Source: Gekko japonicus
Taxonomy: Eukaryota
Direction of reading: 5' to 3'
Assembly: GCF_001447785.1 (NCBI RefSeq)
Contig: NW_015172034.1
Span: 359,804-423,803, forward strand
Length of the DNA: 64,000 bases
Under the pieces are notes generated by a model. The model was not told the DNA's origin. It made no database searches and saw nothing but the letters and a program-made list of their open reading frames with translations. Positions 1 through 64,000 of the stretch are shown piece by piece (the first letter of the stretch is position 1; the number at the start of each line of letters is the position of its first letter). The translations under genes were made by a program, and so were the position numbers.

Positions 1-240
1 GGAGTAGGCAGTCTGTAAGGTATCAAGCTTTAAAGGTAAGTACCAAAACCTTGAATTGAGACCGGAAGCAAATTGAGAGCCAATGTAGGTGGAACAAGAC
101 TGGAATTATATGGTCCCTACAAGCAGGATTCTGGCCACAGTATTCTGCATCAATTGTAGCTTCGAGACATTCTTCAAGAGTAGCCCCATACAGACCACAC
201 TGTAGTAGTCTAATATAGATGTTACCAGAGCATGCACCAC
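1..240 (-). mobile_element. L2-like LINE ORF2 C-terminal fragment
   Basis: Minus strand reads approximately VVHALVTSILDY..MGLLLKNVSKLQL..HIIPVLFHLHWLSICFRSQFKVLVLTFKA, typical of the L2 region downstream of RT. Confidence 0.75.
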
Positions 241-797
241 TACAAGGTCTTGTACTTAGCTGTTACTCTACATCCTCACTTAATGAGGGCACGCATGTTA
301 AAGGTAACTCATCTATTCAGAATCAAGTTCCTTGAATACTGAGACTTTGTTTCCATTTTTTTAAAAGTCAATGTAGCCAATTAAAAATATGTGTGTGCAC
401 ATTAGCACAAATTTTGTACATTGACGAACACATCTATGTTAAAGTTGTTTGGGAATAGATTCCATTAACCTCAATTAGATTCAGCTGCAAACACTGCAAA
501 TACAATTAAAAAATAGTATCTCTCATGAGGAAAAGGAACATAATTTAAAATTATAGTACATATAGTCATGAGTTAGTTGGATCCTGCAGCTCATTCTGCT
601 GTGCCTGAATTCTGTGTTCCTGTAGTGCAAGGAACTTTCCACCAATGCAAGAAGCTCTCCTGAAATATTCTGTAAACCAGAGGAACACACCAGTGTCTGC
701 AGTATGGACTGACAGAATCCATTTATTCTTTCTCTATTTCATCTTAGGGGCCAGTTAGCTTTACAGTAGCAACCACATTGCTATGTAATGTCAAAAG

Positions 798-1774
798 TAG
801 AAAACAGCAGAAATATGCCAAGGGAAGACCATCAAAGATTAAATATACTTGAAATGTCTGAGTACAGGATAAGTAAGTGTTTACATTACGAATAAATGTC
901 TATAATGAGTTGGTGGTCCATAACCCAAAACAAATACAAATACAATGTTCCCAAATATAATCAGATGGGCTCATGGCATATCATGCATCAACAATGAAAT
1001 ACAAATAAACATAACAGTAATTGCGCTGACAGGCACTAATAACAAGGTATGCACATAAATCCAACTGGTCGATTCTCCTTACTTAAATGCAATAAAAGTG
1101 TCCAAAGACCTCCTGCAGTCATAAGTCAAGCAAAGGACGACCAGTGAAAAATCTCCTGTAGCTGAACAACGCCTTTATTAAATATATGGATCTGTTTCTC
1201 TTCTTCTGGATAAACAGCTGAATAATGGAACTGTAAGTAATAATATAACATGCAATCTATGCAATACCTCAAATATTCAAGAAAATGAACAGATGACAAT
1301 ATATATATTTATCCCGATTTCAAAGAGAACTACATAGACTACCAGTTCTTTTAACTATACTGAATCCCAGGGTTCACATAAACAGTAGCAGCACCATCCC
1401 ACATAAAAGTACACTAGCTAATGGATTACAGGTGTATCATTCTTAAAGTAATAATAATACAAAAATGAGCAATTCAAATAAAGGCAGTTATTAGCGCCTG
1501 TGAGTGCAATTACTGTTATGTTTATTTGTATTCCAATGTTGATAAATGATATGCTATGAGCACATATGATTGCATTTGGGAACGTTGCATTTGTGTTTGT
1601 TTTGGGTTGTGGACTACCAACTCATTATAGACGTTTATTTGCAATTTAAAACTTACTTAATATATCCTATACTCAGACATTTCAAGTGCATTTAATCTTT
1701 GATGGTATTCCCTTGGCGTTTTTCTGCTGTTTTCTACTATTACATGCTAGGGATCCATGTTTTGTCTGCTACTT
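798..1774. mobile_element. Penelope-like insertion with ~250-bp inverted arms and 16-bp TSD
   Basis: TATGTAATGTCAAAAG direct repeat at 782-797 and 1775-1790; ~797-1043 is the reverse complement of ~1488-1738; same layout as the Penelope relic at 30464. Confidence 0.6.
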
Positions 1775-2135
1775 TATGTAATGTCAAAAGGCAGCAACAC
1801 ACTACTCTGAACTTTTTAATCTCCAGATTTTGGGGGGGGCATTTTAGAGGGCAGTGCTTCCTCTTCAGCTTAAGACTGTTGGTTCAACAATGTAAGCAGG
1901 GCTTACACAAGCATTTTGGATTCTCAGTAAAAAACTCTAAGCAAAATACACTAACTTCAAGAGTGCAGTGATCATCATAAAAAAGGCTCATATACAACTA
2001 CTAGCAAAAAAATCCCTGTTTATATAAATGTTTATATAATAATGGCAAATTTTCCCTATCCCTGTCCAAAATGTCACAACATAATACAAACATGAAATAA
2101 TTCCTCCTAATCATGGCTAGCTAAATACAACCCAC

Positions 2136-2206
2136 CTCTGGGCAGTGAGCAAACACTGGATTGTCCCACTCTGAAAACATGGACTGGAGAGATTCTCCTC
2201 GTGCAT
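2136..2206 (-). CDS. MLH3: DNA mismatch repair protein MLH3, exon 4
   Basis: ttctag|AT GCA CGA...: (D)ARGESLQSMFSEWDNPVFAHCPE|gtgggt; 71 nt, phase fits exon 3. Confidence 0.92.
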
Positions 2207-3669
2207 CTAGAACAGAACATGCATACAGTTTTGAATTTTTAAGACTGCTTCACACCTGACATGTTTCTCTTGCATAAAAGAAAACTTGATATGCTATCAA
2301 ATTTGAAATGCATCAACAAAGTTTTTTCCCCATTGCAAACAGACTAGTCACACATTGCACTTTAGAGGGGGGGGGGAAATAAGTGTTTAATTAGATTTAC
2401 CATCATCTCACTAAACGGATATCTTAATAACTCAGAATGTCACTGGTAATACAGCTAACAAGCAAAACTTGTCTGGTGCATCATATGGGATCTATATCTG
2501 GAAGATGACAGCTCCTTTCACAGGCCTTAGGGATCTGCTGATCCTTCCTTAAAGTTATGCCCCATCCATCCTAAAGCAACCACTCCTGCAATAAAGTGCA
2601 AGGCCACCTCTAGCTTCATATCCACTGAAGTAACAACATAACATGACCCCCATAACTTTAGCTATACCATCAAGGGCTCATTGACCAGCACATTCCATAA
2701 TGTGATACCTGCTACCATGTGTTAGTAATGCCTTTCTGTCGTTTACATTGTCAAACTGGACAGTCTCTATGCAAGAGAACAGATGAACATATCAGACATC
2801 AAAAAAAGAACAGTGGGAGAGCATTTGAGTCTCCCTGAACACTCAATAATAGAACAAAATAGATTAAATAGATTAAAACTGTTGTAATTTTTCAGCAGAA
2901 TGCAAATCTGATACTATCAAACTTGGGCTCAATGTGGGATGGTTAGCTCATTACAAACAATAGTTGTTCTTCCTTACAGGTTTTAATGTGTGTTATTCAG
3001 ATATGTTATTCAGAATTATCCTACTTATATCCAATTCATCCAGGTAAGAGAGGACCATGCCCACTATGGACCGTGCCTGTATGGGCCCTTCCAACTTTGT
3101 GATTCTATAATCTAATGAGTCTCTGTTATTATACCTAAAGCAGGCTAATATTTCTTTATTTATTATATTTATACCCTGCCCTCCCAGCCATGGAATTGGT
3201 AAGGTTTGGAAAGGATTGTTAAAATGGCATCTGGTTCTTTGTCCATCCTGCATTTTAGTACAACCCACCATGCCCTAACAGGACACAAAGTCAGTTGCCC
3301 ATTTTGTTCCCACTTGAAAAAGATGCATACCAGAACAATGATTCAACTTTGCTTGGATCTTAAAAATTACATCTGATGCCATTTTCAGCCTAGAATGAAA
3401 GCACAATCAGAAGAGGAGATTAAGTAATTTCTCCTCAAACTAGAGATAGAGTTTTGCATGGAACTGGACATCTCATACTATCCACGCTCACTCAATAATT
3501 GACTTTGACCTAAGAGAGTTATTTCCAATTTCACACATTAAGTGAGTCATACAAGTCCCATTGTTAACAGACCTTGAGTAATTCCAAGTTCCTGTTGGGA
3601 CAGCTGGTAGCCTTCTTTGATTTGTTTTTATTTAACATAGTACTCTATGTCCTGGCAAACTGGGCCTAC

Positions 3670-3768
3670 CTCTGAAGTCTTGGCTCTGCAAATGCCTCTC
3701 TTTCTGAGGTCTTGGAAGGAAGGGAACAATAAACTCACTTCTAAAAGGATGACATGTGTACTGGAACC
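3670..3768 (-). CDS. MLH3: MLH3 exon 3
   Basis: tttag|GG TTC..: (G)FQYTCHPFRSEFIVPFLPRPQKERHLQSQDFR|gtaggc; 99 nt. Confidence 0.92.
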
Positions 3769-4191
3769 CTAAACAGCCAATGAAAGAATTACTTCTGTAT
3801 ATGCTCTTACAGACACAAGTCTGCAAATTCATCCTGTTATTTTTACTATTAAAAGATCAAACTGTGGTTAGCTCTGCCCCAAAAAGACCCTTAAAAAACC
3901 TAGAACAGAATTACACCTTTTTCAATGCCTTATAATGAAGAAATAAAGTTACAGGCAATGTGTTATATATTACTAATAAAGAGAAGTTACCAAGAAAAAG
4001 TGCACATTAAATGTTCAGGTGGAAGAGGACAGTAGTTTCTGTGGTCTGAATCTGGCAGACACAGAGTTACTTTCCTTCTAGCAGCAGAGGTTTAGCAATG
4101 CAGTGATCAAACCTATGTTAATCGTGACTTGATGGCAGTTTCCACCTCCTCCACTTTCAGTGGACAGAGATACTATGGCCTCTACTAATAC

Positions 4192-4408
4192 TAGAGTTGC
4201 CAGCTCTGGCCTGGGAAATTCCTGAAGATTTGGGGGCAGTGCTGTGGAGGGGGGGGGATTTGGGACGAGGAGGGACTTCAGTGGGGTATAACACTGTAGA
4301 TTCCACCATCTAAAGCTGCTGTTTACTCCAGAACTGATCTCTGTAGCCTGGAGATTAGTTGTAATGCTAGGAGGACTCCAGGCCCAAACTGGAGGTTGGC
4401 AATCCTGA
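4192..4408. mobile_element. Non-autonomous DNA element (MITE) with TAGGGTTGCCA-type terminal inverted repeats
   Basis: Ends TAGAGTTGCCAG...TGGCAATCCTG; body similar to copies at 11179, 11765 and 51614. Confidence 0.7.
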
Positions 4409-4682
4409 CTAATGCCAATGTTGGATTAGTGTTCCAAATCTAAGAGTATGCATGCTTACTTACTAAAAAGATGGGGGGCAAAATGTAGAGCAACTTTAGA
4501 AGCAAGCTTGTGGAAGTTTGAGAAACACTACAATAGCATCCCCCAGTGCCCAAAATTCCTGTATATTGAATTGACTTTGTAATCTCCCATGTGGCCTAAA
4601 GAGTTCTTGAAACAAGCATACAGAATGAAACCAGAACCACACTTATACTAGTAGAAACTGAGCATGAAGCCTACAGGATTCA

Positions 4683-4905
4683 GAGCCAGTGTGGTGTAGG
4701 GGCCAGGGTGTTGGACTAGGACCTGGGAGACCCATGTTTGAATTGCCTCTGCTACGGAAGCCCACTGGGTGACCTTGTGCCAGTTACTCTCTCTTTCAGC
4801 CTTATGTACATCATAGTGTCCTGGGAAGGTAACATGGAGGAGGGGGGAAATTATGTACACTGCCCTCAGCTCCTTGGATAAAGGGTAGGATAAAAGTGTA
4901 CTAAA
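4683..4905 (+). mobile_element. tRNA-headed CORE/MIR-like SINE
   Basis: GTGGTGTAG...GGGAGACCCA..TTGAA head and GGGTGACCTTG.GCCAGT core; similar copies elsewhere in the window. Confidence 0.7.
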
Positions 4906-5104
4906 CAAGCCTATAGGAAACCCAGATTATGCTACTGCTCTTGACCATTTGAACTCTGCAAGAACATTCTGTATGTGGTAGATGAAGCACAAAGACTGCA
5001 ATTCTAAAGCCTTTTTCCTGAGAGTAAGCCCCACTGAATAAGATGAAACTTTGCTCTGAGGAGGTCTGCTTAGAATTGCTTCCAGTTATACATTGTGAAC
5101 TTAC

Positions 5105-8100
5105 CATTCTCCATGACAACATTTACAGCCATTGTACTGATATCTTTAGTACATACAGCTTTAGGTTCCTCACCAGGAGGAGCAGTGTAGGTGCTCAGTC
5201 CAGTCATTCTATTGATGTATACTGTCCTACCCAAGGATGCATCAAACTGATCAAACCACTCAGAAGGATGACTCTGTGCCTCCTCATTCTCCTCTGGATT
5301 TGCATTATCTGTAGCACCTTCACTGCTACTTGAGAGAACCACTATAGGATCACAGGTGTTAGCATTTTGCTTTGAAGATTCATCCATAGCACTCGTATCT
5401 TCACAGGTGTCTTCAGGACATAAATTATCAGGCAATGCCAATTTTCTCTTTTGGGAAACTACATAGTCTCCATCAGTGTCAATGAAACAAAGGCTGACAG
5501 TATCTTCCATATCCACTGCTCCTGTGCTAAAGATTTCCACAGGATTACTTTGCTCAGGAAAGCATGGAGCAAAACTGTGGCTCTTTGTCCCTACTTCTCT
5601 TGTGGACAATTGAGATATAGAATAGTTACTTTGCAAAAGATTATTTTGAGATGAGGGACCACATCTGCCTTCATTTGGGGGGCTTGAATACAATTGAGAC
5701 TGTTCAAAAGGTTGCCCTCTGGGTTCTAAATGTATAGTTTCTTTAAGGCTTCCCTTCATTCTAGACACTTTAGAGGCAAGTGTTCCTGTGAATCCAGAGC
5801 TTCTTGGAGCTTTTGTTCTGCTTTGAGAGTAATCTGTCAGGGTCAGAGGGCTCTCTCTTATATGTGTTTTCCTGCTTTCTTCAGAGCAGAATTGAGACTT
5901 TTCCAAAGGAAGAAGGCACTCATGGCCATTATTATTACATCCAACATGTTCTTTAGCTGGGAGGTCACAAATACCTGAGTGTTCAAGATTTTTATTCTTA
6001 TCCGTGAGAGAACCAACACAGGCTGGGACTGCAAACTCATCCCCCTTTTTCGCAGACACTGATTGTGTATTCTTTATGGTCCCATAACGTCGCCTGAATC
6101 TATCTAATGACCCTAGTTTTGGATGCAAGCTTAGTTTTGTATAGTGCTCAAATCTAGTTAACTTCTCAGGCATTTGCTTTCTTGAGGTTGCACTATCCAC
6201 ACTGTGAACAAAATCAGATGGAGCAATAGAAATCAGTTCATTGACACATTGTGTCACAAAGTCACCACTGCCAACTGCAGGAAGTGAATCCATCTCATTC
6301 TTTTGGCCCGATGCATGCCCAATTTCCATGCTTTTATAGCCATTTCCTGGATACATACCTCCTTTAGTTATCCTCGAACATTCCTGAGTATTTGAAAACT
6401 TGAGCTTTTTGTCAAATACATCCCTGGCACTTACTGGACCTAGTACAGGCGGTATGTTAGATGAATGGTTAATGTCTGCTGTTTTATCTGGTGGCTGACT
6501 TTGCATCAGGTGCACTATAAGGCCTGTAGAACATAACTTTAAAGATTCTTGTTCTATTGCTGCTTCTCCACAGGAATTTAACCCATGAGGATTCAACTCC
6601 ACAGGAGGACCTCTGCTCTCTTCTGCCATCCTGTATCTCCCCACCAAAGCACTTTTTAAGAGAAACTGATGTTTCTGTACATTAATATCTCTCACATTTA
6701 CAAAGTGTCCAAGAGCTGCAGAGCTGGGGCTACTTTCCTGAAATGCTGGATCATGCAGGCTGTTTGTGTCTTTGCCAGACGTCTCAGAACAAAGCGACAT
6801 CCCACTATCACTGTCTATTTCTACAGCATCCAAAACATCCTGTCCACAGCCTTCTTGTGGATTCTTGGAATTTATGACCTCAGTCTGTGGATCATTGCAT
6901 ACATTTGGCTCTTTGTGCAGGTTACTCAGTTCTAGAAGATCAAGAGTGGTGCCATTTTTGTCGGGCAGAGGATTTCCCACTTTATTGCTACTTTCATGAA
7001 TTGTCTCACTGATGGCCAAATCTGGGAAAGCAAATATTTCCTTCACATTGTTAGTGGGTCCTGAGTGATCTGATGTCTCCTTTTCAAGAGTTATTTTTCT
7101 TTGGACAGACTTTGATTGGAGATTACACATTTCATAAGAATCCACAATATTATCACAAGCTCTCTTGAAATTCTCCTCTGTGTGTTTCTCCTCAGGAAAA
7201 GAAGGATGTAAAGCCATAGCAGAACCCAAACAAAAGCCATTATTTTCATTAAATTCTTTAATGTCTTCACCACACAGCTCAATAAACAGATGTTCTCGCT
7301 TTAAGAAGGCTTTAACTCCTTCTTCAATGCAAAGCAGGAGAGCATCCCAACTGCGAAACTCTATTAGAGTTTTTGCAGGTTCTAAACACACATCGTATTC
7401 ATCATGTGGGCACTTGATATTCATAACAAAGACTCCATAGAGCTCTGGACCAGAACGATGGCGAGCAGGACTTGAGGTCACAGGTCCACCTTTGGTTTTA
7501 CATGTAACACTTTGTTTTCTTAATAAAAAATCAATTAGCTTATGCAGTCTTGTTTTTAATACCAGTCTATCATTCACATACAAAAACTGAATATTTTTAT
7601 TGTAATGCCCTTCAGAACTGATATAGCCACTTATCTCAAATCTTCCAGACTTATGATATATTCCTCGCAATTTCTGTGATTTACCTAGACCATAAATTTG
7701 AGAAAACCGAGAGCACACATCTTTTGTCTTGGGCAGCTGAAGTGCCATAGAACAGGAAGCATAATTTCTTAATGAAAAAGAGACAGAGGGATGCATAAGT
7801 GAAAGAGCCTCAACCTTATGCCTTACTCTCTCAAATTCTAGTAAGGAATCCATGCATTTTCTTCGCACGGGTAACTGGTAGAATAAGTTGTACACGGTCA
7901 CTGTTGTTCCAGCACTTGGTCTATTCAATTCTGCTTCAGAAACTTCCAGCCCTTTCCCATTGTGAAATAATTTCAAAAATGTTTTTGCAATCTTATTTGT
8001 CTTGGATGATATTTCTACTATGCTGGCCATGTTTGCAATGCTTGCCAAAGCCTCTCCACGGAAGCCATAACATGTTAAATTTTCTAGGTTTTCCACAGAG

Positions 8101-8336
8101 TAGCATTTACTTGTAAAGTATCTGTTCCCTGCTTTGCTGAGGTCTTCTCTTCCCATTCCAGAGCCATTATCTACAACCTGGATTTTAAAGGTTTCCAGAT
8201 CCAGTCTAATGGCCACACATGTTGCTTTGGCATCTATGCTGTTGAAGACAAGCTCTTCAACACACTGCCCCAGAGAAGTGATGGCCACTCCAGAACGCAA
8301 ACTGGTTTGTACTTCTTCAGTCAAGCGTTTGATCAT
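5105..8336 (-). CDS. MLH3: MLH3 large exon 2 (GHKL ATPase and MutL transducer domains plus long linker)
   Basis: MIKRL..LRSG..EELVFNSIDA, DNGSG and YGFRGEAL MutL motifs; acceptor before 8405, donor GAATG|gtaagt after 5105; 3232 coding nt, phase 1. Confidence 0.98.
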
Positions 8337-9132
8337 GACAAAAACAGAGGGGTGAACATCTCAGGAGACTGGATATGCATTGTGCTTTCTCATTCTATGA
8401 ATCCCCTGTTTAAAAAAAGAAAAGAAAAAAACGTATATTATTTTTAACCAGAGTCCTCATAAACCCTTCAACATTAACCCTACAGACCTTTAGTGAGCAT
8501 TTTTGTAAAAAGTTAAACAGCTGCAGAATAATACTTTTCATTTCTAAGATGACTATCATTGCTATATGTTCTATCTAATTTGAACATCTACACTAAATGA
8601 ATAAACCCCCAATGACAAGTATCTGAAGTAAACTGTGATAGACAGTGATATTTGTAGATTATAACACTTATGAGCTACCTCCCCCCCAAGTTCATGCATC
8701 TCACTACTATTTACAACAATCTTTATTTTTGCCCAGATATATTCAGGAGGATGCTCTCCTTGACCTTTTCTACCCAGCATTGGTGCACATAATTGCAATA
8801 TGTAGAATGCCACAAGAAGTGAGCTGGTACCTGGATGGTATTGGGAAACACGTGGCATTATTTCACTGTATTCATTCTGCCTTATGCTCCTCAGATCCAT
8901 TCATCATTGCTGTCTAGAGTTTCTACAGTATGTGTTAAAGCTAAAACTGCCACCTTTTGTCCTCTGACTAGCACACTGCAAACCTCATTGTGATCTTAAC
9001 ATATTTCAACCACAGCCTGCCTATACGGCCAGGGCCTGCCTCCCCACATTTCACAGACGAAAACAAGGATTTACTTGCAACATTCTCATATCAAGGATCT
9101 CTGCCTGAGCCATCCACATTTACCACAATCAC

Positions 9133-9469
9133 GGCCCCGGTCACACGGGCCAGATATCATGGGGGGGGGGAGGCGTGGCTAATGGCCCCGGCGCAGTTTG
9201 ATCCGTGATTACACGATCAGATGCGCCGGCGGGTAAACGAGGAACCGGAGGGGAATGCCACGCGCCGTTGCAATCACACCACGGGCGTCTGGAGGCAGCC
9301 CGTGGCAAACGTTTACTAGTACCCTGGAGGTACTAGTTTTTTAACTCACATTGTCGGCGGTAAGCCACAGGTGCGCTCTACTTCCCAGATGTTGGGGTGT
9401 GATTGCGCCTGGATAATCCGCCCACCATCCGTGCCTCTCCCGCGGCAACTTTGCCGTGTGACTGGGGCC
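9133..9469. mobile_element. PIF/Harbinger-like MITE, CpG-rich
   Basis: TIR GGCCCCGGTCACACGG / CCGTGTGACTGGGGCC; 3-bp flank duplication CAC. Confidence 0.75.
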
Positions 9470-9793
9470 CACATATAGCTGAACGCTCTACTTCACATCC
9501 TGTCTGCTGTATTCCTTCACTTTGCCACAGCATATCATCCATTGATTTAATTAAGGAGGTCGGTAGTTCCTTTGGTTAAAGTTATCTTTGAAAAAGTAAC
9601 TGTCTTGTGTGTATATATGTTAAGTGCCTTCAAGTCGCTTCCTATGTATGTCAACACTATAAATTAATGACCTCCAAAACAGCCTTGCTCAGGTCTTGCA
9701 AACTGTCTTACCATATGTTATTAACCATTTAAAATATACCTCATTAGTTGCAGTGTGTGAAGTGGCAGGCTATATGTTGCATATATTCATGTA

Positions 9794-10143
9794 AAAAGGT
9801 AAAGGCTCCCTTGCTCGAAAGCCAGTCGAATCTGACTCTAGGGTTGCGGTGCTCATCTCCGTTTCAAAGCCGAAGAGCCAGCGCTGTCCCAAGACATTTC
9901 CGTGGTCATGTGGCCGGCATGACTAAACACCAAGGCGCACGGAACGCTGTTGCCTTCCCACCGAAGTGGTACCTATTTATCTACTTGCAATTTCTTGCTT
10001 TCAAACTGCTAGGTTGGCAGGAGCTGGAACTAGAGATGGGAGCTCACTCTGTCATGCGGCACCCAGGTCTCGAACTGCTGAACTACTGACCTTTCACAGC
10101 CTGCAGTTCAGCGTCTTAACCCCCTGAGCCACCGCAGCTCCTT
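9794..10143 (-). mobile_element. Sauria SINE, full length
   Basis: tRNA-like head, ACCTTT-type tail, 12-bp TSD TATATTCATGTA (9782-9793 and 10144-10155); close match to 58916-59221. Confidence 0.85.
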
Positions 10144-10639
10144 ATATTCATGTACGTGTGCACATATTTATGCACAGGAACACTAGAGATAAGATGCATC
10201 CATTCCCCACTTGAAACCCTGAAGAACCATCACATTGACAACTCTCAATACCCATAAATAAACAAATAAATAACAAGGCACAAGTGACTGGGTCAGGGAC
10301 CAGAAAATAGGAAGAGCAGGAGATATGCCAGTGTGGAATGGGGTACAGCTACAGGCTCAAATCCCCGTTCAACTCTAAAACTTACTAGGTGATCCTTGGC
10401 CAGTGTCTCTCAGGCAAATGACCTCAGAGGTTGGTGTGAGAATGGGGTAAACAATTTGTCCCCCACTTGAGTTCCCTTATGGCCCCGGGCTCCTTTGAGG
10501 GAGGACAGTACATAAATGAAGAAAGGAACTATTTAGTACCTCCAAGTATTTAGACTGGTTCCAAAAAAATGTATAATTAGCATCTTCTCTTTGTTAGGAT
10601 GGGGAGCCATTCTAAAGGAAAAAATGGGCAGTGCTCATC

Positions 10640-11140
10640 CGTTGGTGCCACAGCTCGGTCCCGGGGAAGTCTGTTTGGCTTCGAAGTAGCAACTGACGTT
10701 CACCTTGCCCCGGCTACGAAGTTAACCATCAGCCGCTCACCCCGTGCCACTGCCACAGCGGAAGCAGTTACGGTCTCTGTCTCCTCCTTCCTTTCATCCC
10801 AGGCGCAGTCACAGCAACTCTCGTTTCCCTTTTGCGCTCCGCTTTCCTCAAGCAAAAAAGGGTCCCTTGTCCCACCAACCGTAACAAACCCGACCGCTCT
10901 TTCCTACAGGCACGCACGCGCTTGCCGCTATTAACGGTGTAAATCACCGGACTGTAGTGAAGGGAACGAAGGCCTGCGCAATGAGCGTAGATGCAACTAT
11001 GGACTTCAATTCCCAGCCTGCGCTTAGATGTACTTGCAATGCACTATGGGAACTGTCTAATTTCGAAGTCCTCGTTGTACCTTCTGAGGGATTTTACATG
11101 ATGTCGGTATGCTGCTGCAAGCAACGACACGACGGTGGTG
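10640..11140 (-). promoter_or_regulatory. MLH3: MLH3 CpG promoter and probable non-coding exon 1
   Basis: CpG-rich unique sequence upstream of exon 2; candidate donors GGG|gtgagc (exon end 10741) or AAG|gtgaac (10704); two ZNF143-type motifs at 11003-11058. Confidence 0.6.
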
Positions 11141-11178
11141 TGTTGCCAGTCAAGGATAAGAGACTGATACTCAGCTGC

Positions 11179-11396
11179 TAGGGTTGCCAGCCTCCAGGTG
11201 GGCCTGGGGATCTCCTGCTTTTACAACTGATCTCCAGCTGACAGAGATCAGCTCCCCTGGAGAAAAGGGCTGCTTTGAAGGGTGGACTCTATGGCACTGT
11301 ACCATGCTGAAGCCCCTCCCCTTCCCAAACCCCGCCCTCTCCCGGATCCACCCCCAAAGTCTCCAGGTATTTCCCAACCCAGACCTGGCAACTCTA
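11179..11396. mobile_element. TAGGGTTGCCA-type MITE
   Basis: TAGGGTTGCCAG...CTGGCAACTCTA; opposite orientation to the 4192 copy. Confidence 0.75.
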
Positions 11397-11764
11397 TTAG
11401 CTGCTCTTAAGTGGAATGCGCAAATTGGGGTAGAACAGCAGGGTTCCTTTAACTTTAAGCAATGAAATATGTTGTTTACGGAAGTTGCGGAATCTTTTCC
11501 ATTGAAGTTTATTATTTGTGAGTTGTAATATTTTTTTTTAATCTGCGGCATGGGCCTTTTTATACTCAGTTCAGTCAGTGAGCCCTAACCATGTAATGTG
11601 GCCTTGCTGATGAACGTCATGCGCCCAATGTATTTACAAATCATTAAGTAGAGGATAAAGTGGACATTCGATGGTGTCCTTGTGTGTTTCAGCTGAGCAT
11701 AATTCATAATGAGTTCAAGTCTTCTAAAGATAGAACATAAGGGAAAGCAGTTAGCAGAATTGCA

Positions 11765-11921
11765 CTGGTTACTCCAGTTTGCAGCCTCAGGAGGGCAGGG
11801 TTGGGGGCATAATGCCATAGACTCCAACTTCCAGAGCAGCCATTTTCTCCAGGTAAATTGATCTCTGTCACCTGGAGATCAGTTGTAATAGCGGAAGATC
11901 TCCAGCCACTACCTGGAGGTT
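11765..11921. mobile_element. Partial TAGGGTTGCCA-type MITE
   Basis: Shares GCCATAGA.TCCA..CAGCCATTTTCTCCA..GATCTCTGT..CCTGGAGAT body; right TIR missing. Confidence 0.6.
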
Positions 11922-12649
11922 AATACAAAAACTGAGGGTCACAGTGTTAGGAAGACATACAAAAATATGTATCACTGTGTACAATAAATATATGTCTATG
12001 GTAGAACAATTTTATGCTTTATTCTTTTTCTTTTTATATTTTTCAATACTGTTGTCTAAATATTGGTATCAAATATTATCAAAAATATATTTCACCCAAA
12101 CAATACATAGAGAAAAATATGTTTCACCAAACAATACATCGAGTGCAAGGTTTACATTCAGACAGCACCTTGTCAGTATCACTATCACTAGTCCCACCAA
12201 ACTAGTAATTTACCCGTTTCAAATGAATCTTTTTCAAGGACCGTGATGTATATATAAAGGACATAAGGTGCAATAATTTTTCTTTGTGAGCACAAAAGCT
12301 CTTAAGATAGCAGGATTGTCTAGGGTCCCATCAGAACTGAAATAAATAAAAATATTAATACATCAGTATAATTTCATTCCACCTTATTTATAATTGTTAA
12401 AATTGTGAAAAGATCTCACTTACCCCTTGTGGCAAACATAATAACCTATCTAAGACAGCATATCTCTCAGATCCAGTGACAAAGTGTCCAGAATGAGGGA
12501 ATAAACAGGCAAGTTAAGCAGATGTGTGAGCTCAGCAGCAAGGTGAGGAAGGCAGGGCACTAATCTCTCCATGTCCCTAATAATAGGGTAAGCAGACTTT
12601 CCACAAACAAATCCATATAAATAGGGAATTTATAAAAAGGATTTAAAAA

Positions 12650-15435
12650 AAACCTAATCACAGCAGTAGAATGCCAGCAGGAGGTTGGGGGCTATCCAGT
12701 GTATTACACTGAGTGTAACATCTTTGACCATCTGCCAACTGGATGGAAGTCATGGGTATGTGCTCAGTGCAGGGAGCTCCTGGTTCTCAGGGAATGAGTT
12801 CGCACCCTCCAGGCCAAGGTGGCTGAACTGGAGAAGCAAAAATAATCAGGCACATGGATAAGACTCTCAGGGTCTTGTTAGATGTGTTCTACTCTGAGAA
12901 TGGCAGCTCCGCTGCTGTTGGGAAACATGAGGGTCAAAGGGAAACGGCAGTGTGCTGATGAAAGGGGGAATATTCCCTTAGAAGAGACCCTTTCTACAGT
13001 TGGTGAACAGGTATCCTTTCACACCAAGGAACCATCCCTGGGCAGGGAAGGAGAGAGGCTCTTAGCAGATGGTGATTCAATCCTTAGGCATGTAAATAGA
13101 TGGGTGGCGAACTCACATACTGATCGCATGGTGACTTGCTTGCCTGGTGTGAAGGTAGTGGACATTACGTGTGGTCTAGATAGGCTGGTAGACAGTGCTG
13201 GGGAGGAGCCAGGGGTCATGGTAAATGTTGGCACCAATGATATGGGGAAATGTAGTTGTGTGGTCCTGGAAGAAAATATAGGCTTCTAGGCAGGAGACTC
13301 AAGGCCAGGACCTCCAAGGCAGCCTTCTCAGAAGGGCTGCATGTTCCACATGCTGGGGCAGCTAGATAGGCACAAATTAGGAGCCTCAATGCATAGTTTA
13401 GACAATGGTGTAGGGAGGACCAGCCAGGGAGACAGTGGGATCCTTGGATGACCAGGGGGGATAGGATTATAAAAGGATGATAGTGAAATGGCTGAGAAGC
13501 TGAATGCATTTTTTGCCTGTCTTCACTCTCAAAGATGGGAGGTGCCTCCCCACTCCAGAACCGCTGATTCCGGGAAGGGTGTTTAAAGACCTGTCAGATT
13601 GAGGTGACGAGAGAGGAGGTCCTATGACTGATGGACAAATTAAAGACGACAAATCACCAGGCCCAGATGGCACACATCCAAGAGTTCTGAAAGAACTCAA
13701 GTGTGAACTTGTGGATCTCCTGACAAAAATATGCAGTTATTAAAATCTGCCTCCCATTTCTGAGAACTGGAAGGTAGCTAATGTAACCCACATCTTTAAA
13801 AAAGGTTCCAGAGAAGATCCAGGAAATTACAGGCTGGTCAGACTAACATCGATACTGGGTAAGGTGGTGGAATCTGTTATTAAAGACAGAATTAGTAGGT
13901 ACTTTGATGAACAAAAGCCATTGAGGAAGAATCAGCATGGATTCTGTAAAGGAAGATCTTGTCTCTCTAACCTGTTAAGAGTTCTTTGAGGGGGTGTAGA
14001 AACATGTGGACAAGGGTGACCCAATAGATACCTAGACTTCCAGAAAGCTTTTGATAAAGTTCCTCATCAAAGGCTTGTAAGTAAACTCAGTAATAATGAG
14101 ATAAGAAAACAAGTCCTCTTGTAGATTAAAAACTGGTTAATGAACAGGAAACAGTGAGTCTAAATGGGCAGTTTTCACAGTGAAGGGTGGTAAGCAGTGG
14201 GTGGTACTGGGTCCAGTGCTTTTTAACTTGTTCATTAATTATTTGGAGGAAGTGGTGAAGAGACTAAGTTTGTGGATGACACTTAAGCTGCTCAGGGTGG
14301 TGAGAACCAAGGGAGGATTGTGAGGTGCTCTAGAGGGATCTGTTGAGGCTGTGCAAGTGGGTGTCAATGTGGTAAATGAAGTTCAACATGGGCAAATGCA
14401 AAGTAATGCACATTGGAGCCAAAAATCCTAACTTTAGATACATGCTGATAGGGTCCAAACTGGTAAAGACTGACCAGGAGGGAGATCTTGGAGTCATGGC
14501 AGATAACTCACTGAAAATCTTGACTCAGTGGGTGCGTTCAGACAGGGGCTTTACACCGGTTAGGGTGCCGGTTCCAACCGTTGTACTCACCGGCGTTCAG
14601 ACGGGGCACATCTGCCTCCTGTCCCTAACCGGTGTAAAGCCCTTTACACTTTGCACTCTGCCACTAGGTCCCAAGTGGTGGTATCCTGAGTGCAACGGTG
14701 GCTTCCGATGTACACCGGCGTCTGATCGCTCTCCACCGGTGCCTAGCCATTTCCGTCGGAAGCCTGAGGCTTCTGTTTTCCCCCCACCATTTTTTAAAAC
14801 TCTAAGCGATATGCGCTCAGGCAAAGCTTCGCCCTGAGCGTTTGTTTAAAAAAAAAGAAAAAAGAAGTCCTACTTTACCTACCCGGAGGAGTCCGGGACT
14901 TAAGGGAGGCCAGTTTGGGCTTTAAACTTTAAAGGTAAGTCCAACCGGTTCAGTTTATGCCGGCAGAAAGCCCTCTGTGTGACAGCAATTAAAAAAAAGG
15001 CAACTGCTTTTTGGGGATTATTAGGAACGGAACTGAAAACAAATCAGCCAGTATCATAATGCCCCTGTATAAATCAGTGGTGCAGCTTCATTTGGAATAC
15101 TGTGTACAGTTCTGGTCACCACACAACAAAAAAAACATTATAGCATTGGAACTGGTGGCAGCTACAAGCATAAACAGCTTCAAGATAAACATATGGAGCA
15201 GAGGTCCATCAATGGCTATTAGCCACAAGGTACAGATGGAACACTATGCCTGGGGCAATGATGCTCTGTATTCTTGGTGCTTGGGAAGCAACAGTGGGAG
15301 GGCTTCTGGAGTTCTGGCCCATCTGTTGGACCTTCTGATGGCACCTGGTGCGGGGGGGGGGGTTTGCCACTGTGTGCCAGAGTGTTGGACTGGATGGGCC
15401 ATTGGTGAGACCCAACATGGCTTCTCTTATGTTCT
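12650..15435 (+). mobile_element. Internally deleted, degenerate CR1 LINE (ORF1 esterase, ORF2 RT pieces, 3' end), interrupted at 14530-14980
   Basis: GDSILR..PGVKVVDI..VNVGTND SGNH motif; QHGFCKGRSC, DFQKAFDKV, KCKVMHIG and HLEYCVQFWSP; TTCTCTTATGTTCTT tail. Confidence 0.88.
14530..14980. mobile_element. Harbinger-like MITE nested in CR1 ORF2
   Basis: Starts GGGTGCGTTCAGACAGGGGCTTT, ends CCGGCAGAAAGCCCTCTGT (partial inverted match); CR1 sequence resumes on both sides (compare 24135-24180). Confidence 0.65.
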
Positions 15436-16235
15436 TTCATATATGTATATATTACATAGGCACAGCAGCATGCAGTGTCCAAAAGCAGTAGGATATTCTC
15501 ATGTGTAGAGCTTTATTTTCACCCTAGAAGTGAATGTTAAATATTCATACAAGAGAACGTAAAAGTGTGCATTCAGGGACACTACTGCAATGAGGATTAA
15601 ACCTACCATCTGTCCCATGAACCCGCAATTAAGCCCATCCCTTTCATAGCATTATCCCTTTACCTGCATAAACTATTATTATGTTTCTTGATCATTATGA
15701 GCATGACAAAATGTTGAGGATTGGTTTTTATAAACAGATCAGAGAAAGAATTCATTGTAAAGAATAGGCCATTTTTCTTTTTTCCTCCATTTATTTATAT
15801 GTCATACTATTCACTCACATAGAACCTGAAGCAGCTAACAAAACTAAAAACAAAATAATATATAAACATGGATACACAAACAATAGTATGCAACAAAAAC
15901 ACCATAATGTAGATGGCTTGGGAACAAATCCCAATCCTTTTATGCCCTCCCAGGTGACTCACTCCCAGTGTCTCAAATTCATTTTTGAACATATGTTGGG
16001 GCCATGTATATTTAAGCAATGTATTTATTAATAACTAATATACATATTACATCATTAGGTCAGCAGATTTGCCTTTATATCAGCACAGTCAATAACAATG
16101 TAATGAAAATATATAGCACCTAAACTAAAGGAATCTCTGAATGTGACAGTTAATAGCAAGAGAAAATGAAAGGACACGGGGTTTTTTGTAGAATGGGGTT
16201 CCATCTTTTCTCCTATACTTAATATTCTTCTCTTA

Positions 16236-16451
16236 TTATTTCACAATGCAAAAGTCACTATGTTCTAAGTGGGTTATTTTCTTTTCATTGCGGAAATCTG
16301 CTTTTTCAATGCAGGACTTGGGACTTCCTGTCTTCCGAAGCCATTCTTGAAGCTGCCGCACTTTGAGAGCAGGGCCTTGGATCTGTCCTTGCACAGTGCC
16401 ATAGTCTGTATTCTGGACCCAGCCAACCACACCTAACTTTTTTCCTTGAGC
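16236..16451 (-). CDS. ACYP1: Acylphosphatase-1, last coding exon
   Basis: ttcag|AQGKKLGVVGWVQNTDYGTVQGQIQG...DFCIVK*; 216 nt; catalytic Asn in WVQN; candidate AATAAA at 16024-16029. Confidence 0.96.
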   Translation of the reverse strand, partial: AQGKKLGVVGWVQNTDYGTVQGQIQGPALKVRQLQEWLRKTGSPKSCIEKADFRNEKKITHLEHSDFCIVK

Positions 16452-16821
16452 CTGAACAAAAGAAAAACAAGGTGCATACAACACACAATAGTCAAAACTG
16501 GTAGAATAGTCAGTTTAGTCAGAACTGGCAGGATCCTACAAGTTCTGTTTGACAGCAACCAACACACAAGATGAATAAGCTGTACCTACCATTTTGTTTT
16601 TACTGGTGCTTTAAAAATTTATGTTGTATTTTATGTTTGTAGTAACTGTGCACCATCTCAAATGCTATTTGTGGGAAGATAATCTACAAATATTTTAAAT
16701 AAATATATAATACAAAGCCTCCAGAGCTCTGAAGGTTAGATTCTCACTACTGAGCAGCATTGATGCCAAGCGAGAAAGGCTGCCGGGGAGACACTAAGGG
16801 CAGAGCACACACCACACATAC

Positions 16822-16905
16822 CTGTGTGTATTTGCGGAAAAACACGTTTTGGACTTTCCCAAACACTTCATAATCCACTGAAACGAGACCGTCTCCCTCA
16901 GCCAT
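16822..16905 (-). CDS. ACYP1: Acylphosphatase-1, first coding exon
   Basis: MAEGDGLVSVDYEVFGKVQNVFFRKYTQ|gtatgt; acceptor before 16917; 84 nt; 99 aa total. Confidence 0.96.
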
Positions 16906-17279
16906 AGCAGGTACCACCTGGATCAAGAGCAGAAACACCGCTAGACAGACGAAGGCATGCAGAGACCAACTCCATTTCCACCCTTTCCAATGCAGGAACA
17001 TGAAGTCCCTGCGACCACCACCCTCCACCGATTGCGGCGTAAGGACGCAGGCTGAGTAGCCCCTGGGCTTCATGAGGCTCTGGACTGCCGCCCCCTACAA
17101 GGCCAGGCATGGAGAAGGTGGGAAAGGTCGAAGGGCAAAGGTTCGGGGTGGGGTGGGGTGAGTGTAGATGGGACAGTCCTTTAGACCCCGCCCATAGTTG
17201 CAGCCCCGTGGACAGAATAAAGGGCGAGAGCCCTGAGACGTGCCTATTGAGTGGCTGCTCCAGGTTTTATCCAACAGCA

Positions 17280-17800
17280 GAAAGCCGCGATTCTTTCCCC
17301 AGCCAGCCAGGGGCCAGTGTGCGGAACGAGCCCAACCGCCGCTAACGGCTCAGCATTTAGCTCCCATCATCATAGAGCTGCGCTCTTCTCCAGAGGCTAG
17401 AGAGGCCCCAGCGTCTCTGGTGATAATAGAGTTAAGGAATTTGGGGGCCCTTTTCTTGGGTAAAACGCGGGCGAGAACGGCGAATTATTCCGTGTCATGG
17501 AGACTGAATAATAACATTCAGGAAAAAGCGAAAGCCGGGGAAATAGTGTCGCGGAACCGGAAGCCGTGCCCGCATGCTTGTTGCTAGGCAACTGTAGTAA
17601 ACAGTCACCCCTCGGGCTCGAGACTCGGATAAGAATAGGCGGGCGGAGCGGGGGCAGCGCGTGCGGGTCGGAAGGCATGTTTGGAGCAGCGTGGCGAAAC
17701 AAGTTGTTATAGCCACCGAGCCTCCATCACATCATTCAGTTTCTGGGCGGAAGGTCACTGTATAGAATTGAACGGGCAAGTACCTGCGGTGAGCATTATT
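17280..17800. promoter_or_regulatory. Bidirectional CpG promoter shared by ACYP1 (-) and ZC2HC1C (+)
   Basis: CpG island between divergent genes; GC boxes, tandem CGGAA (17551-17563), X-box GTTGCTAGGCAAC (17580-17592); candidate first-exon donors after 17609 (-) and 17788 (+). Confidence 0.7.
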
Positions 17801-17859
17801 TTGTGAAATATTTTGATTTTATATCTAATAAAGCCCTGGCCTTCCCTGCCAGTTTGGGG

Positions 17860-18015
17860 GGCTGTGGTTAGAGGCCCATGTTAAAATTTCCACGCTGCCA
17901 TGGAAGCTTGCTGGGTGACCTTGGACCAGTCACCCACTACTTCACAAGGTTATTGTATGGATAAAATAGGGGAGATTCCCACTTGGGAGAAAGGCAGGTT
18001 ATAAATGAAGCAAAT
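17860..18015 (+). mobile_element. CORE/MIR-like SINE fragment
   Basis: GCCATGGAAGCTTGCTGGGTGACCTTGGACCAGTCA core. Confidence 0.6.
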
Positions 18016-18339
18016 TTATTAGCAACAGAATTCACAGAGAGTTAGGAGTCTTAGAGACATTAATTCAAATGTTACTCTTGAAAATAAAATGTAGTGTGCC
18101 TTCTTCTGTAGCCTAAACATCTGCTGCAATTGTCTTCAAGATGCTGCATTAAAAAAAAAAAGTATCAGCTTTATGCCATTTTTTAAACTTCATTTGGGAT
18201 CAGTAGTTTTCAAAACAAAATTATGTATAGGTACTGTATATTTTACAGTTTTGTGATATGAGAATGGACAAGGTGAGTATTACATTTAACTGGTAGAGAG
18301 GTTAGCAATAAGTGCTTATACCACAACTGTGTCTAAAGT

Positions 18340-20000
18340 CACTGCCAAGCTTTCAGCTGAGTCTGACAGTAACAAACATACCCTGTCAAGGGCAGGCAGC
18401 ACAACCTCTCCAAAGCTTCAGTTTAGCCAACCAGAATTACCATTCTCTTGTCTAAATTAAACTTCAGCCTGTCCCCAGGTAGCTACTTGACCACAGCAGA
18501 CAGGCAGTGTCCCAGAGACTTAGGTATGTACAGCTAGTTGTGAGGTGGTCACCGATGATGCCCAGCTATAAAAACAGGGATGATCTCATACACATATTAA
18601 ACAATATGGAGATAGCACAGAGCCCTGTAGCATTCTGCAGGATAACTCCCAGAATGCTGATTTGAAATCTTTTACTACAACATTTAGATTATGGCCAGAT
18701 AGAATTAAACGACTGCAGCTCTATTCCACTAATATATTTTCCTCATCTTGTAAACAGAGATCACCCACCGGAGTAACTAAAGCAGTCTCCATTCCCTAAT
18801 TACTCCTGAAGAAAGACCGGAATCCTGGAGTTGCTCCACTACCAGTCTCTATAAACCTACCCCAAAAAGGCAAGTTCAAAACTAGCCTATTATCAGGCTG
18901 AATTTTCTGATCAAATGATTCTTTAACAGAAGATATATTACTGCTTCCTTTAACACCCTTGAGGAAACACCCTTAGATAATGAGATGTTAATGATTTTCA
19001 TTGCAGTCTCCTTCATCTAGTCAGTATAGCCTGGCAAACTTTTACTAACCAGGAGGGACAAGGATAGAGGCTGCTAGTGGTTACCTTCATAACCCACAAG
19101 GCTCTGTTAACATCCATCAAAAAGAGCAAATAGAAAGCTTCCAAAAATGGGCCATATGGGAGTGGGACTCCGGACACCTCTACTACCTATATAGTTCCAA
19201 ACTATTATCCAAGTTGGATTGTATCTGATGATGTATCTGACATCAGCAAAAACATCATGTAAAGTATAACAGCTAATTGCTAGCTCCCTCTTATTTTGGG
19301 TCTCCAGTCTAGGGGTCATCAACAGCAAAATCATCTTAAATAACTGAGCTAGCCACAATTCTGCCAGAGCAGTGACAGCAGTAATACCACTCACATGGCC
19401 ACCTCATAATCTTTCATATCAGCTCTGTGAGATCTGGCATGTCTTCTGCCAATAACAGTGTAGCCATGATCCCATCTTTAAGACACCCACCATCACAGCA
19501 TATTATGGGGGCTGGGTTCCTCCCAGAGAGAAAAAGAGGGCATTGAAGAACAATCCTGTTGATTGCCTCATCCGACCCAGTATTCCAGGCTTGTCATAAG
19601 GGTATTTATGCAACTGCTGTTGGGTCTCAAATTTTTCAAGGCATCTTGGAATCCAACTGGATCCATCAGCCTCTCAGAGCCATCCACTCTAATTGGACTG
19701 CCGCCCTTCCAGAGTGGGGGAAGTTGCACGAACTGTGCCTTCAACAGATAACAATCAGGCCATAGCACAGGTTCAATAACTAAACCTCTTACAAGATCAC
19801 CATACATCTGCCTGTACCAAAGATTAAGTTCAGCACCTGACCTATTTCATATGATTGTAACAATGCTTTTACAGCTAATAGGATACTTTCTACTTGGTGT
19901 GTATAGATTTTAAGGCAGCTTAAGGATTCATGGGGTGTAGCAAAAGTCTTGAAAGGAGGAACTAGCTCATGGAACTTGCTTCTGCAGGATGGGTTTATGG
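18340..20000 (-). mobile_element. Degenerate L2-like LINE ORF2 fragments
   Basis: Minus-strand remnants resembling the endonuclease end (GQVLNLIF, RLMDPVGFQDAL) and RT (QGSVL.P.LFN, KLNLDK). Confidence 0.5.
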
Positions 20001-20977
20001 TTGCTAGCATAGAAGAGGATTAGAGAAATGCAAGGACTGTACGTCATGGTGGCTGAACATGATCTCCAAGCTTGAAGACAGGATACATCTGAATGCCTGT
20101 TGTTTTGGGCAGCACAGATGGAGGCTTTGGCCTCTGTGCCCCTGCTGTGGTTCTTCTGGGCATCTGGTGTTTCACTGAAAAAAACCAAGATGCTGGCCTA
20201 GAAGGACTACTAGTGTGATCCAGCAGGGCTCTACTTCTGTTATTTTGAGTGCATGAAGGGAGGGGCAGCCAGCTGGATAGAGATCCTACCTGGGGTCATA
20301 ACATGAGTGGATATGGATAGAGTAAACAAAGCACTACAGAGCTAGAGATCAGACTGTCATCCTCAGCCATAGAGAGTTAGGGAGAAATCCAGGGAAGACA
20401 GCCCTCTGGGCCCTTGAACAGAGGCAGGGAAGCCAACAGGAAGAACCTTCTGAAACAGTAGCTAAGAAGGCCCATCAAAGGAGGCAACAAGGACTTGTAT
20501 ATCCCTGTCTCCTGTAGGTCAAGTAGCAGAAAAGGGAAACTACTGGTTTTGTATAAGTTGCCTCAAGCAACTATGCTTGGTGGGAAAATTAGTATATAAA
20601 TATTTTAATAAATTTTGATTCAGTGCTAAATCTCACTCCCAGCCCATTTCTTATACCTTCCCTCAGTTCTTAGTGTTGACAGATTTACAAAGACTCCCAG
20701 TTTGCCTGGGAGTGCTTATGCAACATTTGGGCAAACCTTGGGATCCTGGTTATTGTACTGGTGCAATATCTTTCCAATATGCCAGTGATGTGTTTTGTGA
20801 ATCACTCTTGGAGGTCCTGGGCAACCTCTCTACACCTTTATAAATTCCCCCTAGGACTGGTGAATCTTTGTATCTCATTTTCCTAATATAGTGGGGGAAA
20901 CAAGATGTTAGAATGAGAGCCCTAATCACAGCATACTTAGCTTGTGGTATTTCCCCAGGATTTGCTATAAATGCCGA

Positions 20978-22243
20978 ATGGCTCAGTTGCAGCTGGCTGT
21001 GTGTTCCCATGTGGATCCAATGATCTCCAATCCCAATCTTCCTGCGACAAGCCAGGAGAAATGTCATGCAGAGGCCCTTAGAGAACAGCCAAGGTTAGAA
21101 CACCTGAGGGCTAATATCCAGCAACAACTCCTGTCTAACAAAGATAAGAAGCTAAAAGATGTTTATATCCAAAAAGGCCGGAGTGCTTCCTGTTCTGAGC
21201 CTGCAGAAAGTAGCCAGCTGATTTCGGAGAATGCCGGCTTCTGGTCAGCTGGTCCTCACAACTGGTACCTCAAGAAACAAGCTAGCACTCTATCCTCCCA
21301 CTGGAGACCCAAGCGGAGAGGTGTAGACAGGGCATACCCACTAAAGCCAGTCTTTCATCAAAAAGCTGAGAATGGCTCCACACCTAGCTCTTGGCAAGTT
21401 GCAAACCCACCAGCTACAGAGACACCTTCTCCTAACATTAGCTCAGAGAAAAAAGGAAGATCATATGCAGTCAAGGCCCAGCATGTTGGAGTGCCTTTTC
21501 CTGTTTCAATCGAGCAATCAAAGAGAGAAGGTTCTCATCCAAGAAGGGCAGAGTCAGGGTACATTCAAAAACTGGAGGCTGCTGGTAGGAATTTGGAGCA
21601 GGAGATCCAGAGGAAAGAGGCTCTACTCAGGGAGAAGCTGAGGAGGACAGAAGAGGAGCTCCGGAGGATCCAGTGGGAGAGGCAGCAGGCAGAGGTGAAA
21701 GCAAGAAAGGAGCGAGGACTATGGATGCCTGAGAGGAAAGCAGCAGACATCTCTTGGAGGCACCTTTCCAGATCTAGAGCCCAGCCAAGTGATGGTCACA
21801 GGAAAACTGCTCCGAATATCCCTGTAGCTTCCACAGAGATGACCCCAGTTCCCTTAGAGCTCCATATGGAAACGCTCAAAAAACAACGGTTGATGGCTAG
21901 CAACAGTAAAATTCGAGAAAATGTTGCCCAGGAAAATGCAGCTCTTTGTCCAGAGGTGGCTTCCAGGCATGACCAGCCTCCAACAGCACTCCTTTTAGGA
22001 CAGCCTGACTGTATGGCAGGAGCACCACCACTACCATACATGGAGGCACCAAGTAGTGTAGAAGACTGGGGTGAATGCAGTTTTTGTGGACGGAAGCTTT
22101 ACTGTTCCAGGTTGGAGAAGCACATAAGTATCTGCAGCAAGAATCATGGCTCCAAGAGAAAAGTATTTGATTCAAGTAAAGCCAGAGCAAAGGGCACTGA
22201 ATTAGAGGCATATAATCTCTTGATGGGCTCGGATCCTTCTCAG
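20978..22243 (+). CDS. ZC2HC1C: Zinc finger C2HC domain-containing protein 1C, large coding exon
   Basis: Acceptor ccccag| before 20959; MAQLQLAV.., GVDRAYPLKPV, coiled coil, C2HC finger CSFCGRK..LEKHISIC, KRKVFDSSKARAKGTEL; donor CAG|gtaaga; synteny. Confidence 0.93.
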
Positions 22244-22440
22244 GTAAGACACTTACCTACTTATATACTATTTCTGATCTGTGAAGCAGAGTGATTCCCA
22301 TGGGTCTGCCAAGCTATCCACCCTTTAAAAATGTAATTACATCAAATGCTCTTGGACCACCCTCTAGTTCCCACCTTGTCTAGCTAAGGTGCAGCTCAAT
22401 TCTCTTTTCTTTGGAATCATCCCTAAAGAATATGGAAGCA

Positions 22441-22570
22441 GAGAAGCAGAGGTGGTTTTGCCAATGCCTTCCTCTGCAGCCTTCCTTGATGGTCTCCCTT
22501 CCAAGTACCATCCCTGCTTAGCTCCCGAGATCTGACGAGATCAGGCTATACCATGCTATCTTCCCTCCCT
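22441..22570 (-). mobile_element. 5S rRNA-derived SINE fragment
   Basis: Minus strand GCCTGATCTCGTCAGATCTCGGGAGCTAAGCAGGG..GTACTTGGAAGGGAGACC resembles 5S rRNA, then non-5S body. Confidence 0.75.
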
Positions 22571-23360
22571 TATACACCCTGATAATCCAAAAGTACCTTT
22601 AATTTGCACTTACCCTCTTAAATGCAGTTCTGTGTATAATGACTGTCAAACATCAATTATGTTGAGTAAAGAACTTGAAAAAGTAACTGGAGACTCAGTA
22701 AGGTTTTGATTGACACCAAGACTTTGTTTAGATAAGTATAGTTTGTATAGCTTCTTTCATAGTACAGAAAGAACCATAACTAATCAAGCTGAGTCACCCA
22801 CAACTAATCTGTAAAACCATGCTACAAACAGCATTGAGGTCAGGAGTTTAGCAGGGTACAGCAAAGGATCATGGGGATGAAGAAAATTTTCACACTTGAT
22901 TATAGTGCAGACTCTAGTGGAGTTGGAAGCTTGCTCTTTCAGAAAGTCTGTACACTTTCACAAAGTTAATTCTGTTAATCCTTCCCAGTTCAAGTGATTT
23001 CATCTGCACTCCAACTACGGTATAATATTCAGATATTAAAAATAGCGGTGGCTTTGGATTAGAGAGGAAGTGTAGGCCTGCAGTGGAATGTAAGGAAGCT
23101 CCCATGCCTTTTAAAATGCATTTTTCTGTATAAGCCCTATCTCTATACCTGCTGAGGCCACCAGCCATACACATGCATCTTGGGGCTCCATTTGTTTAAC
23201 TGCTTCGAAGGACTGGGAATTTACAGCAACAGAAATGTCCCACTTTCACACATAGGACAACTGATTTGGGTTTACATCAAGAACACTGGCAGGAAAGACT
23301 GTACATTTTGAAGCAACAAGATTACACTAATGGCTTTCCTTCTCCCCTTTGTCACTACAG

Positions 23361-23672
23361 AAAAGAACTTCGACCATAAGCAGTGATGGCTCCAAGCAAA
23401 GCAGTATGCAATCTAATCAAAGCAACTGGAGACAGAAGCATGAATCTTTCATCAACACACTGCGTAGGGCTCGTGAGGTGCAACGAGTAATCTCCAAAGG
23501 GGGGAAGGCCTCAGACCTTCTTCCAGCACCCCCCATGGAGAATCCAGACTACAAATTGTGCCCGTACTGCACACGTCAGTTTGCCCCTAAGGTAGCCGGG
23601 AGACACATTCCCAAGTGCAAAAACATTAAGAATAGACCACCACCACCACCACAGCAAAAGAGACGTTGCTAG
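23361..23672 (+). CDS. ZC2HC1C: ZC2HC1C last coding exon (second C2HC finger)
   Basis: ctacag|KRTS..NWRQKHESFINTLR..ENPDYKLCPYCTRQFAPKVAGRHIPKC..*; phase 0. Confidence 0.93.
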   Translation, partial: KRTSTISSDGSKQSSMQSNQSNWRQKHESFINTLRRAREVQRVISKGGKASDLLPAPPMENPDYKLCPYCTRQFAPKVAGRHIPKCKNIKNRPPPPPQQKRRC

Positions 23673-23904
23673 TAACAGACCCAAGTGAAAACTTCAACAG
23701 GAGTAGTTACATTGGCACCCTCTGCCATTTCCCTCAGTTTGACAGGACAAATAGCAGAGAGCATTCTAATGGCTGTGGCTTCATTTTTTTCAAACAAAAA
23801 ATACAGGTGTGTAAAGTTGTGAGTAGATTATTACCCACAAATTGTGAGTAGATTATTAAATCCCTCATGTTGTGTATTATGATCAATACTTCTTAAAATA
23901 GTTT

Positions 23905-24662
23905 AAAAACCAGGGAGGATTGTGAGGCACTCCAAAGGGATCTGTTGAGGATGGGCGAGTGGGCGTCAAAGTGGCAAATGGGGTTCAGTGTGGCCAAGTG
24001 CAAAGTGACACACATTGGATTAAAAAATCCTAACATTGGAGCCAAAAATCTTAACTATAAATACATGTTGGTGGGGTCTGAACTGGCGGAGACTGACCAA
24101 GAGAGAGATCTTGGAGTTGTAGTAGATAACTCACTGAAAATGTCGAGACAGTGTGCGACTGCAATAAAAAAGGCCAACGCTATGCTGGGGATTATTAGGA
24201 AGGGAATTGAAAACAAATCAGCCAGTATCATAATGCCCCTGTATAAATCAATGGTGCGAGCTCATTTGGAGTACTGTGTACAGTTCTGGTCACCACACAT
24301 CAAAAGGATATTACAGCATTGGAAAAAGTGCAGAAAAGGGCAGCTAGAATGTTAAAAGGGTTGGAACATTTTCCCTATGAAGAAAGGTTAAAGTGCTTGG
24401 GGCTCTTTAGCTTGGAGAAACGACGGCTGAGGGGTGACATGATCGAAGTTTATAAGGTTATGCATGGGATAGTGCAGGTTGAGAAAGTACTTTTCTCCCT
24501 TTCTCACAATACAAAAACTTGTGGGCACTCCATGAAATTGCTGAGCAGTTGGGTTGAGCCACTGGTGGACCTCCTGATGGCACATGGTATTTTTGGGCAC
24601 TGTGTTGTTGGACTGGATAGGCCATTGGCCTGATCCAACATTGGCTTCTCTTATGTTCTTAA
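23905..24662 (+). mobile_element. CR1 LINE 3' portion
   Basis: KCKVTHIG, ERDLGVVVD, HLEYCVQFWSP, LEKRRLRGDMIEVYK; TTCTCTTATGTTCTT tail. Confidence 0.9.
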
Positions 24663-25170
24663 GGAAGCCTCAGTTGGTATCACTACTACCACTGACTGAT
24701 CCCGATTCTTTCTTCTGTGCATTTCTTCATAAGAATCCCTTGCATTGTATACGGAAGCACTTAAATTTTGTCTGGCTCTTGCCACGGTGCTGGGTCAGAG
24801 ATACTACTGAAAATTTTCAGAAGACCAGGATTCCCCCAAACTTCATTAAATCCTTGTAGTCATTTTAGGCTCTTTATGAAATATATTTAAGAGAAACATT
24901 CTTTGTTCTTATATGCAATACCGTTGCCAGGAACAGAGCTGAAATGAAGGCCTTATAATTACCTAGGCTGGACACTGTAGTAAAGAGCATTCTTATCTAT
25001 CTTGAATGTCAAAACATAACAGGAGTGGGAAGGGGCAATACCTACTTGAAACACTGCATACCACCCTCTCACATCTGGGTTTTAAAGCCATTTTTAATCA
25101 CTTGTAAATACTAGTAAATCAACATTTCTTCAAGACAGTCTGTGAGAAAATAGCTGTAGGAGATCATGGG

Positions 25171-25377
25171 CAATGTTCCCTCTAAGCTGTGTAATCTTGT
25201 GAGCACAAATTCTACTTTGTGAGCTACTGGCAATAAAGTTGTGAGCAGGTGATTTGGCTACTGCATAAATCAGTTTGCTCTGGAGCCATCCTTCCTGAGC
25301 TAAGACAAAAATGCGTGAGCCAGAGGCTAAAAAAACTATGAGCTAGCTCACACTAACTCAGCTTAGAGGGAACACTG
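25171..25377. mobile_element. hAT-type MITE
   Basis: TIR CAATGTTCCCTCTAAGCTG / CAGCTTAGAGGGAACACTG; 8-bp TSD ATCATGGG. Confidence 0.85.
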
Positions 25378-25387
25378 ATCATGGGAG

Positions 25388-25412
25388 TAATAATAATAAT
25401 AATAATAATAAT
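25388..25412. repeat. (AAT)n microsatellite
   Basis: Direct reading. Confidence 0.9.
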
Positions 25413-25547
25413 CGTATGGCAGTGTGTTTAGTATAGTCAGGAGATCCTAAGATTGTTTAGCAGTCAAAAGTTGTAGCTCTTTTAGCATTATGCACCACTA
25501 GGTGGTGAGCTAGGCATTATTTTTTGGGCTGAGAGTGTTCTGTGAGA

Positions 25548-25716
25548 GATGTTGTCGAAGGCTTTCATGGCCGGAGTTCATTAGTTGTTGTAGATTTTCC
25601 AGGCTGTACTCCATCTTTCTGTGCATCCCTGAGGATGCCCGTCACAGCTGCTGGCAAAATGTCAGGTACTACAATGCCAAGACCACAGCCATACAGCCCA
25701 GAAAATCTACAACAAT
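25548..25716. mobile_element. Penelope-like pseudo-LTR relic inserted in a minus-strand CORE SINE (~25500-25830)
   Basis: TTGTTGTAGATTTTCCAGGCTGTA inverted to TACAGCCCAGAAAATCTACAACAA; degenerate CTGAGGA...AAAATGTCAGG hammerhead-like core. Confidence 0.65.
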
Positions 25717-26659
25717 TAGTTCTGAGAGAACTGTGACTGACCCAAAGTCACCCAACTGGCTTCATGTTGGGGAGTGTGGAATCAAACCTGGTTCTCCAGA
25801 TTAGAGTCTGTCACTCTTAACCACTACATGGGGCTTGGAGAAGTTCAGTTCCCACCTCTTTATATGTAACTGTACCCTCAGGAAAAGTGATGTAGTTCAT
25901 GAGAAGGTAGGCATTGGGGTGAGCCAGCCAGGGAGAGTGTTTGACAAGTAAGGAGAACAAGTGTGTTAAAAGCAGAATGGTTCAGCTTGCATGTGTACTT
26001 TTCCCAGCTTGCATGTGTACTTTTTCCAGTAACAAACTCACTTTGCTATTCATGAAAGATGGTAATTTGGACAATGGGGAAAATATACGTTAATGAATGT
26101 GAGACTGTAAAGCATGCCGTATTGCCAAAATATGTGTCACACCTGTCCCCCAAAACACAGTCTCACTTTATACAGTGCAAAGCTTTAACAGGTTTTGTGG
26201 TTTGTAATACCTACAGCTTTTCTCTGACCCATATTTTCAAAGTGCAGGCTAAATGTGTATTCTTTATATTGCTTTAAAGAAGGCAGGTATAAAAGAGGTG
26301 GTGTCCACAAACTCCTACTTCACCTCACTGGTTGTTAAAGTATGCTGGAAATCACTGAAGTGCTTGACTTTGGGAAAATTTAGGATATAAGATTCAGACA
26401 GTGTGCACCTTTAAGAAACTTGTATACTGGGAGTATGACACAATGGTTGTAAAATATTCCAGAACTTCACTTACAAACAAAATCCCAAAAGGTTGAAGCC
26501 GGTACAGCTTTTCCCAATGGCACATAGGCTCTCTCTTGCCCCTTGTTTTCTGCATGTGCTCAGAGTAGCTAACAAAGTAGCAATGCTTGTTTTTGTAGTT
26601 CTCCTACATCCACCTAAGAAAACAGTTTCCAAACAGTTTCTAAATTCAGATCCTATTTC

Positions 26660-28030
26660 TATTCAGTAATGGCTTAGGGTTTGGCACTATGACTTCAATT
26701 GCACTGGTGGATGATTTTCATTTAAATATGGACGGGACAGTCTTCCCTGCTGATACTGTTGGGCCTCTCAGTGGCCTTTTATACAGTTGACTGCTCCATA
26801 TTTATCCATCAGCCTGAATATGGAGTTGGTTTCACTCTTTTCTGTCTAACTAGACACAGAGACCTCCACTAGAGGGCAAGAATCAACCAGATGGGATTTG
26901 TCTTGTGGTGTACCTCAGGGTTCTATTCTCTCACTCATGCTCTTCAACTAAGATCTGCTGAGTGAGATAGTCCAGAGTTTTGGGGTTGGGTGTCACCTGT
27001 ACGTAGAACAAGCCTCCAGATTCATCCATCTTGGTTCTGAACCAGTGCTTTGCTGCTGTGGTTAGGTGGGTAAAGCAGAACAAACTGAAGCTGAATCCAG
27101 ACAAGACAGAGGTAATGCTAGTTGAGAAGGCTGATATTCTAGAGGAACTGAATCCTTTTGTCCCAGAAGGTGTAATGTTGGTTTTTTCAGAGCAGATTAA
27201 GAGCTTGGGGTGCTCATGGACCCCGCCTTCCTGCTTGAAAAGCAGGTTGGCATTGTGGTCAAGGCTGCCTTCTATCACCTGCATCTGATCTGCCAACTTT
27301 CTCATTACCTAGACTCAGCTGATCTGACCACATTGATCCATGCTTCTGTAACCTCACAGTTGGATTACTGTAATGCATTATATCTGGGGCTGCCCCTAAA
27401 GACGACTTGGAAACTACAACTTGTCCAGATTGTAGCACTCCAACTGCTGTTGGGCTAGGCAAAGGGAATATATGCTGCCCATTTTGAAACAGTTTCATTG
27501 GCTGCCTGTCTGTTTCCAAGTGCATTATGACCTTTAAAGCACTTATCATAGAATCACAGAGTTGGAAGGGTCCATACAGGCCATCTAGTCCAACCCCCTG
27601 CTCAATGCAGGATCAGCCTAGAGCATCCCTGACAAGTGTTTGTCCAGTCACTGCTCAAAGACTGCCAGGGAGGCTTTTTCCATCAGAATCTAGGACCCAC
27701 ATATTTGAAGGATCATCATCTTCCGTATGTTCCTGTGCACCACCAGGCAGCCATCTATCGGCTAGCCCACCACTTAGGGTGGCCAGTCTGGCATTGACCA
27801 GGGCCCAGGCTTTTCCCATCATGGCTCCAGCTCTGCAGAATGGGCTCCCTGAAGAAATGAGAGGAGCCCCCCTCCTGTTTGCCAGAGTTTTGGAGGGGGT
27901 TTGAATAGCAGGAGGAATTGGGGTTGTTACTTTACCTTTGGTTTTAGGTTGGGATGTTTAGCTATTATTTGTAAGCCGCCTGGAAGCAAGAGGAAAGGTG
28001 GGATATAAATGTTATTAAATAAATAAATTA
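26660..28030 (+). mobile_element. L2-like LINE 3' portion
   Basis: GVPQGSIL, KLKLNPDKTEVM, LIHASVTSQLDYCNALYLGLP; AAATAAAT tail; interrupted by a CR1 end at 27545. Confidence 0.85.
27545..27672 (-). mobile_element. CR1 3' end nested in L2
   Basis: ATCATAGAATCACAGAGTTGGAAGGG..GGCCATCTAGTCCAACCCCCTG, the classic CR1 terminus. Confidence 0.8.
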
Positions 28031-28659
28031 GAAAAGTCTCCTCAATAAACAGTTCTTATAAAAACTAGAAACATGTTTTGTACAAAGTGAAAGCTATGAC
28101 AACATGCAATTGTGTGATATTACAGAAAAGTGCTGACCCCTGCCTCCTTCCTCAGCAAAGCCAGTTAAATTTCTGGTCTCTGAAACGTAGCCTTTAATTC
28201 CAATTCTGTGGAGTACTGCATGCATGAAGGGAAGATTTTACACACTCAGAAGTGCTTACATCTTATGACTGACTTCTGGCTCAGATCAAGCCCTATAACA
28301 ATGCTTACCTTCAGATGTAAGGCAACCATTTTCCTTCTCACCTGTTCAATTTGCAAGCTAAGCTACATACTGAATAGAGATGGGCAGGCATTCTTTGAAG
28401 ATGGGAATACAGCAGTAGTTTAATTCATAAGTGGATTGTTGTAAAAAAGAACCCCATACACACAAGGGTTGCAGTCTATGAATCTCCTGTCTCTCATAAT
28501 GAGCTTTTTGACAGATTACATGGATACCGTTTAATGCATTTCACAATGGTTTTTAATAAGACCAGTGTTTTCTGTGGCTACGGAGTAGAATCCTGGGGGG
28601 GGAAACTCATTTTAAAATATCAAAATTTGAAAATATTAGCACTGTAACCACTGACCTAG

Positions 28660-28830
28660 TAACAGAAGGTCCCAGATTCAGTTCCCAGCATTTCTAGGAG
28701 GAACAGGTCATAGATGATGTGCAAGTCCTCAGCATGAGACCCTGGAGTGCTGCTGCCAGTCTGAGCAGAGGGTACTGACCTTGATGGAACAATGGTTCTG
28801 ATTCAGTGTAAGACAGTTTCACAGCATGTA
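28660..28830 (+). mobile_element. tRNA-derived SINE with CR1-like tail (partial)
   Basis: Similar to 46810-47010. Confidence 0.6.
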
Positions 28831-30463
28831 CAATAGTGTACACCTTTTGGGCATAGCCTAGGAGTCTAAAAGTCTAAATTTAGTATCCTGCTTCAAAGGA
28901 ATTCTTATCCTTCCCCATGATACAAATAGAATAATTCAACCAAATTTGACCACTGTTTATTGGGCTACATAATATTTATTCTATTGTCAAAGTACACACA
29001 GCCTGTTCCCAAGAGTGTTTATTGGCTAGGAGAAACACATCGCACTTCAGCAGATACAGTGTGTACTCCTGCTATCTTCAGCAAATATACTTGTTTACTC
29101 TTTACCAAGCATACATGTCAGAAAGGGTAGATATCATCTCCAAGTATTTTCAGAAAGCAGAGAACCCATTCTCAATCACATGTCTGAGACATAAAAACCT
29201 ATCAAAAGCAACTCAACTAAAGCAGAGATATCTCACCAATACAGGTTACTCCTGTCATGTTAATGTAGTGATTGATAGTATACAATGGTTAAGTTGTATA
29301 GGAGTAAAGAGGCACACTCTTACTGAAGAATGCAGGCACTTCCTTTCATGTTAACATTGTGGCAAGTGTAGAACAATGTAAACTTAAAGTGAGCAAGTTT
29401 GTTCCATCTTAGCAAAATCAGAACTTCAGTGCTGACATAGCCACCAGGGAGGTGCAGGTAAGCAAGTATCACCTTCTTTTAAAAAGAGCCAGGACATGTA
29501 GGCTAATAAGTGTCAATGTTTATTTAAAAGAAAACTTCAAACCATTCCACCAATGAACATCTCATAGATAATGACAAACTAGTTTTCAGCTAGTGTCAGT
29601 GCAGATATAAGACATGATCTACTATAACAAATCAACAACAGTGCTAGCAAGAGACCAACATCTGCATAATTAGCACTGTTGGATGGGGAAGGGATGTGGG
29701 TCTGAAACCGCTCCAAGGCATCCTGGCCCACTTGTCCTTCACTCACAAGTCCAGAACAAGGTCTGCGTTAAAATGCTTCTTTGGTTGCATAAAATAGTTG
29801 GTGCATAAATCGTGGTCTGTAACAGGCACATATTGGACAGTGTGAATCCGTTATTAAGGCACATATTGCTGTGAAGCACAGGTCCCTCTCAGTATAGTAA
29901 TCCACTACTACAGTAGCTCCAAGGGAAACACTGCACTTTGTTTTCCAACATGGAACACTGAGAAATAAAGATAGCAGTGCACTGCAGGAGAGCAACCCCC
30001 ATCAGCTCAGTCAATCTATACTGGACATGGCCCAGGCTTAGTTCTTTTCTTACAAAATCCCTACTGTATAACTTTCATACAAAGCAGCTCCAATACTTAC
30101 AGGAGATCCCGTGTATAAAGAACAATCAAATGTCACAATCATCTGCTGAACAATTTGGAATTCATTATATTCAGGTTCTTTGTGTTCCCCTCCAATAGTA
30201 AAGAAGGCAAGCCTCCTTGATCTTGGGGCTGAACACAGGAAAAAAACCTGCCTGCTTCTTTTCTATATACTGGTTTAAAACTGAACCAGGTAAAGCTTTA
30301 AAAAAATGTGCTATTCCTAGAAGGATGCTCTGGCACCCATCTCCAGCCAGAAAATATTTCATAAGCCTGAGTATACTTCTAGAAGAGAAGTGTACCTAGA
30401 GATCTTAGAGACAGGAGTATGGGAGACCAAGATCACAATATAACACAACCAGATCAAAAGTAA

Positions 30464-30620
30464 CAGTAGAAAAGAGCAAAAGTCCAGTAGCACTTCTTCA
30501 GTGAGCAGTGACTCACAAAAGCCCATACCCTGCCACATATTTTGTTAGTCTTTAAGGTGCTACTGGACTTTTGCTCTTTTCTACTGCTAGAGAGAGACTA
30601 ACACAGCTACCCATCTTGAT
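30464..30620 (+). mobile_element. Penelope-like relic with 5' inversion and 13-bp TSD
   Basis: CAGTAGAAAAGAGCAAAAGTCCAGTAGCAC is the exact reverse complement of GTGCTACTGGACTTTTGCTCTTTTCTACTG; TSD AGATCAAAAGTAA at 30451 and 30621. Confidence 0.75.
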
Positions 30621-31855
30621 AGATCAAAAGTAAGGAATACAAGGAAGGTACAGAGACTATTCTAGAGAGTTAGGTTAGACTGTCAGGAACTGTGGAGAGG
30701 AACACAGATGTGCCCACCAGGAGATATGTCTACTCCATATTTTAATCAATTGGGCAAACTAATTAGCAAAAGTATCACTTTCAATAGTTAATGGGAAAAT
30801 GGACTATCCTGCAATCAAAGTTACTTCATAAACAGTTTGTTACTGATAGTATACAAAAGGCTTTGAAGTGACATATGGCCAAGCACTGCCAGTAGTATGT
30901 TCACAGTGCATTGTTAAAGCCTGCACAGCTGCCTTCTGGGCTCAGATACTGGACAGGAAGCAAAAATTGGGGTAGGGGGTAGAGTAAGAGACGTTCAACA
31001 GCTCTTCTAAGAAACCAGGCACACAACCAGAGAAGTTCTGGTATTCAAATCAAGCTGAACAGATGGAACAAATAACTGTCTAAATTCAAATTCTACACAT
31101 TCCTTCTCTGGCTTGAAAACAGCTGTTGAGAACTCTTCTTGGATAACAGGAAGCTTCAGCTAGTTTTTTGTTTGTTTGTTTGTTTCTGCTTAGCAGGAAG
31201 TGCTAAAAATGGGTGCCTGAGATCCTCTCCCAAACATCCCTTTAAGTTAAAGCTTTAAACACGTTCTGTACAGACTGGAGGATATAGGGCTAGAAATGCA
31301 TCTGAAGTGAAAGACGTAAGTGCTACCATTTCTCTGTTTTGCAAGCTCTCATCTACATTCAGAGCAAGCTCTTTTCCTGGCTTCCCACAGAGGCAGGGGT
31401 CCTGCCCCTTAACCTTTCAGGACATTTTCAACCTGACTGCGATATTGGGGCCCAGTCAATTTTGATACATAGTTTTCTCCTTTTACTTGCCTGAAGATGA
31501 AGTGACTAATGTTGGGGGCTCAAATATTGCCCTCGGGAAGTTGTGAAAGAATGAAGAGATTACAGCAATTAGAGTAATTCCTGTGGTGTGGCTACTTGAC
31601 TTTAAGGACAGGCTGATATAACGAGAGCTTGCTGCTGTTCTGATATTGGAGTATGCCCCTGGCTAGAGCTTGGAGCTCTGCCACTCTCTATGCTCATAGC
31701 TTAAGAGGGTCCTCCACACACACACACACGCATACAGGGATGTTGTTCTGGAGAATCTAATCTCCTTTTTCACAAAAGACCTGGATTCAGGAGAGCTGCT
31801 CTTGCATTCAGTTAGCGTGCTGTGAAATTGGATGGATTCCAGTGGACTCAAAAGA

Positions 31856-31978
31856 CTAGAGACTGAAGCGGCATGAATCAGGTCCCAGGAGACACCAGGA
31901 GTCAGAATCCAAGTCAGGCTTTGGATCCGCTTCCATCTCTTCCTTAGATGTTTGTGTGGCTTTGGTATGAGCCTCCAA
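31856..31978 (-). CDS. NEK9: Serine/threonine kinase NEK9, last exon (22)
   Basis: gacag|[40 protein letters not shown]. Confidence 0.95.
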
Positions 31979-32669
31979 CTGTCCAGATAAACAAGAAAAT
32001 CATTCTCCATATAGTAAAGGTATAGTTGACATATTACATTAACTGGATATCTATGTTAATTACAGTTGTGCTGAGTTCCATTATTGTACACAAAAATGTA
32101 CAAACAGTAAAATACTGAAGTGCAAAGGCTAACACCCATTTGCCCAGATTGTAAGGAAGTATTACAAGAACCCGATTACTTCTCAGAGACTTCCTCATCT
32201 GCCTCTACAACAATGAATTAACTGGACATAAAAATTCTCTTAAAAAGTAACAGGACAATTCCCCACCTCCAGCTTTATATGAGAAAGAGAGCTGAAAAGA
32301 GAAGCAACTATTATTTCACCATCATAACTTTCCCCTGACTGTACATCTAAAATGTTCCACACAAAAGCAATGAAGAAAAACATACGTGGAATGATGTAAA
32401 GGAAGACCCTTCCTGCTTCTAGTTCAGGCTGACATTAGCTCCCCAGACCACAACTGATGGAGAAACTTCCATCTTACAACCAGACCACTATTGCCTCAAT
32501 CAACTTTTTCAAACAAAAGAAATATAAAGAGCCTAAGTTACTCTGCTACACTCTAGCCTCTTTGGTCTGTCCAAAGTCAAGATATAAATCCAAACCAGTT
32601 TCAGTGGACTGCAAGAACACTTAACATCTGGCATATAAATCTGCCAGTTTCCTCAGAAGGCACCCTTAC

Positions 32670-32879
32670 CGGCTGTGTTCCTTCCGTCCTAGAAAGACTC
32701 TGAAGCTGAGCACTGAGACGAGCCGTTTCCTGCTGCAGCTTCTTCTGGTCAGCCAAGCATTTTAATACCAAACCATTCAGTCGTTCTAGTTCAGCCTGCA
32801 GCAAACTGCACTTGCATGCTGTCGGCACCACAGATGTCTTCTCTGCACTGCAAGCTTCTGCTGTATCAAAGAGGTGCTG
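32670..32879 (-). CDS. NEK9: NEK9 exon 21 (coiled coil)
   Basis: tgtgtag|QHLFDTAEAC..ACKCSLLQAELERLNGLVLKCLADQKKLQQE..TQP|gtaagg; 210 nt. Confidence 0.88.
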
Positions 32880-33199
32880 CTACACAGGGAGGAGGATTCA
32901 GGAATAAATCTGTCAGTATCTACAAACAAATAAAATCTTCAAGACCGATGACGTCCCAAGACACAGTAAAAAACTATGGATGCTCAGGAGAGACGGATCA
33001 AAATACTAAATATTGGAATCAGAATTCTTGAAAAACTGGTACACTAAAATATTAGCTCAAAGACAAACTGTTGCCAACTCTCCAGCCACAAACCTGAATC
33101 ACTCCCTCCTTTGGGAATAATATCAAGGTTCTGATTGTAGCTATTAACATCTATTGCAAAAAAATTTAAAACCCCTCCCTCAGCCCTGTTTAGATCGCT

Positions 33200-33680
33200 G
33201 AATATTTATGTTATTTTCTTATTTAAAAAATTTATTAGCCAACCTTCTACCGTGTAGACTTCAAGGCAGATTACAATATAAATGATTATAAAAAACACAT
33301 TGAAGACCTCCATTTAAAATCTTGATTAGGACTGAGCCTGCTTTAGTGGGGAAGGCGGAGTATAAATCAAATAAATAAATAAAACAAAATAATACATTAA
33401 AAAACTAAATTAGTCAAATCTTAATTAGACAAATAAAACTGACTGCCTCCTGAAGACAAAGGGAGGGGGCGAGGCTTACTGCCCTGGGGAGGTTGTTCCA
33501 TAACCGTGGGGCTAACACTGAAAAGGCCCAATCTCATGTGCCCACAAGATGAGCTTCTTTGATTGGTGGGAAAGTCAGGAGGGCCTCTGATCTTACGAGA
33601 AATGAGAATGAACAACACCCCCCCCCCGATTTCTATAGGGGCAGAACAGACCATGACGTCCTTAAATACTCTCACCAGTC
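33200..33680 (-). mobile_element. L2-like 3' fragments
   Basis: TTTATT tails and AFSVSPTV..WN-type remnants on the minus strand. Confidence 0.45.
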
Positions 33681-33972
33681 TGGTCTTCCCCTAAAATGGT
33701 CTTGGGGTTAATTTTTCACCAACCATATTAACTAGCCTTAAAAAAGACACTTTCACATGTACAGTCCATGTTCAGGCTGGTCTGAATTATCTTACCTTAA
33801 TATACTGTGTATCTTGTCAATCTAGTAATCTCATTTTACATCATTAGCGTGCCCCTTATCCTTTCTTTTTATATAAACACTCTCTTTTAAGCCAATCTCT
33901 GTGAGCACGATTTCTGCCCGTAGCTCCAAACCACTGTGAAAGGTTCCATAAGAGGACAAAAGGTTACATTAC

Positions 33973-34137
33973 CCAGGACTCTGTTGTGGACTTGTTGGTA
34001 TCAACAGGAGGAGGAGATGCCAAGTGGAGTCCCTTCAACTCTTCGTAGGGAAGAGTCTCCTTCTCAGATCCTGAGGAGGCTAGACTTACAAGAGAAGGTG
34101 TTTCAGGCATGGGGATGAACTCTGCATTCTCCAGCTC
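33973..34137 (-). CDS. NEK9: NEK9 exon 20
   Basis: actag|[31 protein letters not shown]|gtaatg; 165 nt. Confidence 0.9.
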
Positions 34138-34469
34138 CTAGTCACAGAGAAAGGGTGAGAATTCTGGGTCAGCATTTCTTTACACTGTTAACTACCACCT
34201 GAAGAATAAGAATCAAGGATATAGGAAGATTTCTGACTAGAAGATGGAAAACCTTTCCATGAATGCTGAGAGGGCTGCAGTCACAGTCTGTGTATAAATA
34301 CACTGGAAGTCAGTATATATGTACCAGCAGATAGTGAGCAAAGTAAACTGTGCCTTGGTCCAGCTTTGGCTCCTGAGTCCATTTCCTCTACCTACTAACT
34401 GCAAGAGGTTGTTGCTGCACGAACTGGGAGCAGTGATCACAATGCATTCATGTCAATGGTAAGTTACCC

Positions 34470-36500
34470 ATAAAAGCCAGAACAGTAACATTTGATTTCC
34501 AAGGAGGGAATTTTGCAAAAATGAGGGAACTAGTCAGAAGGAAGCTGAAATGGAAACACAAGAGAATCAAATCCCTAGAGGATATTTGGAAGCTATTTAA
34601 AACCACACTAATTGAAACCCTGGTAGAATGTATTTCCCAGGTTAGGGAAGGTACGCCCAAGTCCAAAAGGATGCCCACACAGTAACAACCCATGTTAAGA
34701 AAGCCACGAAAGGCAAAAAACCTTCTTGCAAAAAGAGAATTTGGGGAGCGGATTGCTAAAAGCATCAAGAAAAAGAGTAAACATTTCTTTAAAAATATCC
34801 AGTACAGGAAACCAAAAAGAGAAGCAGTGGGGCCTTTGGAGGATTGCTAAAGGAATAAAAGGAATAAAAGGATTGCTAAAGGGAGATGTCAGAGAAGCTT
34901 CGCATCTGTGTTCACCGGGGCAAGAGTGGGGCATGTACCCAGGCTGCAGCCACTATTTTCAAGAAGAAAGACTGAAGAAATAAGTCAAGATATGGTGAAA
35001 AAAGATGAAGTTCTAGAGATACTGGGAAAAATAAAACCCTGTACATCTCCAGGTCCTCACGGCATACACCCAAGGGTTCTTAAGGAACTCAAATGTGAGA
35101 CTGTTGATCTACTAACCAGTACATGTAAATTCAGCCGCTGTACCAGAAGACTGGAGAGTAGCAAACTTTACACCAATTTTTAAAAAAGGATCTGGGGAGA
35201 ACCAAGAAATCACAGGCCAGTTACCTTAATGTCTGTCCCAGGCAAATTAGTAGAAACTGTAATCAAAGACAGAATTATTAGGCACACAGAGGAGCAAAGC
35301 CTACTGAGGTAAAATTGGCATGGCTTCTGTAAAGGGCTGCCTCACCAACCATTTGGAGCTCTTTGAGAAAATGAACGAACACGTATATAAGAGCAACCTG
35401 GTAGACAATACTCGGAAATTCCAAAAGCCTTTTGACAAGGTATCTCACCAAAGACTCCTGCATAAGTGTAGCAGTCATGGGACAAGAGGACATGTCCTCT
35501 TATGGATTAAAAATTGGTTAAACGACAAGAAGCAGAGAGTAGGAATACATGGACAATTTTCTCAGTGGAAAGAAATAAACTGCAGTCCCACAAGAATCAT
35601 TATTGCAGCCAGTGCTAATTTGTTCATAAATGATCTGGAACTGGAAGTGAGCGTTACAGTAGCCATATTTCTGCAGAGGACACAAAATTATTCAGGATGA
35701 TGAAAACCAATGTTGACTGAAGAGCTCCAGGAGGATCTCCACAAATTGGTAAGAGAGCAACAATTTGGCATGTAAATTCAATGAAGGTAAGCAGACGGTG
35801 ATGGGCACTAGAACAAAAATTCCCCAACTGTAAGTATGTGTTACAGGGTTCTGAACTTGCTGATACTGAGAAGGAAAGAGACCTTAGGGCTACAGTGGAT
35901 AGTTCAATGAAAGCTACAACACAGTGTGCTGCAGCAGTGAAAAAGGCAAACTCTATGCTTGGAATTATTAGGAAAGGGATTGAAAATTAAATAACCAATG
36001 TTCTAATACCCCTATATAAATCTATGGTGAGGTCTCATGTGGAATACTGTGTGCGGTTCTGGTCACCATATGTCAACAAGGACATTGCAGAGCTTGGAAA
36101 CGTACAAAAGATGGCAACTAAGATGATTAAGGGCACCTTTCCTATGAGAAAAATCTGAAGAGGCTGGGACTAAACTGAAAACTGAAACAAAATTATGAGG
36201 TAGAGAGGGTGTAAAGAGAGAGCTTTTTCTCCCTATCCCAAAGTATTAGAACTTGAGGGCATACAATGAAGTTTATTGGCAGTAGATTTAGGACAGACAA
36301 AAGGAAATACTGTTTTATTCAACAGTTGGTTAAAATGTCTAATATGCTGCCAGAGTATTTCCTGAAGCCCACAGACATAGTGGGCTTTAAAAGGGAATTA
36401 GACAGATTCAGGGAGGACAGGTCTATCAGCAGCTATTAGCTACTAAAAGGACTAAAAGTAACCTCCACATTCAGAGGCAATAATTCTCTGAATACCAGTG
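34470..36500 (+). mobile_element. Degenerate CR1 LINE ORF2
   Basis: SPGPHGIHPRVLKELK, CLTNHLELFEK, KPFDKVSHQRLL, EYCVRFWSP with frameshifts and stops. Confidence 0.88.
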
Positions 36501-36509
36501 TTACAAAGA

Positions 36510-38040
36510 CTTGGTGCTACAACTGCAAAGGCCCCTCCCAAGTTGCCACCTACCTAAGGGGGCACCCGAACCAGGTCCTCAAATGATGACTGTAGTACTT
36601 GGGCAGGTTCATAAGGGAGTAGGTAGTCTTTGAGGTATGCTTGTTACAAGTCATATATGGCTTTAAAGGTCAACACCAGCACACTGAATTGTGCCTGGAA
36701 ACAGATTGGGAGGCAGTGCAAATAGGCCAAGAATTGAGTAATGTGGTCCCTATGGGTTGCCAGCATGATGGGGTCTTGCTGGCCACATAGTCCCCAACGA
36801 GGATATGAAATCTCCTGGGTACAGAGTACACTTCTTTAGTCGTGGATGCACCACAGCCTATTTCAAAGCTGGGGTGACCATAGCCCCTCTCAAGGAGGCA
36901 TTCACTACCTCTCAGATCCAGTCAGTCAGCCAGCCCCCCCCCCCCGATTTAAGTAGCTAGAAAGGCAAGGGACATACAAGCAGGTGGTAAGCCTTAAACC
37001 TTCAAGGATTCTGTTCACATCCTCAGATGAATAAATTGAAAAATGTCCCAACAGTTGGACAAGTTGGAACACTGACATCATCTGACTTTGTTACTGCTAA
37101 TGTAGAGTCGAAGTTGGTAAGGATGCAAGAGATTTTATCTACGAAGTGTTGTGCAAAATAGTCACAGTCGGCCACTGAGGAGTCTTCCTGCAGGTCTGAT
37201 CCCACCAAGCCTCTGACCACCTGGAACAGCTCCACTGGAAAATAGTTTGCAGACACAATGATGGCAAAAAAGTATTTTTTTTCTTTGCCACCATCACCGC
37301 CACAGAATATGCTTCAAAATGAGCTTTAGTCCAAGTCTTGTAGGATTTGTCCCAAGTCTTCCTCTACTGTTGTTCTTGCCATCTCTCTTGCCTTTTCATT
37401 ACCCACAGCCCCTCAGTAAAATAACGGGCTACCTGGGCTCTAACATCTGAGAGAGGCACCTGGGAGTGATCGTGTCCACTGCCAGGGGTCATTTCCTCAT
37501 TCCAGACTTCACTCATGGTGGCATCACCAGGAACACCAACCATATCAACAGTGAAACCCCCTAGAGCAGTCAGAAAGCCATTCAGATCCAGCTGGCTACA
37601 GAGACAGATTATTTTAATAGATCTTGTCTATTGTCCTGGTATCTCTGTAAATCTGAACCCAAGCAAATAGTGTCCATGACAAAGGAACCATCATCAAATC
37701 TTTCTCCCTGAGATCATTCACCCCACCCAGAACAAAATACCAGATCAAGGTTGTGACCTGCACAATGTGTAGGTCCACTTATTTTCTGAGACAGGCCCAT
37801 GGCTGTCGTGGAGGCCATGAAATCTTAAGCCTCTCCAGACAAGATAGCCTCGGCATGAATGCTGATGTTCCCTGGGGCAACCAGCCTGGAGGTCTTCAGT
37901 ACCACCCCTCCCGCCGAGACCACCTCTGTCAGATCAAGCAGGGAGACTACTAAGCAGTAGGATGGGTGGTACACCAACAGAATACCAATGCTGCCTCTCC
38001 ATCCCAACATTAGGTACACAGCCTCAAAACTGTCCTAAAT
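36510..38040 (-). mobile_element. Degenerate L2-like LINE ORF2 pieces
   Basis: GILLVYHP, AGHNLDLVF, FAQHFVDKI and HCLPICFQAQFSVLVLTFKA remnants. Confidence 0.7.
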
Positions 38041-38467
38041 GGGGTATTGTTAACTTACCACAAAAATCTACTTAGTCAGTGAGTTCTCTGCAATGGTTGA
38101 AAAATCAGCTATGAACACCTATTAGCTGTTAAAGTAGCAGCAGCAGGATCTCCTTCCTTGGACCCCCCTTTTGATCCTGAGTTGAAATTCCAGGTGGATT
38201 ATCCTTCTAAATAAGATCTGCTTTGTGTTGGTCTGAACAGGTTAGCCAAGAAGCTTCACCCATCAAGCAATTCCAACTACTGCCTTAAGAAAGACTCCAA
38301 AGAAGTGATTCTGAAACAGATTTCCTGTGATCGTTTAAAGAACTGCAAATTCATGTCTAGAGATAAGCCTCTCAGCCACATCTTCTAGGTCTTTGGTGGG
38401 AAAAGATCACTTTTCTTTTATCTTCTGACCCCAGAGACTACAGAAAAGTCAATTTGGAAATGGTCAC

Positions 38468-38661
38468 CTTGCGCAGCCAGCTAGGGCAAGAGCTGCTGGC
38501 AGCAGCACTGCTATCTCCGATGTCTTCTGTCGAACTGACACGATCCCCCATTCCGCGGTCTGCTTCCATGGTTCCTCTGAAACCTCTGCTGGGATCAGGG
38601 GTCTCAGATTCCCGCTCACTTTCCTCATCTTCTCCTCCTTCAGCTGTCGAACTCTGAGCCA
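38468..38661 (-). CDS. NEK9: NEK9 exon 19
   Basis: gctag|(V)[32 protein letters not shown]|gtgacc; 194 nt. Confidence 0.93.
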
Positions 38662-38997
38662 CTAGCAGAAAATAGGATAATTGCAGCATGATTTCCTGGT
38701 CTGGGAATTTTCGGGATAGCCATGATATAAAAAGGAAGATAATCTCACTTATCTGTGGGGTGAAGTGTCACTTCACCCTAACTGTGTAAAAATTACAACC
38801 CCAGAAGATAAATGTTTAATTTGCATGCTTGACACTCAGGGGGTTAACCTCCAAAAGGTAAGCAAAAGGATGTACATAAAATCTTTCCAAGGAGCATTCA
38901 GTCTGTCTAAATATGGAGGATGGCTTTTCCGATGTTAAAAGAAGGTAGGCCAATGGAGCAAAAGAGGTGTTTTCAGTACCTCTAGGAGAGGCACAAG

Positions 38998-39213
38998 TTT
39001 TATTTTATTGAGATATATATACCCCACTTCTCACCCAATGGGAACCCAAGTCAGTTTACAATATTATTATCCCTTCCCTCCATGTTATTCTCACAGCAAA
39101 CCTGTGAGGTAGGCTGAGAAGAGGTGACTGGCCCCAAGGTCACCCAGCAAGCTTCCATGGCAGAGTGGAAGCCAGATCCTAGTCCAGCACTCTAACCATT
39201 ACACTACACTGGC
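38998..39213 (-). mobile_element. CORE/MIR-like SINE
   Basis: Reverse complement of the 4683/47503 family. Confidence 0.75.
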
Positions 39214-39743
39214 TCACTGAAACAGAGCCGGTGAGAAAGGGGGACTGGGGAGACGACATTTGAGGGTTTGAGGGCCCCCAGCTGGGTCTCTCCAACAGCT
39301 GACAGTAGAGTTTAGCTTCCCCTGGAATGCCTCTGCTCTGCTATTTGGGCTGCACTCTCTCTTACACACAAGACTGAGAGAGAGAGAGAGACAGATGCTG
39401 GGGGTTGGCTCAGTTTCCTCTGCCTGACTCCGCCCTGTCCCTGTGTAGCCAGCCAGCCTCACACTTTGCATGCTGGGAAGGCAGCAGGTGCATCATGTAC
39501 TCCTTCTCTCCCTCCTACGATGATTTGCATGGCAGCAGCCAGTCCCTCATCTGTCGTCATCCTCCTTGCATTATCTGCATTGCAAAAAGCCCACCCTTTG
39601 CACCATTCCCTGAGCTGCATAGAGAAGTTTCTCTTCCCCAAGAAAAGGATTGTCATCTGGTACATGAGCCCTTAGCTGGAGACAATGGGGGGGGGGCCCT
39701 TCTCAATTAACTCATGGCCCAGAGAAGACCATGATGGAGGGAG

Positions 39744-42369
39744 CAGGGCTGTTAAGAATCACATTTATTATTTATTTTGTCAGATTTCTACCCCGCCCTC
39801 CCAGCTGAGGCCAGCTCAGGGCGGCTTACATAAAAAAGTGCATAAATTACAATAAAAACAAGTAAAACACTTAAGACAATACTACAACCAATTGATGACA
39901 TAATAAATGCAAGTATTATTGTCCTTGTTGATTGTTGATTGTGATGCTGCAGAGGCAAAAACGTTTCCAGGCAGTTCTTCAGAATTAGCATCCCAGGAAA
40001 AAGATCAGTGTCTAAAAAGCAGTGGGAGTTCCAGATAAGACTGCCAACTGACCAAGAAAGAGGATTGGTTTGCACCTCTGCCTTTAATGGCAGCCTGATC
40101 TATCGAAATCAGCAAGGGCACTTTTGACAAAACAGAGCAAACATTTATTATTGGCTTGTTCCTGCAGTTCAAACTGCTGTGAGAGGCACAGCAATAGGAG
40201 CTAGTAAGAAAAAAGTTGGCAATCCCTAGATCTGGGTGAGGAGAATAGCAGGGGGTTGTGCGGGGCATTTGGTGCTGGTGAATGGAAAGGGATGGATTCA
40301 GGATGGACTTGGGGGGAGATCATGGGCAATGTTCCCTCTAAGCTGTGGAGTTTTGTGAGCAAAAATTCTATTTAGTGAGCTACTGGTATTAAAGTTGTGA
40401 GCGAGCGATTTGGCTGCTGCATAAATTAGTTTGCTCTGGAGCCCTCCTTCCTGAGCTAAGACAAAAATGTGTGAGCCGGAGGCTAAAAAACTGTGAGCTA
40501 CCTCACACTAACTCAGCTTAGAGGGAACACTGCATGACATTAACCACACTTTACTCAGTGAGCCATCAGAGGATGTGGCACACACAGCCACTGAGTCATC
40601 TGAGGCTTTGGCAGGCAAAACATTGATACAGCAGTTTGATTCTGATATTGGCTTTTTACAGAGTGAAGCCCCTACATCTGCAGAGGTAGAAGAAGCAGTT
40701 CAGTGAGGTTCATTTCCAGTTTCTCTTCTTCATGCTAGATTACAAAACAGTGAAACTTTCCTTCGTGACCAGTTAGTTTGGAGTAAAAGCAAACAAGCTT
40801 GCTGCCTATTTAGTATTCTTCCAGCATCAGGTTGTTTCTCACTTTCATCTGTTAATGGATACTGCAGCCAACCTAAGTGGATCAGGTTGTATGACAAAAT
40901 TTCAACACCAAGAAACCAAAAACCATAAAACCCGTTATGTTACTTGGCAAACCCCAGAAAAATGCTTGGGATATTATATTACAGTTTATCAACAACTGCA
41001 AAAGAAAATTCGAAGTGAAGTAGCGGTGTGGAAACAAATCCTTCACAGAATATTAGATGAGACATTGCTTCTTGGAGAAAGAGGCCTAGCATTTGGGGGT
41101 GAAACTCAACAAATTGGATATCCTAATGATGGCAACATTCTTGGGAATCTTGGGCTGATAGCCCACTATGATCCCAACCTTGAAGAACGTATCAGCAGAG
41201 TGAAAGAGTTTCAAGCAACCCATCACTGCTTGCAGTATCGTTACTGGTCCGCTGATATACAAAATGAATGTATAGAATGTTGTGCTGCACACGTACAAAC
41301 GGGTCATCTTAAAAGAAAGAGAACTATCCAAATACTATGCTATAATTGCTGATGCAACCCCAGACTCAGCACACTATGAACACACTGAGTTCATTCTGCT
41401 TTATGTCCACTTCAGCAATGAGAAAGGTACATATGAAATTCAATAAAGGGTTCCTAGAATTTGTTGATTGCTACAAGAAAACTGGTGAAGCAAGGTTCAC
41501 AGATGAGACTTCAAATGTCAGTGAAAACCTACATGAATATCATCCAGAGGAATGTGTCAAGAAGCAAGTCTGCTCTGTTCTTCCTGACTGCATAACTAGC
41601 AATATGACAAGACGCTATGAAGCAATTAAAAAGTTAGACTTCACCTTTGGTTTCTTGTGGAAATACCCAGATTTGGAAAAGAATGAAATGGAAGATGTGG
41701 TCAAAGAATTTAGTACTGAATATTGTGGTGATGTGTCTGATGATCTCATGGAAGAAATGAAACCTCTGAAGGCTGTCCATTCTGCCAACCTGGGATTGGA
41801 AGTTTTGTCCCCTCTTCAACTTGAACTCTGAAGGTCAAGACCAGCACTTTGAATTATGCCTGGAAAATTGTGACTAGGAGGCACTGAACTTAGCAAACTT
41901 ATTTCCTAACTGCCCTCTACCTGTCACTGCTGCCCAAGATCCTCAATGAGCCAAAGTCATCTGTCAGCTTTAGGAACCTTGGCAGTAGAGGCACAGCTTG
42001 CCCAAAAACTTGACTCTGATAGTATTATCAAACTGTTCGCTAGCCAAAAAGCTCACAGAATACTATGAGCTAGATTTCTTCAAATCTGTGTCTTCTCATT
42101 TAAAGCTGACAAGTGCTAGATTGTTGTTATCTGAAAGTGGGTTTGTTGTTGTTTTCTTGCACCATATCTTATTTCAATCTGCACTGTAAATGAAATCTGT
42201 TCTTTAATAATCCTGTCCCTTTCCCTTTATTAATGTTTCTTACCTAACGAACAATTATTCAATTCATAGATGGTAGCAGCTAGCTGAAAATATTTGGTTT
42301 CAATCAGGGTCGTGGGGGGTGAGGGTGGAATCTCTGTCTGGGGGCCCATGGTGGCTCTTGGCAGCCCTG
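39744..42369 (+). mobile_element. Decayed hAT (Tip100/ZMYM1-like) DNA transposon with nested insertions
   Basis: Broken transposase (LLLGERGLAF.G, GNILG, IQNE.IE, IIADATPD, FLEFVDC, LPVTAA..SQSHLSALGTLAVE); imperfect TIR CAGGGCTG..AAGA at 39744 and 42369; no TSD seen. Confidence 0.7.
40327..40532. mobile_element. hAT-type MITE (family of 25171)
   Basis: Same TIRs and body; no matching TSD. Confidence 0.85.
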
Positions 42370-42519
42370 CATTGAAATACCTAATCAACAAATTTTGAAG
42401 GCTGGAAATTAGCATTTTCCCATGGGTAGAAGGATCTGCTGGGCTTCTTTGGTTTAAAAACAGAAAAGACATTCAACTGGGAAAAATACCAGGAATGGCT
42501 GGCAGATGCCAAGATATGA

Positions 42520-42720
42520 AGAAAAAGAACATGCTGTCGAGTGGCAACTGACTCATGGTGACCCCTACCACAGGGCATTCCAGGCATACGATGAGCAAAG
42601 GTGGTCTCTGCCCCTGCTTTCCTCCACACAGCAACCCCAGTCTTCCTTGTTGGTCTCCCTTTCATATATTGGCCGTGGCTGACCCTGCTTAGCATACAAA
42701 CTCAGGTGAGCTCAGGCCAA
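42520..42720 (-). mobile_element. Diverged 5S-derived SINE
   Basis: Minus strand GCTAAGCAGGGTCAGCC..GGGAGACCAACAAGGAAGAC; related to 22441. Confidence 0.55.
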
Positions 42721-43211
42721 ACCAGGCTGCTAAAATGTGACCTAAGTGAAATTAAGTGGCTTCATGAGAAGGCCTAGAGAACACAAAAGAATAAAGTAAA
42801 TGTTGAGTAGAATCTTTTTTTAAAAAACCACATCAAAGAAAAACAAGAGCTGAAGACAGCACAGTAATTATTGCTTCTTTTGTCTTCTCTTTGCTCTTTA
42901 GTACTTTGATGATTTTCGCTAAACTACATGCCATTCCTTTTTTGCAATCAAGGGCTGCAAATATAAGTAAAGTTCTTTTTCTTTTTATGAATGGAGTTAT
43001 AGTGCTCCACATGCGTCCACATAAAGCCTAACTTGGTATGCATGCCAAAGTACAAAGAGAAGAAATGGGTTGACTCCTGCCTGGATTTGAACAGATAAGA
43101 TGCCCAAAGGTTCCAACATCCAAAGTAATCTGGAGCATATGGAGGTCAAGAAAAACCTGGGGTTCTTAATCTGAAGAAAACCTTTAAAGAGACAAAAAAA
43201 TGATTACTTAC

Positions 43212-43274
43212 CAGTCCCAATGGATAGGCCACTGCTACTTGAACGAAGGATGGTTTTAGAATTTATCACTTTTT
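43212..43274 (-). CDS. NEK9: NEK9 exon 18
   Basis: cacag|(E)KVINSKTILRSSSSGLSIGT|gtaagt; 63 nt. Confidence 0.93.
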
Positions 43275-43415
43275 CTGTGGAGAAAGAAAGGGATTTTTTA
43301 AGTAACGGGTTTCAGAAGAATCTGGGAATGCTGACACATGCTGACATATTTCCTCTGAAAGAATATGGCCACTCTTCCAAGTAATCTCTAGTTAAAGAAG
43401 ACACGTATCCATGGA

Positions 43416-43680
43416 CATAAGAAACATAAGAACATAAGAGAAGCCAATGTTGGATCAGGCCAATGGCCCATCCAGTCCAACACTCTGTCACACAGTGGCC
43501 AAAAATACCAGGTGCCATCAGGAGGTCCAGCACTGGGGCCAGGACACTAGAAGCCCTCCCACTGTTGCCCCACCACCAAGCATCAAGAATACAGAGCATC
43601 ACTTGCCCCAGACCGAGAGTTCCTATCTATACCTTGTGGCTAATAGCCACTGATGGACCTCTGCTAATAGCCACTGATGA
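43416..43680 (-). mobile_element. CR1 3' end
   Basis: CATAAGAA repeats followed by the reverse complement of 15190-15435. Confidence 0.85.
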
Positions 43681-43706
43681 AGCTGGTGATCCGGGGACTT
43701 TCCTTA

Positions 43707-43922
<216 letters not shown>

Positions 43923-44069
43923 TCATACAGCCTTTTAGACACCTTTTGTTTGAGTGGCCAGATTCTGAAATTTCCCCCTTTGTGCTACCATTCTCCAAGA
44001 AGGACCTTAGGACCCTACAAACTCAGGCCCACAGAAATACATTACAAGCCCACCAGTGGCCATACTCAC

Positions 44070-44231
44070 CATCAGTAGCAGCTATAGTGAACTCATCACC
44101 GCAGGAAACCCTGATAACCTGCTTTCCCCCGAGGGGTCCTCCAAGCAGATTAATGCCCACACGTTTCTTATAGTCTCCGACACCCAGCTGCCCACACTTG
44201 TTGGAACCAAAAGTAAGCAGACGGCCCCGTT
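44070..44231 (-). CDS. NEK9: NEK9 exon 16
   Basis: (E)[33 protein letters not shown]|gtgagt; 162 nt. Confidence 0.95.
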
Positions 44232-44812
44232 CTGAAAACAAAACCAAACACAGAGTCATTGCGGAAATCAAGACAGAAAGGTGCTAAACTCTGCTGGAGA
44301 ATCAGTCGAGCCACAGGAACATCAGTGTATGTCATAGTAAGATAGTGAAAAACCTACCAGTTATGTTGCAATGTCAATTACTGCTACATCAATGGTAGGT
44401 TAAGTGTATGTTTTAAAGCATCAGTCTTTTCAGTAACTCTTCCCTGAACACATAGGCCTGTACCTGAAAAATCCTGAAGCTCCATTACTGTTGACTGCCT
44501 AGTAAGTGATACTGTATGCATCATTCCTTATCACTCTAAGGAACAGAAGCCCCAAGTCAGTAGCAGACATGATTACCACGCACCCTAATATGCCTCACTG
44601 CAAAGAATTTCAGTATTCATGGTTCTATACACAAAGGTAAAACCTAGACTATTCTATCAACAATGGTTTATAGAACTAGGCTGCATAGCAGACTGAAGAT
44701 ACGCAAATTAAGATGGCACTTATTTCAGTGAATCTGCCCTAAAGGAGATTAGTGTACTCTTATCCAGGTGGGACTATACCGCAGGGTTGAATGCAGTTTG
44801 AGCAGATCTCAC

Positions 44813-44901
44813 CATCTATAGCAGCTGTGTGTGTCTTTCCTGGGGCAATGGTGCGAATCTTGTAGAAAGAGAGCTTCCTGGCCAAACTGAAGGTGGTGGG
44901 C
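44813..44901 (-). CDS. NEK9: NEK9 exon 15 (out of frame as assembled)
   Basis: ctttag|GCCCACCACC then [26 protein letters not shown]|gtgaga; 89 nt where 3n+1 is needed. Confidence 0.85.
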
Positions 44902-45342
44902 CTAAAGAATGAGAGAAACCAGTATGACAAATCTAATGCCAGGATCCAATACTCACATACACCTTTAGATCTTCTTCGTGCAGGGCTACAGTAAGCCACA
45001 AGGGTACAGATACAGGTACCATATAAGTCAGTCCTTTCAACTCCTGCTTGGATCAAATGCTAAACTTCTTATATAGACCCCTCATAAATATGCCGTAATA
45101 CTGCACAACCAAAGTAAGCTTTCTGCAAGATTTCGTAAATCACAACTGTTCCCCTCCCTCTCTTTTCCTTTTATCATTCTGACTGGATCCTAAGCAAAAT
45201 ATACACACTCTTCTTTGCCATTTCCACTTATTTATATCCCATACTTCCTCCAAAGTTACAATACATGGATAGAATGATCCTATAACCCCTCCCAAAAGAA
45301 CATCTCTCTCATTTTTAGTGTTATCCCAGAAATGCTGCTTAC

Positions 45343-45498
45343 ATCATGATTAATGATCCCTGAAGTACACTGGTTCAGACCCAGCTTGTTGAATTCATTC
45401 AGACCACAAGCTAAGACCTTGCCAGCCTGTGTGAGCAGAAAAGTTCCATCACTGCCACACTGGACTGAGACAATATTGGAGGTCTTCTGAATTTCCAC
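45343..45498 (-). CDS. NEK9: NEK9 exon 14
   Basis: [45 protein letters not shown]|gtaagc; 156 nt. Confidence 0.95.
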
Positions 45499-45909
45499 CT
45501 ATAAAGAGCAATATCAAACATCATAAGACAGAGATACACAAAACATCAAAGCACCAAATGAATACCAGATACTGTATGGCAGTAAAGCAGAAATCAAAGC
45601 TTCAGCCAGAATACAACAGCTGCAGAGACATGGATTGATCCACTTAATACTTCAGAAGGTACAACAGCAGTGCACTGTAATGAACTGATCATAGAATTAC
45701 TTTCTTCCATTGGCTTATCACTTAACTATCTGAATCCTACCAAGTTTGTAGAAATAACTGTTCTAGATTTACAAAAATATGTTGTAGGGAACAATATGAC
45801 TAAGATAGAGGCCATTTATTGTTCCATCAAAGGAAAAATGCTCCAGAAAAGAGATACAGTGAACCTGCCTAAAGCTTGCAAGTTATGACAAAGGACCAAC
45901 CAGTGTTAC

Positions 45910-45956
45910 CTTCTGTGGGAGGGAATAATCATCTTCTGAATCCAGCCCTAGGCGTC
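45910..45956 (-). CDS. NEK9: NEK9 exon 13
   Basis: tacag|(G)RLGLDSEDDYSLPQK|gtaaca; 47 nt. Confidence 0.92.
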
Positions 45957-46366
45957 CTGTATTTGGAAAGACACAATCAGACATAGCCCTTATTTCTCAT
46001 GCTAAAATGACATGATTATGGAGAAATGACTGTTATTTAAATTTCAAGCAATTCTGCCCAATTATGAGGAAACAGGACTGACACATTTCTTAAAGTCAAA
46101 GATACAACATTCCATGTTTGATGGAAACCAGTTCTTGTGTCCATTTTTTTTAGAATGTATTCCCTTTGAAATCTTCTACAACCTCAGCTCTAAAGAAATA
46201 TAATCCTGTCACCAGCTAGTACCTTTCAATTGTTTTGCTGTGCAACTACACTGTAGTTTCATCATGAAACTTAAGAAGTTGGTATGTGTTTGTTGAAGTA
46301 TCTATTTACTTTGTTCCATCCCTCCACCCCCAGCATCAAAGGCAGAAGAGAAAAGAAATCACAAAC

Positions 46367-46567
46367 CATATTCTCCACAGCCCCATGTGTAGACCTCTCG
46401 GTTTCGGGTCAGCACAGCCACATGGTTATCTCCACAAGATACCTGCTCCACAGAATTGTTGAGAAAGAAGTTCAGCTGCTCAGGTTCTAGAACCTCAGAG
46501 CCAAAAGCCTTGTCAACACCTATACAGCCATAGTAGTCTGAGCCAAAGGCAAAGACCTGACCTTCAT
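46367..46567 (-). CDS. NEK9: NEK9 exon 12
   Basis: (D)[41 protein letters not shown]|gtttgt; 201 nt. Confidence 0.95.
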
Positions 46568-46809
46568 CTGCAAAAAAGGAAGGACCAGGTGAATTAGACA
46601 TGAAGTGTACCTCAGTTTACTTAGATGTCCTTAACTAAAAGCCAAAGGCTGCCCAAGGTTATCTGCATCTTTAACACAGCAAAGCTAAAATAAAAGGTAA
46701 GCTAATCCTACCATTACCTAAAATAACCTAATCATTTAGATCAAATTAGGTCAGCCGAATGCTGCGACCAGTGGATTCCATATCTATGCAGATTCCGTTT
46801 CTATGATGG

Positions 46810-47010
46810 GATGAGGCCATGACTCAGCAGTAGAGCATCTGCTTGGCATGCAGGAGGTCCCAGGTTCAACCTCCAGCATCTCTAATTAAAAGGTTCAGGT
46901 GGCAGGTGATGTGAAAGCCCACCACCTGGGACCTTGGAGATATGCTGCCAGACAATGCTGACCTTGATGGACCAATGGTCTGATTTGGTATAAGGCAACT
47001 TCATGTGTTT
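46810..47010 (+). mobile_element. tRNA-derived SINE with CR1-like tail
   Basis: TGACTCAGCAGTAGAGC A-box-like, GGTTCAACC B-box-like, GATGGACCAATGGTCTGA tail. Confidence 0.7.
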
Positions 47011-47198
47011 ATGTAGCACATTTTTATTCTGCCCTTTCTTCAAGGAGCTCCTATAACTCAGTATACCTTGTCTCATTTGACCACTGTCATTATGTTTCAT
47101 GCTCTCTTGCTAGCAAAGGTTATTTTCTTTTTTCACGGTTAATGCAAGATTTCGATTCTACTACAGTCTATATACTTTGCTGTATATTTGCCTCTCAC

Positions 47199-47343
47199 CC
47201 GTGATGCACACAGTAAAGTCATCTCCACAAGACACTTGGCGAATAGCCTTGCCCTGCAGTTTTTCCACATGCTTCGGTTGCCTGTATGAGGCTCTGTCTC
47301 CATGCCCCAGTTGGCCATGCAACTTGGTGCCCCCTTGCATGTT
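47199..47343 (-). CDS. NEK9: NEK9 exon 11
   Basis: [48 protein letters not shown]|gtgaga; 145 nt. Confidence 0.95.
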
Positions 47344-47502
47344 CTGCAAAATACAGAAGTATGGGTGAAGGATACTGAAGGATGTATACCTGGAATTCCC
47401 AGTCAGAACCAAATAAAAGAACAATATAGGGCTTTTGTGGAGATCTGGAAAGGGCTGCAAATGCTTGCAGTGCACTTCCATGCACACACCTGCAGGTGAA
47501 TC

Positions 47503-47745
47503 TGGCCAGTGCAGTGTAATGGTCAGGGTGCTGGACTAAGATCTGGGAGACTCAGGTTCAAATCCCCACTCAGCCATGGAAGATTGCTGGGTGACCTTGG
47601 ACTAATCACTTGCTTTTTTGAAGCCTAACCTAACTCACTGGGTTGTTGCTGTGAGGATAAAGTGGCAGAGAGGGGAACAGAATAAGCCACTTTAGGACTC
47701 TACTGGGCAGAAAGGTGGGGTAGAAATGAGGGGAATAAATAAATT
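47503..47745 (+). mobile_element. CORE/MIR-like SINE, near full length
   Basis: tRNA head (GGTTCAAATCCC), GGGTGACCTTGG core, AATAAAT tail. Confidence 0.8.
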
Positions 47746-48370
47746 TCTTCTGTTCCATGGGATGCTGTTCCAGATGGCCAATCTTTGAGGGAGAGGATTT
47801 TCAGTAGGTGGGGTTTTCACTGGTAGAGGGAACAGAAAAGTCTTTTGGACCTTAGTCTTAATCAGAAAAAAGTGGGACTCTCAGAATGGGTTAACACTAT
47901 TAGGATCTCTTATATGCCAACAGGGTGCAAAAAGGGTGATGGGGGAAGAGAATGCTTGGGCATCCTAAATGGCAGTTTATCTCCCACGACTGGTGCTGGC
48001 ATGCCAGTCAGCCGACCAGTTGATTGCTGGCTATCACTGGGTTACAGACAAATATTCCACGAAGCCAAGAATGCCACTGAGCCCTTTTATTTCGTTATGG
48101 CGTCATTTGTTACCAGGGGCAGGAAGGAGGACTGCTTGCCCCCTAACCCTGCAGCAAGCAGTACTGTAAAGCTTCTCTCTCTGGCCACATCTATAAACAT
48201 GGCCATCTCTAAACAGGAAGAACTGGCACTCTGTCTGCCTCATAACTGCCTTTTAAAAAAACCCCTTACTTTTAAAAGTAGCAATTTTTACCTAGGCTTT
48301 ATCTGGGACACCAAGGTTACCATACAATTTCAGCTAAAAATGAAAACAGTACAGAAATAAAGCAAAAAGG

Positions 48371-49583
48371 GACTTCTGGTTGATGGCGGCACGTTAGCAG
48401 ACTCACCTCCCGGACCTCCCGGGGGTGAAGCTGTGCTCCGGCCGAAGGAGGGGGTGCGCAGGCTCGTCACCCCCCCAGGGACCCGGGTAAAGGGGCTCTG
48501 GCCATGGGACTTATGAGAGGTTGCCTCTTCGCCGGCGGAATGCGTGAAAGAAGTGGACGCCACTGCACAAAAGGTGAAAAAGAAAGTTCAAAAGCTGGAA
48601 AAGAAGCAAATCTCTACAGAAGAACAGCTGCTACAACTACAAATGGAAAAGGCTAATATGGTTCTCCGTTTCCAGGGCATGCCAGAGACTAAGGGAGAGA
48701 ATCTGAAGGAATTAATGAGTGAAACATTGGCCCCAGTGACAGATATGAAGGTGGAATCTTTGTTAAACAATAAAGATGTGGCCTACAGGTCATATTCTGG
48801 ATATATAAAGAAAAATAATCTGCCTGGGGAAATTATGGCGAGATTCTCGAAGAGGCATGTGAGGGATGCAATCCTGAAAGCGGTATCTGGAGTACCCCTG
48901 AAAGTGGGGGAGACTACCATCAGAACATTGAAAGACATTCCATTTGAAATAAGACAAAGGAGAAAGAAATACAAAGATTTAATTCTTTTCCTTCAGACAA
49001 ACGCAATTGGATATAGATGGTTAACTCCAGAAGGCGTAACCTTCAAGATCAAGGATAAAAAAGAAAAGATTGACTCTGTTCAGAAAGCATGGGAATTTTT
49101 AAGAGTCCAGTTGGGTGAGCCAGAGGAAGAAAGAAGAAAAGGGAAGGATATGAAGTCCAATGGCGAGCTGGACTCGGAATCTTCCGGGGAGGACTCTCTT
49201 TCAGGGGAAGGGGCGGCAGCCCCTAAAAGTCCTTGTAAGTTACGGAAGAGATTAGGCAAAGAGAAGTAAAGGCTGAAGGACTCTGAACTGTGCTTTAAAA
49301 AAATGTGTAGATGAGATGCTTTGGGGTGTTTCTGTATGGCAGTGAAACTTAGATTTGGAAATGTCAATGCTTTATTTGACTCAGTTTATAGTAAGATTAA
49401 CAGGAGGGAAGACTAAACTTTTGTTTAAGCTGGTTAGAAGATCTCCTCTCTTGGGATTTTAGTCAGTAGTGGGTATCTTTCTTTATCCCCTTAAATGTAG
49501 TACCCCTCCTCTTTTCTGTTATAGTTTGTAGTATGAATAAAAATACAATAAAAAATCCCCTCCGGGGGCTATTAAAAAAATAA
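48371..49583 (+). mobile_element. ORF1-only L1-type retroelement (HAL1-like); ORF1p-like frame at 48544-49269
   Basis: L1-like 5' end GACTTCTGG..GATGGCGG; coiled coil plus LRFQGMPE..GENL, RRKKY and YRWLTPEG motifs; AATAAA and A-tail; 18-bp TSD AGAAATAAAGCAAAAAGG. Confidence 0.8.
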
Positions 49584-50095
49584 AGAAATAAAGCAAAAAG
49601 GATGGATCACATTTACAGAAACTTTATTATCATTACAATAATTCACTGCAGCTTTTCTTAAAAGTGTCACAATAAGTTAACAAATTCATTTTATGCAATA
49701 ACTACAAGCATCAGCTTTGGTGATGACTCTAGCATCTTTGTTGAGTTCTAATAAACTTAATGATTTGACAATATTTGTTCAGGGAGTTAGAAATATTTTT
49801 TGACTGATCAAATGGCCAGCTCCACTCAGGATTGTGCAACAAAACTCAGACAGCTGAGCACTGCATGATGTCAAAATGAATTTTTTTAAAAAATTAATAA
49901 AGTAAATCCATTCTTGACACTGAATTTGTTAGATATTACATAAATAAGACATGTCCTTATGCTTGCATCCACCATCTTCACGTATCCAAATGCTTCCCTT
50001 ATTAGATTAACAAACTGGGAGGGGGTTCAATCACAACCACTCATTCTGCCACTCCATCCCAAGCTTCCCAAGTTCTTCCAACACATTTTACTTAC

Positions 50096-50288
50096 CACCC
50101 ACGTATAGAGCTCCTTCTCCACTGTCACCACTGCAAAGTGAGTGTTTCCTGCGCAGACCTGTCGTGCACTGCAACCACCCTTGATGACATCTAGCTTTTG
50201 AGGAGTGGACTTTCCACCGCCCCATACATACACTTCACTAGTGCGTGAAGTCACCACTGCAATGGGAGCCTCATTCATAGTGCTTGAT
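50096..50288 (-). CDS. NEK9: NEK9 exon 10
   Basis: [38 protein letters not shown]|gtaagt; 193 nt. Confidence 0.95.
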
Positions 50289-50354
50289 CTATAAAACATA
50301 ATGGAGTAGGGAACAGTCAAGACTGTTCAGCATAAATCCCATTCCAGGTCCTAC

Positions 50355-51215
50355 AACAGCAGATGTGCTGGAAGATCAGATTTTTAAATATATCCAGAGC
50401 AGGAAAACCAGTCAGAGAAACAGTTGGGCCTTTGGATGACAAAGAAATAAAGGGATTGCTAAAGGAAGATGGGGAGATGGCAGGGAAGCTCAATGACTTT
50501 TTTGCTTCTATGTCCACCGTAGAAAGTGTGGGGCACACACCCATGCTACAGTCCCTATTTTCAGAGAATCTGAAGAACTGAGACAAATTGAGGTGACCAG
50601 AGATGAACTTCTAGACCTACTAGGTCCTGATGCCATATACCCAAGAGTTCTTAGGGAACTTAGTAGACAGTTGATCTACTAACCAGTATATGTAACCTAT
50701 AACTAAATTCAGCCCTTGAAGCAGAAGACTGGAGAGTGGGAAATGTTAACACCAATTTTTAAAAAGGAATCCAGAAGGGATCGAGGAAATAACAGGCAAA
50801 TCAGCCCAATGCCTCTGCTGGGCAAATTAGTAGAAACTGTAATCAAAGACAGAATTGTTGGGCACATGGAGGAACAAATCCTGTTGAGGAAAAATCAGCA
50901 TGGCTTCTGCAAACAGAAGTCCTGCCGCACCAACCATTTGGAGTTCTTTGAGAAAGTGAACAAGCATGTAGACAATGGTGACCTGGTAGACCCGGTAGAC
51001 GTTATATCCTTGGACTCACCAAAGATGCCTGAGTTAACTTAGCAATCATGGGATAAGAGGATAGGTTCTCTTATGGATTAAAAATTGGTTACATGACATA
51101 AAGCGAACAGTAGGAATCAATGGACAGTTCTCACAATGGAGGGAAGTAAGCAGTGGTGTCCCACAAGGATTGGTATTGGGGCTGGTACTATTTAATTTAT
51201 TCATAAATAATATAG
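50355..51215 (+). mobile_element. CR1 ORF2 fragment
   Basis: RETVGPL, KLNDFFAS, NQHGFCKQKSC.TNHLEFFE, SGVPQG. Confidence 0.85.
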
Positions 51216-51613
51216 TCTGGCAACCTTGTCCAGAATATTACCATCTTCTAAACATTTACACACATCTCACTCTCTCCATTATTAAGCGTTCTCTTCCAGT
51301 AACTGACTGTCATCTCAAAGGGGGAGGGGAGTAAACCCCACAGCAGCATTTGTACCCGAGATACGCAACAAATAAAGGATGACTATAGATTACAGCATAA
51401 TTTATTGTAAAACTATACAGCTATTGAATTAATAGGCAAAGCAGAAAGAATACAATTTGGTGTGAAGTCATTTCAGGCTTATAGTGAATGGTAGGGCATC
51501 CTTAAATTCTATAAAATGATAATTATCACATCCTATAACATCATACATTGAAAACATAATTAAACCTAACATTGTTTCACTGTTACTTTCAACCAAGTGA
51601 GGGGTGTAGAGAC

Positions 51614-51819
51614 TAGGGTCGCTGGCTCTGGATGGGAAATTCCTGAAGATTTTGGGGGTGGGCAGGCTGTGGGAAAGGGAGGGGCTTCAGGGGAATATAA
51701 TGCCATAGAGTCCACGCTGCAACACAGCCATTTTCTCCATGGGAACTGATCTTTGTTGCCTGGAGATAAACTGTAATCCCAGGAAATTTTCAACCACCAC
51801 CCAGATGTTGGCCATCCTA
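51614..51819. mobile_element. TAGGGTTGCCA-type MITE
   Basis: Similar to 4192-4408. Confidence 0.7.
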
Positions 51820-51873
51820 CTACGGACTGATTTTCTTCAGTGCCACTCAACACACAAACACCTCCTGTCTTAC

Positions 51874-51924
51874 CTTGGTCGCTTGTTTGGGCCATTAAGC
51901 AGTGCAACTTTCTCCTCCATTTCC
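51874..51924 (-). CDS. NEK9: NEK9 exon 9
   Basis: ggcag|EMEEKVALLNGPNKRP(R)|gtaaga; 51 nt. Confidence 0.93.
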
Positions 51925-52598
51925 CTGCCAGAAGAAAGAATAAACATTAAGATCAGCAACCATCTATTACTACTGTGCTTCTCATAGAAGATCAGAACAT
52001 GCTTTACCATCACCACAAGACACACAGAGGAATCACTCCCACTAAACTGGTGCACCACCATCAGTGGTGAAATGTGATCAAATGCCAGTGCCAGTGCCAT
52101 CCCACTATAGCCTGCTGTGTTCCCTGAAATCCTGCTCCTAGGGGGGGGGGGGTCAGTGAAAACAAAGTGGGGTCCTGCAGTGAGAATGAGGAAGTGGCAG
52201 AAATCTTATGTAAGTGCAACACAGCATTTATGTATGTTTCTTATATTAGCTGTCAAGTTTTTGCACTTAAAGAAAAGGGTGGATAGATATATGAGTGAAA
52301 AAGTTTAAAAGCACCATGTGGTAAATGTGAAGATGTTCCTCTTAACTTGCAGAAGTCATCCAAGACGCTCCTTTCAGAAGGCTAACAGTGGAAATACGTG
52401 TTAGGAGGAAACAACAGATTCCCAATAGATCTCCAGCAATGTGTTTGCAGGAGATATGCATTGATGGGGAGAGGAGTGCTTAGCCCTCCTCTTACTTTTC
52501 CTTTGCAACCCCACCCCCATCTATTTTTCATCGCCAGCAAATACAGTTGGAAAAAGAAGTTGGAGAGAACACAGGAGGAGTGGCAAGTGAGAAAAGTT

Positions 52599-52624
52599 AC
52601 ACACACACACACACACACACACAC
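52599..52624. repeat. (CA)n microsatellite
   Basis: Direct reading. Confidence 0.9.
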
Positions 52625-53308
52625 CACTGTTCTCTATCCCCACCATTTTGTGCACTGACAGCAAACACTGGGTGCCAAATTCTGTGCTTTCTGCCCAGCA
52701 CAATTGTCAATTGGGTGCCATGATATTTGGTGGATTTTCATTTATATCATACAATAAATCATTTGGTACTGTAAGTCTACAAGAGATGTATAGTGTCCCA
52801 GACAGAAGTCTAGTATTACAGCAGTGGAAGAGAGGGGGTTTTGTACAACTTCATTATTTGCATGCATTAGCTCCTTGAAAAGGTATTCTTAACAAATTCT
52901 CACATATATCTATTATTAGAAATAGTTCGCATTATTTTATTGTTTTGACTACTCTAAAGCACTTCACATACAGTACCTTGTTGTAATCCTTACAACAACC
53001 CTGTAAAGTAGGTCAGCATTATCCCCATATGAAGGCTTATTGTACTTCTATAATGTAAGACAAGGGTTAAAATTTTGTGTTTAGATTTATAAAATTTCTA
53101 ATACCATTAGAAAGCCCCTTTTTTCTTGTAAGACCTGACTTTTTCCAGAGACATTCTTTGGGGAGTCTTTAATGACAGCCCTACTTTAACGTCCGTAAAA
53201 AAAAGAATTGCATTTCAGACTCCAAGGGTTCCCACTAGAATCAAATATGGGTATAAAGGAAGTAAATAAAGAATACTCATGATGTTCAAGACATATATGA
53301 CTGTTTAC

Positions 53309-53373
53309 CTCCTGCGTTGGCTGAGAAGGGGACAATCAAGGAGCTCATCCGCAGTAGGCCTCTTCTCAGGATC
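53309..53373 (-). CDS. NEK9: NEK9 exon 8
   Basis: ttcag|DPEKRPTADELLDCPLLSQRR(R)|gtaaac; 65 nt. Confidence 0.93.
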
Positions 53374-53761
53374 CTGAAAGAGGTGAGGGACAGGTCACTC
53401 CCTAAGGAAAGGGATCATTTTTTAAAACAATGACTTAGGGCAGAACAGCTAACCACAGTTTTGTGATCTCTTTCCATTTCCCCATAAGCTAAAGAATTAA
53501 AGTATTAGGCAGAAAGTGAAAAGTTAAACAAGAATAGTTAAACTGTAGATTGAGCTTTCCAAAGTCAAGGGGACTGGGTAGCTGCTTTCCTGTTGCTAGA
53601 GTTCCTGGACAGCCGAAAACACTAACTCAAAGTATTAAGAGTTCAGTGGCACAGAATGCCAAGAAATGTACATCTCTAGTTGCTGAAGCCTATACAAGAC
53701 CAGCCTCCACCTCACTCTATTATGGACACCAAAGCTGATAGATAGCTGTTCTCTCACCAAC

Positions 53762-53872
53762 CTGATCAAGGCAGGAGTGCACCATCTGAATGAGATCCAG
53801 AGAATACACACTGGAATCAACCTCCATGGCTCGGTTGCCTTGCACAATCTTCACACAGAGGTTCAATGGATT
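53762..53872 (-). CDS. NEK9: NEK9 exon 7
   Basis: [37 protein letters not shown]|gttggt; 111 nt. Confidence 0.94.
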
Positions 53873-54132
53873 CTAAAAGGAAATAATGAAATAAGCTCAA
53901 TGGAGATGAAATACCTGCCTGAGAAGGCAAGCTATTATTCACCATTCTAAGTAGGCAAGCAGGACATCAGCAAGGGAGCTCAGGACCAGACTAAAGGGCA
54001 CCAGCACCCCTATAGAGGAGATGCCCAGTATATCTAGATCTCTCACTTCATAAATTTTCAACACTGGGTTAGTCTCTCCCAACTAAGACACACACAAAAA
54101 GGAAGAGACAAAACTAAGAGAAAAGAAAGCTA

Positions 54133-54288
<156 letters not shown>

Positions 54289-55775
54289 CTACACAAAATA
54301 AAAAAATATTAGAGATATTCTATCCAGATCCTTATCATATCATCAGACATAGTTTATGTTACAGGAGTTACATTACTCCTGCAAGTGGCAAGTTTCCTGT
54401 TTTAAATATAACCCAACCCCAAAATATGATGCTTAGAGTTTAAGACTGTGATGTTATAAGTAACTACTGGGTTTCACCATCCTGTTAACCACTGGAAAAT
54501 GGCTAGCAAATTACCTTTCAGTTATCAATTTTGCTCAACCAACTGGAGATGCATTGTGAATAATATTACAACGAAAATAAATGGCTGAATGCATGAGAAA
54601 GGAAACATAATGAAGGGTAAGGAATGAGTCAAACTAAACAAAAAATGACAGGAAACCAATGACATAATGAGGACAGATAGTGCAAGATATGCAGAGATGT
54701 AAGATATGTAGAGATCTGCAAGTGTGGGTGCCAAGGGAAAAAATACAAAATTAGAAGGCCTGGCCCATCTAACCTTTCAAATGCATCATGTACTACTAGG
54801 GCTTTGATCTATTTCAGTTATTTCATTTGAGGCATGCTCTGAAAAGAGCATTCTGTTTCACAGAGACAATGAAATAGGACAGACCCTGCTCTAAATTAGA
54901 CAATACAAACTGCAAGACTCTGTGTGCTTCTTCTAGAATAAATTATTTTGGGGCTGCTTCACAGATTTTTTTCCTTTTTCTCTTTGTAAAAGTACACCTA
55001 AAAATATTATAGGTATATATATGGCAGACAAGTACAACACCAGTATATTTGTCAGGGAACAGGGACTAGTCACTATTCACTGTCAGGAGTACATTTAGTA
55101 GCAAATTCAGATTTGCTACCCCGTAGAATGTGGAACGGTCCCAATCTCAAAACCACCATTTTATTCCAAGTTATTTTCCTGAAGACAAATATGATAGATG
55201 ATGGATGAATGTATAAGTGGCACATCACTGGAGAAATAAAACTCAATATTTTAAATTTTCTTGCTTTATCATTTTGCTTTTGTATTATAACACTGTGGCC
55301 AATACAAATGAGGAAAGATGACATTGTGAACAATAATACTGTGTGACAGTTTAAGGAAACATGTTCCTGTGAGAAGCAAAAAATGACCTAAGAAGCAGCT
55401 AAGCCTTTCCGAAGGGATAGGCTACAGTTTTAAGCAAATCAAAGAGAGAGAACTAAATGATGATTTCTGGAGCCAAAGCTGAAAGATTGAAGAGATTGCA
55501 GAAGCCATAAAAACTGAACTACATACGAAAAGGAAGAAAATAACTCTTTTAATATTGCTACGTTTGATGGTTTGGAACATTGTAAGAAAAATAATCTCAG
55601 TCTAACCAACCATTTATAATATTAGAAATAAGATACAAGTACCAAGAAAAAATCTACTGAGCAGATGGTGAAGATACATTTTCCAACAGCACCTTCTGAG
55701 CAATAAAACAGTTTGTAAATGTTAATGAAAGAATTTAAAAGGGGAGTATGGAAAGAAACCAGCATAAAGCGTTCA

Positions 55776-56021
<246 letters not shown>

Positions 56022-57226
56022 TTAGGACTTGCATACTGCCATTTCATCTTTCATTAATTTTACTCTTACAAGTTTAATTGAATTCCTCTCCATGCTTACA
56101 GCCTCTCTGAGTTTCACTGCAACAACCAACAATCAAGTTGTATTACATCACGTGAACAGAAACAAAAATAAAACTCATACTTCTAAAAATGTAATTTTAT
56201 ATCAATTAATACTTTCATTTTCCAGGATTTTTGTAAAGATACAGGCCAACTGAGAGGCTGGTTCAGTCTCTGCTATTTCCTGTTAAAATTAACAAGTGTT
56301 GGTTCTCTACTTGAAATTCTGGAAAGCTGCTGCCAGGCAGAGTAGATAATATTGAGCTAGATGGACTCCACATAAGGCAGCTCTAGAGAAAGGAATTTCC
56401 CAACAACTGCTACCCAAAATTCTTTTCAACTGGGACCTTCTGTAAACAAGCCACTGCCATATGCTCTGTCACCATATGAATAGTGGGCAGACTGGATAAC
56501 TGCTTTACACTCCTCTGTGTGGGTGTTACCATATGTAACCTGCATTAGGAAATTCAATTTAATCTACCCTAGTTTTTTAACATGTGTGTGTGTGTATTTC
56601 TAAATTGAAAAGGGAGCAAGAAGGACACTAATGGGCGATCCTAAGAAGAGTTACACCCTTCCATCACGATAAAAGGTTTTAGAAAGGTGTAACTCTGTTT
56701 AGAATTGCAATGTAAGTGTGCTTGAGTAGAAAAATAAGGTGAACTCATTAACAAAAGATCGGCTCCCTGGCCACTGGAATCCTGCTTCAGTCTGCTTTGA
56801 TTCACAGCCATCAGAATAAACTGCTGGTATTTTGTCAAGATTTCTGCTGCATCCACAAAGAACAGAAGAATGTATTTCTAATTGAAATCAATTCTTAGTA
56901 TAGCCCCTATAAATCAAAAGGTTTTAATTGGCCTTTGAATAGTAACTTCTTCAGTCTTTCTTCAAGAGGAGAAAACGGCAGCAGTGGTTTAGAGAACTAG
57001 GAGCCTCCAAGATACAAGAATATCTGAGGTCTGAGCTTCTGCTTGCCTTCTGTCAATAAAGTACTTCACAGTAAGAGGCACAATTTTAGTTTAAAGGATT
57101 TACAAAAAGGTAGGACTCTTTCAAGGGAACAGGCTAAAATCGCACAATGTACACCATGTCAATAAAACAGAGAGCTGACTACAAACAATATGCCTATGAG
57201 GCAGGCTACCTGTGCTGAGTGCTATT

Positions 57227-57302
57227 ATTATCTTGTTGTTATAAAGATGCAAAATATAAACTAAATTATCTTGTTGTTATAAAGATGCAAAATATAAACT
57301 AA
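57227..57302. repeat. Perfect 38-bp tandem duplication
   Basis: ATTATCTTGTTGTTATAAAGATGCAAAATATAAACTAA x2. Confidence 0.9.
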
Positions 57303-58037
57303 ATGGTGTATTAACATTATGGTAAGCTCCATTACTGTGAAAAAAAACAAATCATATCCACAACGTCTTTGTGAGAAAAACTGTTTTGCAGTTAGAGCTA
57401 TGAGATTCCACTTCCCACTTGGCTGATTGAAGCATTCTCAGAATTCTAAAGAGTGAAACATAGCTGGGGGGAGCTGGAGTGAGAATTATTTCACAGGTGC
57501 TTGTTCTTATTCTCTGCCTCACAATAGGTGAGTCTTTTCTTAGGGTTCAGTCTCCTTCAGCATCATACGGTCTTGCTATACAGAGTTTCATAGGAAAGCG
57601 ACTCAAGAATGCTCCTGCATCCTTCAGACAGAGAAACTGCCATCAGACTATTTTCTTTCCTATGCTGTTGTTTTATCTTTTTATATTTCCTGTTAAGTAC
57701 TTCGTGCAGAAAACTAGGATCTCATCTGCATAAACATTTTCTCAGTAAATCATATTTGGCTCACTGAAAAGTGCTAGCATTACTGCGGCCATGTGTCGAC
57801 CTTCCTATCTGTTGTAAATGCATGCAGTAAGTGAGGAACTCAAGCGACTGCATTTAACACTGAGGCAAACTGAAGAAAATGACAGTCCTTCAAAGAACAC
57901 AGACACAAAATTCCTATTTCTTCTTCCTTTTTCCAAAGTAAAGAAGTGCTGCATCATGAGGAGAAATGAGGCTTTCAAGCAGGTTTTACTTTCAGAAACT
58001 AGATCACTATTCGTCCTAGCTTCATTAAACACATCAC

Positions 58038-58108
58038 CTGTGAAGTATTCCTTCTCTGTGGATGCAGCTTACCGCTGATACAATTTGAAATACGTACCAC
58101 ACCACCAT
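58038..58108 (-). CDS. NEK9: NEK9 exon 4
   Basis: [23 protein letters not shown](R)|gtgatg; 71 nt. Confidence 0.95.
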
Positions 58109-58375
58109 CTGCAAAGAAAGAATATTCACATATGAGCAAAACAAAAATATGCATCTTTCCTAGGAAAATTAACCAAATGTAGGGACATCTCAGTGCTATA
58201 GTCTTTTTCCAAGAATAATCTTTCCAAAATAATCTGCTCATGTGGTGTGCAAGATGCAGGGTGAGAACTGCTAAAGAAATTGGTAACTTAAGTTAAAAAA
58301 TAATTAGGAGTGACAGCAGCTAACTTTCCAGGACAGTTGGGAAGCAAAGAGGTCTTTATAAATCTTAGTGTAGGT

Positions 58376-58549
58376 CAGTGTTCCATTTAAGCTGAGTTAG
58401 TGTGAACTAGCTCAGTTTAGCTCAGGAAGGATGGCTCCAAAGCAAACTAATGTATGCAGTAGCCAAATCGCTTGCTCACAACTTTAATGCCAATAGCTCA
58501 CAAATTAGAATTTTTGTTCACAAGACTCCACAGCTTAGAGGGAGCACTG
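58376..58549. mobile_element. hAT-type MITE, internally deleted, opposite orientation
   Basis: CAGTGTTCC..AAGCTG / CAGCTTAGAGGGAGCACTG; 8-bp TSD GTGTAGGT. Confidence 0.85.
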
Positions 58550-58915
58550 GTGTAGGTCCTACATATGTTTAGAAGTGCATTTCTATACTTGTTTCTGGAA
58601 AAGTTTTGTTTCATATATTATCATTTATTACAGTTAGATCCGAGAGGGTACAGCACAGATTCTTCTCTTGTGGCACCTGAATCGTGGAACTTCTTTACTT
58701 CCTCATGATATAGTTCCCATCAGCAAATGAAAAACTTTTTTGCATAGACTTTTGCTGGAAGCTGAAGAAACATGTATTTTATTCTGCTGTGTTTAGCCAT
58801 TTCAGTATGAAGGCTTTTAAAATGTTAAGTTGCCCTGAGTACCAAATTACTGTAAAAGTAACAAACAATACATGTGTTTGTCTGCTTACTAGTTTTTAAG
58901 GTTGAATTGAAGAGT

Positions 58916-59221
58916 GAGCTGCGGTGGCTCAAGTGGTTAAGACGCTGAACTGCAGGCTGTGGAAGGTCAGTAGTTCAGCGGTTCAAGACCCGGGTGCCGC
59001 AAGACAGGGTGAGCTCCTGTCTCTAGTTCCAGCTCCTGCCAACCTAGCAGTTCGAAAGCAAGAAATTGCAAGTAGATAAATAGGTACCACTTCGGTGGGA
59101 AGGTAACAGCGTTCCGTGCGCCTTGGTGTTTAGTCATGCCGGCCACATGACCACGGAAACGTCTTCGGACAGCGCTGGCTCTTCGGCTTTGAAACGGAGA
59201 TGAGCACCGCAACCCTAGAGT
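58916..59221 (+). mobile_element. Sauria SINE, 3' truncated
   Basis: Close reverse complement of 9836-10140. Confidence 0.85.
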
Positions 59222-59237
59222 AATGAGTACCACATTC

Positions 59238-59382
59238 ACAGTGCAATCTTATGCAGAGGTACACCTCTCTCAGACCAATGAAGTCCATGTTTTGGTTCAA
59301 CCCTAAGCACAGTTACACACTTCTAAGTCCACTGGGTTGAATGGGCTGGGAAAGATGTACCTCTGCATAGGACTGCACTGTT
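59238..59382. mobile_element. Short palindromic MITE-like element
   Basis: ACAGTGCAATCTTATGCAGAGGTACA / TGTACCTCTGCATAGGACTGCACTGT; relatives at ~56636-56710 and ~4996-5080. Confidence 0.55.
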
Positions 59383-59493
59383 AGAAGAATACAGTCTGAA
59401 GGCCAAGGGAAAAGAAAAACTGAAAAGGCATAAAGGTTGGGAGATTCCACAGCAAACTAGCAGCATGGTAATCCCCACTACCATTCACGTTAC

Positions 59494-59549
59494 CTCTTCC
59501 TCAAACAACTTGTCCTTCTGCCGCAAGATCTTATCATAGAGGTTTCCCC
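59494..59549 (-). CDS. NEK9: NEK9 exon 3
   Basis: tacag|(G)GNLYDKILRQKDKLFEEE|gtaacg; 56 nt. Confidence 0.95.
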
Positions 59550-60544
59550 CTGTAATTGAGAGAAATATTTTGTTATTGACTGTAATTGCTGTATCAGTAT
59601 TTACTAGAAATCCTTCCAAGAATTCACTGTATTCCTAAAATCTCTTCTGTGTGAAAAACAAGCCCATCTTCCCTCGTGTTTTTCAACTGCTGCTGATTGT
59701 AACCTAACCTGAGCACAAGGAGCTTTGAAGGCAAAAAATTCAAAAGAATAAAATGTATCTTCCAGCATCAGCAACAGCTCTTCTTCAGGACACACATGTA
59801 ACTTTTAAAGTAAGCTCTTCTCTCAGATTTGTCTTCACAAGGAAGACCTTTAAGAAGAAGTGAATGTGCATCACTGATGTTATGAATTATAATGTCTTCT
59901 GAATTTGAATGCAATTCAGATCCAAAGTAAGAAGAACTGATACTTAATTCAGTGCAATTTGTACCCTTAATTGGGAAGGCAGACTAGAAGGTTCTGTAGT
60001 GGGCTAAAAACAATACCCAAATCAACCATGAATTCAAAAGAAGGGGCACGAAAACTTCAAGAATAGTAGTTATGTCACATGTTCTATGCTTTATTTTCTC
60101 AAAGGTGTTTCTGTCGAACCACTTCATTTTGTGATCACTAAAAGCTTGTATATGCAATATGGCACTGCAAACCCCATCACAGCAATATCCAACAGTTTGC
60201 ATAGTATGCTAGGAAATGACTGAAAGCTTATTTTCAAGCAAAAGAATATTTGCAGAGCAAATAAAGTAGAGAATTCATATAACACAGTCTCTAATTTATT
60301 TACTCTGCAAATATTCTTATTTGTATTTGACAACGTCCAATTTTCGCTCTATTTCTCCTTTAGCTATTTCTGCTTCCCAACAAGTATGTTTTAGATTACT
60401 TATCCACAAACCATAAATGGCAGTCTTCCAAGATTAATCTGGTTCATGTTTCTAGATCTGCCATTACAGCTATAAACAAGACACTGCCTTTCTGCATTCT
60501 GTCTTTCCCAGAGAACCCAAGATGGAAGAGGTGTTTGCTGTTTA

Positions 60545-60763
<219 letters not shown>

Positions 60764-61941
60764 TTAAATGTATTGTTAATTACATAGCTTCACAAGACTA
60801 GATACCCATTTCTTACAAGAAACTTTTCTAAAAATTCTTAGATTTGGCAAAACATTTATATGGAGTTCAGATGAAATTTTTACCATTTCTGATACACTAT
60901 TTGCAACTAGCACCCTCTTTCTTTTCAGTGATCACCAAATGGTATAAGCTTTTCAAAAAAAGATTATGGTGTTATTTCACACACAACTCCACCCAGACAT
61001 AACAACAACAGAAAACCTTATTCATGGGAGCTGCTAAATACTATTGCTACTCATTTACATAGAAAAGACATCACAGGCCAAGGGGAACAATATTTCCTTA
61101 TATTTAATATTCAGATTTCACACCATTCTTTGATTTTTATCCAGCAAGTCCCTGGAGCTGTGTCAGTGTTCTGTAGCTTCTCTTTGATATTGTATTAAAG
61201 ATACCATTATTTGAGCAGTGATATTTCAAGATTCTCTTTCCTCATAAGAAATGTTGATGTAATAACCTAGCACAGTTGATAAAAATTTAACAGAAGAAAA
61301 GTTGCACTTACCTGTAACTGTTGTTCATCGACGTCTTCTGTGCAGACATACATTGGGACTGTGCCTGCACAGGCTGGCCATGGACATTTTCTTTCTAGCT
61401 AAAAAAACTCCAAAGAGGGGGTGCCCCACCCCTTTTGGAGCCAGTGCATGTGCAGAATTCCCACCCAATGCACCACATGCTCCATGGGCAGGTGCCCCCT
61501 TCCCTCAGCTCCTGCTAAGCCACTGCAAGCTCCTTTTTCACGGCACAATAGGCCCTGTGAGAGCTCACGTTGGGCCAGGAGGGAGGGAACATGCGTCTGC
61601 ACAGAAGACATCAATGAACAACAGTTACAGGTAAGTGCAACTCTGTTTTCATTTTCCATCTTCTCATGCAGCCTCACATTGGGACCATTAGTGAGCTACT
61701 CATCAGAGGAGGCAGGGTGAGTCTCTCACTGGAACAGAGCCTGCAGAATAGTCTTGCCCACATCTGTGTCTTTCCTCGCCCGAAGGTCTAAAGTTTAGTG
61801 TTTCACAAATGTGTCCTCTGCTGACCAGGCTGCCGGCAGAGGAATCTGTCGATAAAAAGCAGCAGACAACCCCTGCGCTTGAGTGGAGTCTGCTTTCACA
61901 TCGAGTGGACACGGTTCTCCGGATGCCACGTAGCAGGAAAG

Positions 61942-61980
61942 NNNNNNNNNNNNNNNNNNNNNNNNNNNNNNNNNNNNNNN
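61942..61980. other. Assembly gap (39 N)
   Basis: Run of n. Confidence 1.
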
Positions 61981-63378
61981 AGCTTTGCCCTTCTTGGGGC
62001 CCCAATAACAAATAAATAGTGCTTTGTTTTTATGAAATGGTTTGGTTCTATTTATATAGTAAAGGAGGGCCCTCCTAACATCCAGGGTATGCAGGGCCTT
62101 TTCCGCTTCCAAGCTCAGAGCAGGGGAAAATACTGGTAGGACAATGTCCTGTGCTAGGTGGATGTTGGAGACTAACTTAGACAGGAAGTATAAACTTGGG
62201 TTTACTACAACACACTCACTAAACACTTTGAGAAAAGGTGGATCAACCCTCAGAGCTGTCAGTTCACTGTCTCTTCTGGCTGATGTAATGGCCACTAAGA
62301 ATGCTACTTTCCTTGAAAGCAAAGCTAAGGAGCAGGAAGCTAGAGACTCGAAGGGTGGTTTCATCAGTCTGGATCATACTAAAGACAACAACCACTGAGG
62401 GATAATATGGGGTGCAGGGGAAAAACATTGGTCAGCTCCTTTAAAAAACACTGAGACAACTTATGGACAAAAACAGTACTTCCCCGTATCTCCTCAAGGA
62501 AAGCAGCAATGCCCACTAGGTGGGTCTTTACTGAAGACATCACTAAACCAGTATGAGCTAATGACAACAGGTATTCCAACGCCAATGTTAATGGGCAGGT
62601 AAACAGGCATTCACCCCAGCAGACGCCCAGGATTCAAAATGACCCTGTTCTCTGTCATAATATCATGTTGAGGGTTTACGGGTCTGAAGCAAGATATCTC
62701 TTACTCCTTGGGTAAAAGGAGAGCTCTAATGCTAAATCCTCTATGCCATCAAGTGCAGCTGTGCTGTATTGTGGTGCAGCAACAGACTGTGCGTCAGTAG
62801 GTCTGGAGTGGGAGGGAACGGTATGCAATTCGTGCCCGCTAAGCGGAACAGCTCTGAGAACCAGATCTGGTGGGGCCAGAAGAGAGCTATTAGGGTGCCA
62901 TCTATTCACTCAGCCACCATCTTCTGTATAACCTTGCTTAGGAGAGGGAAGTGTGTGTGCCTGACCAAGGGATCTGGAATGCATCCCCCAGGGAAGTTGG
63001 GTTGCTGCCCGCCAGGGAGCAGGACTTGGTGCTTTCCTGGACTCAGCCGTGGCAAGCAGGTCCACCTGAGGATATCCCCATGTGTTGAAAATCGCCTTGA
63101 TGTATCTGTACTGGATAGACCATTCATAGTTGGTCTGACAGACCCTGCTCAGCCCTCAAACTTCCGTATTTGAAGTCCCTGCTATGTGGATGGCCCTGGG
63201 AAGGCTCCAATGCTCACAGTGATTTCCCATGCCATTACTGCATCTGGGCAAAGCCTCCAGAACCCCATGCCTCCTTGTTTGTTGAAATTACTGTTGTGGT
63301 GTTGTCTGTTTGGATCAACACCCTCTTGCCCCTGAGAATATCAGAAAAGGAGATAAGGGCAAATCTCACCACACAAAA

Positions 63379-63522
63379 TTCCAAGAGATTAATATGGGGT
63401 AGCATGTAGAAAGGACTAGCAAAGCTGTGCTGCCTTTGAGAGAAGCACAAATTTCCAAGAGATTAATATGGGGTAGCATGTAGAAAGGACTAGCAAAGCT
63501 GTGCTGCCTTTGAGAGAAGCAC
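63379..63522. repeat. 70-bp perfect direct duplication (period 74)
   Basis: TTCCAAGAGATTAAT...GAGAAGCAC at 63379-63448 and 63453-63522. Confidence 0.9.
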
Positions 63523-64000
63523 TGCATTGTCTCTAGGTCAGAGCAGAGGAAAACACACTCAGTGATCTGGCTGTCTGGTGTTTATTCTTCATAGTGGAGA
63601 GGAACTTGTCTGTGGACTGCAAAAACAGAGTTCATCCCTCAAAGAAGAGATACTCAACTTTACATCGAGTCTCCAGAGGGAGAGCAGTGTAGCCACAAGT
63701 ACCTCCTGAGGATTATGGCAGAGGCCATCGATCTGGCTGCTATCTCTACAGCATGCCCGCCCACATTAATCTCTTGCTTTGAGAGTTTTATAGCCTTGGA
63801 CTGGATCAGTTTAGATAAGGACCTGAATTCATTGAGCAATCTCTCCAGGTACTTGGAAAGACTCTCCCCAGAGGAGAAGTTGGTAGCCTCCCATAATCAC
63901 CTGATAATTCGCTACTCAAAAATTGAGAGCAGAGGAAGCATAAAACTTTCTTCCCAAAGCATCCAGACAGCGGCTTTCCCTGTCAGCTGGGGATGAATGC

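What the first reader, a model, noticed from the sequence alone, without database searches (positions are those of the whole stretch)
44813..44903. Apparent 20-nt frameshifting deletion in NEK9 exon 15
Seen: exon 14 ends in phase 0 and exon 16 starts in phase 1, so exon 15 must be 3n+1 nt, but the only good acceptor (tttctctcattctttag) gives 89 nt. Spliced as written it reads AHHLQFGQ... and forms TG|A, a stop at the 15/16 junction, removing the rest of the RCC1 propeller, the NEK6/7-binding region, the coiled coil and the LIR. Knowledge: orthologues have ten codons (AYHEVPYTTS in human, recalled) before the Phe, but only 10 nt (GCCCACCACC) are present here. Inference: 20 nt were lost between CACCA microhomologies. 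All other exons are intact and conserved, so a heterozygous null allele or a consensus error is more likely than gene death.
Basis: partly seen in the sequence, partly recalled or inferred. Interest (0 to 1): 0.7.

Follow-up and report, generated by a model that had tools for sequence, protein, structure and literature searches.

The report
Likely assembly error in gecko NEK9
This draft gecko genome lacks 20 bases of one exon of the cell-division gene NEK9, but all seven public DNA and RNA data sets that cover the spot contain them, so the break is likely an assembly error and not a lost gene.

Summary
NEK9 exon 15 is 89 nt in this assembly, and spliced as written the gene stops at codon 598, on the exon 15/16 junction. 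It is not the species' state. Of 8 runs laid, 7 cover the site, and all 7 (2 DNA, 5 spliced; 6 studies) carry 20 more bases. These give a 109-nt exon and an unbroken 966-aa frame. Two window-only substitutions lie 13 and 22 nt from the gap, at squamate-invariant residues. Together they turn 22 nt into an exact copy of an unrelated locus (chance about 0.002-0.01). Best reading: a badly built patch of the assembly (0.72). A private heterozygous allele of the sequenced animal remains possible (0.24), since no run could be tied to that animal. The public predicted protein P0121 hides the frameshift with 14 intron-derived residues. The scan's notes show nothing near this place. Low interest: a database correction.

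The parts
44813..44901 (-). NEK9 exon 15 as assembled, 89 nt (109 nt in all informative runs)
   Evidence: RNA joints at 44813 and 44899-44901
44899..44900 (-). Site of the 20 missing bases, 2 nt inside the exon; single placement, no microhomology
   Evidence: 20 letters put in behind 44899
44887..44887 (-). Window-only substitution, Ser for Thr at codon 580 of the 966-aa frame
   Evidence: other letter in 7 of 7 informative runs; Thr in 105 of 106 motif-matched proteins of 120
44878..44878 (-). Window-only substitution, Arg for Lys at codon 583
   Evidence: other letter in 7 of 7 informative runs; Lys in 105 of 106 motif-matched proteins of 120
44871..44892 (+). 22-nt stretch holding both substitutions; exact match to an unrelated place, G000:C2243 near 1,034,400 (L005:1498-1519)
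45343..45498 (-). NEK9 exon 14, 156 nt, ends in phase 0; its donor at 45342 is the one used in RNA
45302..45342 (-). 41 nt of intron 14 that the public model P0121 adds to exon 14 to restore the frame (weak donor, score -0.8); no RNA joint listed here
   Evidence: joints
44070..44231 (-). NEK9 exon 16, 162 nt; its first base completes the premature TGA in the as-assembled frame
31856..60739 (-). NEK9 exons 2-22 (exon 1 lies outside the window, L002:3091-3282)
   Evidence: Pfam kinase and RCC1-like domains

Best explanation
The assembly lacks 20 bases of NEK9 exon 15 that all seven informative data sets contain, and the gap is likely an assembly error in a short, badly built patch. The patch spans about 44878-44900. 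The consensus there likely skipped 20 nt and took two letters from a read of a look-alike unrelated locus, as can happen at a closed gap or a low-coverage join (inferred; the assembler's step is not shown). The normal gene has a 109-nt exon 15 and encodes an intact 966-aa NEK9. The automatic annotation then compensated by extending exon 14 into the intron, so the public protein carries 14 residues not seen in any spliced data laid here.
For: (1) 7 of 8 runs laid cover the site, and 7 of 7 carry the 20 nt and the ancestral letters at both substitutions. DNA contigs X1 (depth 73 of 73) and X2 (119 of 119) show no second allele listed. Spliced contigs X3, X4, X15, X17 and raw RNA reads X21 agree (X21: 10 of 10 reads at each substitution, 3 junction reads, 6 and 31 loose ends). 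(2) With the 20 nt the frame is 966 aa with no stop and 95-97% identical to five gecko orthologues. (3) Three window-only changes fall in about 22 nt. 2 of only 4 private changes at 716 squamate-invariant columns follow the gap within 8 codons, P about 0.0006, a post-hoc figure. (4) The two substitutions make an exact 22-nt copy of an unrelated locus. Of 16 letter combinations only the window's occurs elsewhere; the expected count is 0.002-0.004 for one test. (5) X3 shares the window's letters at 43802 and 46386 and in low-depth intron contigs where X1 differs, yet its exon 15 is intact. (6) No microhomology such as a repair deletion would often leave. (7) Homozygous Nek9 knockout is embryonic lethal in mice (PMC8172835, passages). 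Draft assemblies carry false frameshifts that annotation hides (PMC9516821, passages).
Against: No run could be tied to the assembled animal, so the direct test is missing. X22, the only raw DNA run, had zero depth at 44789-44986. Only two DNA data sets are informative, contigs drop rare variants, and RNA would under-represent an allele subject to nonsense-mediated decay. PMC9516821 notes that Illumina-based assemblies have fewer frameshift errors, and a clean 20-nt gap is not the usual 1-bp slip. Compound indel-plus-substitution variants do occur naturally in the flanking introns (44629-44642 in X1 and X15; 44966-44978 in X2). No shared repeat links L005 to the 84 kb examined, and the junction 18-mer has no other exact match, so no specific assembler path was found.
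Confidence: 0.72

Rival explanations
1. A real, rare, heterozygous null allele of the sequenced animal, which the assembler happened to pick. It would have arisen in one error-prone repair event (blunt 20-nt deletion plus two nearby substitutions, possibly copied from the distant look-alike locus). Its mRNA would be removed by nonsense-mediated decay: the stop is about 960 nt upstream of the last junction.
For: NEK9 disease in humans is recessive, with homozygous or compound heterozygous patients (PMC13401987, passages), so carriers are expected. Compound variants exist in the neighbouring introns. Distant-template patches at breaks are known (PMC5110952, passages).
Against: Seen in 0 of 7 informative runs from 6 studies. 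It needs two separate steps, since 7 native bases lie between the patch and the gap. The intact allele is nowhere in G000 as an alternative contig, which is weak evidence because short contigs may be dropped.
Confidence: 0.24
2. NEK9 is broken in the species or lineage, or it is rescued by another splice site (the 41-nt exon-14 extension of P0121, an internal acceptor, or a 3n+2 microexon).
For: Open-frame alternatives exist on paper. Alternative donors at 45287 (score 3.6) and 45302 (-0.8) compare with 4.2 for the true donor. 53 of 143 microexon candidates are stop-free.
Against: All five spliced data sets join the normal exon-14 donor to a 109-nt exon 15, and no other joint is listed. The five stop-free in-frame acceptors score -0.2 to -10.5, against 1.8-16.5 for the true ones. 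Scores come from a rough matrix built from this gene's 21 introns.
Confidence: 0.02
3. A decayed duplicate of exon 15 was collapsed onto the true locus in the assembly.
For: Would explain a deletion plus amino-acid changes clustered in one exon.
Against: One match in G000 by DNA and one by protein. No second exon-15 contig with the window's letters in DNA runs X1 or X2.
Confidence: 0.02

Closest known systems
False frameshift / false gene loss in draft vertebrate assemblies (PMC9516821; passages seen)
   Same: An indel in one coding exon of an otherwise intact gene, absent from reads, and hidden by an annotation that bends the exon structure to keep the frame (their PCDH17 example; here P0121).
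   Different: Their frameshift class counts indels under 10 bp. Here the gap is 20 nt, comes with two substitutions, and is compensated by a 41-nt false exon extension, not a 1-2 bp false intron. No run could be tied to the assembled animal.
Vertebrate NEK9 (gecko orthologues P0001, P0004, P0006, P0014, P0016)
   Same: Kinase plus RCC1-like domain; 95-97% identity once the 20 read-supported bases are counted.
   Different: Only the as-assembled exon 15 differs: a 20-nt gap, S580 for T and R583 for K.
Human recessive NEK9 truncations, LCCS10, e.g. p.Arg497* (PMC13401987; passages seen)
   Same: If real, the allele would also truncate inside the RCC1-like domain (347-712 in P0014).
   Different: Not shown to exist in any animal.
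Class 2 templated sequence insertion polymorphisms (PMC5110952; passages seen)
   Same: A short stretch matching a distant locus, next to a small deletion, with shared flanking bases (7 and 5 nt).
   Different: Here nothing is inserted. It is a same-length two-letter replacement in 22 nt, whereas the experimental insertions were 73-414 bp. The deletion is 7 nt away from the patch, and no read shows the allele.

Membership tests
NEK9 | N-terminal protein kinase domain followed by RCC1 repeats | tested here: met
   Pfam PF00069 at 44-297 and PF25390 at 347-719 in P0121, which equals the window's exon model outside the exon 14/15 junction
NEK9 | Full-length orthology to named NEK9 proteins | tested here: met
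   89-97% identity to 14 squamate NEK9 proteins over 807-966 aligned residues
False frameshift (assembly error) | At least 80% of mapped reads show the indel against the assembly | tested here: met
   7 of 7 informative runs, with no window-type allele listed; mostly contigs, one raw RNA run
False frameshift (assembly error) | The disagreeing reads come from the assembled individual | not testable with these tools
   Runs are coded and none can be tied to the assembled animal; X22 had no depth at the site
Microhomology-mediated deletion | Shared bases at both breakpoints | tested here: not met
   0 nt and one placement only
Unitary pseudogene / gene loss | Lesion fixed in the species, with decay in other exons | tested here: not met
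   0 of 7 runs carry it; the other 21 exons are in frame with GT-AG sites
Class 2 TSIP | Patch templated from a distant locus | tested here: inconclusive
   Exact 22-nt match at G000:C2243, expected 0.002-0.004 by chance for one test; an in-silico origin explains it equally
Class 2 TSIP | Net insertion of donor sequence at the break, seen in reads as a polymorphism | tested here: not met
   Same-length replacement 7 nt from the gap; absent from 7 of 7 informative runs

The most novel reading that the evidence does not exclude
The sequenced gecko really carried a NEK9 null allele made by one break-repair event that deleted 20 nt without microhomology and overwrote the neighbouring exon bases from a 20-of-22 look-alike on another scaffold: a germline micro-conversion from a distant template far shorter than described templated patches.
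Probability: 0.1. Interest if true: 0.3.

Novelty: not a real feature. Interest (0 to 1): 0.08.

Why it matters
Mainly as a correction. The public predicted gecko NEK9 (P0121, XP_015276126.1) carries 14 intron-derived residues in place of the conserved AYQEIPY stretch, plus two substitutions that no run shows. Its name carries no low-quality flag, so it can mislead alignments, selection tests and gene-loss screens. If the allele were real, it would be a recessive null in a gene that mice need for development, made by an unusual repair route, but in one animal only.

Tried and rejected
(1) Microhomology deletion: rejected. (2) Rescue by microexon, internal acceptor or alternative donor: enumerated and not seen in the five spliced data sets. 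Skipping exon 15 alone, or 15 and 16, is out of frame by the phases. (3) Intact allele or second copy elsewhere in G000: no match for the 20-mer, none for the ancestral letter pair, and single matches by DNA and protein. An incomplete assembly weakens these blanks. (4) A repeat-mediated misjoin at the gap: the junction 18-mer has no other exact match; two 1-mismatch hits against one in the reversed control. No repeat is shared between L005 and the 84 kb examined. (5) X22, raw DNA with about 4% of the run read: no depth at the site, uninformative. (7) Literature: 'NEK9' plus 'gecko' gave 2 papers, both CRISPR screens by their titles (listing only). That one search found no report of this lesion. 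(8) The open frame at 61984-62373 had no Pfam hit. No supplementary files were opened; none is expected to bear on these claims.

Full report
Observation. The window carries NEK9 on the - strand. Using gecko orthologues, I mapped 22 exons. Exon 1 lies just outside the window in L002. All 21 introns are GT-AG. Exon 15 (44901-44813) is 89 nt after a phase-0 exon 14. Spliced as written, the frame shifts after Ala569 and stops at codon 598 on the exon 15/16 junction, about 960 nt before the last junction. This falls inside the RCC1-like domain (347-712 in P0014). Squamate orthologues have ten residues between exon 14 and the conserved Phe, so 20 nt are missing.

What the reads show. The run search listed 24 runs and I laid 8. 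One, raw DNA run X22, had no depth at 44789-44986. The other seven, from six studies, all carry the same 20 extra bases behind 44899. These are DNA contigs X1 (depth 73 of 73) and X2 (119 of 119), spliced contigs X3, X4, X15 and X17, and raw RNA reads X21 (3 junction reads with the extra letters, plus 6 and 31 loose ends that agree). The RNA label of X3, X4 and X17 is the tool's guess and X15 is unlabelled, but their exon-exon joints show spliced molecules. With these bases exon 15 is 109 nt and reads AYQEIPYTTTF, as in Heteronotia and Euleptes. The frame is 966 aa without a stop and 95-97% identical to five gecko orthologues. No run lists the window's allele. NEK9 is therefore intact and spliced normally in the animals sampled.

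The anatomy of the lesion. The gap has a single possible placement and no microhomology, so the proposed CACCA mechanism is wrong. Two more differences sit 13 and 22 nt away, at 44887 (Ser for Thr) and 44878 (Arg for Lys). All seven informative runs have the ancestral letter at both (10 of 10 raw reads in X21). Thr and Lys each occur in 105 of the 106 proteins whose motif matched, out of 120. Of 716 columns invariant among 14 squamate orthologues, the window's protein differs at four, and two of them are these (P about 0.0006, a post-hoc figure). One of the other two, Pro959, is shared with Gekko kuhli (P0122). The window-only patch is thus about 22 nt plus the gap. X3 matches the window at 43802 and 46386 and in low-depth intron contigs where X1 differs, yet has an intact exon. 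A window-like haplotype therefore likely exists without the lesion; phase is not shown.

A possible source for the two letters. A pattern search found the window's 19-mer exactly at one other place, G000:C2243. The match extends to 22 nt, 44871-44892, and nothing else in L005 aligns to the 84 kb examined. With both positions left free, only the window's letter pair occurs elsewhere, and the ancestral pair occurs nowhere in G000. The expected number of such matches is 0.002 (base composition) to 0.004 (a rough Markov model that includes the hits). I tried two patterns, so about 0.01 is fair. This suggests, without proving, that the two letters were copied from a foreign template. In an assembly of 191,500 contigs the simplest copier is a misplaced read at a weakly supported join. 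The deletion junction itself has no foreign exact match, so I cannot name the assembler's step.

How the annotation coped. A public protein labelled Gekko japonicus NEK9 (P0121, 973 aa) is identical to my exon model for residues 1-568 and for the last 391 residues, including the window-only Ser and Arg. Between them it reads [14 protein letters not shown], which is the first 41 nt of intron 14 plus one base. The donor it needs, at 45302, scores -0.8 against 2.1-10.2 for the gene's true donors. None of the five spliced data sets lists a joint there. PMC9516821 (passages) describes the same kind of compensation for false indels.

Weighing error against allele. For error: absence from 7 of 7 runs, tight clustering of three changes, the foreign 22-nt match, and no repair signature. 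A homozygous lesion is also unlikely, because Nek9 knockout mice die as embryos (PMC8172835, passages). For a real heterozygous allele: no run could be tied to the assembled animal; only two DNA data sets are informative; contigs drop rare variants; decay would hide the allele in RNA; compound variants occur naturally in the adjoining introns; and Illumina-type assemblies have relatively few frameshift errors. That this assembly is short-read is my inference from its fragmentation. I put error at 0.72, private allele at 0.24, and gene loss, splice rescue or a collapsed copy at 0.04 together.

Comparison with known kinds. It fits a false frameshift in a draft assembly, with the same-individual test untestable here. 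It fails as a microhomology deletion and as a unitary pseudogene. It resembles a class 2 templated insertion (PMC5110952, passages) only in having a distant look-alike: there is no net insertion and no read support. Earlier scan notes on this genome mention other suspected assembly faults. I did not check them and they are not evidence here. Nothing is noted near this place.

Verdict. Real in the file, likely not real in the animal, and not a species trait. Interest 0.08; worth a database correction.

Noticed in passing
window 45302-45342; protein P0121: The public predicted protein includes 14 intron-derived residues that hide the frameshift, and its name carries no low-quality flag.
   Followed up: yes
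window 44629-44642 and 44966-44978: Compound indel-plus-substitution variants in introns 15 and 14 in X1/X15 and X2; X1's contigs differ from the window by roughly 1-2% in the introns.
   Followed up: partly
window 44805, 44946, 45054, 45279: Loose ends of X2 contigs fall at GATC, which suggests a restriction-and-ligation library such as Hi-C (inference).
   Followed up: no
window 61798-62373, with 39 N at 61942-61980: Open frame in NEK9 intron 1 that looks, from recall, like the tyrosine recombinase of a DIRS-type element; the part tested had no Pfam hit.
   Followed up: partly
window 5073-8360 (-): 1096-codon open frame with MutL-type ATPase and mismatch-repair domains; the large exon of MLH3 by recall.
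   Followed up: partly
window 16239-16514 (-): Acylphosphatase exon (PF00708); ACYP1 by recall, with another likely exon near 16750-17094.
   Followed up: partly
L005:1596 onward (G000:C2243): A young high-copy repeat (40 copies scored, 88-99% identity, of 1246 candidates) begins about 75 nt downstream of the 22-nt look-alike.
   Followed up: no
proteins P0036, P0038, P0040, P0042-P0045, P0047-P0049: Several bird NEK9 models skip the 162-nt exon 16 in frame.
   Followed up: no
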